Source: Squalus acanthias (taxonomy: Eukaryota). From it: DNA of 64,000 nucleotides. Below are positions 1-64,000 of the stretch, in pieces (within the stretch, counting starts at the first letter, position 1; every line of letters starts with the position of its first letter). Made by a program: the position numbers and the translations under genes. The notes beneath the pieces were generated by a model. The model had not been told where the DNA came from. It ran no database searches and worked only from the letters and a program-made list of their open reading frames with translations. The stretch is from assembly GCA_030390025.1 (NCBI GenBank), contig CM059449.1, positions 13,516,001 to 13,580,000 on the forward strand. Reading direction: 5' to 3'.

Positions 1-700
1 GAAAGTGCCGGTTTCGCGCATGCACTGCGCATGCGCTGGAAACCGAACTTCCGTTCCCCTGAAGGAATGGGTTCAGAGGTCGAACGCGTGCGCCGGAGAG
101 GCAGCGCGCACGCAGCGAACTTCGGTTTTTTTTCAGGTTTCTCCGTGAGGGTAAGTACAGAGAAGCTGCGTGGGAAAAAAGGAGGCGCAAGGCCTGCTTT
201 TAACAAGGTTAGTGGTGAATTAAGTACAATTTAAACATTTTTTCAACAGGTTTATCTTTTTTACATACTTTAAAGAAAGGTAAGTTTATTTTTAGCACCG
301 TTAAAAAGTGTAATTAATTTTTTCAAAAATTTAAATTTTTGTTTAAAGTAGTTAATTTATGTAATTTATACTTATTTTAAAAATGTGATGTTTTTTTAAT
401 TTATTTGAAGTTTTAGTGAGGTTTTGGAGCCGATCTCTCTTCATAGATTTGACAGGTCTTCCTGTCAAAATCTATGAATGAAGATTCCCTGCTCCGATTG
501 GCTCTCCATGGCCTACGTGATCCCAGGAGACGCTTCGAACTAACTGCGCCCCTGGGATACGCAAGCACTGCGCGCTGGCAGCTGCAGGAGGCCCAGGAGC
601 CGAATTCCACGTGGGCCCGAAGCACAACGGCAGGTGCGGTATGTAACTACGCGCGCGATTCTTGCACCCGCGGGAAGCCGGAGAGCCGAATTTCTGGCCC
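1..700 (+). mobile_element. Harbinger-type MITE (5' end outside window)
   Basis: Ends with GAGCCGAATTTCTGGCCC followed by ATT; colinear with the copy at 19250-19991. Confidence 0.8.
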
Positions 701-750
701 ATTATTTATTATTTTCCGTGTCCTCATTTTGCCATAACACCATAGACCAC

Positions 751-925
751 GGGAGATTCAAAAGGTGAGCGAGAGCAGCTGGAGAGCGCGAGACCTCGGG
801 AGATTCAAAAGGTGAGTGAGAGCGGCTGGAGAGCGCGAGACCTCGGGAGATTCAAAAGGTGAGCGAGAGCGGCTGGAGAGTGCGAGACCTCGGCGGCTGA
901 TTTAAAAGGTGAGCGAGAGCGGCTA
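751..925 (+). repeat. 47-bp tandem repeat in the CR1 5' UTR (about 3.6 units)
   Basis: GGGAGATTCAAAAGGTGAGCGAGAGCGGCTGGAGAGCGCGAGACCTC-like units start at 751, 798 and 845. Confidence 0.9.
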
Positions 926-1837
926 CAACGGACCGGTGAGTGTAAAGAAGGACTGTAAAAGGTAATCGAAGTGTGACATCACAGAAAGCAGGTAAGTGAT
1001 TGGTTGGTGAGTATTTCTCTATTTCTCGCTTTTTTCCAAACTTGGGCGTCTATATTTAAGTGCCTTGCTGTAGATTAAAAGATATACGTGTTCCAAATTT
1101 TATAACTAATTAATTAATTAACTGAGATGGGAGACCAGGCAATGTGTTGTTGTTGTTGCATGTGGGAGCTGGTGGACACCATTGAGGTCCAAGGCGACCA
1201 CATCTGCAGCAAATGTTGGCTGCTGGAGGAACTTCGGCTCAGAGTTGATGAGCTGGAGTCTGAGCTTCAGATACTGCGACACATTAGGGAGGAGGAGCGT
1301 TACTTGGACACTAAGTTCCAGGAGGCAGTCACACCCACTAGAGTAATTACTTCCAATTTGGCCCATGGTCAGGGACAGGAGGGTGTGACTACAAGCGAGG
1401 CAGGTATTGGGATCCAGGAGGTAGTGATGGAGGAGCCCAAGGCCTTGTCTAACAGGTCCGAGATTCTTCTTCTCTGTGTGGATGAGGGCAGGGACTGCAG
1501 GGAGGATGAGCAATCTGACCACAGCACCGTGGTACAGGGAGCCATTCAAGTGGGGGAGTAAAAAGAAATGTTGTAGTGAGAGGGGACAGTATGGTTAGGG
1601 GGATAGATACTGTTCTCTGCAGCCGAGAGCGTGAGTCCGGAAGGCTGTGCTGCCTGCCCAGTGCCAGGGTTAAGGACATCTCCTCTGGGCTGGAGAGAAA
1701 CTTGGAGTGGGAGGGGGAAGATCCAGTTGTCATGGTCCACGTAGGTACCAATGACATAGGTAGGACATAGAATGAGGTTCTGCTGAGAGAGTATGAGCAG
1801 CTAGGGGCTAAATTAAAAAGCAGAACCACAAAGGTAA

Positions 1838-2604
1838 ATATTATTTAAATGGAGTGAGACTATAAAATGCTGCAGTACAAAGGGCTCTGGGGGTCCTAGT
1901 ACATGAAACACAAAAACTTAGCATGCAGGTACAGCAAGTAATTAGGAAGGCTAATGGAATGTTGGACTTTATTGCAAGGGGTATGGAGTATAAAAGTAGG
2001 GAAGTTTTGATGCTACTTTACAGGGCGCTGGTGAGACCATACCTGGAGTACTGCCTACAGTTGTGGTCTCCATATTTAAGGAAGGGTATACTTGCATTGG
2101 AGCCAGTGCAGAGAAGGTTCACTAGGTTAATTCCTGGGATGAAGTGGTTGATGTATGATGAAAGGTTGAGCAGGTTGGGCCTATACTCATTGGAGTTTAG
2201 AAGAATGAGAGGTGATCTTATTGAAACATATAAGATTCTGAGGGTGATTGACAGGGTGGATGCAGAGAGGATGTTTCCCCTAGTGGGGGAATCTAGAGCT
2301 AGGGGGCATAGTTTCAGAATAAGGGGTCGCCCATTTAAGACGGAGGTGAGAAGGAATTTCTTTGAGGGTTGTGAATCTTTGGAATTCTCTACCCCGGAGA
2401 GCTGCGGAGGCGGAGTCATTGAATATATTCAAGGCGGAGATTGACAGACATTTGAACTACAAGGTAGTCAAGGGGTATGGGGAGAGAGCGGGAAAGTGGT
2501 GTTGAGGCCAAGATTGGATCAGCCATGATCTTATTGAATGGCGGAGCAGGCTCGAGGGGCCGATTGGCCTACTCCTGCTCCTGTTTTCCTGTTTCTTATG
2601 TTCT
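1838..2604 (+). mobile_element. 5'-truncated CR1 nested inside ORF1 of the 740-5914 element
   Basis: ORF2 C-terminus plus tail interrupts the esterase between ..TTKV and ISGLLP. Confidence 0.88.
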
Positions 2605-5600
2605 TAATCTCTGGATTACTACCTGAGCCATGAGTGAATTTGCATAGGGTAAGTAAGATCGGAGAATTGAACGAGTGGCTCAAAGACTGGTGTGGGAGAA
2701 ATGGGTTTCGATTTGTGGGGCACTGGCACCAGTACTGGGATAAGAGGGAGCTGTTCCGTTTGGACGGGCTTCACTTGAACCATGCTGGGGCTAGAGACCT
2801 GGCGAATCGAATAACTAGGGCTGTAGAGAGGGCTTTAAACTAAATAGTGGGGCGGGAGGGTCCAGGTGAGCGGGAATTTAAAAAGGAAATGAAAAAGCAA
2901 TAGAGCAGGATAGAGATGGGGGAAATAATAACCAGAGTGTGACAGGAAGGAACAGATGGTTTAAAAATAAGAGTGCAACAGAAAATGGGGCCAAAACAAG
3001 GAGAAATGGTAAAAAGACAAGGTTAAAAGCTCTATATCTGAATGCACGCAGCATTTGTAACAAGATAGATGAGTTGACGGCACAAATAGATACAAATGGG
3101 TATGATCTGATCGCCATTACAGAGACGTGGTTGCAAGGTGACCTGGGCTGGGAACTGAATATTCCAGGGTATTTGACAATTCGGAAGGATAGACAGAAAT
3201 GAAGGGAGGTGGAGTGGCTTTGTTGGTAAAGGATGGGATCAGTGCAGTGGTGAGAAGTGATATTGGCTCAGAAGATCAAGATGTAGAATTGGTTTGGGTG
3301 GAGATAAAAAATAATAAGGGGAAAATGTCTCTGGTGGGAATAGTCAACAGGCCCCCGAACATTAGCAATACTGTTGGACAGAGTATAAATCAACAAATAA
3401 TGGAGGCCTGTAAAAAAGGTGCGGTAATAATCATGGTGATTTTAATCTCCATATTAATTGGACAAATCAAATTGGCCATGGTAGCCTTGAGGACCAGTTC
3501 ATAGAGTGCATCCGGGATGGTTTCCTAGAACAGTACGTAATGGAACCAACCAGGGAGCAGGCTATCTTGGATCTGGTACTGTGTAATGAGACAGAATTAA
3601 TAAATGATCTCATAGTAAAGGAACCTCTAGGAAAGAGTGATCATAGCATGGTTGAATTTCAGATTCAGTTGGAGAGTGAGAAAGTTGTATCGCAAACCAA
3701 TGTCCTGATCTTAAACAAAGGCAATTACAATGGCATGAGGGCAGAACTGGCTAAAGTGGACTGGAAGAATAAATTAAAGAGTAAGACAGTTGAAATGCAG
3801 TGGCGGACATTTAAGGAGATATTTCATAACTCTCAACAAAAATATATTCCAGTGAGAAAGAAAGATTTTAAGAGAAGGGAGCACCATCCATGGCTAACTA
3901 AGGAAGTAAAGGATGGTATCAAATTGAAAACGAAGACATACAATGTTGCCAAGATTGGTGGGAGACCAGAGGATTGGGACATTTTTAAAAACCAGCAAAG
4001 GATGACTAAAAAAATAATAGAGAGAAGATGAATTATGAGAGTAAACTGGCAAGAAATATTAAATTAGATAGTAAGAGCTTCTACAGGTATATAAAAAGGA
4101 AGAGAGCAGCTAAAGTAAACGTTGGTCCCTTAGAGGATGAGACTGGGGAATTAATAATGGGGAAATGGAAGAGACTCTGAACAAATATTTTGTATCTGTC
4201 TTCACAGTAGAAGACACTAACAACATCCCAATAATGGATAATGAAGGGGCCACAGGGAGTGGGGAACTAAAGACAATCACTATCACGAAGGAAATAGTAC
4301 TCGATAAAATAATGGGACTAAAAGACGACAAGTCCCCTGGACCAGATGGCCTGCATCCAGGGTCTTAAAAGACGTGGCTGCAGAGATAGTGGATGCATTG
4401 GTTGCAATATACCAAAATTCCCTGGACTCTGGAGAGGTCCCAGCGGATTGGAAAACCGCTAATGTAACACCCCTATTTAAGAAAGGAGGGAGACAGAAAG
4501 CAGGAAACTATAGACCAGTTAGCCTAACATCTGTCATTGGGAAAATGCTGGAGTCCTTCATTAAGGAAGCAGTAGCAGGGCATTTGGAAAATCATAATGC
4601 AGTCAAGCAGAGTCAGCATGGTTTTATGAAAGGGAAATCATGTTTAACAAATTTGCTGGCATTCTTTTGAGGATGTAACGAGCAGGGTGAACAAGGGTGA
4701 GCCAGTGGATGTGGTGTATTTGGATTTCCAGAAGGCATTCGATAAGGTGCCACATAAAAGGTTACTGCATAAGATAAGAGCACACGGAATTGGGGGTAAT
4801 ATATTAGCATGGATAGAGAATTGGCTAACTAACAGAAAGCAGAGAGTCGGGATAAATGGGTCATTTTCCGGTTGGCAAGCGGTAACTAGTGGGGTGCCAC
4901 AGGGATCGGTGCTGGGGCCTCAACTATTTACAATCTACATTAATGACTTGGATGAAGGGACTGAGTGTAATGTAGCCAACTTTGCGAATGATACAAAGAT
5001 AGGTGGGAAAGCAAGTTGTGCAGAGGACTCAAAGAATCTGCAAAGGGATATAGACAGGCTAAGTGAGTGGGCAAATATTTGGCAGATGGAGTATAATGTG
5101 GGAAAGTGCGAGGTTATCCACTTTGGCAGGAAAATTAAAAAAGCAAATTATTATTTTAATGGAGAGAGATTACAAAATGCTACAGTTCAGAGGGACCTGG
5201 GGGTCCTTGTGCATGAAACATAAAAAGTTAGCATGCAGGTACAGCAAGTAATCAAAAAAGGCAAATGGAATGTTGGCCTTTATTTCAAGGGGGTTGGAGT
5301 ATAAAAGCAGGGAAGTCCTGCTACAACTGTACAGGGTATTGGTGAGACCACACCTTGAGTACTGCGTACAGTTTTGGTCTCCTTATTTAAGGAAGGATAT
5401 ACTTGCATTGGAGGCAGTTCAGAGACGATTCACTAGGTTAATTCCGGAGATGAGGGGGTTGACTTATGAGGAAAGGTTGAGCAGGCTGGGCCTATACTCA
5501 TTGGAATTTAGAAGAATGAGAGGTGATCTTATTGAAACATATAAGAAACTGAGGGGGCACAACAAGGTAGATGCAGAGAGGATGTTTCCCGTCGTGGGGC

Positions 5601-6257
5601 AATCTAGAACTCGGGGGCATAGTTTCAGAATAAAGGGTTGCCCTTTTAGAACTGAGATGAGGAGGAATTTCTTCTCTCAGAGGGTCGTAAATCTGTGGAA
5701 TTCTCTGCCCCAGAGAGCCGTGGAGGCTGGGTCATTAAATACATTTAAGGTGGAGATAGACAGATTTTTGCAAGATAAGGGAGTGAAGGCTTATGGGGAG
5801 CGGGCAGGGAAGTGGCTTTGAGCCCAAGATCAGCCATGATCTTATTGAATGGTGGAGCAGGCTTGAGGGGCCAAGTGGCCTATTCCTGCTCCTATTTCTT
5901 ATGTTCTTATGTTTACGGCACGGACGGCGCCTCTTCGACTCATCGTAGATTTTCAACCTCCCGCCCCAGGCGTAAAATTGGATTTGCAGATCGGCTGCCC
6001 GTATAAAACCGCCCGACTTTAATTTCTTTTGGAATATTCACAGTACGTAATAAACAAGGGGATTTTTTTTTTAAAGAAAGCAAAACCAATTGAAATTAGG
6101 TCAATGGACATTGTGCAAGTCCCTTTTTACTAATGGCATCCTGTTTTTTCAGCAGAGTGTGACTTTGATGATTCTTGGAAATAAGTAGTCACTGTGAAAT
6201 TTCATGGCACTCTTAACACCCGCCGAGGCAACTGTGGTGCTTTGCTTTTAGATTGCA

Positions 6258-6817
6258 CAACACCTGGCGTACTGTGCACAGTTTTGGTCTCCTTATCTGA
6301 GGAAGGACATACTTGCCTTAGAGGCGGTGCAACGAAGGTTCACTAGACTGATCCCTGGGATGAGAGGGTTGTCCTATGATGAGAGATTTAGTAGATTGGG
6401 CCTATACTCTCTGGAGTTTAGAAGAATGAGAGGTGATCTCATTGAAACATACAAGATTTCTGAGGGGGATTGACAGGATAAATGCTGAGAAATTGTTTCC
6501 CCTGGTTGGAGAGTCTAGAACTAGGGGGCATAGTCTCAGGATAAGAGGTCGGCCATTTAGGACTGAGATGTAGAGGGATTTCTTCACTGAGGGTTGTGAA
6601 TCTTTGGAATTCTCTGCCCCAGAGGGCTGTGAATGCTGAGTCTTTGAGTATATTCAAGGCTGAGACAGATAGATTTTTGGACTCTAGGGGAATCAAGGGA
6701 TATGGGGATCGGGCGGGAAAGTGGAGTTGAGGTCGAAGATCAGCCATAATCTTATTGAATGGTGGAGCAGGCTTGACGGGCCATATGGCCTACTCCTGCT
6801 CCTAATTCTTATGTTCA
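6258..6817 (+). mobile_element. CR1 3' fragment
   Basis: YCAQFWSP..LGLYSLEFRRMRGDLIE plus tail. Confidence 0.85.
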
Positions 6818-7554
6818 TGGTATCCACAGGAAATGATTAAACCCTTCTTTTCTTCAATGTTAATCGTCCAGTGATCTTACCTTGGGGCGCAAATAAGAGG
6901 AATTTGGAACTGGGGTCTAAAAAATAGATAACTCACATGCTGATTAACAGAAAAGTATTTTATTTAAAGATAATTAATTGATCTCCCATAGCATTAGTCA
7001 TTCAACAAATATAGCAAAAATAAATCTCCCTGCTACTGTCAATTGATTCTTTCCTGCTCTCTGATTGTTTCTGGTTCTCCTTGTTCTTTATCGTCCACTA
7101 GTTCTCTCTGTAAGGAATTCACATAATTGTCTATCACTGTCGTGGCTCCAACTCTCAGTTTTCAACTTTCTGACGCATTCTTACTCCCCCGTTTTTTATC
7201 ATAACTTTGTCTCTTTATGTCAGCCCCGGAGTAGAATTCTGTCTTCATTGCTTGAGCTATGACGGAGTGGATCACCCGCTGTTTATAGGCCCCCCATCCT
7301 CTCTTCATTCTGCCAGATGGTGGGGACGAAAATATATTTCAGCATTTATACCATGTTTTAAAAATGAACAGATTTGGTCATGGTGAACAGGGGGAAAGGT
7401 GGGATTGAGTGGGGAGAGAAGCCACTCTGAAGTTTCTGTAAGGTGCCTGCTTGTGAAGACAAAGGCCCAGATTTGGCGGTGGGTATGGGGGCGCACTCTG
7501 AGTACACCGTCATACCGCCTTTGAAATTCACAACAAGTTTGGGATTTCCACAAA

Positions 7555-9760
7555 CATAAGAACAGAAGAAATAGAAACAGGAGTTGGCCATTCGGCCCCT
7601 CGAGCCTGCTCCACCATTCAATGAGATCATGGCTGATCTTCTACCTCATCTCCACTTTCCTGCACTATCCCCATATCCCTTAATATTCAAAAATCTATCG
7701 ATCTCTGTCTGGAATATATTCAACGACTGAGCCTCCACAGCCCTCTGGGGTAGAGAATTCCAAAGATTCACCACCCTCTGAGTGAAGAAATTTCTCCTCA
7801 TCTCAGTCCTAAATGGCCAACCCCTTATTCTGAAACTGTGACCCCTGGTTCTAGACTCCCCAGCCAGGGGAAACATCCTCCCTGCATCTACCCTGTCAAG
7901 CCCTGTAAGCTTTTTATGTTTCAATGAGATCACCTCTCATTCTTCTATAATCCAGAGAATATAGGCCTAGTCTACTCAATCTCTCGTCATAGGAAATCCC
8001 CCCATCCCAGGAATCATTCTGGTGAACCTTCGTTGCACTCCCTCTATGGCAAATATATCCTTCCTTGGGTAAGGAGACAAAAACTGTACACAATACTCAA
8101 GGTGTGGTCTCACCAGGAACCTGTATAATTGCAGTAAGAAATCTTTACTCTTATACTCAAATCCTCTTGTAATAAAGGCCAACATACCATTTGCTTTCTT
8201 AATTGCTTGCTGTACCTGCATGTTAACTTTCAGTGATTCTTGTACAAGGACACCCAGGTCCCTCTGAACACCAACATTTCCCAATCTCTCACCATTTACA
8301 ACATACGCTGCTTTTCTATGTTTCCTACCAAAGTGGATAACTTCACATTTCTCCACATTATATTCGATTTGCTGTGTTCTTGCCCACTCACTTAGCCTTC
8401 CTATATCCCCTTGAAGCTTCTTTGCATCCACCTCACAGCTTACATTCCCACCTAGCTTTGTATCATCAGCAAACTTGGATATATTACATTTAGTCCCCTC
8501 ATACAAATCATTGATGTAGATTGTGAATAGCTGAGGCCCAAGCACTAATCCTTGTGGTACCCCACTGGTTACAGGCTGCCAACCTGAAAATGACCTGTTT
8601 ATTCCTACTCTCTGTTTTCTGTCCATTAACCAATCCTCAATCCATGCTAGTATATTACCCCCAATTCCATGAGCCCTAATTTTGTTTAATAACCTCTTGT
8701 GTGGCGTCTTATCGAATGCCTTCTGAAAATCCAAATACACCACATCCACTGGTTTCCCCCTTATCTATTCTGCTAGTTACAAGCTCAAAAAATTCTAACA
8801 GATTTGTCAAACATGATTTCCCTTTCATAAATCCGTGTTGACTCTGCCCAATCCTATTATTATTTTCTAAGTGCCCTGTTACCATGTCCTTAATAGATTC
8901 TAGCATTTTCTCTACTACTAATGTCAGACTAACTGGTCTGTAGTTCCCTGTTTTCTCTCTCCCTCCTTTCTTAAAGAGTGGGGTTACATTTGCTACCTTC
9001 CAATCCAAGGGAACTGCTCTAGATTCAAAGGAATGTTGGAAGATGACAACCAATACATCCACTATCTCTGTAGCCACCTCTTTCAAAACCCTAGGTTGTA
9101 GGCCATCAGGTCCAGGCAATTTATCGGCTTTCAGTCCCATTACTTTCTATAGTACTATTTTTTTTTTACTAATTTCTTTCAGTTCCTCATTCTTGCTAGA
9201 CCCTTGGTTCTCCACTATTTCCGGGAGGTTTTTTGCATCTTCTTCCATGAAGACAGACACAAAGTATTTGTTTAATTTCTTTCCCATTTCCTTATTGCTC
9301 ATTATAATTTCTCCTGTCTCAGCCTGTAAGGGACCCACATTTACTTTCGCTAATCTTTGCATTTTTACATACCTATAGAAGCTTTTACAATCTGTTTTTA
9401 TGTCTCTCGCTAGTTTACTCTCATTCTATTTTCCTTTTCTTTATCAATTTCTTGATCCTCCTTTGCTGAATTCTAAAATCCTCCCAGTCCTCAGGCTTAC
9501 TGCACTTTTTGGCAGCATTATAAGCCTCTTCCTTTGATCTAATACTATCTTTAACTTCCCCTGTTAGCTGCGGTTGGACCACTTTTCCTGTGGGGTTTTT
9601 GTGCCTTAAAGGAATGTATATTTGTTGTAAATTATGAATTAATTCTTTAAATGCTAGCCATTGCTCGTCTACCATCATGTAGTTTAATGTAGTTTCCCGA
9701 TCTACCTTAGCTAACTCGCCCCTCATACCTACCTAGTTTGCTTTGTGTAGATTTAGGACT
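7555..9760 (-). mobile_element. CR1 fragment (RT to 3' tail)
   Basis: Minus-strand ORFs 7646-9726 with RT motifs. Confidence 0.9.
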
Positions 9761-9764
9761 ATGC

Positions 9765-10365
9765 ACTAAATCCCGAACTTGCGGTCTGTCAACTTACACG
9801 TTGACAGGCCATCCGCACGGCCAAAAGAAAAGCAATTTCTGGTGCAGATTTGGGCTATTTGCCCACCAACTGCCCAGCAATTGTGGATGGAAATGTTACG
9901 GTTGATGCAACCAGGTGCAGGGCCTGTTTGCACCAGCATAAGGCATGTTTTAAACATTTTCATCTCGGAAATCATATAGTTTAACTGTATCGAATGTGTT
10001 TTTCTTGTTCCTGCAAATATTAGAGTTTTGATGATGTCAATAAAATTATCAGAAAAATTAATTTTTTAGTGAAGTTGATGGAACGAAGCTAATTAGGAAT
10101 TAAATACCAATCCTGCAAATTATAATTATATCTGATTACGGGATTCCATTAAATCTGATTACGGGATTCCCTTCTGAAATGAAGTAAAATCAAATTCTGT
10201 TTTCTGATTGGAGGACCAGGCCCACGTGATCCCCGGTACACTTCTGCAGAGGCTGCGTCACTAGTATCCATGGGCCATTATGCAGCCCTCCTACTCGCAG
10301 CATCAGACCGCAAGTTTTCGCAGGAGGATTGCCATCAGGTAGGTGCGTATTCTTTCCGCAGGTCA
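9765..10365 (+). mobile_element. Diverged Harbinger-type MITE copy
   Basis: Shares the ctgtcaa..ttgacag hairpin, ACCAGCATAAG and GGCCCACGTGATCCC with the other copies. Confidence 0.55.
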
Positions 10366-10399
10366 CCTGCGTACTCCATACTCTGTACTCACTTGTGTT

Positions 10400-12435
10400 C
10401 CCACCAAACTGCTGACCACCCAACTTCCTTTTCTGGCTCCCATGTTAACTGACATTGTTAACGGTTCTCTCTCCTCAGGTACTGTCCCTCTCTCCCTCAA
10501 ATCTGCCGTCATCACCCCTCTCCTCAAAAAACTAACCCTTGATCTCTCCGTCCTTGCAAACTACCACCCCATCTCCAACACGGTGGCATAGTGGTTAGCA
10601 CTGGTGCCTCACAGCGCCAGGGACCCGGGTTCGAATCTGACCTCGGGTGACTGTCTGTGTGGAGTTTGCACATTCTCCCCGTGTCTGCGTGGGTTTCCTC
10701 CGGGTGCTCTGGTTTCCTCCCACAGTCCAAAAATGTGTGGGTTAGGTTGATTTGGCTATGATAAATTGACCCTTAGTGTTAGGGGGGCATTAAATATGTG
10801 GGGTTATGTGGATAGGATGGGATATATTAGGGGGAATTAAATACGTGGGGTTACGGGGGTAGGGTGGGATATGTGTACTGTGGGGATTAAAGCAGGGACA
10901 GGGTACTGGATTTGGATGATCAGCCATGATCGTATTGAATGGTGGAGCAGGCTCGACGGGCCGAATGGCCTACTCCTGCTCCTAGATTCTATGTTTCTAT
11001 GTTTATGTTTCTCCCTTTCCTCTCCAAAGTCCTTGAACGTGTTGTCGCCTCCCAAATCCGTGCCCATCTTTTCCGCAATTCCATGTTTGAATCCCCCCCA
11101 ATCAGGTTTCCGCCCTTGCCATAGTACCGAAACGGCTCTCATCAAAGGCACAAATGACCCCCTTTGTGGCTGTGACAAAGGTAAACTATCCCTCCTCGTT
11201 CTACTTGACTTGTCTGCAGCCTTTGACATGGTTGACCACTCCATCCTCCCCAACGCCTCTCCACTGTCGTCCAGCTGGGTGGGACTGTACTCGCCTGGTT
11301 CCATTCTTATCTATCTAATCGTAGTCCGAGAATCACCTGCAACTGCTTTTCTTCCCACTCCCACATCATTACCTCTGGTGTCCCCCAAGGATCTATCCTT
11401 GGCCCCCTCCTATTTTTCATCTACATGTTGCCCCTTGGCGACACCACCCGAAAACACAGCATTAGTTTCCACATGTACGCTGACAACACCCAGCTCTACC
11501 TCACAACCTCTTCTCTCGATCCCTCCACGGTCTCTACATTGTCAGACTGCTTGTCCGACATCCAGTTCTGGATGAGCAGAAATTTTCACCAATTAAATAT
11601 TGGGAAGACCGATGCCAGTTTTTTCGGTCCCCGCCACAAACTCCGTTCCCTAGCCATCGACTCCATCCCTCTCCCTGATATCTGTCTGAGGCTGAACCAC
11701 ACAGTTCGCAACCTTGGTGTCATATTTGACCCTGAAATGAGCTTCCGACCACATATCCACATAACAAAGACCGCCTATTCCCACCTCCGCAACATCGCCC
11801 GTCTCCGCCCCTGCCTCAGCTCATCCGCTGCTGAAACCCTCATCCATGCCTTTGTTACCTCTAGACTTGACTATTCCAACGCTCTCCTGGCCGGCCTCCC
11901 ACGTTCTACCCTACGTAAACCTGAGGTCATCCAAAACTCGGCTGCCCGTGTCCTAACTCGTACCAAGTCCCGTTTGCCCATTTCCCCTGTGCTCGCTGAC
12001 CTACATTGGCTCCCGATTAAGCAGCGCCTCGATTTCAAAATTCTCATCTTTGTTTTCATATCCCTCTATGGCCTCGCCCCTCCCTATCTCTGTAATCTCC
12101 TCAGCCCCACAACCCCCTGAGATATCTGCGCTCCTCTAATTCTGCCCTCTTGAGCATCCCTGATTTTAATCGCTCCACCATTGACGGCCGTGCCTTCTGT
12201 TGCCTAGGGCCTAAGCTCTAGAATTTCCTGCCTAAACCTCTCCACCTAGCTACCTCTCTTGCCACTCCTTTAAGACGCTCCTTAAAACCCACCTCTTTGA
12301 CCAAGTTTTTGGTCACCTGCCCTAGTTTCTCCTCATGGCTCGGTGTTAAATTTTTTGTCTTATAATATTCCTGTGAAGCGCCTTGAGACGTTTTACTACG
12401 TTAAAGGCACTATATAAATGCAAGTTGTTGTTGTA
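10400..12435 (+). mobile_element. L2-clade LINE 3' part, interrupted by an HE1 SINE
   Basis: [35 protein letters not shown] and LHWLPIKQR motifs; (TTG)n tail. Confidence 0.88.
10578..11010 (+). mobile_element. HE1-type V-SINE
   Basis: tRNA-derived head (GGTGGCATAGTGGTTAGCAC..GGTTCGAATC), V-domain GTCTGTGTGGAGTTTGCAC..GGGTTTCCTCCGGGTGCTC, CR1-like tail. Confidence 0.85.
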
Positions 12436-12888
12436 GGTACGCCGTCGACCGCAATTTTTGGCACAAATACTGGGGCGTGCGGATGAACTGGAGCCGAAAG
12501 ATGGGAGCGAGTGCGGTGGGACCAGATCCTGATGCACAGTAGTCGGGGGTCTTGGGTTTGCCTTGGCGTGCAGTCGTGCCTCTGTTTGAAAGGTCGACTG
12601 TTGATGCCACAGTGGATGCTGAGCCATGACCTTTGTCTTGCGCTGGTACATCTGGGAACTACTGTAACCAGCTGAGTGGAGAGTGAAACTGCATGCTTTA
12701 GCGGGAATAGATGACCGTTTGCCCGGGGGAGGAAGCTGGGGTCGAGGCTGGGATGGACTCAAAGTCTAAGGCTGGAATGAAACAGTCCAGGGTGGGTCCG
12801 TGGCTTCAAACCGATGGGGAGAACTAGAATTGCATGCATTTTTGTTCCATAATGCTAGAGTGCATGATTTTGTTTTGCATGTGGTATT

Positions 12889-13612
12889 GGCCCGTAATTT
12901 CCGATTGGAGGCTTCCTGCGTGCGGATGCCTCCTATCGGGAAAAAAATCTACGCTCTTACCTGTGGGCTCCCGAGGTCCGGACACTTCCGATGCTGGGCC
13001 TCTCCACGGTCGAAATGCGCAGGGCCCACGTATCCCAGGGGCGCATGCGGTTCGCAAGCGTCCCTGGGATCACGTGGGCCAGGCCAGCCAATAGGAGAAT
13101 GGAATCCCCCTTCATACTTCTGACAGATAGACCCGTCATAGTATGAATGGAGATCATCCCAAAAACACATCAAAACATTAAATAAATTAAAAAATAACCA
13201 TCATGTTTTTAAAATGAGTTAAAATTACATTAAATTAAATATTTGAAACAAAAATTTAATTTTTTGAAAAAAATAATTAAAGTTTTTTACAGGGCTAAAA
13301 ATAAACTTACCTTTTTTAAAAGTATTTATAAATGAGTGGGGAAAAAATATATTTTTTACTTGTTTTAAACTCTTATGCTGGTAAAAACATGCCTTATGCC
13401 TGCTTTTACCAGGCGTAAGATTTTTAAGGGGTTTCAGCGGGTGGAGGTTCTGCAGAAAGCGGAACTCTCCACCCGCAGAGGCCCTTTTCCCCCAAGAGGA
13501 TTCTTGACAGATCGGAAATGCCGGTTTTCAGAGCATGCGCTTCACATGCCTGAAACCGGCATTTCCGGTGTCTCTACGGGTGTGTACACGTAGGCATCGG
13601 AAAATACGGGCT
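12889..13612 (-). mobile_element. Harbinger-type MITE, complete
   Basis: TIRs GGCCCGTAATTTCCGAT / ATCGGAAAATACGGGCT; TSD ATT on both sides. Confidence 0.85.
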
Positions 13613-13769
13613 ATTATTTTGGGCTTGTGTGCTTATAGATGAGCATTATTGTTGTCTTAGTAACAAACAATGGCCTCTGAGTGGAAGCAGTTGAAGTCAA
13701 TAGAAATAAAAATGGGGTGAGGTGTGAAATGGCCTGCTAATTCTCTATCACTCCTTTTACACTATAGAA

Positions 13770-14030
13770 AACAAAGAAAGAACTTATACTTATATAGCTC
13801 ATTTCACAACCTCAGGATGTCCCAAAGCGCTTTACAGCCAGTGAATTACTTTTTGAAGTGTAGTCACTGTTGTAATGTAGGAAATGCGGCAGCCAATTTG
13901 CGCACAGCAAGCTCCCACAAACAGCAATGTGATAATGACCAGATCATCTGTTTTTGTGATGTTGGTTGGGAGATATGTAATGGCCCAGGACACTCCCCTG
14001 CTCTTCTTCCAATAGTGGCCGTGGGATGTT
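13770..14030 (-). mobile_element. Deu-domain SINE 3' part
   Basis: Reverse complement of the SINE body at 40675-41112. Confidence 0.7.
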
Positions 14031-14429
14031 TTGCCCCCAACTATCGCACGCAGTCACAATCTACCCCAAGTAGTACTGCTGGGTGCACGAATGTCCAACT
14101 GGGCCAGTAACCAATGAAAACCCACTCAAAAAATTAGGATGCTAAGACTTTAGTTCCATTACTTAAAGCATTGTCTGTGTCTGCACGATCTCTTGGCTCA
14201 ATGCTTTTACCAGAGAGCAGCAAAACTCTCCCCTTGATCACCAACAATAATTCTAACCAGTCTTGCCAAATACCATGTTATTTTGCACTTAACAGAAAGG
14301 AAATATTTTATTGGAATTCATATCAGATGAGCATTTTATTCCAAGTGTGTTTGTGCTGAGTGTGTGTGTGTGTGTGTGTGTGTTCTTCCTATATATTCAA
14401 GAGAAGTTACTGAAGATCAATTAAAAAAT

Positions 14430-14805
14430 TTTCATCCTTGTTTTCAAACCCCTCCATGGCCTCGCCCCTCCCTATCTCTACTCCAGCCCCGCAACCCTCC
14501 GAGATCGCTGTGCTCTTCCAATTCTGGCCCCTTGTCCATCCCTGATTTTCATCGCTCCACCATTGGCGGCCAGCTGCCAAGGCCCTAAGCTCTGGAATTC
14601 CCTCCCTGAATCTCTCTGCATCTCTTCCTCTCATTCCTCCTTTAAGACGCTCCTTAAAACCTACCTCTTTGGCCAAGCTTTTGGTCATCTGTCCTAATAT
14701 CTCCTTATGTGGCTCGGTGTCAAATTTAGTTTGATAATCGCTGCTGTGAAGGGCCTTGGGACATTTTACTATGTTAAAGGTGCTATATAAATACCAGTTG
14801 TTGTT
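14430..14805 (+). mobile_element. L2 3' fragment
   Basis: Matches 12040-12435. Confidence 0.8.
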
Positions 14806-15189
14806 ACGTATGTGGCGCATTGCACAACAAATCGCTCTCTTGCTGTACATTCCATGATTGATTATTGCGAAATTTAATTTAAAAAGTAATTTATCAGTTG
14901 CCTCCTCAAATTGCAGCGTTTTCACCACACACGTAAATTATTTGAAGATACTGCAGTTTAAAATTGCAGTTCATAGTTAAGGAGAAACATTTCAATTAGT
15001 TGCAGTTCATTGAGGTCAGTGGAAAATGTTGCGTATTTTCTCTGGTAACATCCTGTCTCTGTGTGAAAAATCTAAGTGACAACATGAATTTAGCAGCTTT
15101 GCATGGTATTATGAAATCCTCGACACATATTAGAGTTTGCTGGTCCTCTGATAGATGGAGGGAGTATTACATGTTCAGCAAGCAAATCG

Positions 15190-16205
15190 GAAACGATAGC
15201 ATAGTGGTTATGTTACTGGACTAATCCAGAGACATGAGTTCAAATCCCACCACGGCAGCTGGGGAATTTCAATACAGTTAAATAAATCTGGAATAAAAAG
15301 CTAGTATTAGTAATGGTGACCATGAAACTATCGGATTGTTGTAAAAACCCACTGGTTTACTAAAGAAGGGAAAGAAATCTGCCGTCCTTACCCGGCCTGG
15401 CCTATATCTCTCTCCTCTCTCTCTCTCAGGCAGTCCCTCGGAGCCGAGGATGACTTGCTTTCACACTAAAAATGAGTTCTCAGGTGACTGATGAGTCCAA
15501 TGCGGGACCTACAGTCTCTGTCACAGGTGGGGCAGACGGTGGTTGAAAGGGCGGGTGGGTGGGGTGCTTGGGTTGACGTGCGCTCCTTCCGCTGCTTGCG
15601 CTTGGCTTCCGCTTGCTCCCGGCGAAGAGACTCGAGGTGTTCGGCGCCTTCCCGGATGCTTCTCCTCCACTTTGTGCGGTCTTGGGCCAGGGATTCCCAG
15701 GTGTCGGTGGGGATGTTGCACTTTTTCAAGGAGGCTTTGAGGGTGTCCTTGAAGCGCTTCCTCTGCCCACCTGGGGCTCTCTTGCCGTGTCGGAGCTCCG
15801 AGCAGAGCGCTTGTTTTGGGAGTCTCATATCGGGCATGCGGACGATGTGACCCGTCCATCGGAGCTGATCGAGCGTGGTCAAAGCTTCGATGCTGGGGAT
15901 GTTGGCCTGAGCGAGAACACTGACGTCGGTGCGCCTATCCTGCCAATGGATTTGCAGGATCTTGCGGAGGCAGCGTAGGTGGTACCCCTCCAGTGCTTTG
16001 AGGTGCCTGCTGTCTGGCCTATATGTGACTCCAGACACACAGCAATGTGGTCGACTCTTAACTGCCCTCTGAAATGGCCTAGCAAGCAACTCAGTTGTAA
16101 CAAACCGCTACAAGAAGTACCGCAGCGGTTCAAGAAAGCAGCTCAAGAAGGGATGGGTGATCAGTGCTGGCCTTGACCACATCCCGTGAACAAATAAAAA
16201 AAAAA
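15190..16205 (+). mobile_element. tRNA-derived SINE split by an RTE insertion
   Basis: A/B-box-like head TAGCATAGTGG..GAGTTCAAATCCC; the body resumes after 16024; the tail resembles the second LINE family. Confidence 0.65.
15408..16013 (-). mobile_element. RTE-clade LINE 3' fragment
   Basis: LRKILQIHWQD..LRWTGHIVRM..RLPKQAL..GGQRKRFKD..C2H2 knuckle; 11-bp TSD CTGGCCTATAT (15397-15407, 16014-16024). Confidence 0.9.
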
Positions 16206-17984
16206 CAACTCAGTTCTGGAGAATAGAAAGTTTCTACACATATGGGCACTTTAGTGTCAGAATCCTTCAGCCGGGTATACAATAGGTTAAACACAGGATA
16301 AATCACTCTTTTCTCAGATCAGCTATTGGATCTTAATCTATTGTTGAGTGGTTGTTCGGCCCAAAAATAAAGTGAGGGTAATTAAGGGTGCAGTTATACT
16401 GCAGTTGGCATTCTCAGACCAGCATCTATGCAGTTTGATGCACAGCTGATCAACTGCCCACCGTGGATGGTTGCTGGCCTTACTGAGCTCAGTCTCGGCA
16501 AATAAGCTCTGCATGTGCGTGTTTGCAGACATATGCTGCCGTGAAGTTTCCGTTTTCATGTTAGGAGAGAACAGGCAAGAATGTTCCACTTGTATTAACG
16601 TAGCGGGTTCAACTTTAAATGTTTGACTTTTTAAAAATGTTGATCGTGGACCACGGTGAAGTGTGACTGCACCCTTAACGACATTGCGTTGATAACAGGA
16701 CAAACATCGGAACAAAAGATGGGTCAGGAGGTCAGAGGAGGTGCAATGGTTACAGAAGGTCCAAGAGAAGCACACTTGATTGGGGGGGTGGCGGGGGGTG
16801 GGGGGGGACAATAACTGAAATATTACACCATGCTCCTAAATAAAAGTAACAGAAGTAAAGCATAAATGCATAACAGAAAAAAATGCTTCCTGAGCGAAGG
16901 GGTAAACAGATTTAAGAGGTACAGATTTAAGGATTTCAAGGCCTCGGATAAGGTGCAGAGGAGATTTACCAGAATGATTGAAGGGATAGGGGATTTCAGT
17001 CATATGGGAAGACCAGAGAAGCTGGGATTGTTCTCCTTGGGGCAGAGAAGGAAATTTAATGGAGGTGTTCAAAATTATGAAGGGTTTTGATACAGTAGAT
17101 GGGGAGAAACTGTTTCCACTGGAATGCACTACTGAAAGGGCGGTGGAAGCAGATTCAATAGTAACTTTCTAAAGGGAATTGAATAAATACTTGAAAAGGA
17201 GAAATTTGCAGGGCTACAGGGAAAGAGCAGGGGACAAAGTGGGACTGATTGGACAGCTCTTCCAAAGAGTCGTCACAGACACGATGGCCCGAATGGCCTC
17301 CTTCTGTGCTGTATCATTCTATGACATAAAGGAGCTTCCGATGGCTTGCACAGTCTTTTGTATTGAACTGGCGCCACAGGTTGCTGTCCAGTTCTGCCTG
17401 TTCCTCCGCTGGTGCCATCAGTGCGAATCAGCCTGTCTGCAGATTCATGTTGCTCCTCAGCTCCTTCCCGAGTAAGCTCTCTGATCATAGCTGCATTGTT
17501 TAGGATGCAGTACACTCCTACAACCTTTTGTTAATATTTCGATCTTTTAATGAATTTATAGTTGGCACATTGCTTAAAACAAGTATGCATGTCGTTCATG
17601 CCGTGGAAACCCGTATCATTTACGCTAAGCTGCCTCTCCATGTTGTTCCTCCCAAACCGCGTCACTTCACACCCATCCGCGTTAAGTTGCATCTGTGTCT
17701 GCCCATTTCACCAGGCTGTGTCTGCCCATTTCACCAGGCTAACTAGGGCCTCCTGAAGTCTGCTACTATCCTACGTATTTACTGCGTTGCCAAGTTTTGT
17801 ATCATCGTCAACCTTCGATATTGTACTCCCTATACCCAATTCTAGGTCATTTATATATAAAAAGAAAAGCAATGGCCCTAATACCAACCTCTGGGGGACC
17901 CCACGGCATACTTCCCTCCAGTCAGAAAAACGTCCATTCATCATGACTCTCTGCCTCCTGTCCCTTAGCCAATTATGTTTTTTT

Positions 17985-18580
17985 TAAATTTGTTTCTGGG
18001 ATGTGGGCATCGCTGGTAAGGCCAGCATTTATTGCCCATCCCTAATTGCCCTTGAAGGTGGTGGTGAGCTGCCTTCTTGAACCGCTGCAGTCCGTGTGGT
18101 GAAGGTACTCCCATAGTGCTGTTACGGAGGGAGTTCCAGGATTTTGACCCAGCGACGATGAAGGATCGGCCCGATATATTTCCAAGTCAGGATGGTGTGT
18201 GACTTGGAGGGGAACTTGGAGGTGGTGGTGTTCCCATGCGCCTGCTGCCCTTGCCCTTCTAGGTGGAAGAGGTCGCGGGTTTGGGAGGTGCTGCCGAAGA
18301 AGCCTTGGCAAGTTGCTGCAGTGCATCTTGTAGATGGTACACACTGCAGCCACGGTACGCCGGTGGTGGAGGGAGTGAATGTTTAAGGTGGTGGACAGGG
18401 TGCCGATCAAGCGGGCTGCTTTGTCCTGGATGGTGTCGAGCTTGTTGAGTGTTGTTGGAGCTGCACTCATCCAGGCAAGTGGAGAGTATTCCATCACACT
18501 CCTGACTTGTGCCTTGTAGATGGTAGAAAGGCTTTGGGGAGTCAGGAGGTGAGACACTCGCCACAGAATACCCAGTGCCC
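17985..18580 (-). mobile_element. CR1-group LINE, second family, 3' fragment
   Basis: YKAQVRSVMEYSPLAWMSAAPTTL motif. Further copies at about 25920-28300 (+), 30535-31465 (-), 42180-42848 (-), 44725-45255 (+) and 56875-57310 (+). Confidence 0.82.
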
Positions 18581-18724
18581 TTATTATCACCGTTGTTTTA
18601 ATACCATGTGCTTCTATTTTTTGAATACGTCTTTTATACAGTACTTTTGAAAGTTTATATATATAACATCTACCTTCATCAACCCGCTCTGTTACTTCAT
18701 CAAAGAACTCGATCAGGTTAGTCA

Positions 18725-18823
18725 GATAGTTAGTAGGACTTCTATCTCTATTTTGGGCACGATTGAATATACCAAACAACCAGTATTTTTAGCAAAGTAA
18801 TGATAAGTTCTGCCAAACTTTGC
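18725..18823 (-). pseudogene. Putative decayed TM exon of the minus-strand paralogue
   Basis: ctttcag acceptor; one frame reads QSLAELIITLLKILVVWYIQ. Flanked and truncated by CR1 fragments. Confidence 0.25.
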
Positions 18824-19249
18824 CTGAAAGAATCGTAGAATGTTACGGAACAGAAGGAGGCCATTCGGCCCATCGTGCCTGTCCCGCGTTTTGAAAGTGC
18901 TATCCAATTAGTTCCCTTCAAGTATTTATTCGATTCAATTTTGAAAGTTGCTATTCAATCTGCTTCCACCGCCCTTTCAGGCAGCGCATTCCAGATCACA
19001 ACAACTCGCTGCGTAAAAAAGATCTCATCTTGCTTCTGGTTCTTTTGCCAATTACCTTAAACCTGTGTCCCCTGGTTACCGACCATTCTGCTGATAAACG
19101 CAATTTCACTTATTTACTGTATTCAATTCTTCATGATTTTGAACACCGCCTCTCCCCCTTAACCTTCACTGCTCGAAGGAGAACATCCCCAGCTTCGCTA
19201 GTCTCTCCGCGTAACAGGCTTGGGCTGAAAAGTGGCAAGTAACATAATG

Positions 19250-19991
19250 GGGGCAGAAATTAGGCTCGCCACGGGTGAGTACGCACTATGTACTCACCCG
19301 TGGACAGAACGAAAGTGCCGGTTTCTAGCATGCACTGCGCATGCGCGGGAAACCGGCACTTCCGTTCCCCTGAAGGAAGGGGTTCAGAGGTCGAACGCGC
19401 ACACCGGAGGGCCAGCGCATTTGCCTCGCACTTTGTTTTTTTTTACAGGTTCCTCCGTGAGGGTAAACACGGAGAAGATACACATTGTAAAAGGAGGCGC
19501 AAGGCCTTCTTTTAACAAGGTAAGTGTTGATTTTATTAAAATTTAAACATTTTTTTCACAGATTTATCTTTTTTAATTACTTTAAAGAAAGGTAAGTTTA
19601 GATTTTAACCCCGTTAAAAAGTGTAATTAATTTTTACAAAAATTTACATGTAATTTATAGTTATTTTAAAAATGTGATTTTTAAAAAAAATTTATTTGTA
19701 GTTTTAGGGATGTTTTGGGGCCGATCTGTATTCACAGATTTGACAGGTCTTCCTGTCAAATCTATGAATGAAAGATGGTCTGCTGCCATTGGCTCTCCAT
19801 GGCCCACGTGATCCCAGGGGACGCATCGCACTAACTACGCCCCTGGGATACACAAGCACTGCGCGCCGGCAGCTGCAGGAGGCCCAGGACCCGAAGTCCT
19901 CATGGGCCCAGAGGTCAACGGCAGGCGTGGTAGGTAGGTGCGCGCGGGATCCTTGCACCCGCGGGAAGCCAGGGAGCCGAATTTCTGGCCC
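19250..19991 (+). mobile_element. Harbinger-type MITE, complete
   Basis: TIRs GGGGCAGAAATTAGGCTC / GAGCCGAATTTCTGGCCC; TSD ATG on both sides. Confidence 0.85.
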
Positions 19992-20657
19992 ATGGTTTTT
20001 TTTTAACAGTCCTTCTCAACCTGTCCTGCCACTTTCAATGATTTGTGTACATACACCCCCAGGTCTCTCTGTTCCTGAACCCCCTTTAGAATTGTACCCT
20101 TTAGTCTATATTGCCTCTCCTCATTCTTCCTACCAAAATGTATCACTTTGCACTTTTCTGCGTTAAATGTCATCTGCCACGTGTCCGCCCATTTCCCCAG
20201 TCTGTCTATGTCCTTCTGAAGTCTGTTACTCTCATCCGCAAATGGCAGTTGATGCTGGGTCAATCGTTAATTTTAAATCGGAGAGAGAGAGAGAGAGATT
20301 TTTGTTAACCAAAGGTATTGAGGAATTCCCGGCCTAAACCTCTCTGCCTCTCTTTCCTCCTTTAAGATGCTCCTTCAAACCTACCACTTTGACCAAGCTT
20401 TTGGTCATCTGCCCTCATTTCTCCTTTATGTGGCTCGGTGTCAAATTTTTTGTCTTGTAATACTCCTGTGAAGTGCCTTGGGACATTTTACTACATTAAA
20501 GGTGCTGTATAAATACAAGTTGTTGTTGATATGGGGCAAAGGCGGGTATATGGAGTTAGGTCACAGATCAGCCATGATCCCATTGAATGGTGGAACAGGC
20601 TCAAGGGGCTAAATGGCCTGCTCCTGTTCCTATATTCCTATGTATTTTCAGGTCCGT

Positions 20658-21222
20658 GGGGGAAAAATTGAGTTGCACCCCCTTTGGGGCACTAACATCG
20701 CCGGGGCGCTACTTTTAGCGCCCCCGCGGCCGAAATTGAGCGGTAGCACCCCAAGAGGGAAGTGGGGCACTACTGGAAGCGCCTCGCCTCCCTCTTGGGG
20801 CGCTGCGAGGGAATATGGCGGTGGTACATTGCGCCGCAGTATTGCAGGCCTTCCTCCCCTTCTTAAAGGGGAGGGGCCTTGCGCAGCGCGACCCGGGGCC
20901 CAGCTGGGCCACCGGGATCGGAGTGCCGGCAAAAGAGCCCGGCACACAAGAGAAGGGGGGGCGGGTGCTCAGGAGGCCAGGGATGGTAGCGGAGGCAGGT
21001 GCTGGCAGGCGGCCATCAACAAAAATGGCCGCCCGGCACCTCGCCTTTAAATAGCGCCGCCCCGGCCGCAGCTAGGCCCCCCTGACCCCGTCGGACATAG
21101 CGTCCGGCGGTAAGTCAGGGGGCGCTACTAAAGATCACGGCCGGGGCGCTCGTTGCTTTGCGTCCCGTTAGCACCCTCTTAGGGCGCTAACGGGAGGTGC
21201 AAAGCAACCAAATTTTCCCCCC
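20658..21222. mobile_element. GC/CpG-rich MITE (second family)
   Basis: TIRs GGGGGAAAAATTG / CCAAATTTTCCCCC; no credible ORF. Confidence 0.65.
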
Positions 21223-21484
21223 CATTTCTTTAGGAAAGCTGTAAATCAGTTGCCTTGATTATGAGTTTATTATTCATTCTCTTGACATGAACATCGCTGG
21301 TAGGGCCAGCATTAGTTGCCCAACTCTAGCTGCCCCTGCCCTTGTGTTGCATATTGTTCATGATGCTCATGAAACTAAAAATAAAAGGCTGTCCTTGCTG
21401 TGATCTGAGATGGCACACAACGTTCTGTGTAGCCTCCGTTGGCCAACATGGTGTGGCCAGAAATAACAAGCATAAAGACTCCCA

Positions 21485-22842
21485 CTTGACATCAATAGTA
21501 GGGAAAATGCTAGAATCTATTATTAAGGATGTGGTAACAGGACCCTTAGAAAATGATAGTAAGATGGGGCAGAGTCAACACGGAGTTATGAAAGGGAAAT
21601 CATGTTTGACGAATCTGTTAGAGCTTTTTGAGGTTGTAAATAGCAGAATAGATAAGGGGGAACCACTGGATGTGGTGCATTTGGATTTTCAGAAGGCATT
21701 CGATAAGGTGCCTCACAAGAGGTTATTAAACAAAATTAGGGCTCATGGGATTGTGCGTACTATACTAGCATGGATTGAAGATTGGTTAACGGACAGAAAA
21801 CAGAGAGTAGGAATAAATGGGTCATTTTCGGGTTGGCAGGCTGTAACTAGTGGGGTACCGCAAGGATCAGTGCTTCGGCCTCAGCTATTCACAATCTATA
21901 TCAATGATTTGGATGAGGGGACCAAATGTAATATATCCAAGTTTGCTGATGATACAAAGCTAGGTAGGAATGTAAGTTGTGCGGAGGATGCAAAGAGGCT
22001 TAAAGGGGATATAGACAGGCTAAGTGAGTGGGCAAGAACATGGCAAATGGAATATAATGTGGAGAAATGTGAAGTTATCCACTTTGGTAGGAAAAATAGA
22101 AAAGCAGAGTCTTTTTTAAATGGTGTGAGATTGGGGAATGTTGGTGTTCAGAGGGACCTGGATGTCCTTGAACATGAATCACTGAAATTTAACATGCAGG
22201 TATAGCAAGCAATTGGGAAAACAAATGGTATGTTGGCCTTCATTACAAGAGGATTTGAGTGTAAGAGTAAAGATGTCTCACTGCAATTATATCGGGCCCT
22301 GGTGAGACCACACCTGGAGTATTGTGTACAGTTTTGGTCTCCTTACCGAAGGAAGAATATATATATGGAGGGAGTGCAACGAAGGTTCACCAGACTGTTT
22401 CCTGGGGTGGGGGGATTGTCCTATGAGGAGAGATTGAGTAGACTGGGCCTATATTCTCTAGAGTTTAGAAGAATGAGAGGTGATCACATTGAAACATACA
22501 AAATTCTTACAGGACTTGACAGGGTAGATGGAGGGAGGATGTTTCCCCTGGCTGGGGAGTCTAGAACCAGGGGTCACAGTCTCAGAATAAGGGGTCGGCC
22601 ATTTAGGACTGAGATGAGGAGAAATTTCTTCACTCGGAGGGTGGTGAACCTTTGGAATTCTCTACCCCAGAGGGCTAAGGAGGCTCAGTCGCTTCGTATA
22701 CTCAAGACAAAGATTTTTGAATATTAAGGGATATGGGGATAGTGCAGTTGAGGGCGAAGATCAGCCATGATCTCATTGAATGACAGAGCAGGCTCGAGGG
22801 GCCGAATGGCCGACTCCTGCTCCTATTTCTGATGTTCTTATC
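21485..22842 (+). mobile_element. CR1 fragment (RT to tail)
   Basis: ORFs 21342-22727 with RT motifs. Confidence 0.9.
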
Positions 22843-22902
22843 TTGTGGCAAGCCACCGTGGCTGTTTCACAAGCACTGATGTAACTACAGATCGAAACTC
22901 AC

Positions 22903-23303
22903 TTGCTGGCGGTGTGAAATTTCACCACATGAGAGCAGAAACATTTCCCTTTAGTAATCATGAAATTGTGAAGAATAGGGGTAGTGTTAAAGTAAATGAT
23001 CTGTGAACTCTGCACGATAGTTATCCGGCAGATTGTTCTGTGATAATAGTGAAGGACTTGAGTTCAGGGAGAATATTAGGGCGATGGTAACCGGTTTTTG
23101 ATCAGTGTAACAATTGTTGAAATACGATTGTTGAAGTGGGGTTTGGATGCTGCATTAGATTCTAGAGCAAGGAAGGCACGAGGCTGTATTCAGGCCAGGG
23201 GGTTACATGGTCCCTGCAATATTGCAGCAAATACGTGCCTGGATAATCTCACATATCTCCGGAGGTTTGTGAAATCAACCCAGTGTAGTGTTTCTGATTC
23301 CAT
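22903..23303 (-). pseudogene. Putative decayed NCR3-like V exon
   Basis: Bounded by a ttttccag acceptor and a GTGAGT donor. Allowing several frameshifts it reads (W)ISQPPEI..ARICC..VTPW..LVP..KPHFNNRIS..IALI..SAG*LSCRV, paralleling NKp30 LWVSQPPEI..AFLPC..VTW..VVP..PEFRGRL..D.SIYVCRV. Confidence 0.42.
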
Positions 23304-23479
23304 CTGGAAAAGCTCAGCTCTCCTGGCCCAAGGGACCATAATGTAAAAGTTACAGTCCATAATTTAAGATTTAACTCTTACTTTAAGTCTGCTGCATAAG
23401 TTGATATGGGACAAGTAACCGAACATAGCCAGCAACGCTTTAAGCTGTTAAAAAGAACAATGCGAATTGCAAAAGCATT

Positions 23480-24215
23480 GGGCCCGTATTTTCCGATCGG
23501 AGGCTTCCCGATTGCAGAGGCCTCCGATCTGGAGAAAAAATCTACGGACTTAGCTGAGGGCTCCCGAGGTCCGGACATTTCCGCTCCTGGGCCTCTCCAA
23601 ACTCCAAGTGCGCAGGGCCCACGTATCCCAGAGGCGCATGCGGTTCGCAATCGTCCCTGGGATCACTTGGGCCTTGGGGAGCCAATCAAAGAAGGGAATC
23701 TCCCTTCATACACTTGACAGATAGACCTGCCAAATATATGAATGGAGATCACCCCAAAAACACTAAAACATTAAATACATTAAAAAAAAAATCACATTTT
23801 TAAAATGAGTTGAAATTACACTAAATTAAATGTTTTAAACAAAAATTTTATTTTTTGAAAAAAATAAAGTTTTTTTACAGGGCTAAAAATAAACTTACCT
23901 TTTTTAAAAGTATTTTTAAATGATAAATGAGTGAAACATTTTTTAAAAACTTTTCTCAAATTTTATGCCTGCTTTTATCAGGCGTAAGATTTCTAAGGGT
24001 TTTCTGCGGGCGGAGGTGCTCCAGAAAGCAGAACTCTCCGCCTGCAGAGGCCTTTCTCCAGGGCAGGCGTCCAATCTGTCAAGAGCATTCCTGACAGATC
24101 GGAAATGCCGGTTTTCAGCGCATGCGCTTGGCATGCCTGATACCGGCATTTCCGATGTCCCTAGGGGTGTGTACACAGCGTGTACCCAACCGTAGGGGAT
24201 CGGAATATACGGCCC
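23480..24215 (-). mobile_element. Harbinger-type MITE, complete
   Basis: TIRs GGGCCCGTATTTTCCGATC / GATCGGAATATACGGCCC; TSD ATT. Confidence 0.85.
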
Positions 24216-24266
24216 ATTCATTATTCCTTGCTAACTAGACTTCAGCAGCTAAGTTAGCTTCTTACT

Positions 24267-24965
24267 GGGCCATATTTTGCGATCCCCACGGGTGTGTACG
24301 AGGTGTGTACGCACGTGTCGGGGCCGCGCAAGTTCCGGGTTTAGGCCTGCGAAGCGCATGCGCTGAAACCCAGGAACTTGCGATCTGTCAAGAATCCCCT
24401 CGACAGATCCTCCGCATCCCTGGGAGGAGGGCTTCTGCGGGTGGAGAGTTCGCTATTTACCCAACTTCCGCCCGCTGAATGCCCGTGAAATTCTTACGCC
24501 TGGTAAAAGCAGGAGTGAGGCCTGCTTTTACCAGCATAAGAGTTTTAAAAAATGGAAAAATAAAATGTTTTCACTGATTTTATACGTTAAAAATCCCTTC
24601 CAATAAGGTAAGCTTATTTTTAGCCCATTAAAACATAATTTCTTTTTCAAAAAATTACATTTTTCTTTAAAATATTTAATGAAATGGCCTTTTAAGTATG
24701 TAATTAAAAAAAAATACTTATTTCATGTGTTTATGTAATTTTTTTTTAAGTGATCCCCATTCATACTTATGGGGATTCCGTACGTACGGAATCCCCATAA
24801 GTATGAATGGGGATTCCCTTTTATTGGTTGAGCCGGCCCGCGCGGACATGGAGAAGCCCAGGATCGTAAGCCTCCATACCTCCCGGGCCACCAGGTAAAT
24901 GTGTAGATATTTTACAGGTTGGAGGCATCCGCCCGCGGGAAACTTCCGATCGCAAATGTTGAGCC
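24267..24965 (+). mobile_element. Harbinger-type MITE, related subfamily
   Basis: Imperfect TIRs GGGCCATATTTTGCGATC / GATCGCAAATGTTGAGCC; flanks ACT/ATT; same internal layout as the other copies. Confidence 0.75.
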
Positions 24966-24972
24966 ATTTATT

Positions 24973-25480
24973 GGGCCGTATTTTCCGATCGGAGGCTTCC
25001 CGCGTGCAGAGGCCTCTGATCTGGAAAAAATCTACGCACTTAGCTGAGGGCTCCCGAGGTCCGGACACTTCTGCTCCTGGGCCTCTCCAAACTCCAAGTG
25101 CGCAGGGCCCACGTATCCCAGAGGCGCATGCGGTTCGCAAGCGTCCCTGGGATCACTTGGGCCATGGAGAGCCAATCAAAGAAGGGAGTTTTCCTTCATA
25201 CACTTGACAGATAAACCTGCCAAATATCCGAATGGAGATCACCCCAAAAACACTTTAAATAAATTTTAAAAAAAAGAATTTTTAAAATTAGTTGAAATTA
25301 CAATAAATTAAATATTTTAAACAAAAATTTAATTTTTTGAAAAAAAATAATTAAAGTTTTTTACGGGGCTAAAAATAAACTTACCTTTTTTAAAGTATTT
25401 TTAAATGATAAATGAGTGAAATTTGTTTTTTTAACTTTTTTCAAATCTTATGCTGGTAAAAGCAAGTCTTACGCCTGCTA
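24973..25480 (-). mobile_element. Harbinger-type MITE, truncated
   Basis: Starts ATT-GGGCCGTATTTTCCGATC and is highly similar to 23480-23980; the second TIR is missing. Confidence 0.8.
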
Positions 25481-25564
25481 TTATGTTTTAAATATATTTG
25501 GTGCAGCGTTGCCACCTACTGGTACAGTAGCATATAACATGCAAGGATCAAATGACATCTCAGA

Positions 25565-28500
25565 ATCATAGAATAGAATCATAGAATGACACAGCACAGA
25601 AGGAGGCCATTCGGCCCGTCATGCCTGTGCCGGCTCTTTGAAAGCGCTGTCCAGTTAGACCCACTCTCTGCTCTTTCCCCACAGCTCTGTAATTTTTTCC
25701 TTTCAAGTATTTAACAAATTCCCTTTTGAATGTTACTATTGAATCTGCTTCCACCACCCTTTTCAGACAGTGCATTCCACATCGTAGCAACTCACTGTGT
25801 AAAAATATGTTTCCTCATCACCCCTCTGGTTCTTTTGCCAATCATCTTAACTCTGTGTCCTCTGTTTACAGACCCTTCTGCCAGTAGAAACAGTTTCTCC
25901 TTAATTACACTATCAAAATGAAGATGGTTGTGGTTGTTGGAGGCCAATCATCTCAGCCCCAGGACATCGCTGCAGGAGTTCCTCAGTGAAGTGTCCTAGG
26001 CCCAACCATCTTCAGCTCCTTCATCAATGACCTTCCCTCCAACACAAGGTCAGAAATGGGGATGTTTGCTGATGACTGCACAGTGTTCAGTTCCATTCAC
26101 AGCTCCTCCGATAATGAAGCAGTCGGTGCCCGCATGCAACAAGACCTGGAAAACAACCAGGCTCAGGCTGATGAGTGCCAGGTAATATTTGCATCACACA
26201 AGTGCCAAACCACCTCCCCATGACATTCAATGTCATTACCATCATCAAAACCCCTCCATCAACAACATGGGGGTCACCATTGACCAGAAACTTAGTCATA
26301 GAGTTATACAGCACAGAAAGAGGCCCTTCAGCCCATCGTCTCTGTGCCGGCCATCAAGCCCTGTCTATTCTAATCCCATTTTCCAGCACTTGGTCCGTAG
26401 CCTTGTGTGCTATGGCGTTTCAAGTGCTCATCTAAATGCTACTTGAATGTTGTGAGGGTTCCTGCCTCTACCACCCTTTCAGGCAGTGAGTTCCAGATTC
26501 CGACCACCCTCTGGGTGAAAAAGTTTTTCCTCAAATCCCCTCTAAACCTCCTGCCCCTTACATTGAAACTATGCCCCCTGGTTATTGACCCCTCTACTAA
26601 GGGGAAAAGTTCCTTTCTATCTACCCTATCTATGCCCCTCATAATTTTGTACACCTCAATCAGGTCCCCCCTCAGCCTTCTCTGCTCCAAGGAAAACAAC
26701 CCCAGCCTGTCCAGTCTCTCTTCATAGCTGAAGCGCTGCAGCCCAGGTAACATCCTGGTGAATCTCCTCCGCACCCTCTCCAATGCAATCACATCCTTCC
26801 TATAGTGTGGCGACCAGAACGGCACACAGTATTCCAGCTGTGGCCTAACTAGCATTTTGTACAGCTCCATCATAACCTCCCTGCTCTTATATTCTATGCC
26901 TCAGCTAATGAAGGCAAGTATCCCATATGCCTTCTTAACCACCTTATCTACCTGTCCTGCTGCCTTCAGGGATCAATGTACATGCACACCAAGGTCCCTC
27001 TGATCCTCTGTCCTTCCTAGGGTCCTACCATTCATTGTGTATTCCCTTGCCTTGTTAGTCCTCCCAAAATGCATCACCTCACACTTTTCAGGGTTAAATT
27101 CTATTTGCCACTGTTCTGTCCATCTGACTAACCCATCTATATCGTCCTGTAGCCTGAGGCTTCCCTCCTCGCTATTTACCACCCCACCAATTTTTGTGTC
27201 ATCTGTGAACTTAATGATCATACCTCCTGCATTCATATCTAAATCATTAATGTACACTACAAACAGCAAAGGACCCAGCACCGATCCCTGCGGTACACCA
27301 CTGGACACAGGCTTCCAGTCACAAAAACAACCTTCGCCCATCACCCTCTGCCTCCTGCCACTAAGCCAATTTTGGATCCAATGTGCCAAGTTGCCCTGGA
27401 TCCCATGGGCTTTTACCTTCTTGACCAGTCTCCCATGCGGGACTTTGTCAAAAGCCTTACTGAAGTCCATGTAGACCACATCAACTGCACTACCCTCATC
27501 CACACACCTAGTCACCCCCTCTCAAAATTCAATCAAATTGGTCAGACATGATCTCCCCCTGACAAAGCCATGCTGACTATCCTTGATTAATCCTTGCCTC
27601 TCCAAGTGGAGACTAATTCTGTCCCTCAGAATTTTTTGCAATAATTTCCCTGCCACTGATGTTAGGCTTAACTGGACCAGCCACGTAAATACTGTGGCTA
27701 CAAGAGCAGGTCAGAGGCTGAGTATTCTGTGGCAAGTGTCTAACCTCCTGACTCCCCTAAGCCTTTCCACCACCTACAAGGCACAAGTCAGGAGTGTGAT
27801 GGAATACTCTCCACTTGCCTGGATGAGTGCAGCTCCAACAACACTCAAGAAGCTCAACACCCTCCAGGACAAAGCAGGCTGCTTGATCGGCACCCCATCC
27901 ACCACCTTAAACATTCACTCCCTCCACCACCGGCATACCGTGGCTGCAGTGTGTACCATCTACAAGATGCACTGCAGCAACTGAGCAAGGCTTCTTCGAC
28001 TGCACCTCCCAAATCCGCGACCTCTTCCAACTAGAAGGACAAGGACAGCAGGCACATGGGAACACCACCATCTCCAAATTACCCATCATTCTGACTCAGA
28101 AATATATCACGGTTCTTTCATTGTCGCTGGGTCATAAACATGGAACTGCCTACCTAACAGTACTGTGGGAGTACCTTCACCACACGGACTGCAGCTGTTC
28201 AAGAAGGCAGCTCACCACCACCTTCTCAAGGACAATTAGGATGGGCATTAAATGCTGGCCTTGCCAGCAACGCCCACATCCTGAGAATGAATAAATAACA
28301 AAAATTTAAAATGATTTTGAGCACCTCTATCAAATCTCCTCTTAACCTTCCTTGCTCTAAGGAGAACGACCCCAGCTCCTCCAGTCTCTCCACATAACTG
28401 AAGTCGCTCATCTCCTGTACCATTCTAGTAAATCTTTTCTGCACCCTCTCCAAGGTCTTGACATGCTTCCTAAAGTGTGGTGCCCAGAATTGAACACAAT

Positions 28501-29395
28501 ACTCCAGCTGAGGCCTAACCAGTGTTTTATAAAGGTTTAGCATAACTTCCTTGCTTTTGTACTCTATTCCTCTATTAATAAAGCCTTTTTTAATTACTTT
28601 TTTAACAGCCTCCTCAACTTGTCCTGCCACCTTCAAAGATATTTGTACTTACATCCCCAGTTTTTTCTGCTCATTCACCCCCTTTAAAATTGTACCATTT
28701 AGTTTATATTGCCTCTCCTCGTTCTTCCTACCAAAATGTATCACTTCACACTTCTCTGTGTTAAATTTCATCTACCATGTGTCTGCCCATTTCACCAGTC
28801 TAACTTTGTCTTGCTGAAGTCTGTTACTATCCTGCCTTACTGTTTACTACATTTCCAAGTTTCGTCTTAACTGCAAACTTTGAAATGATGCCCTGTACTC
28901 CCAAGTCCAGGCCATTTATAAATATATATCAATAATTGCAGTGGTCCTAACACCGACCCTGGGGGACACCACTGTACACTTCCCTCCAGTCTGAAAAAAC
29001 AACCGTTCACCATTGCTCTCTGCTTTCTGTCCCTCAGCCAATTTCGTAGCCACATTGCCACTGTCCCTTTAATCCCTTGGGGTTTAATTTTGTCAATTGT
29101 GCGGTACTTTGTCAAATGCCTTTTGGAAGTCCATATACACGACATCAATCGCACTGCCCTCATCAACCCTCTCTGTTACTTTATCAAAGAAGTCAATTAA
29201 ATTAATCAAACACGAATTGCCTTTAACAAATCCGTGCTGACTTTCATTTACTAGCCCATACTTTTCCAAATAACAATTAATTTTGTCCAGGATTATTGTC
29301 TCTCAAAGTTTCCTCGCCACTGATGTTAGATTGACTGGCCTATAGTTTCTGGGTTTATCCCTCTCCCCTTTTTTAAACAGGGTGTGACATTTGCA
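25565..29395. mobile_element. Nested LINE cluster (CR1 minus 25565-25920, 26296-27665, 28310-29395; second family plus 25920-26295 and 27668-28300)
   Basis: RT and C-terminal motifs on both strands; the second-family copy resumes across the CR1 insertion. Confidence 0.82.
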
Positions 29396-29646
29396 GTATT
29401 GACATAAGAAAGCTAACAGAATAACTCAATTGGAAATAATGCTCAATATCACCTAATTGACAAATTATGATGTCTAACTTGTCCCTTCCCTATTTCTTAT
29501 CGCTACGAGTAACACTTGTGTCTAAGAATACTTTTTATGCATGACACCAACTCTTACTCCTGACACGGTGATATCTCAGTGACAGAAAGTTGAGGTTTAT
29601 GCCGGTGACTACTGATGGAGCCCTCGAATAATGAGGTGGCACTCAC

Positions 29647-29690
29647 TTCAATGATGAAAATGCAGTTGCAGCACTTGCTTCTCGTCTCAT
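29647..29690 (-). pseudogene. Putative decayed leader exon of the minus-strand paralogue
   Basis: gacATG AGA..., 44 nt, then a perfect GTGAGT donor. Nearly the same size (44 vs 43 nt) and the same MR start as the intact leader, but the hydrophobic core is degraded. Confidence 0.3.
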
Positions 29691-30534
29691 GTCGTTTGCA
29701 AGTCCAATTTCTACGGCAGGAAAACAATGCAGGTCCTGTTACTGGTGCGCGGTCCTCCCCACCACCACATTTCTATCTCTGTGCTGCGCTCCGGAGATGA
29801 TTTACACCGAGGTGGTAATGGTGAAAGTCTACCCCCACCTGTTTTCAGACCGTTTTTGCAGTATTGCCGGGGGGGGGGGGGGGGGGGGGGGGTGGGAGAG
29901 CAAAATAGATGGCGGCGCTTCCCACCAGAATTACCTGCAGACAAACCCCGCCAGTCCCCATTGAATCTTGACTTAAGATGCCCCGCCTCGTGCACATGAG
30001 GACGAGTGGTCATGAATAACGCCGCCCAGCAATGTTCCCAGTTGGAACCTTAACCCGAAATCTTAGCCCATCGCTATTACAAAGTGGTAATATGGGAGAA
30101 CGGCGGTACCCTTGAGGCAGATACGACACTTTCCTTATGTAGCTGAATCTTGGCACCTCTTGGTATGGACGCTGATTTTTGGCTGTTTGGGTCCCGGGTC
30201 GATTTCTGAAGCCTTCTGCTGTCGTTTCTAGCAGTTATGAGGGAAATGTAATTTTCTGGCCAGGGCAAATGCAATTCCCCAATGTGGATCTCTCTCTTCC
30301 TGCGTTACAGAAGAGAAGAGGATGAGGAAGTGGGAGAGGCTAGATCAGAAGAACTTAGCGTGAGGCACCAGGGAAGAGGCCTGGTTCCACAAAAGTCAAT
30401 ACTTACTTTACAAGATTTACAGACACGAGGATAGAAAATCGTCTTAGCAAAGCAGGTGTTATCAAATCGTCCGCCTCTTATACACTCCACCCGAAATTCA
30501 ATTCCATTGACTTCAATGGAACGGGAATCTTTAA

Positions 30535-32172
30535 TTTTTGTTATTCGATCACGGGATGTGGGCGTCGCTGGCAAGGCCGGCATTTATTGCCCATCCCTAA
30601 TTGCCCTTGAGAAGGTGGTGGTGAGCCGCCTTCTTGAACCGCTGCAGTCCGTGCGGTGAAGGTACTCCCACAGTGCTGTTAGGGAGGGAGTTCCAGGATT
30701 TTGACCCAGTGACGATGAAGGAACGGCGATATATTTCCAAGGCAGGATGGTGTGTGACTTGGAGGGGAACTTGGAGGTGGTGGTGTTCCCCTGCGCCTGT
30801 CTTTCTAGGTGGAAAAGGTCACGGATTTGGGCGGTGCTGCCGAAGAAGCCTTGGCGAGTTGCTGCAGTGCATCTTGTAGATGGTACACACTGCAGCCACG
30901 GTACGCTGGTGGTGGAGGGATTGAATGTTTAAGGTGGTGGATGGGGTGCCAATCAAACGGGCTGATTTGTCCTGGATGGTGTCGAGCTTCTTGAGTGTTA
31001 TTGGAGCTGCACTCATCCAGGCAAGTGGAGAGTATTCCATCACACTCCTGACTTGTGACTTGTAGATGGTGGAAAGGCTTTGGGGAGTCAGGAGATGAGA
31101 CACTCGCCACAGAATACCCAGCCTCTGACCTGCTCTTGTTGCCACAGTATTTATGTGGCAGGTCCAGTTAAGTTTCTAATTAATGGTGAGCCCCAGGATG
31201 TTGATGGTGGGGGATACAGTGATAGTAATGCCATTGAATGTCAAGGGGCAGTGGTTAGACTCTCTCTTGTTGGAGATGGTCATTGCCTAGCACTTGTGTG
31301 GCACAAATGTTACCTGCCACTTATTAGCCCAAGCCTGAATGTCATCCGGGTCTTGCTGCATGTAGGCATGGACTGCTTCATTATCTGAGGAGTTGCGAAT
31401 GGAACTGAACACTGTGCAATCATCAGCGAACATCCCCATTTCTGACCTTACGATGGAGGGAAGGTCATAGAGTCACAGAATCATAGAGTCATAACGGCAC
31501 AGAACGAGGCCATTCGGCCCATCGAGTCCGTGCCGGCTCTATGTAGAGTAATCCTGTCAGTACTATTCCCCCACTCTATCCCTGTAGCCCTGCAAGTTTA
31601 TTTCCCTCAAGTGCCTATCCAGTCTCCCCTTGAAAACATTGAGTGTCTCCTCTTCCACCACTTCCGTCAGCAGCGAGTTCCAGGGCCTCACCACCCGCTG
31701 TGTAAAAAAGTTTTTCCTCACATCCCCCCTGTATCTCTTGCCCAAAACCTTAAATCTGTGCCCCCCTAGTCCTTGTACCATCAACTAGTGGGAACAGCCT
31801 TTCCCCACCTAGCCTATCCAAACCCGTCATAATCTTGTACATTTCTATCAAATCACCGCTCAACCTCCTTTGCTCTAATGAAAACAAATCCAGCTTCTCC
31901 AACCTGTCCTTGCAGCTAAGAACCCCCATCCCCGGAACCATTCTGGTAAATCTCCTCTGCACCCTCTCAAGGGCCTTCACATCCTTCCTAAAGTGTGGTG
32001 ACCAGAACTGGACGCAATACTCTAGTTGTGACCTAACCAGCGCTTTATAAAGTTTCAGCATAACTTCTCTACTTTTGTGCTCAATACCTCTATTTATGAA
32101 GCCCGTTGGTCATTGATGAAGCAGCTGAAGATGGTTGGGCCTAGGACACTGCCCTGAGGAACTCCTGCAGCG
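30535..32172 (-). mobile_element. Second-family LINE with a nested CR1 (31465-32105)
   Basis: ORF fragments 30819-31145 and 31563-32061. Confidence 0.8.
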
Positions 32173-32540
32173 ATGGGCGGAGTGGAGAACGGGTGGCGGT
32201 TTCGATAATGCTATCGTCTAAGAAGAGTTTCTACCCTATAGACTCTTACTTCAATTATCTGTAGCAATGCTTCGTAAGAATGTACTTCCACTTGAAGGTT
32301 ATTGCAGAGTTGCGCCAGCTGATGGTTGCAGACCTGTAACCCAATTAAACGAGGAGCACAGCATCTCCTCAATCAGTGAATATGACCAATATCTTGATTT
32401 TATTTTTTTGCCACTGGACCCTTGTCACATTAATCAGGCAGCAGCTCGCCATTGTATAAAGAAAGTCACTGATGTTATTTTCGGGTGGGCCTCGCATTTT
32501 GGAGCCTGCTCAGATCAACCTACAAAACAAAATGTTCTGT

Positions 32541-35500
32541 AGGAGCGGCTACAGAACATTTTGGAGGGGGAGGGCGAACAGCCAGCTGTCGTGGTGCACA
32601 TAGGCACCAACGATATAGGTAAAAAAGGGGATGAGGTCCTAAAAGCAGAATATAGGGAGTTAGGAGGTAAATTAAAAAATAGGACCTCAAAGGTAGTAAT
32701 CTCAGGATTGCTACCAGTGCCACGTGCTAGTCAGAGTAGAAATAGGAGGATATTTCAAATGAATACGTGGCTAGAGGAATGGTGCAAGGGGGAGGGATTC
32801 AAATTCCTGGGACATTGGAACCGGTTCTGGGGGAGGTGGGACCAGTACAAACCGGACGGTCTGCACCTGGGCAGGGCCGGGACCGCTGTCCTAGGGGGAG
32901 TGTTTGCTAGTGCTGTTGGGGAGGATTTAAACTAATGTGGCAGGGGGTTGGGAACCTGAGCAGGGAGACAGAGGAAAGCATGTCAGGAAGGGACAGAAGG
33001 TATGGAGTAAAAGGTAAAGTGTTAAATAAGGAAAAAGCAGGAAGTAAGTGTCGCAAAACACATTTGAAAGTTCTTTATCTGAATGCACGTAGCATTCGTA
33101 ACAAAATTGACGAGTTAACGGCACAAATAACTATGTATGGGTATGATCTTGTGGCCATTACAGAAACATGGCTGCAGGGTGACAACGTCTGGGAATTAAA
33201 TATGCCAGGGTATTTAACAATCAGGAAGGACAGGCAGGAAGGAAGGGGAGGGGGGTGGCTATGTTAATAAAGGAAGGAATCACTGCAATACAGAGAAATG
33301 ATATTGGGTCAAAAGATCAGGATAATGAAACAGTTTGGGTAGAGATTAGGAATAATAAGGGGAAAAAAACACTGGTGGGCGAAGTATATAGGCCTCCTAA
33401 TAGTTGCAACTCTGTTAGAAGAAGTATTAATCAGGAAATAGTTGGGGCATGTAATAAGGGAACAGCTATAATTATGGGGGATTTTAACTATCATATTAAC
33501 TGGACAAATCAAATTGGGCAGGGCAGCCTTGAGGAAGAGTTTATTGAGTGTCTTAGGGATGGATTTCTTGAGCAGTATGTAACTGATCCTACAAGTGGGC
33601 AAGCAACCTTGGACCTGGTACTGTGTAATGAGTCTGGATTAATTAATAATGTCCTAGTTAAGGATCCCCTTGGAATGAGTGACCATAACATGGTTGAATT
33701 CCATATCCAATTAGAGGGTGAGAAGGTTGGTTCTCAAACAAGCATACTGAGCTTGAATAAAGGAGACTATGATGGCATGAGAGCAGAATTGATTAAAGTG
33801 GACTGGGAAAATAGATTAAAGGGTAAGACGGTACATGAGCAGTGGTGTTCATTCAAGGAGTTATTTTACAACTTTCAAAATAAATATATTCCACTGAGGA
33901 AAAAAGGGTGTAAAAGAAATGACAGCCATCCATGGCTAAGTAAAGAAATTAAAGAAAGTATCCAACTAAAAACAAGGACATATAAGGTAGCCAAAGTTAG
34001 TGGGAGGATAGAAGATTGGGAAGTCTTCAAAAGACAGCAAAAAGTAACTAAAGGATTGATTAAGAAAGGGAAAATAGACTATGAAAATAAATTAGCAAAA
34101 AATATAAAAACAGATAGCAAGAGTTTCTATAGTTATATAAAAAGAAAAAGGGTGGTTAAGGCAAACGTAGGTCCCTTAGAGGATGAGACCGGGAAATTAA
34201 TGGTGGGAAACATGGAGATGGCAAAAATGCTGAACAAATATTTTGTTTCAGTCTTTACGGTAGAGGACACTAAGAATATCCCAACACTGGACAAACAGGG
34301 GGCTCTAGTGGGGGAGGAGCTAAATACGATTAAAATTACTAAGGAATTGGTACTCAGTAAAATAATGGGACTCAAGCGGATAAATCCCCTGGACCTGATG
34401 GCTTACATCCTAGGGTCTTGAGGGAAGTGGCAGTAGGAATTGTGGATGCTTTGGTAATAATTTTCCAAAACTCCCTGAACTCAGCAAAGGTCCCGGCAGA
34501 TTGGAAAACTGCTAATGTAACACCCTTATTTAAAAAGGGTTGTAGGCAGAAGGCTGGAAATTATAGACCAGTTAGCCTAACATCTGTGGTGGGTAAAATT
34601 TTGGAGTCTATTATTAAGGAGACAGTAACGGAACATTTAGATAAACATAATTTAATAGGACAAAGTCAGCATGGCTTTATGAAGGGGAAGTCATGTCTGA
34701 CAAATTTGCTCGAGTTCTTTGAGGACATAACGTACAGGGTGGATAAAGGGGAACCAGTGGATGTAGTGTATTTAGACTTCCAGAAGGCATTCGACAAGGT
34801 GCCACATAAAAGATTATTACTCAAGATAAAAAATCACTGGATTGGGGTAATATTCTGGCATGGGTGGAGGATTGGTTATCTAACAGGAAGCAGAGAGTTG
34901 GGATAAATGGTTCATTCTCGGACTGGCAACCAGTAGCCAGTGGTGTTCCGCAGGGGTCGGTGCTGGGTCCCCAACTCTTTACAATCTATATTAACGATTT
35001 GGAGGAGGGGGACCGAGTGTAACATATCAAAGTTTGCAGATGATACAAAGATGGGAGGGAAAGTAGAGAGTGAGGAGGACATAAAAAACCTACAAGGGGA
35101 TATAGACAGGCTGGGTGAGTGGGCAGAGATTTGGCAGATGCAATACAATATTGGAAAATGTGAGGTTATGCACTTTGGCAGGAAAAATCAGAGAGCAAGT
35201 TATTATCTTAATGGCGAGAAACTGGAAAGTACTGCAGTACAAAGGGATCTGGGGGTCTTGGTGCAAGAAAATCAAAAAGTTAGTATGCAGGTGCAGCAGG
35301 TGATCAAGAAAGCCAATGGAATGTTGGCTTTTATTGCTAGGGGGATAGAATATAAAAACAGGGAGGTATTGCTGCAGTTGTATAGGGTATTGGTGAGACC
35401 GCACCTGGAGTACTGCATACAGTTTTGGTGTCCATACTTAAGAAAATACATACTTGCTCTCGAGGCAGTACAAAGAAGGTTCACTCGGTTAATTCCGGGG

Positions 35501-36066
35501 ATGAGGGGGTGGACATACGAGGAGAGGTTGAGTAGATTGGGACTCTACTCATTGGAGTTCAGAAGAATGAGAGGCGATCTTATTGAAACATATAAGATTG
35601 TGAAGGGGCTTGATCGGGTGGACGCGGTGAGGATGTTCCCAATGATGGGTGAAACTAGAACTAGGGGACATAATCTTAGAATAAGGGGCTCCTCTTTCAA
35701 AACTGAGATGAGGAGAAACTTTTTCACTCAGAGGGTAGTGGGTCTGTGGAATTTGCTACCCCAGGAAGCTGTGGAAGCTACTTCATTAAATAAATTTAAA
35801 ACAGAAATAGACCGTTTCCTAGAAGTAAAGGGAATCAGGGGTTACGGGGAGCGGGCTGGAAATTGGACATGAGTTTGAGTTCGGATCGGTCAAGGCCCTG
35901 TGGGTGGCGGAGCGGGCCCAGGGGCCGAGTGGCCTGGTCCTGCTCCTGCTTCTTGTGTTCTTTAGAGTTGAGGTTGGATCAGATCAGCCATGATCTCATT
36001 GAATGGCGGAGCAGGCTCGAGGGGCCGATTGGTCTACTCCTGCTCCTATTTCTTATGTTCTTATGT
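32541..36066 (+). mobile_element. Relatively young CR1 LINE (ORF1 esterase + ORF2) inserted in the Harbinger transposase
   Basis: VVVHIGTNDIG and DGLHL motifs; long APE/RT ORFs 32935-35872 broken by a few frameshifts; double 3' tail. Confidence 0.92.
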
Positions 36067-36517
36067 TAAACGGAGCAAGCGGTCCAATTCAATATACAGG
36101 TAGGGTGCTCGCAAGGGCAGGGAGAAATTGAATGGAACAGATGTGACCATGAAATCCTCATATCATAACTCCCTCAATTATATTAATAGGAAATGGTTTT
36201 ATTCCATCAACTTCCAGCTCATATGTGATACCCATTACCTGAGCCTGCATTTAATACCCGCTGCCCAGGAAACTCTCATGTCACTTACATCAAGAAGTAA
36301 TCCACAACGTTGCCTTCTGTTGCCTGGGCCCTAAGCTCTGGAATTCCCTGCCTAAACCTCTCTGCCTCGCTACCTCTCTTTCCTCCTTTAAGACGCTCCT
36401 TAAAACCTACCTCTTTGACCAAGTTTTTGGTCACCTGCCCTAATTTCTCCTATAATAAAAACAGAAAATGCTGGAAATACTCAGCAGGTCAGGCAGCATC
36501 TGTAGAGAGAGAAACAG

Positions 36518-36556
36518 AGTCAACATTTCAGGTCAATGACCCTTCGTCAGAACTGG
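36518..36556 (-). ncRNA. Second, slightly decayed hammerhead motif in a solo pLTR fragment (36452-36560) within an L2 tail
   Basis: AGTT-CTGACGA-AGGGTCATTGACCT-GAAA-TGTT-GACT. Confidence 0.55.
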
Positions 36557-36758
36557 AAAATGTTTCTCCTTATGTGGCTCGGTGTCACAATTTTTGTCTT
36601 ATAATACACCTGTGCAGCGCCTTGGGACATTTTACTATGCAAATGCAAATTGTTGCTGTTGGTCCCGATGACTGAAACCATATTTTAAGATGGTTGGCTG
36701 CTGATCGGATCCATGGGTCTACTAGAAGTGCAATAGAAGGGACAAATGATAATCTGAA

Positions 36759-37366
36759 ATAACAACAGAAAACGCTGGAAAAACTCAGCAGGCCAGGCAG
36801 CATCCGTGGAGAGAGAAAGAGAGTTAACGTTTCAGGTCGATGACCTTTCGTCAGAACTGTGAAGAGCCGGAAATCAAATAGATTTAAGGCCAGAGTAAAG
36901 CTGGGAAACGGGGGAGGGGATAAAAGAACAAAGGGGGAGATGAAGAGACATTAAGAGACATTAAGAGATATGCAAGGCTAGAGGTGGTGTTAATGTGACA
37001 GATTAAGGCTGAAAGAAGTGTGAAATCCACTGGCAGAATGAAGGACAGCTGCCAGCTTCTAGGAGGAAAAAAAAAAAGGTGGGGGGGGGGGCAAATAAAA
37101 GGGTGGAAAAAATAAAATATAAATGTGATTGGAGCTGAGGTTATGATCTAAAATTGTTGAACTCGATATTGAGTCCAGAGGGCTGTAGCGTGCCTAAACG
37201 AAAGATGAGGTGCTGTTCCTCGAGCTTACGCTGCGCTTCCGTGGAACAGTGTAATAGGCCGAGGACGGTGAGGTCAGAGTGGGAGTGAAGCGGTGAATTA
37301 AAGTGACAGGCCACCGGGAGCTCGGGGTCCCCCTTACGGACTGAACGGAGGTGTTCCGCAAAGCGG
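36759..37366 (-). mobile_element. Penelope-like element 3' fragment (GIY-YIG C-terminus + pLTR)
   Basis: RFAEHLRSV..PVACHFN..RKLEEQHLIFRLGTLQPSGLN; flanked by an AATGATAWTCTGAA duplication. Confidence 0.88.
36822..36858 (-). ncRNA. Minimal type I hammerhead ribozyme motif (Penelope pLTR)
   Basis: Minus strand reads AGTT-CTGACGA-A-AGGTC(ATC)GACCT-GAAA-CGTT-AACT: CUGANGA and GAAA core, stem II hairpin, stem I AGTT/AACT, palindromic AACGTT stem III. Confidence 0.72.
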
Positions 37367-38035
37367 AATGATATTCTGAAGTTCTGTTTTAAGTACCTGG
37401 GCAAATCTCACAGCGCCCTAACGTACAACCCAACAAGCAGGTCAGGAATGAAAGTACCTCTCTGTATAGTCTTGTAACACAGAAAGGATGACTACTTCCT
37501 GTAATTGAAGTGGGCACCATGGAGAGGAGCAGGAGGGCCTCAACCCCCACAGCAGGAGCAGGAGGAAGAACAGGTGGAAGAAGGCAAGCATCAGCGCGCA
37601 GCCAGAGAAAAGAGGCAGCAGTTTACTGTTGATTGACTTCAATTAAAAAATAATTGTACGTAAAAACAAAACTCCTTCTATCTTGGCTGATCATCTTTAC
37701 ATCCCCAACTGCCTCGTTGAGGAATGCCTTCCCAATATCTTGCCTCAATAACAGAAATATCGCATTCTAACATTTCATCTACTTAGTCCAATAAGTTGAA
37801 TACATCTTGGGCATGAACTCGGAAGGCTATGCCATCAGAACATTTCATATTCTAGTAACATTGGGTGTGAAATTGGTCTTAGGCACTCGCGCATAACGGG
37901 CAATAACGAATTAGGCAGCCTGTTTTGCACCTTGCCCAATTTTCTTTTCCATTGCAATGAATGAAAATAAATTTGGCCGGAGTGTAAAGCAGGCTTTCTT
38001 TTTGCTTTGCCGACTTTTTGCTACCAAGACCAATT

Positions 38036-40387
38036 TCATAGAATCATAGAAGATAGGAGCAGGAGTAGGCCATTCGGCCCCTCGAGCCTGCTCCGCCATT
38101 CAATGCGATCATGGCTGATCATCCAAATTCAGTACCCTGTCCCTGCTTTCTCCCCATATCCCTTGATCCCTTTAGCCTTAAGAAATATATCCAACTCCTT
38201 CTTGAATCTATTTAATGAATTGGCCTCTACTGCCTTCTGTGGCAGAGAATTCCACAGGTTCACCACTCTCTGGGTGAAGAAATTCCTCCTCATTTCTGTC
38301 CTAAATGGCTTACCCCTTCCCTTAGACTGTGACCCCTGGTTCTGGACTCTCCGACCATCGGGAACATCCTTCCTGCATCTAGTTTGTCCTGTCCTGTCAG
38401 AATTTTATAAGTTTCAATGAGATCCCCTCTCATTCTTCTAAACTCCAGCGAGTATAAGCCCAATCGACCCAATCTCTCTTCATACGTCATTCCTGCCATC
38501 CCAGATATCAGCCTTGTGAATCTTCGCTGAACTCCTTCCATGGCAAGAACATCCTTCCTCAGTTAAGGCGACCAAAACTGCACACAGTACTCAAGGTGTG
38601 GTCTCACCAAGGCCCTCTACAACTGCAGCAAGACATCCTTGTTCCTGTACTCAAACCCTCTCGCTATGAAGGCCAACATACCATTTCCCTTCTTAACCAC
38701 CTGCTGCACCTGCATGCTTACCTTCAGCGACAAGGACACCCAGGTCTCATTGCACTTCCCCTTCTCCCAATCTATTGCCATTCAGATAATAATCTGCCGT
38801 TCTGTTTTTGACACCAAAGTGGATAACCTCGCATTTTTCCACGTTATATTGCTTCTGCCATGCTTCTGCCAAATCACCCAACCTGTCCAAATCATCCTGG
38901 GGTTTCTTGGCATCCTCCTCGCAGCACACACGCCCACCCAGTTTTGTGTCGTCTGCAAACTTGGAGATATTACATCTAGTTCCCTTGTCTAGATCATTAA
39001 CATATATTGTGAATAGCTGGGGTCCAAGGACCGATCCCTGTGGTACCCCACTAGTCACTGCCTGCCACTCGGAAAAAGACCCGTTTATTCCAAGTCTTTG
39101 CTTTCTGTCTGCCAACCAGTTCTCTATCCAAGTCAATACCTTGCCCCCAATCCCATGTGACTTAACTTTACACGCTAATCTCTTATGCGGGACCTTATCA
39201 AAAGCCTTTTGGAAGTCCAAATACACCACATCCACTGGTTCTCCCTTATCTATTTTACCAGTTACATCCTCAAAAAATTCCAGTAGATTAGTCAAGCATG
39301 ATTTACCTTTTGTAAATCCATGTTGACTTTGTCCGAACCTGTCACTGTTTTCCAAGTGCTCTGCTATTCCATCTTTTATAATGGACTCTAGCATTTTCCC
39401 CACTACCGATGTCAGGCTTACCGGTCTGTACTGCCCCGTTTTCTCTCCCACCCTTTTTGAATAGTGGGGTAACATTAGCTACCCTCCAATCCATGGGTAC
39501 TGTTCCAGATTCCATCGACTGTTGGAAGATGATCAGCAATGCATCTACTATTTCGAGGGCCACTTCCTTAAGTGCCCTAGGATATAGATTATCAGACCCT
39601 GGGGATTTATCAGCCTTCAATCCCTTCAATTTCCCTAACACCATTTCCCTACAAATTCTGATTTCTTTCAGTTCCTCCCTTTCATCAGACCCTATGTTCC
39701 CCAACATCTCTGGGAGGTTATTTGTGTCCTCCTTTGTGAAGACAGAACCAAAATATGTATTTAATTAGTCTGATATTTCTTTGTTCCCCATTATAAGTTC
39801 CCCTGATTCTGACTGCAAGGGACTTATGCTTGATTTCACTAATCTTTTTCTCTTCACATAGCTATAAAAGCTTTTACAGTCAGTTTTTATGTTCCCTGCA
39901 AGCTTACTCTCATATTCTATTTTCCCCTTCTTAATTAATCCCTTTGTCCTCCTTTGTTGAATCTTAAACTGCTCCCAATCCTCAGGGTTAATGATTTTTC
40001 TGGCCAATTTATATGCCCTCTCCTTGGATCTTATGCTATCCCTAATTTCCCTTGTTATCCTCGGTTGAGTCACCCTTTTTGTTTTATTCTTATACCAAAC
40101 TGGGATGAACAAATTCTGTATTTCGTCCATGCGGTCTTTCAATGTTTGCCATTGCCTATCCACCATCAACCCTTTGAGTGACATTCCCCAATCAATCCTA
40201 CCCAACTCGCACCTCATACCTTCGTAGTTTCCTTTATTTAAATTTAGGACCCTAGTCTCTGAGTCAACTGCTTCACTTTCCATCCTAATGAAGGGGCCTC
40301 ACACAACAAGATTGCTAATTAATCCTTTCTCATTGCATAATACCCAGTCTAAGATGGCCTGATCTCTGGTTGGTTCCTCGACATATT
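38036..40387 (-). mobile_element. CR1 fragment
   Basis: Minus-strand ORFs 38290-40283 with RT motifs. Confidence 0.9.
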
Positions 40388-40674
40388 CACCTGCATAGTT
40401 TCCAAATTCCGACAAGGAAGGCTAAATGTAACTTTGGCTGGGGCGCAAAACTGATGGAAAATGTATGGCCGTCCATTATACACCTCGGTCGCATGTCCTT
40501 TCCATTGGCTTCAATGGAAAGCAATGTCAGGCAGGGTGTGTAACTGCCGCCTATTTTGGGCCCACACAAAGCTGAATTTTGCTTCCAATAATTCGAAAAT
40601 AATTCCTGTTCTGTAAATATTCTGAAGAATTTTTCTTAGAAATGAACATGACAGAACCCAATACACAACTGAGG

Positions 40675-41112
40675 ATCTCAGTAGATAGCACTCTCGCCTC
40701 TGAGTCAGAAGGTTGTGGGTTCAAGTCCCACTCCAGGGACTTCAGCACAAAATCCAGGCTGACATTCCCAGTGCCAGTACTGAGGGAGTGCTGCACTGTC
40801 TTTTGGACGAGACGTTAAACCGAGGCCCTGTCTGCTCTCTCAGGTGGACATAAAAGATCCCATGGCACTATTTCGAAGAAGAGCTGGGGCATTATCCCTG
40901 GTGTCCTGGCCAATATTAATCCCTCAATCAACATCACGAAAATGATCTCATCAATATCTCATTGCGGTTTGTGGGAGCTTGCTGTGCGCAGATTGACTGC
41001 CGTGTTTCCCATATTACAACAGTGACTACACTTCAAAAAAAGTACTTCATTGGCTGTAAAGTGCGTTGGGACGTCCTGAGGTCGGGAAAGGCGCTTCAGA
41101 AATGCAAGTCTC
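40675..41112 (+). mobile_element. tRNA-derived Deu-domain SINE
   Basis: GGGTTCAAGTCCCACTCC B-box; GAGACGTTAAACCGAGGCCC..AAAGATCCCATGGCACTATTTCGAAGAAGAG core; L2-like tail. Confidence 0.75.
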
Positions 41113-41963
41113 TTATTAACCGGTGCACCAGAGCACGTATAGTATTCGTTTCTGTAGGTGACTGGGTCCTGAATTCATTGATGGCTTTGCCTGATTCAAT
41201 GAGAAATGTTCCAAGGCGGTACTAGTGCGTTTCCTTTACACCCTAACCGGAGATGACGGAGGAGATCTGTTGCCTGATACCACTCGCTGATCAATATCGT
41301 ACCTCAGACATCAACAGAACGTTGTGTGCGGGAGTTGCAATTAGAAGGTAATGGTTCTAGTCTACGTGTGAGTGTGGTGAGCATGGCAATGTAACAGTGA
41401 TAGAATACAGTGAAGGGAAATGGGAGGATTTTAACAATGCTTTTGCTTTCCTGCTACGCAAGTGCGATTCTGATCTAGGAGTGAGCTCCTTCAACTTTTC
41501 TTGCTAAATTTAATGCAAAAATGCCACATTAATGCTTAGCAAACCATACAAATTGCAATTTGTAATATTAACAAAGGAACGCTTTCGTTTGACATTCCTT
41601 TGTTCGCTATTTTAACGGAGGTTGTAAACCCGTCCCTCCATCCACTCGAGATATAATCAAAGGTTCCTTTCTGGAACCGGGGCCGTGGCTAAATAACGTG
41701 AGGGTTACAACTGAACGCTGCCTTTTCCATCAGACTAGATGCTAAATAAATGTGACCACAATCTCGAATGAATACCAACTAGGAAAGGAATTAGAATTCC
41801 AGCCCGGCACCCTCGACTGCCGCACTGTAGTCGCCGCCAGCTGAAATGATAAATGCAGGGTGAAATTTAAATGCAGCTCATATTTTTTTAACAAAATTGA
41901 ATGGATGTCTAACAAACTGATGACGAGGGACTTCTGGCTTCACCCACAGGCAGCCGCGCAACA

Positions 41964-42006
41964 ATGCGATGGGATGGGGTCGTTTGGTCTTTGCTGTTGT
42001 TCTCTG
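41964..42006 (+). CDS. NCR3/NKp30-like receptor exon 1 (signal peptide)
   Basis: acaATG (A at -3) encodes MRWDGVVWSLLLFS+G, then the donor GTGAGT. Phase 1 matches the V exon acceptor. Confidence 0.8.
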
Positions 42007-42039
42007 GTGAGTAAATAATCGACACCCAGGGTCTCTTTT

Positions 42040-42930
42040 GTACATATAGTACACAGATATTTATACACATATAGATACACATATATTTACATACGCATAC
42101 AGGTATACATATATATGCAGGTACACATATATATACACATACACACATATATATATCATATACATGCACATACATTTAAAAAAAAAATTCGTTCATGGGA
42201 TGTGGGTGTCATTGGCAAGTCCAGCATTTATTGCCCATCCCTAATTGCCCTTGAGAAGGTGGTAAGCCTGCCTTCTTGAGCCGCTGCAGTCCGCGTGGTG
42301 AAGGTGCTCCCAAAGTGCTGTTAGGGAGGGAGTTCCAGGATTTTGACCCAGCGACGATGAAGGAACGGCGATATACTTCCAAGTCAGGATGGTGTGTGAC
42401 TTGGAGGGGCACTTGGAGGTGGTGGTGTTCCCATGCGCCTGCTGCCCTTCTCCTTCTAGGTGGTAGAGTTCACGGATTTGGGAGGTGCTGCCGAAGAAGC
42501 CTTGGCGAGTTGCTGCAGTGCATCTTGTAGATGGTACACACTGCAGCCACTGTACACCGGTGGTCGAGGGAGTGAATGTTTAAGGTGGTGGATGGGGTGC
42601 CAATCAAGCGGGCTGCTTTGTCCTGGATGGTGTCGAGCTTCTTGAGTGTTGTTGGAGCTGCACTCATCCAGGCAAGTGGAGAGTAATCCATCACACTCCT
42701 GACTTGTGCCTTGTAGATGGTGGAAAGGGCTTTGGGGAGTCAGGAGGTGAGACACTCGCAGCAGAATACCTAGCCTCTGACCTGCTCTTGTTGCCACAGT
42801 ATTTATGTGGCTGGTCCAGTTAAGTTTCTGATCAATGGTGACAATGTTATACATACTTATGCAGGTACACATACATGTACACACACACACACATTTATAT
42901 ATACACATACAAATATTTAATTATATACTG
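42040..42930. repeat. (TA/CA)n microsatellite-like tract split by a LINE fragment in intron 1
   Basis: Alternating purine-pyrimidine runs at 42040-42175 and 42848-42930. Confidence 0.75.
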
Positions 42931-45299
42931 TGGAACACATCCCGTTGACATCAACTGCCTATACAATGGAATCGTAATTTTCCGAGAAACTGTTGTTAAC
43001 TGTGATGTTGTTAATGGTCGAAAGATCGGCGGCAGCGCATTCAAAAGTTTCCAATAAGCCCCCGCTGCGCGCGGTACCCCATTGTGCCTTAGGATTAGAC
43101 AAGAGTCAAGAGCGATTTGCCACAGAAAAGGAGACCGACGACTGACGCGGTCAGGCTAGTTCAGAAGCGACAAGAGTGGAGTGAATTCATCGCGCGCCCC
43201 AGCGTCGCTGCGGAGCTGACGGATGGGTATTTAGTAAAATATATAATTATTTTAAAAAACTGCACCTGACTCCATGTGGCGAAGGATCTCACGCCGACGA
43301 TCACCCCCTTTTCATAATTTCCGCTGGGTATTTCCAGGATTGTCTATTGTCATGTCAGTTTCACAGGATGGGCTGTTTCACCTTGTTTGGTGCCCACTTA
43401 TCAGTTCGCCGTGCACTCATCAAACCGTGCCAAGTGTACCAAGTTATTGACGCCACTCCCTGTTGAGTAATGCATAAAAACAAATATGCAGTTGTAGAAA
43501 GTGGGGCATAAACCGTTGACATCAACTCCCTAAAGCCGCGCTACCAGTGTAAAGGTTATTGGATGAAAAATCGGGGGTAGCGCACGGGAATTTTCCGATG
43601 CGCCCCCGTCTGCTCCACTGTGGCTCTGGGCCACAGAAACTCAATCCGACAACTCTGATACTGTCACTCTGAATGGGTGCAGTGGTCTCGTTAGTCCTCG
43701 TTAGTAATCGGATTCAAGTCCTAAAGGAACAGACTTTAAGTGACTAGACATAACTGATCTTATTCTCTCCTGGCCGGCCTCCGATCCTCTACAGTCTTCA
43801 GCTCATCCCAAACTCTGCTGCCCGTATCCTATCCAGCATCAAGCTCCCCTCACCTGATAACTCCCGAGCTCGCTGACTCACATTGTCTCCCGGTCACACA
43901 ATGCCTGAGCTCTAAAATTCTCATTCTGGTGTTTAAATCCCTTCACGGTCTCACTTCTCCCTGTCCCTGTAACTTCCTTCAGCCTTACAGCTATCCAAGA
44001 AATGTTCTTCCCTCCAACTCTGGACGCTGTACTTCCGCCACTCCGCCTCACCATTGGTGGCCGTGCCTTCAGCCGTCTTGGCCTCATGCTCTGGAATTCC
44101 TCTCCTAAAACTCGATGCCTTTCCACCTCCCCTCTCCTCCTGTAAGACCCTCCCTAAAAGCCCACCCCCTTGAGCATGCTTTTAGCACCCCCTTCTAACA
44201 TCTCCTTCTTTAGCTCCAGTCCAATTTTGTTCGATTATGCGGCGTCTTGGGGGTCTGCTTGACATTAAAGGCACCATATTTGTGCCGATTATTTTTATTG
44301 CTATTGTTGAAATGTAGAAAAGAGCTACTAGTATCAATAGACGGCGTTGTTCGCCAAACTTAGGGGGAAAACGTACTCTTCATCTCTGAAAGAAGGGGAC
44401 TGGGAGAGATTAAAAGCAGCACTGATTCTAGTTAAGGTATGACTGTCGGGCAATTAATATACAAAGACAAACTGGCAAAGGGCATGCTCTGATGTCAGGA
44501 ACCTGGACTGGCTTTCAAGATGTAGGAGAGTACAAACTCTCCAGTCATTCAAGAGATGCTGTGATGGGCTGGGTTATAAACGATGAGGTCGACGGATTCA
44601 ATAACCATTTTCACCTATATATTTATTTGGAGGTTTATGGTAACTACTATGTTACAGAAGCAAAAGGGAAAATTACAGAACAAATGTGATTTCGTTCCCT
44701 GCCATACAGCAATGTCGTAGCTACATCCACAAGGCACAATTCAGGAGTGTGATGGAATACTCTCCACTTGCCTGGATGAGTGCAGCTCCAACAACACTCA
44801 AGAAGCTCGACACCATCCAGGACAAAGCAGCCCGCTTGATTGGCACCCCATCCACCACCTTAAACATTCACTCCCTCCATCACCGTCGTACCATGGCTGC
44901 AGTGTGCACCAGCTACAAGATGCACTGCAGCAACTCGCCAAGGCTTGTTCGACAGCACCTCCCAAACCTGCGACCTCTACCACCTAGAAGGACAAGGGCA
45001 GCAGGCGTATGGGAACAGCACCACCCCCAAGTTCCCCTTCAAGTCACACACCATCCTGACTTGGAAATATATTGGCCGTTCCTTCATCGTCCCTGGGTCA
45101 AAATCCTGGAATTCCCTCCCGAACAGCACTGTGGGAGTACCTTCTCCACGGTTCAAGAAGGCGGCTCACCACCACCTTCTCAAGGGCAACTATGGATGGG
45201 CAATAAATGCTGGCCTTGCCAGCGACGCCCACATCCCAGGAACGAATAATAAAAAAATATCTTATTCTCACTCTCCCGTGCATCAGATTGTGGCTCGAG

Positions 45300-45429
45300 C
45301 GAAATAACAACAGAAAACGCTGGAAAAACTCAGCAAGCCAGGCAGCATCCGTGGAGAGAGAAACAGAGTTTTTCCAGCGTTTTCTGTTGTTATTTCGGAT
45401 TTCCAGCATCCGCAGTATTTTGCTATCGT
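45300..45429. mobile_element. Inverted Penelope pLTR fragments
   Basis: 32-bp perfect inverted arms 45300-45331 and 45366-45397; flanking duplication ATTGTGGCT(C/A)GAGCGA. Confidence 0.8.
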
Positions 45430-46411
45430 ATTGTGGCTAGAGCGAGTTGGGATCACGATTCACATACAAACTGCGTAAATATGGGCAATTTTAAGTATTG
45501 AATAGTAAAATGCTTAGCTGCATTCTGTTTCCCTATTTGCGAGTTTGCTGACATTCCAGCCTGTCCCTATATATAAAAAAAAGTTTGTTTAAACAATAGT
45601 TTGCGGCAAAGACTTAACACATCAGGGTACATTTTCAACTCGCTACCCGGAGCGTAAAACTGGAGTTGGGTTAGGCCGTCCTTTATAGAAACCGCCCGTT
45701 TTCCATCGCTTCTGAAATCGATGGATTTTTAACTTTGCACCACTTTTACGGCCTTCTTAAGTTGAAAACCTAACCCACTGAACTAGTACGATAGCAAAAT
45801 AGTGCGGATGCTGGAAATCCGAAATAACAACAGAAAACGCTGGAAAAACTCAGCAGGCCAGGCAGCATCCGTGGACTAGTGTTTGGGATCCAAGTGTAAT
45901 ATTCATGGTTCTGGGGTAGTTCAGGCAACAAGGTGGAATCGGTGAATATTTTAAAGAAACTGCTTTGACTAATTGTTTTACAACAAATACCGCTACCGCT
46001 ATTAAAGACACGCTCACTATTTATTTCCATAAATGAAGGACAGGCGCATCGGCGCTGTCCATTTTATTGGTGGATCTGACTGAGGGGCAGAAAGCAAACG
46101 CTCCTATAGACTGGAAATCTGAATTAGAAGTAGAAAATGCTGGATACACTCAGTAGGTCAGGCAATGCCGGTGGACAAGCGAAAAAGGGTAAAGTTAGTG
46201 TTTCAGCTCTGTGACCCTTCCTCTGAATACTGAAGCTTTAAACCAACCTTTATTCGTTACTTCGCAGACGCTTCCCGAACTGCTGAGGTTTTGGACCGCT
46301 GTCAGTTCTGACTCAGGGCAGAACGGATTTTTTTTGGCGTAATTTGTTGCTAACGAAAGCGTAAATAAGGTAGAGTGAGGTGACTATTAATGAGGTTATT
46401 TACAATTACAG

Positions 46412-46765
46412 GAGTTACTGTCTCCAGTGTTACAGTCAGACAAACGCCGTCTTCCGTTAGCGTTACCGAAGGTGGCACGTTGCATCTGTACTGCGATTTC
46501 ACTTTGGATACGAACCATTCAGAAACCAGGGTGGTTGGTGCCCTGACCTGGTACAAAGACACGAGAAGGTGTCAGGTCTGTAACAACTGCTCAGAATATA
46601 TCGGTCGCGTTATGCAGTCCGGCTCATCTTCATTTCGAGATTTTCAAAACGCATCTCTGGCAATCACGGAGGTGAAACCGAACGATACGGGAAGGTATTA
46701 CTGCAGCGTGTATCTTACCGTCGGTGGACAGGGCAGCGGCCAAGGGACAGAAGTCAGAGTAAACA
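46412..46765 (+). CDS. NCR3/NKp30-like receptor exon 2, single VJ-type Ig V domain
   Basis: Acceptor ttacag and donor GTAAGT; 354 nt, phase 1-1. Motifs VRQTP..V.EGG.L.L.C, GALTWYK, EYIGRV, ASLAITEVKPNDTGRYYC and GQGSGQGTEVRV match the NKp30 pattern (GSVTWFR, EFRGRL, D..IYVC, GVGTGNGTRLVV). Confidence 0.93.
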
Positions 46766-48312
46766 GTAAGTTTGCATTGTCTTCCATCTACCTTTCGATT
46801 CAGCTTTCTCCAAAACCAAGATATTGAAATGGTAACTCAGGTTAATGAAATCATTAATACATTCATGGAAATTTCCCCTGTCGGGTCTTTCCCTCAAGAT
46901 AGGTTAAATGAGGGGAGCGGGTGCAACGCTGGTATTACAACCCGACTTGATTTTACGCCCCATTAGAGTCAATGAAGTGCAATATTGGGTGGAGTGTAAA
47001 ACCGGCGTTCCACCCGATCCTGTGGGTTTCCCGCCCGGCCTCAGGTTAAAATTAACCAGGATAAGGGGTCAGACATTTCAGACGGAGATGAGGAGAAATT
47101 TCTTCACTCAGAGGGTGGTGAATCATTGGAATTCTCTACCCCAGAGGGCTGTGCATGCCCAGCTGTTGAGTATTTCAAGGCTGAGATCGAGAGATTTTTG
47201 GACTATGGGAATCAAGGGATGTGGGGAACGGACGGGAAAGTGGAGATGCGGTGGAAGATCAGCCATGATCTTATTGAATGGCGGGGCAGCCTCGAAGGGC
47301 CGAATGGCCGACTCCTGCTCCTATTTCTTATGTTCTGATGTGATTATAGTCAACATTCTGGGGGTTAATGATAACCTAACTCTCCGGGCTGGAATCCAGG
47401 GACCGGGTGGAATGGTAATGTTTGCACAGCTGCCCAATATTCCACTCCATTGACTTTATTGAAGAGTAAACTCGGGCTGGGTGTAAAGCCAGCACTCCCT
47501 CCGTTTCAGAGGTGGGGCTTAGGTTAAATTTTCTCCCTATGTATCTGTCTTTCAATTCAGTTGCGTCCAATGCAAATGTTTAAATGGACTACTAGCGGAA
47601 AAAGTCTGTAGGTAGCCAAACCGTAAATGCACTTCTGAAAGATTCCCCTGTTGGCTACTTATAGTAAAATGATCAACACATTGAATCGAAATAAGAATCA
47701 AATGTAAATCATCGGCATTGGAGCGAAAATAATTCTTAATCCCTTGTCGCGACTGAAATAGCTTTAGAATAAGAAATGTGCGTAGGATTTGCCTTATTAA
47801 TAATATTTATAGTCACATTCCCAAATTTACAGCTATCCCATAATTTATATCGGGTCCCTTTGGGGTCAACCTGGCTCCAAAATAATATGCCGAGTGATTG
47901 AAGGTCATAACTAAGTTAATCCTCTGTGACAGACTTGTAATCCACAACTTGAACCAGTCAGGTCAGCACTCCACAAGTGCACGATTGACAATTGATCAAT
48001 CAGTGATGTTCATTAATAAAAATTGGAGGGGGAGACATGTCACCAGGGATGAATATTTTCGCACACTTGGAGACAACTGAGACGAGTCAGAGGGATTCAA
48101 CAAACAAACCAACAGATATGCTGTTTTATTTAACGGCAGGCACATTGTAGAATCGTTATTTGTTGAGTAGTTAAGCGAAATTTTGCACACTAATTTCGAA
48201 CTGATGGTCAACCGATAATTATACTTTCAGCATTTGGAATTTTACCCTGACTGATGCTCGATAAATATATTTCAATGAACTCTCAGCGAAGCCACGAAGA
48301 CTGTAACAATTT

Positions 48313-51300
48313 CTCTAGAAAAGAGAAGCCTGAGGGGCGACCTGATAGAGGTCTTTAAGATTACGAGAGAGTTTGATAGGTTAGATGTAGAGAATATGTT
48401 GCCACTTGTGGGGGACACTAAAACTAGGGGCCACAAATATAAGATAATCACTAATAAATCCAATAAGGAATTCAGGAGAAACTTCTTTACCCAGAGAGTG
48501 GTTAGAATGTGGAACTCGTGGAGTGGTTGAGGCGAGTAACATAGATGCATTTAAGGGGAGTTAGAAGCGTACATGAGGGAGAAAGGAATAGAAGGATATG
48601 CAGATAGCATTAGATGAGGTACAGTTGGTGGAGGCTCGTGTTGGCCTGGACCAGTTGGGCTGAATGACCTGTTTCTGTGCTGTAAATACTGTGTAATTAC
48701 AATTTTCAGTCTTCATTGAAAATTTCTCTCATGTGAAAACTGTAGTTGCCAAACCCTCCTGTAGCGCACGACCCATGCAACTATTTGTCACCAGAATGAA
48801 ATTGATGGAAAAGACAAATCTTTCTAAAATTGCATCACCTACTTCTCTCAAGACGCAATACACGTTTCAACTAAACTCTGAAGTTTATAGAACCATAGAA
48901 GTTCACAGCACAGAAGGAGGCCATTCGGCCCATCGTGTCTGTGTCGGCCGAAAAAGAGCTAACCAGCCTAATCCCGCTTTCCAGCTCTTGGTCCATAGCC
49001 TTGTAGGTTACGGCACTTCAAGTGCATATCCAAGTGCTTTTTAAATGTGGTGAGTGTCTCTGCCTCTACCATCCTTTCAGGCAGTGAGTTCCAGACACCC
49101 CCACCACACTCTGGATGAAAGTTCTCCTCAACTCCCCTCTAACCCTTTTACCAATCACTTTAAATCTATGCCCCCTGGTTATTGACCTCTCTGCTAAGGG
49201 AAATAGAAGAATCATATCCACTCTATCTAGCCCCCTCCTAATTTTATATACCTTTAGCCTAGTCTTGTTTCCCTTCTCAGTTCCCTTCCCTGCTGCAGTT
49301 GTACAGGGCCTTGGTGAGACCACACCTTGAGTATTGTGTGCAGTTTTGGTCGCCTTATCTGAGGAAGGATGTTCTTGCCATGGAGGGAGTTTAGCGAAGA
49401 TTCACAAGGCTGATACCTGGGATGGCAGGAATGATATATGAGGAGAGATTGGGTCGATTGGGCTTATACTCGCTGGAGTATAGAAGAATGAGAGGGGCTC
49501 TCATCGAAACATATAAAATTCTGACAGGTCTGGAGAAACTAGATGCAGGAAGAATGTTCCCGATGGTCGGAGAGTCCAGAACCAGGGGTCATAATCAAAG
49601 GATAACGGGTAAGCCATTTAGGACAGAAATGAGGAAGAATTTCTTCACCCAGAGAGTGATAAACCTATGGAATTCTTTACCACAGAAGGTAGTTGAGGCC
49701 AAGTCATTAAATATATTCAAGAATAAGTTAGATATATTTCTTAAAGCTAAAGGGATCAAGGGATATGGGGAGAAGGCAGGTACAGGGTACTGAGTTTGGA
49801 TGATCAGCCATGATCTCATCGAATGGCGGAGCAGGCTCGAGGGGCCGAATGGCCTACTCCTGCTCCTATCTTCTATGTTTCTATGTTTCCTCTACGATAT
49901 AGAACTTTTTCAAACATAGGCTGCATTTCAGACATTTGAATAAACAATGATGATTTTCAACTCAGACATTTGTATCCAGTTTGTATCCCAGAAATTTCTG
50001 GGTGACCTTCATTTTCCATCTTGTTTCTTGACCAGTTTAAGATAGCTTCCGATATCTTTTGCAACGGGAAAGATCCAGAGCGAAAAAACAAAGGGTAAAC
50101 CAACAATACAGTTGCAAAGTTTGGAGAGAAGATGCAATCCCGCATGTCCATATATCAGACTGTAGAACAGTAACGGCTCCGAGATTATAACTTGAAAATC
50201 AGAACCTAATGCCAAACACTTTGCTGAACTTTAACTGTCAATAACTATACACTACATATCATGAAAAGAAAATTGTTCATTTAATGTTCCGCCTAATGAA
50301 GTAATCAACTAAAATAAACCAATTTTACCCACTACAGTTTACAACCAGTTCATGGAACATTGCTGAAATCATTTGGATAGACAATGGAGTTATTGCAAGT
50401 TGCACATTACCAACTGCTACAACATTATGATGGAATGAGTGATAAGTGTACAATGTCTATTTCACAGAAATCATAGAATCATAGAATGGTTACAACATGG
50501 AAGAAGGCCATTCGGCCCTTCGACGCCGTGCCGACTGTCAGCTAGTCCCACTCCCCCGCCCTTTCCCCGTAGCCCTGCAATTTGTCTTCCTTCAGATACT
50601 TAGCCAGCTCCCTTTTGAAAGATAAAATTGAGTCTGCCTCCACCACCATTTCAGGCAGTGCATTCCAGATCTTAACCACTCGCTGAATAAAAAAGTTTTT
50701 TCTTACGTCGCCTTTGGTTCTTTTGCCAATCACCTTAAATAGGAACAGTTTTTCTCTATCTACCCTGTCCAGACCCCTCATGATTTTGAACACCTCTATC
50801 AAATCTCCTCTCAACCTTCTCTACTCTAAGGACAACAACCCCAGCTTCTCCAATCTATCAACATAACTGAAGTCCCACATTCCTGGAATCATTCTCCTAA
50901 ATCTTTTCTGCACCCTCTCTAAGACCTTCACATCCTTCCTAAAGTGTGGTGCCCAGAATTTGACACAGTACTCCAGTTGGGGCCAAACCAGTGTTTTATA
51001 CAGGTTCATCAGAATTTCCACACTTTTGCACTCTATACCTCTATTCATGAAGCCCAGGATCCCGTAAGCCCTTTTTAACTGCTTTCTCATCCTGCCCTGC
51101 AACCTTCAACGATTTATGCACACATACCCCCTGGTCTCTATGTTCATGCACCCCCTTTAGGATTTTACCATTTAGTTTATATGTCCTCTCCTCATTCCTT
51201 CTACCAAAATGCACCTCTTCACACTTTTCTGCTTTAAATTTTATCTGCCACATGTCTGCCCATTTCACCAGCCTGTCTGTCTTCTGAAGTCTATCACTCT

Positions 51301-52248
51301 CCTCCTCACTGTTCACTATTCTTCCAAGTTTTGTGTCATCTGCAAATTTTGAAGTTGTGCCCTGTACACCTTAGGTGAGTGACAACGCCCTGGGTACAGC
51401 ACAGCACAGCACCGCACCTAGCTGCTGAGCTGATACAAGCCACAAAAAAGTAATGGTAAATACAAGCTTTTATTTCAAAAGTCTGTCGATTTCAGGGGGA
51501 AGGCTGAGGAGGGGTAATGTCTCCGTCTTATAAAAAATCATATCAAAAGTGGCAGAAAATTTACATTTGAGTTTATGATCCCTCCTTCATTATTGCGTTG
51601 CCATGTGGCTGCAGTTGGCAATACTGCTTACTGCGCACACTGCATTCTAAAAATATAAATTAGTCTGGCCCGAAAGGAAAGGAGGATTCTTGGTTTGTGA
51701 GGGTTCATCAGGACCTTTGCTATTCTGCGGGTCTGACAGCAGGATCGTGTCTGGACAGAACAGGTAAACACAGTATTGAAACAGACATACTTCTGCCATG
51801 GAAACTGGACTTGAAACCTCCGCGCACCACCCCACCCCCCCACCCCCCACCCCCATTATATTCTTATATTTGGAAAATTAATTGTTTACTGCTGGGTGTG
51901 TAGTCATAAGAACATAAGGAATAGGTGCAGGAATAAGCCACTTGGCCCCTCGAGCCTGCTCTGCCATTCAATAAGATCATGGCTGATCTTGGGCTCAAAG
52001 CTACTTCCCTGCCCGCTACCCATAACCCTTCACTCCCTTATCTTGTAAAAATCTGTCTATCTCCACCAGAAATGTATTTAATGACCCAGCCTCCACGGCT
52101 CTCTGGGGCAGAGAATTCCACAGATTTACGACCCTCTGAGAGAAGAAGTTCCTCCGCATCTCAGTTCTAAAAGGGCAACCCTTTATTCTGAGACTGTGCC
52201 CCCGAGTTCTAGCTTTCCCCACGAGGGGAAACATCCTCTCTGCATCTA
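48313..52248. mobile_element. Intron 2 CR1 fragments (48313-48695 +, 48886-49255 -, 49290-49890 +, 50465-51366 -, 51905-52248 -)
   Basis: CR1 ORF2 C-terminal motifs and tails. Confidence 0.82.
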
Positions 52249-52776
52249 GTGAACAGTCAGGACTCCGTTGTGCCGCATCACACTAATAAACAATTCATTT
52301 GCGTGGCGAGCTTCTTTTCTACAAATAGGCTGCACCACACGAGAGAGAGATCGAGATCTGCACAGAACATTGTAGAATTGTTCACACCTCCCCCCCCCCC
52401 CCCGCCCCCATCCCCCTCAGCCTTTCCCCTGAAATCGACAGGCTTTTGAAATAAAAGCTTGTATTCCACTACTTTTCTGCGGCTTGTATCTGCTCAGCAT
52501 CTAGGTGCTGTGCTGTGCCGAGGGCGTTGCCACACACCCAAGGTGTCTCAACTGAAACATACTGCCGACAATAGCAAGCAACAAAAACACAAAGAAAGGT
52601 GGAAAGAAAAATATATATTTTTTTGCTTGATGTGGTCGTCATCGTAGCGCTGTGCTGTACCGAGGGCGTTGCCACCCACCTACGGTTTCTCAGATAAACC
52701 CATACGGCCAACAATAGCAACCAACAAACATACAAAGAGGGTGGAAAGAAAAACGCGTTTTATTCTCTCTCTGCAG

Positions 52777-52914
52777 TTCGCGATGAATCTGAAGTGACAT
52801 CGGTTCCGTTTCAAGGGAACATATATCTGCTCATTTTTGCAGTGCTGACAGTTGTGTTCTTCGTGCTGACTCTTGTTAAAATAATTTCTACCCTGCACTG
52901 CTGCGGACCTCCAG
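52777..52914 (+). CDS. NCR3-like receptor exon 3 (stalk + transmembrane)
   Basis: Polypyrimidine tract with ctgcag acceptor and CAG|GTAATT donor; 138 nt, phase 1-1. Encodes IRDESEVTSVPFQGNIYLLIFAVLTVVFFVLTLVKIISTLHCCGPP. Confidence 0.88.
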
Positions 52915-52939
52915 GTAATTATCCTGAATTCAGCTTCAT

Positions 52940-55260
52940 TCCTAACTCGCACCAAGTCCCGTTCGCCCTTCACCCCTGTGCTCGCTGACCTACATTGGCT
53001 CCCGGTTAAGCAGCGCCTCGATTTCAAAATTCTCATCCTTGTTTTCAAATCCCTCCATGGCCTCGCCGCTCCCTATCTCTGTAATCTCCTTCAGCCCCAC
53101 AACCCCCCCAGATATCTGCGCTCCTCTAATTCTGCCCTCTTGAGCATCCCCGATTATAACCGCTCAACCATTGGTGGCCGTGCCTTCTGTTGCCAGGGGC
53201 CCTAAACTCTGGAATTTCCTGCCAAAACCTCTCCGCCAATCTCTGCTCCTTTAAGACACTCTTTAAAACCTACCTCTTTGACCAAGCTTTTGGTTACCTG
53301 CCCTAATTTCTCCTTATGTGGCTCAGTGTCAATTTTTTTTGTCTTATAATACTCCTTTGCTGCGCCTTGGGACGTTTTACTATGTTAAAGGCGCTATATA
53401 AATACATTTTATGGTTGTTGTTGTTGTTGTTCATTGATACGTGGAATGAGTGACTACAAACCCATCTCTTTCCATCAAAATATGAATGAGGAGATTCACG
53501 AGAATGTTGCCTGGTCTGGGGAATTTTAGCCATGAGGAAGGACTGGATAGGCTGGGGTTGTTTTCTTTGGAACAGAAGAGGCTGAGGGGAGAGCTAATTG
53601 AGGTGTATATAATTATGAGGGGCCTAGATAGAGTGGATAGGAAGGACCTGTTTCCCTTAGCAGAGAGGACAATAACCAGGGGGCATAGATTTAAAGTAAT
53701 TGGTCGAAGGTAAAGGGGATTTGAGGAGAATCTTTTTCACCCAGAGGGTGGTGGGGGCTGGAACTCACTGCCTGAAAGGGTGGGAGAGGCAGAAACTCTC
53801 TCCACATTCAAAAAGGACTTGGAGATGTACTTGAGGTGCTGTAACCTACAAGGCTACGGACCAAGTGCTGGAAAGTGGGATTAGGCTGGATAGCTCTTTG
53901 TCGGCCGGCGCGGACAAGGAGGGCAGAATGGCCTCCTTCTGTGCTGTAAATTTCTATGATCCTCTGATTCTATGACTATATCTGGAAACGAGTAACACCC
54001 ATGATGCATAGCTTAGATTGCAATATATCGACAACTGCACTACAAGAATCAAAATGATTGACAATTGGAATAATGTCTACGTTTTCTCTGATCAATTTTA
54101 TTGATCAAGAGAAACTCAATGAGGTGATCGCACGACGTTTGGAAAATCATTGCATAATTTTGCACAGTTTGGAACCATGGTTTTTTGACAAAATATTGAC
54201 ACACCCTGTTTTAATTAGCCTAGAAGCAATTAATGGAAAGACGGAATATGTATTAGATGTAACAGCACTTCAGTGTATTCACCACGAAAGACTGTCTCCG
54301 AGGAGGCTCCAGGGAATGAGCGAGGCCGAGATCAACTCAGCCCCATGCCCTTATTTTATTAATTGGAGGCCCATCATGTTGGCAGGTCGCCACAGCACAG
54401 TCGTAGGGTGCGTGGCTTTGGCAGTAAAGGAACGTATTGGGGGAAGCTAAGGGAGCGTGGCGGCCGTCTATCTGCCTCACCTGGCCAAGCAAGAAGCACG
54501 AATAAAAAAAACCAACTTGTATTTATAGAGCGCCTTTAACAAAGTAAAACGTCCCAAGGCGCTTCACAGGAGCGATTATCAGACAACATTTGACACCGAG
54601 CCACAAAAGGAGAAATTAGGGCTTGTGGCCAAAAGCTTGGTTAAAGAGGTAGGTGTTAAGGAGCTTCTTAAAGGAGGAAAGGGAGGCGGAGAGGTTTAGG
54701 GAAGGGGAGGGGAAAAGAGAAAGAAACAGGAGTGGGAAATTACAATGTAACAAACCGCGTATCAGAACGACAAGAATGAAAAAAACACCACTGCTGCATT
54801 TACATAGGATTACATCGGATATAGGGCACCGAAACAGGCCATTGAGCCCAACCAGTCCATGCAGGCGTTTATGCTGCACTCGAGCCTCCTCCCGTCTTTC
54901 CTCATCTAACTCTATCAGCATAACCCTCTATTCCCCTCTCCCCTTAAATGCATCTATACTATTTGCCTCAACCACTCCCTGTGGTAGCGAGTTCCACATT
55001 CTCAACACTCTTTGGGTAAAGAAGTTTCTTCTGAATTCCCTATTGGATTTCTTGGTGACTATCTTATATTGAGGGCCTCTAGTTATGCTCTTCCCCACAA
55101 GTGGAAACATTCTCTCTGTATCCACTCTATCAAAACCTTTCATAATTTTAAAGACCTCTATTAGGTCACCCCTCGGACCTCTTTTTTCAAGAGAAAAGAG
55201 ACCCAGCCTGTTCATCCTTTCCTGATATGTATACCCTCGCATTTCTGGTACCATCCTTGT
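52940..55260. mobile_element. Intron 3 LINE fragments (L2 52940-53432 +, CR1 53487-53975 +, L2 54510-54710 -, CR1 54800-55260 -)
   Basis: Match the L2 and CR1 3' ends elsewhere in the window. Confidence 0.8.
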
Positions 55261-55655
55261 AATTATTTATGCATCACTTTCAATGTAATGTTCTAATACA
55301 TAAAATTATGAGGCGGTCGTCCAAATTGTAGACAATTGAAAACTTATCTAAATGTTAAACTCTGAAGACCTCAGAAGGTCCCATGACTTCACAGTCTCTT
55401 TAAATGTTTTGCTCCATAAGCCTTTTTGCTGTTTTATAGATGCAGTGTTATAATGTTTTTGTCACAGTGTAAGATATTAAACAAAGGTAAAGCAAGGATA
55501 ATATAATTTTGGAAAATAAACTTTTATGTTAATGAAGAAATACATTTCCTTCTTAAAGTTTTCACAGTGTACTGACAGTAATAGCATACTAATTTTTGGA
55601 CTGTTATGTTTTGTTCCGTTTTGAAAATATCTAATCCATTTAAAACGTTTTAAAG

Positions 55656-55687
55656 ATAAAAGAACGGGGAGCCAAGGTGCAAACAAG
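55656..55687 (+). CDS. NCR3-like receptor exon 4 (short cytoplasmic exon)
   Basis: ttttaaag acceptor and AAG|GTATGT donor. The 32-nt length converts phase 1 to phase 0 as required. Encodes DKRTGSQGANK. Confidence 0.72.
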
Positions 55688-55751
55688 GTATGTAGCATTT
55701 TTTAATGAAGACATTCAATTCGATTTGCTCAATGATTAATTGTCATTGTAG

Positions 55752-55820
55752 GTGACTATTTTTGAGGAGCTGGATGAAGAGCTAAGATTCACTTTACAGG
55801 AGACCACCATGGTGCAACCG
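55752..55820 (+). CDS. NCR3-like receptor exon 5 (cytoplasmic)
   Basis: ttgtag acceptor after a 64-nt intron; encodes VTIFEELDEELRFTLQETTMVQP. CCG|GTTGGA is the best phase-0 donor, but the exact 3' end is uncertain. Confidence 0.62.
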
Positions 55821-56292
55821 GTTGGAATAGAGGACAAAATAAATAGTGTAAACTCACCCTTTTATAGCGGTTTCAATTTTACTGGCGCAAGCCAAGGCAG
55901 AAAATCTATCGCGAACACGTGTTATTCAGTCTGGTTATATTCTACTGCGTATCAAGTTTCCGAAATACTTTTTTTTAGCACGTCAGGGAACAGTAAAGAG
56001 TGTAATCGTCACTAGATGTTATTATACACTTAAAATAGATACTCTCAAAAACAGTCAGGGGTTTAAGTAGCATTGCTTCGGGTGGATTGCTCTGTAGTGT
56101 TAGGGGTTTTGAATTATAAGATGCTCAGTTCTGTAAGAGGAAAAAAAATACATTGGCCCGAAACTGCTCGCAGTATGTCAGTAAAATTGCATATAAATGG
56201 ACCGCCTGTAGCCTTTTGAATAATTATGCACCCAGATGTATCAGTTATCGTGTAATCTCAGCTCTTGTAACAAATGATCTGATTAATTTAAG

Positions 56293-56577
56293 GAAGGACA
56301 CGCGCCGGAAAATATTATTTACGCTACCCTGAATATCCCGGGATCAAACAGCCTTAAGCCTCCGGATCGGATTGCCTGCGAGTCGGTGAGGTCGCGCCTA
56401 CAGAATAAAAACCCAATCGCGCGCGGGTCGCTATCGCCTCAAGAAAGTACAGAAGAATCGGTTGTGTACACGTCATTGTGGCATCCGGCTTACAGTGAGA
56501 ACTCGATTCTGCCCGAGCCTGTGCAGACTCCTAGAAGGAAGGCCGAGCAGGTCGTGTACGCGGCTGTGAGGGTGTAG
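56293..56577 (+). CDS. NCR3-like receptor terminal coding exon with three ITIMs
   Basis: aatttaag acceptor, phase 0. Reads EGHAPEN-IIYATL-...-VVYTSL-...-VVYAAV-RV-stop (TAG 56575-56577); in frame with the supplied ORF 56386..56577. Confidence 0.88.
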   Translation, partial: EGHAPENIIYATLNIPGSNSLKPPDRIACESVRSRLQNKNPIARGSLSPQESTEESVVYTSLWHPAYSENSILPEPVQTPRRKAEQVVYAAVRV

Positions 56578-56796
56578 CGTTTGTGTCATAATGGTCCTTG
56601 CAGATTCTCAATGAGAGACTTTTTGTAAATACAACCTAGCTTGGCGGTGGGGATTGCGGGGGTTAACAGAAGTTAACTTGATGCTGACCGTCCATTGTTA
56701 TGAGAAATAAGTATCAACTTGGCCTCGTTGCTTTGATATTCCCACTCTTATTAAGCTCAAACCTTGATAAATTGAAAATTCCACATATTCCAACAT

Positions 56797-56802
56797 AATA
56801 AA
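56797..56802 (+). promoter_or_regulatory. Candidate polyadenylation signal of the NCR3-like gene
   Basis: AATAAA about 220 nt after the stop codon, in an AT-rich 3' UTR. Confidence 0.5.
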
Positions 56803-58459
56803 TATTATTAAATCCATGTTATTTCAATGTGTGCGAAAAAGGAGATTTTGTAACAGCAGTTTGATGGCTTCAGTCCCGCTTTATTGGCACTCCATCCACC
56901 ACCTTAAACATTCACTCCCTCCACCACCGGCGCACCGTGGCTGCAGTGTGTACCATCGACAAGATTCATTGCAGCAACTCGCCAAGGCTTCTTCGGCAGC
57001 ACCTCCCAAACCCGCGACCTCTTCCACCTAGAAGGACAAGGGCAGCAGGTGCCTGGGAACACCAGCACCTGCAAGGTCCCCTCCAAGTCACACACCATCC
57101 TGACTTGGAAATATATCACCGTTCCTTCATCGTCGCTGGGTCAAAACACTGGAACTCCCTTCGTGACAGCGCTGTGGGAGCACCTTCACCACACGGACTG
57201 CAGCGGTTCAAGAAGGCGGCTCACCACCACTTTGTCAAGGGCAACTAGGGATGGGCAATAAATGCCGGCCTTGCCAGCGACGCCCACATCCCAGGAACGA
57301 ATAAAAAAATATTCCAGGTCACAGTGCTCTGGGGTTTGATGCTGTTCCCTTGCCCTTATTGTCGGAATGAAATCAGTTCTGTTTTGTTCTATTTGTGCTT
57401 CTCTATTATCATTCCTCAAATCGCATGTAATCTCTCGAAGAGCAAGTATATTAACCAAGGTTTGAAATGAAGTCTGAAACCTACAATTTCTAATGTGTCC
57501 ACTGGACAGTCCTGCAGTTGTAGACACGATGGATTGGAAGATGCTGTTAGGTATAACCGTGCCCCACTTTGGTTTGTCATTCCTCTGTCCACTATTTTAA
57601 CGAGATGTGCTTCCATTTAAAATAAAGACCCTGAATTGAGTTTCCCAAGTCGGAGGGGTCAGCTGTAATCTTAACCGTCCGCAGGGAAACTGACGCGATC
57701 GGGTCCAAGGCTGGGTTTAGAGTCCGCCTGATTTTACTCCCCATTGAATTCAATCGCGAGTAATATTGGGCGGGGTGTAAAGCCGGCATTCAACCCGATC
57801 CTGTGGGTTTCCCCCCAGCGAGTTACATTAAAATTGCCCCCATTTTCTTTCCAGTAACTCTTTTGTCACAAGTTGTTCTCTCACAACGTTTATCTGCGCA
57901 TGAAGGGAGTAGACACCCGTTTGGGGTGAAATTCCTATTTTATTTCTCGATGTGTGGGTAATAATATCACAATGCATGCAAAGTTGTGCGCTCAGTGATA
58001 TTTTAAGCTGTCCTCGTTAATTCATAAGGCGCCCTGCAATTTTTATGCATCAGACCCTATTAATATAATTATTTAGTTGTGAAAAACTATTACAGATGAG
58101 TAACAATTTGATTATTTTACCACGTTTATGTCTTTTCCTCCAGGCAGTGATTGATATAGTTCAATGGGCGTCGGCAAGTCGCTGTAATCTCACCTAACTG
58201 ATCATTAGGGAATGAGCGCATGCACCCTCTTCTATTGTGGGCTGGCTGCCAATCGAGTCCTATCCTGTCCTTGGCCGCCTTCCACACTCACAGGAACTTC
58301 AAAAATGTGTGTCTCAGGAGCAAGAACCACGGCTGGTATCCTCTATTTAGACTGCTGAGATTAACTAGAACGAACACAGCCCCCGTTCTACTAAAGCGAG
58401 TTAACTCAGCACAGAGGAGCGATACAATCCACGGTGCCTTCTGGTGCTTATAGCTCATT

Positions 58460-61400
58460 ACAGATCCCTGAAGGTAGCAGGACAGGTAGATAAGGTGGTT
58501 AGGAAGGCACACGGGATACTTGCCTTTATTAGCTGATGCATAGAATATAATAGCAGGGAGGTTATGCTTGAACTGTATAAAACATTAGTTAGGCCTCAGC
58601 TAGAGTACTGCGTACAGTTCTGGTAACCACATTACAGGAAGGATTTGATTGCGCTAGAGAAGGTACAGAGGAGATTTATGAGGATGTTGCCGGGAGTAGA
58701 GAATTTTGACTATGAGGGAAGATTGGATCGGCTGGGGTTGTTTTCTTTGGAACGGATGAGGTTGAGGGGAGACCTAATTGAGGTGTATAAAATTATGAGG
58801 GGCCTAGATAGAGTGGATAGGAAGGAACTGTTTCCCTTGGCAGAGGGGTCAACGACCAGGGGGTGTAGATTTAAAGTCATTTGTAGAAGGTTTTGAGAGG
58901 ATTTGAGGGGAATTTTTTTCACCCAGAGGGTGGTGGAGGTCCGGAACTCACTGGCTGAAAGGATGGTAGAGGTAGAAACTCTCACCACATTCAAAAAGAA
59001 CTTGGATATGCACTTGAAGTGCCGCAACCTACAGGGCTACAGACCAAGAGGTGGCAGGTGGGATTAGGGTGGATAGTGCTTTGTCGACCGGTGCGGACAC
59101 GATGGGCCGAATGACCTCCTTCTGTGCTGTAAATTTCTATGATTCTATGATAACTACACCATGCACTTTGTTTATTCGCTAAGCTATTGGGAAGTTTAAC
59201 TTGCACTTAACTATGCTGATCTTACCAAATCACGTTTACTCACACGATAGCTCCCTAAATGTTTTTTTGCTGAGGATTTGTTCCTTTTTCACATAATTCA
59301 CATATTAAGGAAGGATTATAATGAATCCGGGGTTAGTTTCACCAGCATTTATTTGTAGGTGCCAACTAGAATTAAAGAGTAGAAATTAATGCTTAAATCC
59401 AGGAAATTTTATTTCGCTTAAGCTATATCAGCACAATCGAATATGATTCCACTCGTTCAAATAGGCATTGACAAAATCAAAGAACAAATTAACATTCTCG
59501 TGAATATCGATGGACACGCTTGTTTTATTATGTAAAACCGGAATGAGTTATTTTGACTGCGAAATATACATAAAACTGAGTTTTTTTCATTTTACAACAC
59601 ATTAAAGGTCCGATTAGCATTTGATGGATGCACTTTGAGACGGAAACCGCGGGTATTTCAAATCTAGGCTCCCTCAAGGCGTCCTCAACTTAAATAACTT
59701 AAATCTATTGCTGCCAGCATTGATCGCGTCAAGGACACAGTGTATGAGTCTTAATTGCATCCCGGTTCCATATATTTTTGTTTAAATTCTTGCACATTTG
59801 CCTCAGTTCTTCTTCAAACATATTGGAAGAAACAATACGGGACAGATGCCAAACACTCTGTTCTTGCAAGTGTTTATGGTTGAGCATTTTTTTTTATTAA
59901 TCAGAGAGGGAGTGATAGAGACAGTGAGAACAATTGGCATCGAATTGATTACACAGCTATTGTAGCTTTTGATCTGTGTTCTATAAATTTCAGAAAGTGT
60001 ATTAAGCTTAACTGAAAAAGGAATGAATCTCATTGCTTCGACAACCAATTTTATCGCGACTGGTATTTTTGTTCAACATTGATAGATCTTACCAAAGTAA
60101 GTACATTGGAACTAATTTAGAGTAAAACGGTGCTTCTCTCCAAGGACTTGCACTGATTCTTCATGTGAATATAGAAACATAGAAGATAGGAGAAGGAGTA
60201 GGCCATTCGGCCCCTCGAGCCTGCTCCGCCATTCAATTCGATCATGGCTGATCATCCAAATTCAGTACCCTGTCCCTGCTTTCTCTCCATATCCCTTAAT
60301 CCCCTTAGCCTTAAGAAATATATCTAACTCCTTCTTTAATATATTTAATGAATTGGACTCAACTGTCTTCTGCGGTAGAGAACTCCACAGGTTCACCACT
60401 TTCTGGGTGAAGAAATTCCTCCTCATCTCAGTGCCTAAATGGCTTACCCCTTATCTTTAGACTGTGACCCCTGGTTCTGGACTCCCCCGCCATCGAGAAC
60501 ATCCTTCCTGCATCTAGTCTGTCTAGTCCTTTTAGAATTTGATAAGTTTCAATGAGATCCCCTCTTATTCTTCTAAACTCTAGCGAATATAAGCCTAATC
60601 GACGCAATCTCTCTTCATACGTCATTCCTGCCATCCCAGGTATCAGTCTAGTGAATCTTCGCTGCACTCCCTCCATGGCAAGAACATCCTTCCTCAGATA
60701 AGGCGACAAAAACTGCACACAATACTCAAGGTGTGGTCTCACCAAGGCCCTCTACAACTGCAACAAGACATCCTTGCTCCTGTACTCGAATCCTCACGCT
60801 ATGAAGGCCAACATACCACTTGCCTTCTTAACTGCCTGCTGCACCTGCATGCTTACCTTCAGCTATTGGTGCACAAGGACACCCAGGTCTCTTTGCACGT
60901 CCCCTTTTCCCAATGTATTGCCGTTCAGATAATAATCTGCCTTCCTGTTTTTGCCACCAAAGCGGATAACCTCGCATTTATCCACATTATACTGCATCTG
61001 CCATGCATCTGCCCAATCACCCAACCTGTCCAAATCATACTGGAGTTTCTCTGCATCCTCCTCACAGCACACACGCCCACCCAGCTTTGTGTCGGCTGCA
61101 AACTTGGAGATATTACATCTAGTTGCCTCGTCTAGATCATTAATATATATTGTGAATAGCTGGGGTCCTAGGACTGATCCCTGCGGTACCCCACTAGTCA
61201 CTGCCTGCCACTCGGAAAAAGACCCGTTTATGCCAACTCTTTGCTTCCTGACTGCCAACGTCAACACGTGTTAGTTCCTGGTCTTGAACTAAAATCAAGT
61301 GTTCATCAGTGGGCGGGGCTTTAAAGTACGGCGTCTCCCCCCACCCCCCCCCCACCCCCACCGCTCCATACCCATAGTTTGAAAGCCAGATTTCGCAAAG

Positions 61401-62680
61401 GAATGTTTTATTGAGTCATTTGTTCTCTCCTTGTAGCAGAGAAGGCTAAGAGGCGATTTGATAGAGGTGTTTAAAATTGTGAAGGGTTTAGATAGAGTAA
61501 ATAAAGAGAAACTATTTTCAATGGCCCAACGGTCGATAACCAGAGGGCACAGATTTAAAGTGGTTGTCAAAAGAACCAGAGGCGACATGAAGAAAACTTT
61601 TTTTACGCAACGAGTGGTTAGGATTTGGAATGCACTGCCTGATAGGGTGGTGGATACAGATTCAATAGTAGCCTTCAAATGGGAATTGGACAAATACTTC
61701 AAGGAGAACGAATTGCAGGGATATGGGGAAAGAGCGGGGAAGTGGGATTAACTGGATTGCTCTTCGAAAGAGCCGGCACAGACTTGATGTGCTGAATGGC
61801 CTCCTTCTGTGCTGTAATTTCTTCAGCTCCCCCTGAGGTCCCGAAACAGACTACTCATGACCAGGGCGTTCTCTTTCACCCAGAGTTGCACTTCTGATGC
61901 ACATATCCCCACTTCTTCCACGTCCATAACATCACGCCCTCCATCTTACTTCAGTCCATCTGCCACTCAAACACTCATCCATCCTTTTGCAACCCCCAGA
62001 CTCCACTTTCCCAATGCTCTTTTCGGGCCTCCCGTCCTCCACCCAATATAAGCTTCGGTTCATCTCAAACTCATGCTACCACTAGTATATCCCACACCCA
62101 GTCCCGGTCCCAGCACCCCCCGCCCCCCTCACCTTTGTCCTTGCTGGCTTATATTGGCTCTCGATTTCCCAAAGCCTCAAATTAAAAAAATCTCATCCTA
62201 GTGTTTTTATCGTAATCTAATTTTATTGAAATTATAATTCAACTATATTCAGGTTGGAACATTCACAAGGGCAACCAAATACTGGTGGAGCGAGTTCCAG
62301 ATTTCCAGTACTCTTTGTATGAAGAAGGGCTTCCTGACAACGGACTGAACAGGCTGGGGCTCTTTTCTCTAGAAAAGAGAAGGTGGAGGGGTGACCTGAG
62401 AGAGGTCTTTAAGATAATGAAAGGGTTTGCTAGGGTAGACGTAGAGAAAACGTTACCACTTGTGTTGGAAACCAAAACTAGCTGCCATGAATATAAGATA
62501 GTCACCAATAAATCCAATCAGGAGTTCAGTGGAAACGTCTTTACACAGAGAGTGGTGAGAATGTGGAACTCCAGAGAACTCATCCAGTGAATGGCGTGGA
62601 TGCATTTAAGTGGAAGTTATATAAGCACACGAGGTAGATAGGAATAGAAGGTTATGCTGATATGAGCTCGATGGGAATAA
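58460..62680. mobile_element. CR1 fragments (58460-59150 +, 60170-61256 -, 61420-61820 +, 62345-62680 +)
   Basis: CR1 ORF2 C-terminal and RT motifs. Confidence 0.82.
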
Positions 62681-62689
62681 AAACGTCAG

Positions 62690-63975
62690 CTGTAGCTAGT
62701 TGGTAGCACCCTCACCACTGAGTCAGAAGGTCGTGGGTTGAAGTCCCACTCCAGGGACTTGAGCACAAAAGTCTAAGCTGACTCTCCACTGCAGTACTGA
62801 AGGAGTGCTGTACTGTTGGAGGTGCCGTCTTTTGGATGAGACGTTAAACTGAGGCCCCGTCTGCCCTCTCAGGTGGATTTAAAAGATCCCATGGCACTAA
62901 TTCGAAGAAGAGCAGGAGGAGTTATCCCCGGTGTCCTGGCCAATGTTTATTCCTCAATCAACATCACTAAAACAGATTGGCCCGAAAATTAGGCCTAATA
63001 CGCGAGAGTACGCACTGTGTACTCTCGCGTATTAGATCCCGAATTGCCGGTTTCCTGCATGCACTGCGCATGCGCGGGAAACCAGCACTTCGTGAATTGC
63101 AAAGAGGGCGGTTCCTAAGTTAACCGCGTGCACGCTACAGGTTGTGCGCACGCAGTGTACTTAGTTATTTTTTCAGCTTTGAACGCGCAGGTAAGTGGTG
63201 AAGATTTTACACATAAAGAAAGCAGGCATAGGACCCCCTTTTAACAAGGTAAGTAGTTAATTAAGTGTTATTTTAACAAATTTTCAACAGGTTTATCTTT
63301 TTTAGAGACTTTAAAGAAAGGTAAGTTTATTTTTATAACTTTTAAAAAGATTTTAAATGTTTTCAAAAATTAATTTTTTTGTTTAAAGTGGTTAATTTAT
63401 TTAACTATACTTATTTTATTAATGTGATGGCTTTTTTAAATTTAATTGAGGTTTAGCTGTTCTTTTGGGGGTTTGTAGTATTCATAGCTTTGACACGGTG
63501 GCATAGTGGTTAGCACTGTTGCCTCACAGCGCTACGGACCCAGGTTCAAATCTCGGCGTTGGGTGACTGTCTGTGTGGAGTTTGCACATTCTCCTCCGTG
63601 TCTGCGTGGGTTTTCTCCGGGTGCTCCGGTTTCCTCCCAGTGTCCAAAGATGTGCGGGTTAGGTTGATTTGGCTATGATAAATTGACCCTTAGTGTTAGG
63701 GGGATTAAATACGTGGGGTTACGGGGATAGGGTGGGATATGTGTCGGTGCAGGCTCGATGGGCCGAAATGGCCTATATCTGCACTGTGGGGATTCTGTGA
63801 TTAACGTAGTAAAACGTCCCAAGGCGCTGCACAAGAGTATTATAAGACAAAAAATTGACACCGAGCAACATATGGATAAAATACAACAGTGACTACACTT
63901 CAAAAAGTACTTAATTGGCTGTAAAGCGTCTTGGGACGTCCGGTGGTCGTGAAAGGCGCTATATAGATGTAAGTT
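62690..63975 (+). mobile_element. Deu-domain SINE (62690-62978, resuming 63880-63975) with nested MITE, HE1 SINE (63493-63800) and L2 tail
   Basis: Colinear with the 40675-41112 SINE on both sides of the insertions. Confidence 0.75.
62979..63492 (+). mobile_element. Harbinger-type MITE, truncated, nested in a SINE
   Basis: Starts ATT-GGCCCGAAAATTAGGCC, is colinear with the 19250 copy, and is cut by an HE1 SINE. Confidence 0.78.
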
Positions 63976-64000
63976 TTCTTTTTTTTTCTGATAGGTTGAG

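Follow-up and report, generated by a model that had tools for sequence, protein, structure and literature searches.

A putative single-domain immune receptor gene related to NKp30 and bearing inhibitory-type motifs in Squalus acanthias

Exon structure of the locus

The window analysed here is a 64-kb stretch of Squalus acanthias DNA containing zero N, and judged from its sequence it harbours a real gene that looks intact and is predicted to encode a single-domain immune receptor, related to NKp30 and equipped with inhibitory-type motifs. On the + strand, exon 1 (41964..42006) supplies the start codon and leader (MRWDGVVWSLLLFS) and ends in phase 1 at a GTGAGT donor, and exon 2 (46412..46765, donor GTAAGT) encodes a complete VJ-type IgV domain. 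Exon 3 (52777..52914, donor GTAATT) encodes a short stalk, a hydrophobic 19-residue transmembrane (TM) segment (IYLLIFAVLTVVFFVLTLV, 52821-52877) and then KIISTLHCCGPP, and is followed by exon 4, a 32-nt micro-exon (55656..55687, donor GTATGT) that is entered in phase 1, left in phase 0 and encodes DKRTGSQGANK. The last coding exon (56293..56577), which is exon 6 of a six-exon model, encodes a 94-amino acid cytoplasmic tail and a TAG stop codon; the first AATAAA past the stop, 220 nt downstream (56797..56802), is a candidate polyadenylation signal by motif match only. These five homology-supported exons (1, 2, 3, 4 and 6) are open, with canonical splice sites and compatible phases, and the leader, VJ-type IgV domain, TM segment and tail with IIYATL, VVYTSL and VVYAAV named in a preliminary description of this DNA were all located in the window sequence.

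The same exons match, in order, a horn-shark protein annotated as Heterodontus francisci 'natural cytotoxicity triggering receptor 3-like' (P0003, 280 aa). By blastp, exon 1 corresponds to residues 1-14 of P0003 (10/14 identical, E 3e-4), exon 2 to residues 16-132 (62% identical, E 4e-48; tblastn 1.8e-42), exon 3 to residues 135-177 (74% identity over 43 aa, E 1e-16; tblastn 5.7e-14), exon 4 to residues 180-185 (E 0.46) and exon 6 to residues 190-280 (56% identical, E 9e-28; tblastn 7.5e-25), an ordered series of sequence matches that lies far beyond chance. P0003 shares with the window gene this five-part layout colinear with the exons, a neutral TM segment, a CCGP motif and the C-terminal ...VYAAVRV.

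Six phase-compatible exons of 43+354+138+32+69+285 nt, yielding a 306-aa product, had been proposed in the preliminary description, and all six lengths do fit on the + strand, each in a compatible phase between AG and GT borders. The coordinates of exons 4 and 5 were assigned in the present analysis, because that description gave lengths without inner coordinates. Between exons 3 and 6 there are nine open AG..GT candidates of 32 nt and three of 69 nt, and exon 4 is the sole one of the nine that resembles the DKRTGTQVVSK, DKRSGSQVVSR and DKGSATQVVPK of homologues, at the matching position. Splice sites and colinearity with P0003 bear out exons 1, 2, 3, 4 and 6, but not exon 5 (69 nt, + strand, 55752..55820, encoding VTIFEELDEELRFTLQETTMVQP). 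By blastp this segment gave no sensible match, the best covering 7 residues within a 3505-aa protein (E 0.38); its donor, GTTGGA, agrees with the GTRAGT consensus at 3/6 positions, and the intron upstream of it is 64 nt long. In seven homologues (P0003, P0021, P0037, P0048, P0177, P0178 and P0176) the micro-exon joins the tail directly, and skipping exon 5 preserves the reading frame. Because exon 5 lacks a homologue counterpart and combines a poor donor with a 64-nt intron, a product of 283 aa is likelier than one of 306 aa, and 55752-55820 is unlikely to be an exon, unless it serves as an alternative cassette. That the six-exon, 306-aa model is right after all, with the 69-nt exon used always or as an alternative cassette, seems to us quite unlikely: the segment is open, in phase 0 and bordered by AG and GT, and small extra cytoplasmic inserts exist in relatives (12 aa in P0005, 26 aa in P0179), but it resembles neither those inserts nor any homologue.

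As described earlier, the gene is spread across repeats; its introns are rich in interspersed elements, with three direct families and nine inverted pairs of at least 80 nt between 41500 and 57500, and the window is otherwise without a recognisable host gene, holding only LINE RT and endonuclease ORFs. Transposon fragments throughout the locus, together with the absence of the gene's product from the protein collections searched (best identity 62%), would suit a silent or decaying copy within a fast-turnover receptor cluster that is intact by chance. Such decay is nonetheless very improbable given five open, canonically spliced exons with homology support, a V domain that keeps every invariant residue of a 58-sequence alignment, and retention of the conserved tail tyrosines.

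The V domain and its family

Exon 2 matches the Pfam V-set with an E value of 2.2e-12 and 47.6 bits (cut-off 26), and in a profile HMM search it was the sole V-like ORF of the 64-kb window (126 bits, next 7.1), with no further Ig ORF found beside it. The domain carries Cys27, Cys97 and Trp46 and a J-like SGQGTEVRV at 46735-46764, and its G109 and G111 show little or no variation across the 58 aligned sequences. Between the leader's end and SGQGTEVRVN the exon has no RSS-type interruption, and it contains both the V region and the J-like strand. Compared with the J consensus FGxGTx(L/V)xV, as given in an excerpt of PMC11599192, the window J-like strand has S in place of F.

Among solved proteins, human NKp30 is the best match to this domain, both by sequence and by predicted fold. 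In a search of PDB sequences, all of the top four matches to the V exon were NKp30 (E 4.1e-9 to 5.2e-9; next 1.4e-7), and in a clade-profile search NKp30 was the best single-domain chain with 61.7 bits, a small margin, with antibody and TCR single-V chains reaching ~57 bits and two-V diabodies scoring above NKp30 overall. When an AF2 model of the domain (pLDDT 89) was compared with known folds by Foldseek, the top four matches were again all NKp30 (E 2.6e-12 to 6.9e-11, TM 0.79-0.83), followed by SIRP-alpha (E 2.1e-9), and VIA-align gave NKp30 chains Z scores of 17.0, 16.7 and 16.5 against 13.9 for the next chain. The best fold match has an rmsd of 2.6 over 113 residues (VIA-align) and identity to mammalian NKp30 is about 28-32%; the presence of NCR3 sequences in the AF2 input alignment makes the ranking by fold less than fully independent. 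Membership of the CD28/CTLA-4/PD-1 family was considered and rejected: of the 60 best matches by sequence and the 50 listed by fold, none is a CD28, CTLA-4 or PD-1 chain, and only a ligand, PD-L1, appears (Z 13.6).

The V-domain phylogeny was inferred with IQ-TREE from 117 columns without an Ig, TCR, CD28 or NITR outgroup, and nurse-shark NCR3 was represented in it by two of the eight published subtypes, QTT61898 (P0050) and QTT61904 (P0033). The window gene falls outside a 35-row clade (support 97/88) that contains tetrapod NCR3, both nurse-shark NCR3 proteins and the P0027 group, and the branch that unites it with this NCR3 clade against SIRP and Ig-like multi-V proteins has 79/69 support. 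AU tests on the same 117-column alignment rejected neither a grouping of the window gene with the SIRP clade (p 0.31) nor one with the tetrapod NCR3 clade (p 0.14), and in a 173-row tree, proteins deposited as nurse-shark NCR3 are divided by the deepest split. The V-domain tree does not settle NCR3 against other family membership. The NCR3-family assignment put forward in the preliminary description is favoured by NKp30 being the best solved match in sequence and fold, and the tree places the gene outside the NCR3 clade.

Alternatively, the V domain could belong to another VJ-type family, either SIRP-like or an elasmobranch lineage of its own, and its likeness to NKp30 would then reflect shared VJ ancestry. 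Consistent with this reading, the 97/88 support excludes the window gene from the NCR3-containing clade, the clade that the AU test does not reject at p 0.31 includes bona fide SIRPs (P0049 is identified as SIRP at E 7e-55), and NCBI names differ among clade members, which are called pIgR-like, TIGIT-like or uncharacterized. SIRPs, too, have a V domain of the VJ type, and within their family inhibitory (ITIM) members are paired with activating ones. However, NKp30 outscores SIRP in the PDB search (40 vs 28.8 bits), with the clade profile (61.7 vs 47.1 bits), by Foldseek (E 2.6e-12 vs 2.1e-9) and by Z score (17.0 vs 13.3). The tetrapod-NCR3 grouping is likewise not rejected by the AU test, and the 173-row tree divides the deposited nurse-shark NCR3 proteins at its deepest node. 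SIRPs are built from one V domain and two C1 domains, and the Bos SIRP P0049 contains at least two V domains, whereas the window gene has a single V domain and no C1 domains. On balance we consider this alternative unlikely but worth keeping in view. SIRP membership judged by V + C1 architecture was rejected, the single V domain standing without C1 partners and SIRP scoring under NKp30 by sequence and by fold.

The transmembrane segment and cytoplasmic tail

The core of the TM segment is without a charged residue, and the tail that follows contains IIYATL (56314-56331, tail residues 8-13), VVYTSL (56461-56478, tail residues 57-62) and VVYAAV (56551-56568, tail residues 87-92), all three of which fit [SIVL]xYxx[ILV]. 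Their tyrosines are kept in 7/9, 7/9 and 9/9 aligned shark and ray sequences, the window included. A fourth tail tyrosine lies in PAYSEN. The ITIM tyrosines are spaced 49 residues (first to second) and 30 residues (second to third) apart; a motif spacing of ~26-31 residues is typical of tandem-SH2 phosphatase binding. P0003 differs from the window gene in having H and S at two of the three tyrosine positions and, as its remaining motif, the ITSM-type TVYAAV, and the motif set is thus under no universal constraint. A comparison of the tail with Pfam SIT, a SHP2-interacting adaptor, was sub-threshold (E 0.025, 15.5 bits, cut-off 27.6) and does not count as evidence.

The earlier designation of the gene as an inhibitory family member holds as far as the neutral TM segment and the three [ILVS]xYxx[LV] motifs are concerned, and it is from these motifs alone that we infer inhibitory signalling. 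A tail that is not purely inhibitory, in which one or more tyrosines work as a switch or dock other SH2 proteins and the receptor could thereby modulate or activate signalling, might be suggested by the ITSM-type pattern of the orthologous last motif in P0003, by the additional PAYSEN tyrosine and by the 49 residues between the first two ITIM tyrosines. We think this improbable, as all three motifs satisfy the consensus, the TM segment is neutral and the last two ITIMs sit within the range expected for tandem-SH2 phosphatases.

Mammalian NKp30 (NCR3) and the window gene have in common a type I membrane topology and one VJ-type V domain confined to a single exon. As set out in an excerpt of PMC6514059, NKp30 has a short tail, is unable to signal by itself and couples to CD3-zeta or FcR-gamma through a TM Arg, in contrast to the neutral TM segment and 94-aa, three-ITIM tail of the window gene. 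The mammalian definition that follows from that excerpt, a charged TM segment and a short motif-free tail, was accordingly set aside as a description of this gene. Excerpts of PMC12227049 and PMC10751288 place NCR3 in linkage with the MHC.

Elasmobranch relatives and a proposed inhibitory arm

The closest relatives of the window gene are elasmobranch in 16/16 matches and include proteins named NCR3-like in Heterodontus, Hemitrygon, Mobula, Pristis and Carcharodon; further matches include tetrapod NCR3, and the window V domain matches nurse-shark QTT61898 at E 9.4e-11 and QTT61904 at E 1.7e-13. ITIM-tailed relatives are P0005 (Chiloscyllium plagiosum), P0021 (Hemitrygon akajei), P0176 (Hypanus sabinus), P0177 and P0178 (Mobula) and P0048 (Narcine). 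They share with the window gene a single V domain, a neutral TM segment, a DK..Q..K micro-exon, three aligned tail tyrosines and a nearly identical last motif, Q[VI]VYAAV, and differ from it in that their V domains are 35-53% identical to that of the window, M is often the final residue of the first motif, and some contain additional inserts or a further V domain. The novelty of this gene, which the preliminary description wished to have checked, is reduced: a V domain of the same kind, together with the 11-aa micro-exon and a tail with three tyrosines, is already annotated by NCBI in Chiloscyllium, Hemitrygon, Hypanus, Mobula, Narcine and Heterodontus, and by sequence comparison the window gene is one further member of a family known from other sharks and rays. 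The nurse shark NCR3 family (MT914154-914161) likewise comprises elasmobranch NKp30-like single-V receptors, but P0033 has a Lys in its TM segment and a short tail, P0050 is without an ITIM, and both lie inside the 97/88 clade from which the window gene is excluded. One of the other six nurse-shark NCR3 subtypes may be the orthologue of the window gene.

The reading that we favour, and hold to be probable, is that the locus is a functional-looking five-exon gene for a 283-aa type I receptor with an NKp30-like VJ IgV domain, which forms the inhibitory arm of a paired-receptor family. Its five exons would encode, in turn, the leader, the V domain, the stalk and TM segment, the 11-aa micro-exon peptide and the tail, and the ectodomain would consist of a single VJ-type IgV domain, non-rearranging and NKp30 (NCR3)-like. 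Since the TM segment is without a charged residue, pairing with ITAM adaptors is not expected. Bound ligand would draw the tail towards Src-family kinases, the phosphorylated ITIMs would recruit phosphatases of the SHP-1/SHP-2 type, and this recruitment would damp activation of the lymphocyte carrying the receptor. The sequence data show the exons, the type of domain, the motifs with their conservation and the relatives; that the gene is expressed, that its tail is phosphorylated and recruits phosphatases, and the part played by a ligand and a cell type are elements that we infer.

More tentatively, and with considerably less confidence than in the favoured reading, the window gene, together with its relatives from horn shark, bamboo shark and rays, could constitute an ancient, elasmobranch-wide paired-receptor lineage that stands beside, not inside, NCR3 proper. 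If true, a three-tyrosine inhibitory tail would have been retained since the shark-ray split, and NKp30-type receptors would have started as an inhibitory/activating pair of which only the activating arm was kept in tetrapods.

With the window gene as the inhibitory arm of a multigene family, the activating members would be proteins with similar V domains, a TM Lys and short tails. Relatives with a Lys in the TM segment and a short tail, encoded by genes of their own in other species, are P0014, P0025, P0033, P0035, P0181 and P0183, and within Mobula hypostoma, the ITIM-bearing P0178 and the Lys-TM P0183 have 6 differences across the leader and V domain (residues 1-128).

Exon structure of the predicted receptor gene

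The window contains no ambiguous bases (0 N), and all six exon lengths of the preliminary description could be placed on the + strand with AG/GT borders and compatible phases. Exon 1 (41964-42006, +; donor GTGAGT) encodes MRWDGVVWSLLLFS, exon 2 (46412-46765, +; donor GTAAGT) encodes a complete IgV domain with SGQGTEVRVN at its C-terminus, and exon 3 (52777-52914, +; donor GTAATT) encodes a stalk and the transmembrane (TM) segment IYLLIFAVLTVVFFVLTLV followed by KIISTLHCCGPP. Exon 6 (56293-56577, +) supplies a 94-aa tail ending in a TAG stop codon, and the first AATAAA lies 220 nt 3' of this stop. Exon 4 (55656-55687, +; DKRTGSQGANK; donor GTATGT) and a putative exon 5 (55752-55820, +; VTIFEELDEELRFTLQETTMVQP; donor GTTGGA) were positioned in the present analysis from among nine open 32-nt and three open 69-nt candidates located between exons 3 and 6, the preliminary description having given outer coordinates only. 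The introns of the six-exon layout measure 4405, 6011, 2741, 64 and 472 nt.

Using exon-by-exon blastp against the fetched proteins, we found exons 1, 2, 3, 4 and 6 to be colinear on P0003, an NCR3 (NKp30)-like protein of the horn shark Heterodontus francisci, at residues 1-14, 16-132, 135-177, 180-185 and 190-280 and with identities of 71, 62, 74, 83 (over six residues) and 56%, respectively. A tblastn search of the window with P0003 recovered the three long exons at E-values of 1.8e-42, 5.7e-14 and 7.5e-25. Exon 4 by itself is too short for significance, yet none of the other eight candidates resembles the micro-exon peptide that homologues carry at the same location, as exon 4 does (DKRTGTQVVSK, DKRSGSQVVSR, DKGSATQVVPK and DKELRTQAVNK). 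Judged by these sequence comparisons, five of the six exons show similarity beyond chance.

By contrast, the 69-nt exon 5 had no match in blastp against the fetched proteins, and seven homologues pass directly from the micro-exon into the tail; it also has a poor donor and a preceding intron of just 64 nt. For these reasons it appears improbable that this segment is a real or alternative exon, even though it is open, AG/GT-bounded and in phase 0 at both ends, and although two relatives carry unrelated small inserts in the same region (12 aa in P0005 of the bamboo shark Chiloscyllium plagiosum and 26 aa in P0179). Because both of its borders are in phase 0, its omission keeps the frame, and we therefore read the gene as a predicted five-exon gene encoding 283 aa in place of the 306-aa product proposed earlier. 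The exon junctions are predictions based solely on splice-site consensus and on colinearity with proteins. The originally described layout of leader, IgV domain, TM segment and tail holds in this five-exon reading, as do all three tail motifs.

Relatives and family placement of the V domain

Exon 2 matches the Pfam V-set family (E 2.2e-12). When compared to all PDB sequences, its best four matches were four distinct NKp30 sequences (E 4.1e-9 to 5.2e-9, about 40 bits), followed by a two-V antibody construct (1.4e-7) and SIRP-alpha (1.2e-5). With a profile built from the window V domain and eight elasmobranch relatives, NKp30 was the top single-domain PDB chain at 61.7 bits; two-V diabodies had a higher summed score, and single V domains from antibodies, TCR, IgNAR and SIRP reached 47-57 bits. 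The sequence margin of NKp30 over other V domains thus appears real and small. We also modelled the V exon with AlphaFold2 from a separate 58-sequence alignment (mean pLDDT 89.1). The four top Foldseek matches among 350,542 PDB chains were NKp30 (E 2.6e-12 to 6.9e-11, TM 0.79-0.83), ahead of SIRP-alpha (2.1e-9), and VIA-align of the 999 best Foldseek chains gave NKp30 Z-scores of 17.0, 16.7 and 16.5, with sialoadhesin next at 13.9, rankings that are to be read in light of the NCR3 sequences included in the alignment and of a predictor trained with sight of NKp30 structures. The receptor is NKp30-like, as had been proposed, in that NKp30 is the best PDB match of its V domain both by sequence and by predicted fold.

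With the V exon as query, a HMMER scan over 1.84 billion representative proteins returned 268 matches at E ≤1e-3 and seven at ≤1e-30, and the top single-V match was P0003, a protein of 280 aa named natural cytotoxicity triggering receptor 3-like by NCBI. Names were looked up for 34 proteins and obtained for all 34. The close relatives are exclusively elasmobranch (Heterodontus, Chiloscyllium, Hemitrygon, Pristiophorus, Rhinoraja, Hypanus, Narcine, Carcharodon and Mobula) and are labelled NCR3-like, pIgR-like or uncharacterized, while remoter matches include two proteins deposited as nurse-shark NCR3, QTT61898 (P0050) and QTT61904 (P0033), as well as NCR3 of Xenopus, Leptobrachium, the leatherback turtle and the brushtail possum. 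Searching a 5.8-billion-cluster collection with the nine-sequence profile yielded 16 proteins, all of them elasmobranch and with a best identity of 62%; one of these, P0178 of Mobula hypostoma, is labelled 'TIGIT-like' there. A homologue search seeded with P0003 recovered P0003 itself and nothing else, and one seeded with the V exon found none within its length range. The product of the window gene itself is absent from the protein collections searched. These comparisons bear out NCR3-like relatives but not novelty, as ITIM-tailed members with the exact architecture of the window gene are already annotated at NCBI for six or more elasmobranch genera.

To place the V domain we built a FastTree phylogeny of 173 V domains and an IQ-TREE phylogeny (LG+C20) of 66 V domains and 117 columns. 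The input consisted of HMMER-scan matches after removal of proteins >620 aa and of domains covering <85 query positions; the rows of the 66-domain tree were chosen by hand as named or representative proteins, none contributing more than three domains. The rows held no Ig, TCR, CD28 or NITR outgroups, and nurse-shark NCR3 was represented by two published genes, with six further published subtypes left out. Both trees group the window V domain with P0003 and P0005, adjoining a ray clade (IQ-TREE branch values 96/94). All tetrapod NCR3 and the two nurse-shark NCR3 genes, together with the shark group of P0027 and P0044, belong to a 35-row clade (97/88) from which this lineage is excluded. Multi-V proteins occupy the opposite side of the tree: one group, from Bos, Naja and Anolis, is the SIRP family (P0049 matches SIRP-beta1 at E 7e-55), and a second, with P0029 of Chiloscyllium, is most similar to antibody V domains.

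The branch that unites the window lineage with NCR3 against these multi-V groups reaches no more than 79/69 support. In AU tests, both framed after inspection of the tree, neither a union of the window V domain, P0003 and P0005 with the SIRP clade (lnL difference 6.1, p 0.31) nor one with the tetrapod NCR3 clade (lnL difference 10.4, p 0.14) was rejected, and 117 columns therefore cannot decide the family. The phylogeny goes against a firm family call: the NKp30-like V domain speaks for the membership originally proposed, but the position outside the 97/88 clade speaks against it, and no robust grouping with a non-NCR3 family was found either. The deepest split of the 173-row tree separates the two published nurse-shark NCR3 genes from each other, so that the NCR3 family as used in print is at least that broad, and one of the six further published nurse-shark subtypes may be the orthologue of the window gene.

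A shark NCR3 multigene family has been published (Kinlein et al. 2021, Immunogenetics 73:333; accessions MT914154-914161), and the abstract reportedly describes eight divergent NCR3 subtypes with MHC linkage. We found no published description of an ITIM-tailed shark NKp30 in a literature search that says little, the main shark NCR3 papers and their supplementary files lying outside it. Because ITIM-tailed relatives are already publicly annotated and the multigene family is in print, the window gene overturns nothing; it is one more inhibitory-type NKp30-like gene of an elasmobranch cluster. The preliminary description was largely right in what it observed, and its interpretation is partly supported. 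In passages of two sources, NKp30 is discussed as a non-rearranging MHC VJ gene, beside antigen-receptor origin, and MHC linkage is a defining trait of shark NCR3 (PMC12227049, PMC10751288).

Tail motifs and paired receptors

Three tail motifs, IIYATL, VVYTSL and VVYAAV, place their tyrosines at residues 10, 59 and 89 of the tail; PAYSEN contains one more, the fourth. All three motifs fit [SIVL]xYxx[ILV], and 30 residues separate the second from the third. According to parts of one source, mammalian NKp30 is purely activating, and its TM Arg pairs with CD3-zeta or FcR-gamma while it has no signalling motif of its own (PMC6514059), whereas the window gene combines these three motifs with a TM core that has no charge. 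The match of the tail exon (56293-56574) to the Pfam family SIT (SHP2-interacting transmembrane adaptor) is below threshold and not significant (E 0.025; 15.5 bits, cut-off 27.6).

In an alignment of the window tail with those of eight shark and ray relatives (n=9, window included), the first and second tyrosines are each kept in seven tails and the last in all nine, and the last motif takes the form Q[VIFT]VYA[AT]V in 7/9. Three tails are exceptions: H and S replace the first two tyrosines in P0003, H replaces the first in P0037, and P0048 is without the segment bearing the second. P0003, although the closest relative, has thus lost all but one of the three tail tyrosines, and its remaining motif is of ITSM type (TVYAAV), indicating that the signalling design varies even among near relatives. 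The most likely candidate mechanism is that phosphorylated tail motifs would recruit a phosphatase and thereby cause inhibition, and from the tail and TM segment we infer that the receptor would be inhibitory by design. Its earlier reading as an inhibitory NCR3-family member is favored by the NKp30 likeness, the three ITIM-type motifs and the uncharged TM segment, but not by the family placement in the tree.

Seven proteins of the same V lineage (P0014, P0025, P0033, P0035, P0181, P0183 and P0184) have a Lys in the TM segment and a short tail. In Mobula hypostoma, the ITIM-bearing P0178 and the Lys-TM P0183 differ at six of their first 128 residues (V domains about 95% identical) and then diverge fully. 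NCBI lists these two as isoforms of one 'TIGIT-like' gene. Given that their V exons differ, they look like paired genes and not isoforms, and such a pattern is the hallmark of a receptor pair with one inhibitory and one activating member. Likewise, P0177 and P0181 of Mobula birostris have near-identical leader and V sequences, joined to an ITIM tail in the former and to a Lys-TM short tail in the latter. Together, the conservation of tail tyrosines across sharks and rays and the near-identical Mobula V domains on opposite modules support viewing the family as paired receptors, a view that helps annotation and the choice of genes for ligand and signalling assays.

Repeats and the rest of the window

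As described at the outset, the gene is spread over repeat-laden introns: the region 41500-57500, introns included, contains interspersed repeats of at least 80 nt in both orientations, comprising three direct families and nine inverted pairs. One repeat has three copies that are 90-95% alike (42270-42719, 44724-45254 and 56875-57309), of which the first two are inverted within intron 1 and the third lies just 3' of the candidate poly(A) signal. Ten intronic ORFs contained no Pfam domain.

No other host gene was seen in the rest of the window. When every fetched protein up to 620 aa long was used in tblastn, there was no V-like match outside the window gene, and the segment 18725-29690 gave weak scraps only (the best at E 0.016, on the + strand) and no V domain. 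A V-domain profile HMM run on the six-frame translation of the window revealed no second V exon, with nothing scoring above 7.1 bits outside the window gene. Ten large ORFs elsewhere had only LINE reverse transcriptase and endonuclease domains in Pfam, and four LINE fragments with RVT_1/endonuclease-reverse-transcriptase matches are located at 7976-8749 (-, E 7.6e-20), 21342-22205 (+, E 9.7e-27), 33255-34421 (+, E 3.8e-11) and 38747-39475 (-, E 2.1e-30). The strong GC-skew blocks of the window roughly overlap these four fragments. Lastly, 1148-1336 (+) matches residues 10-69 of P0093, another of the matched proteins, in tblastn (E 1.5e-9, 44% identity); this match lies outside any V domain and is probably transposon-derived sequence within the P0093 gene model.
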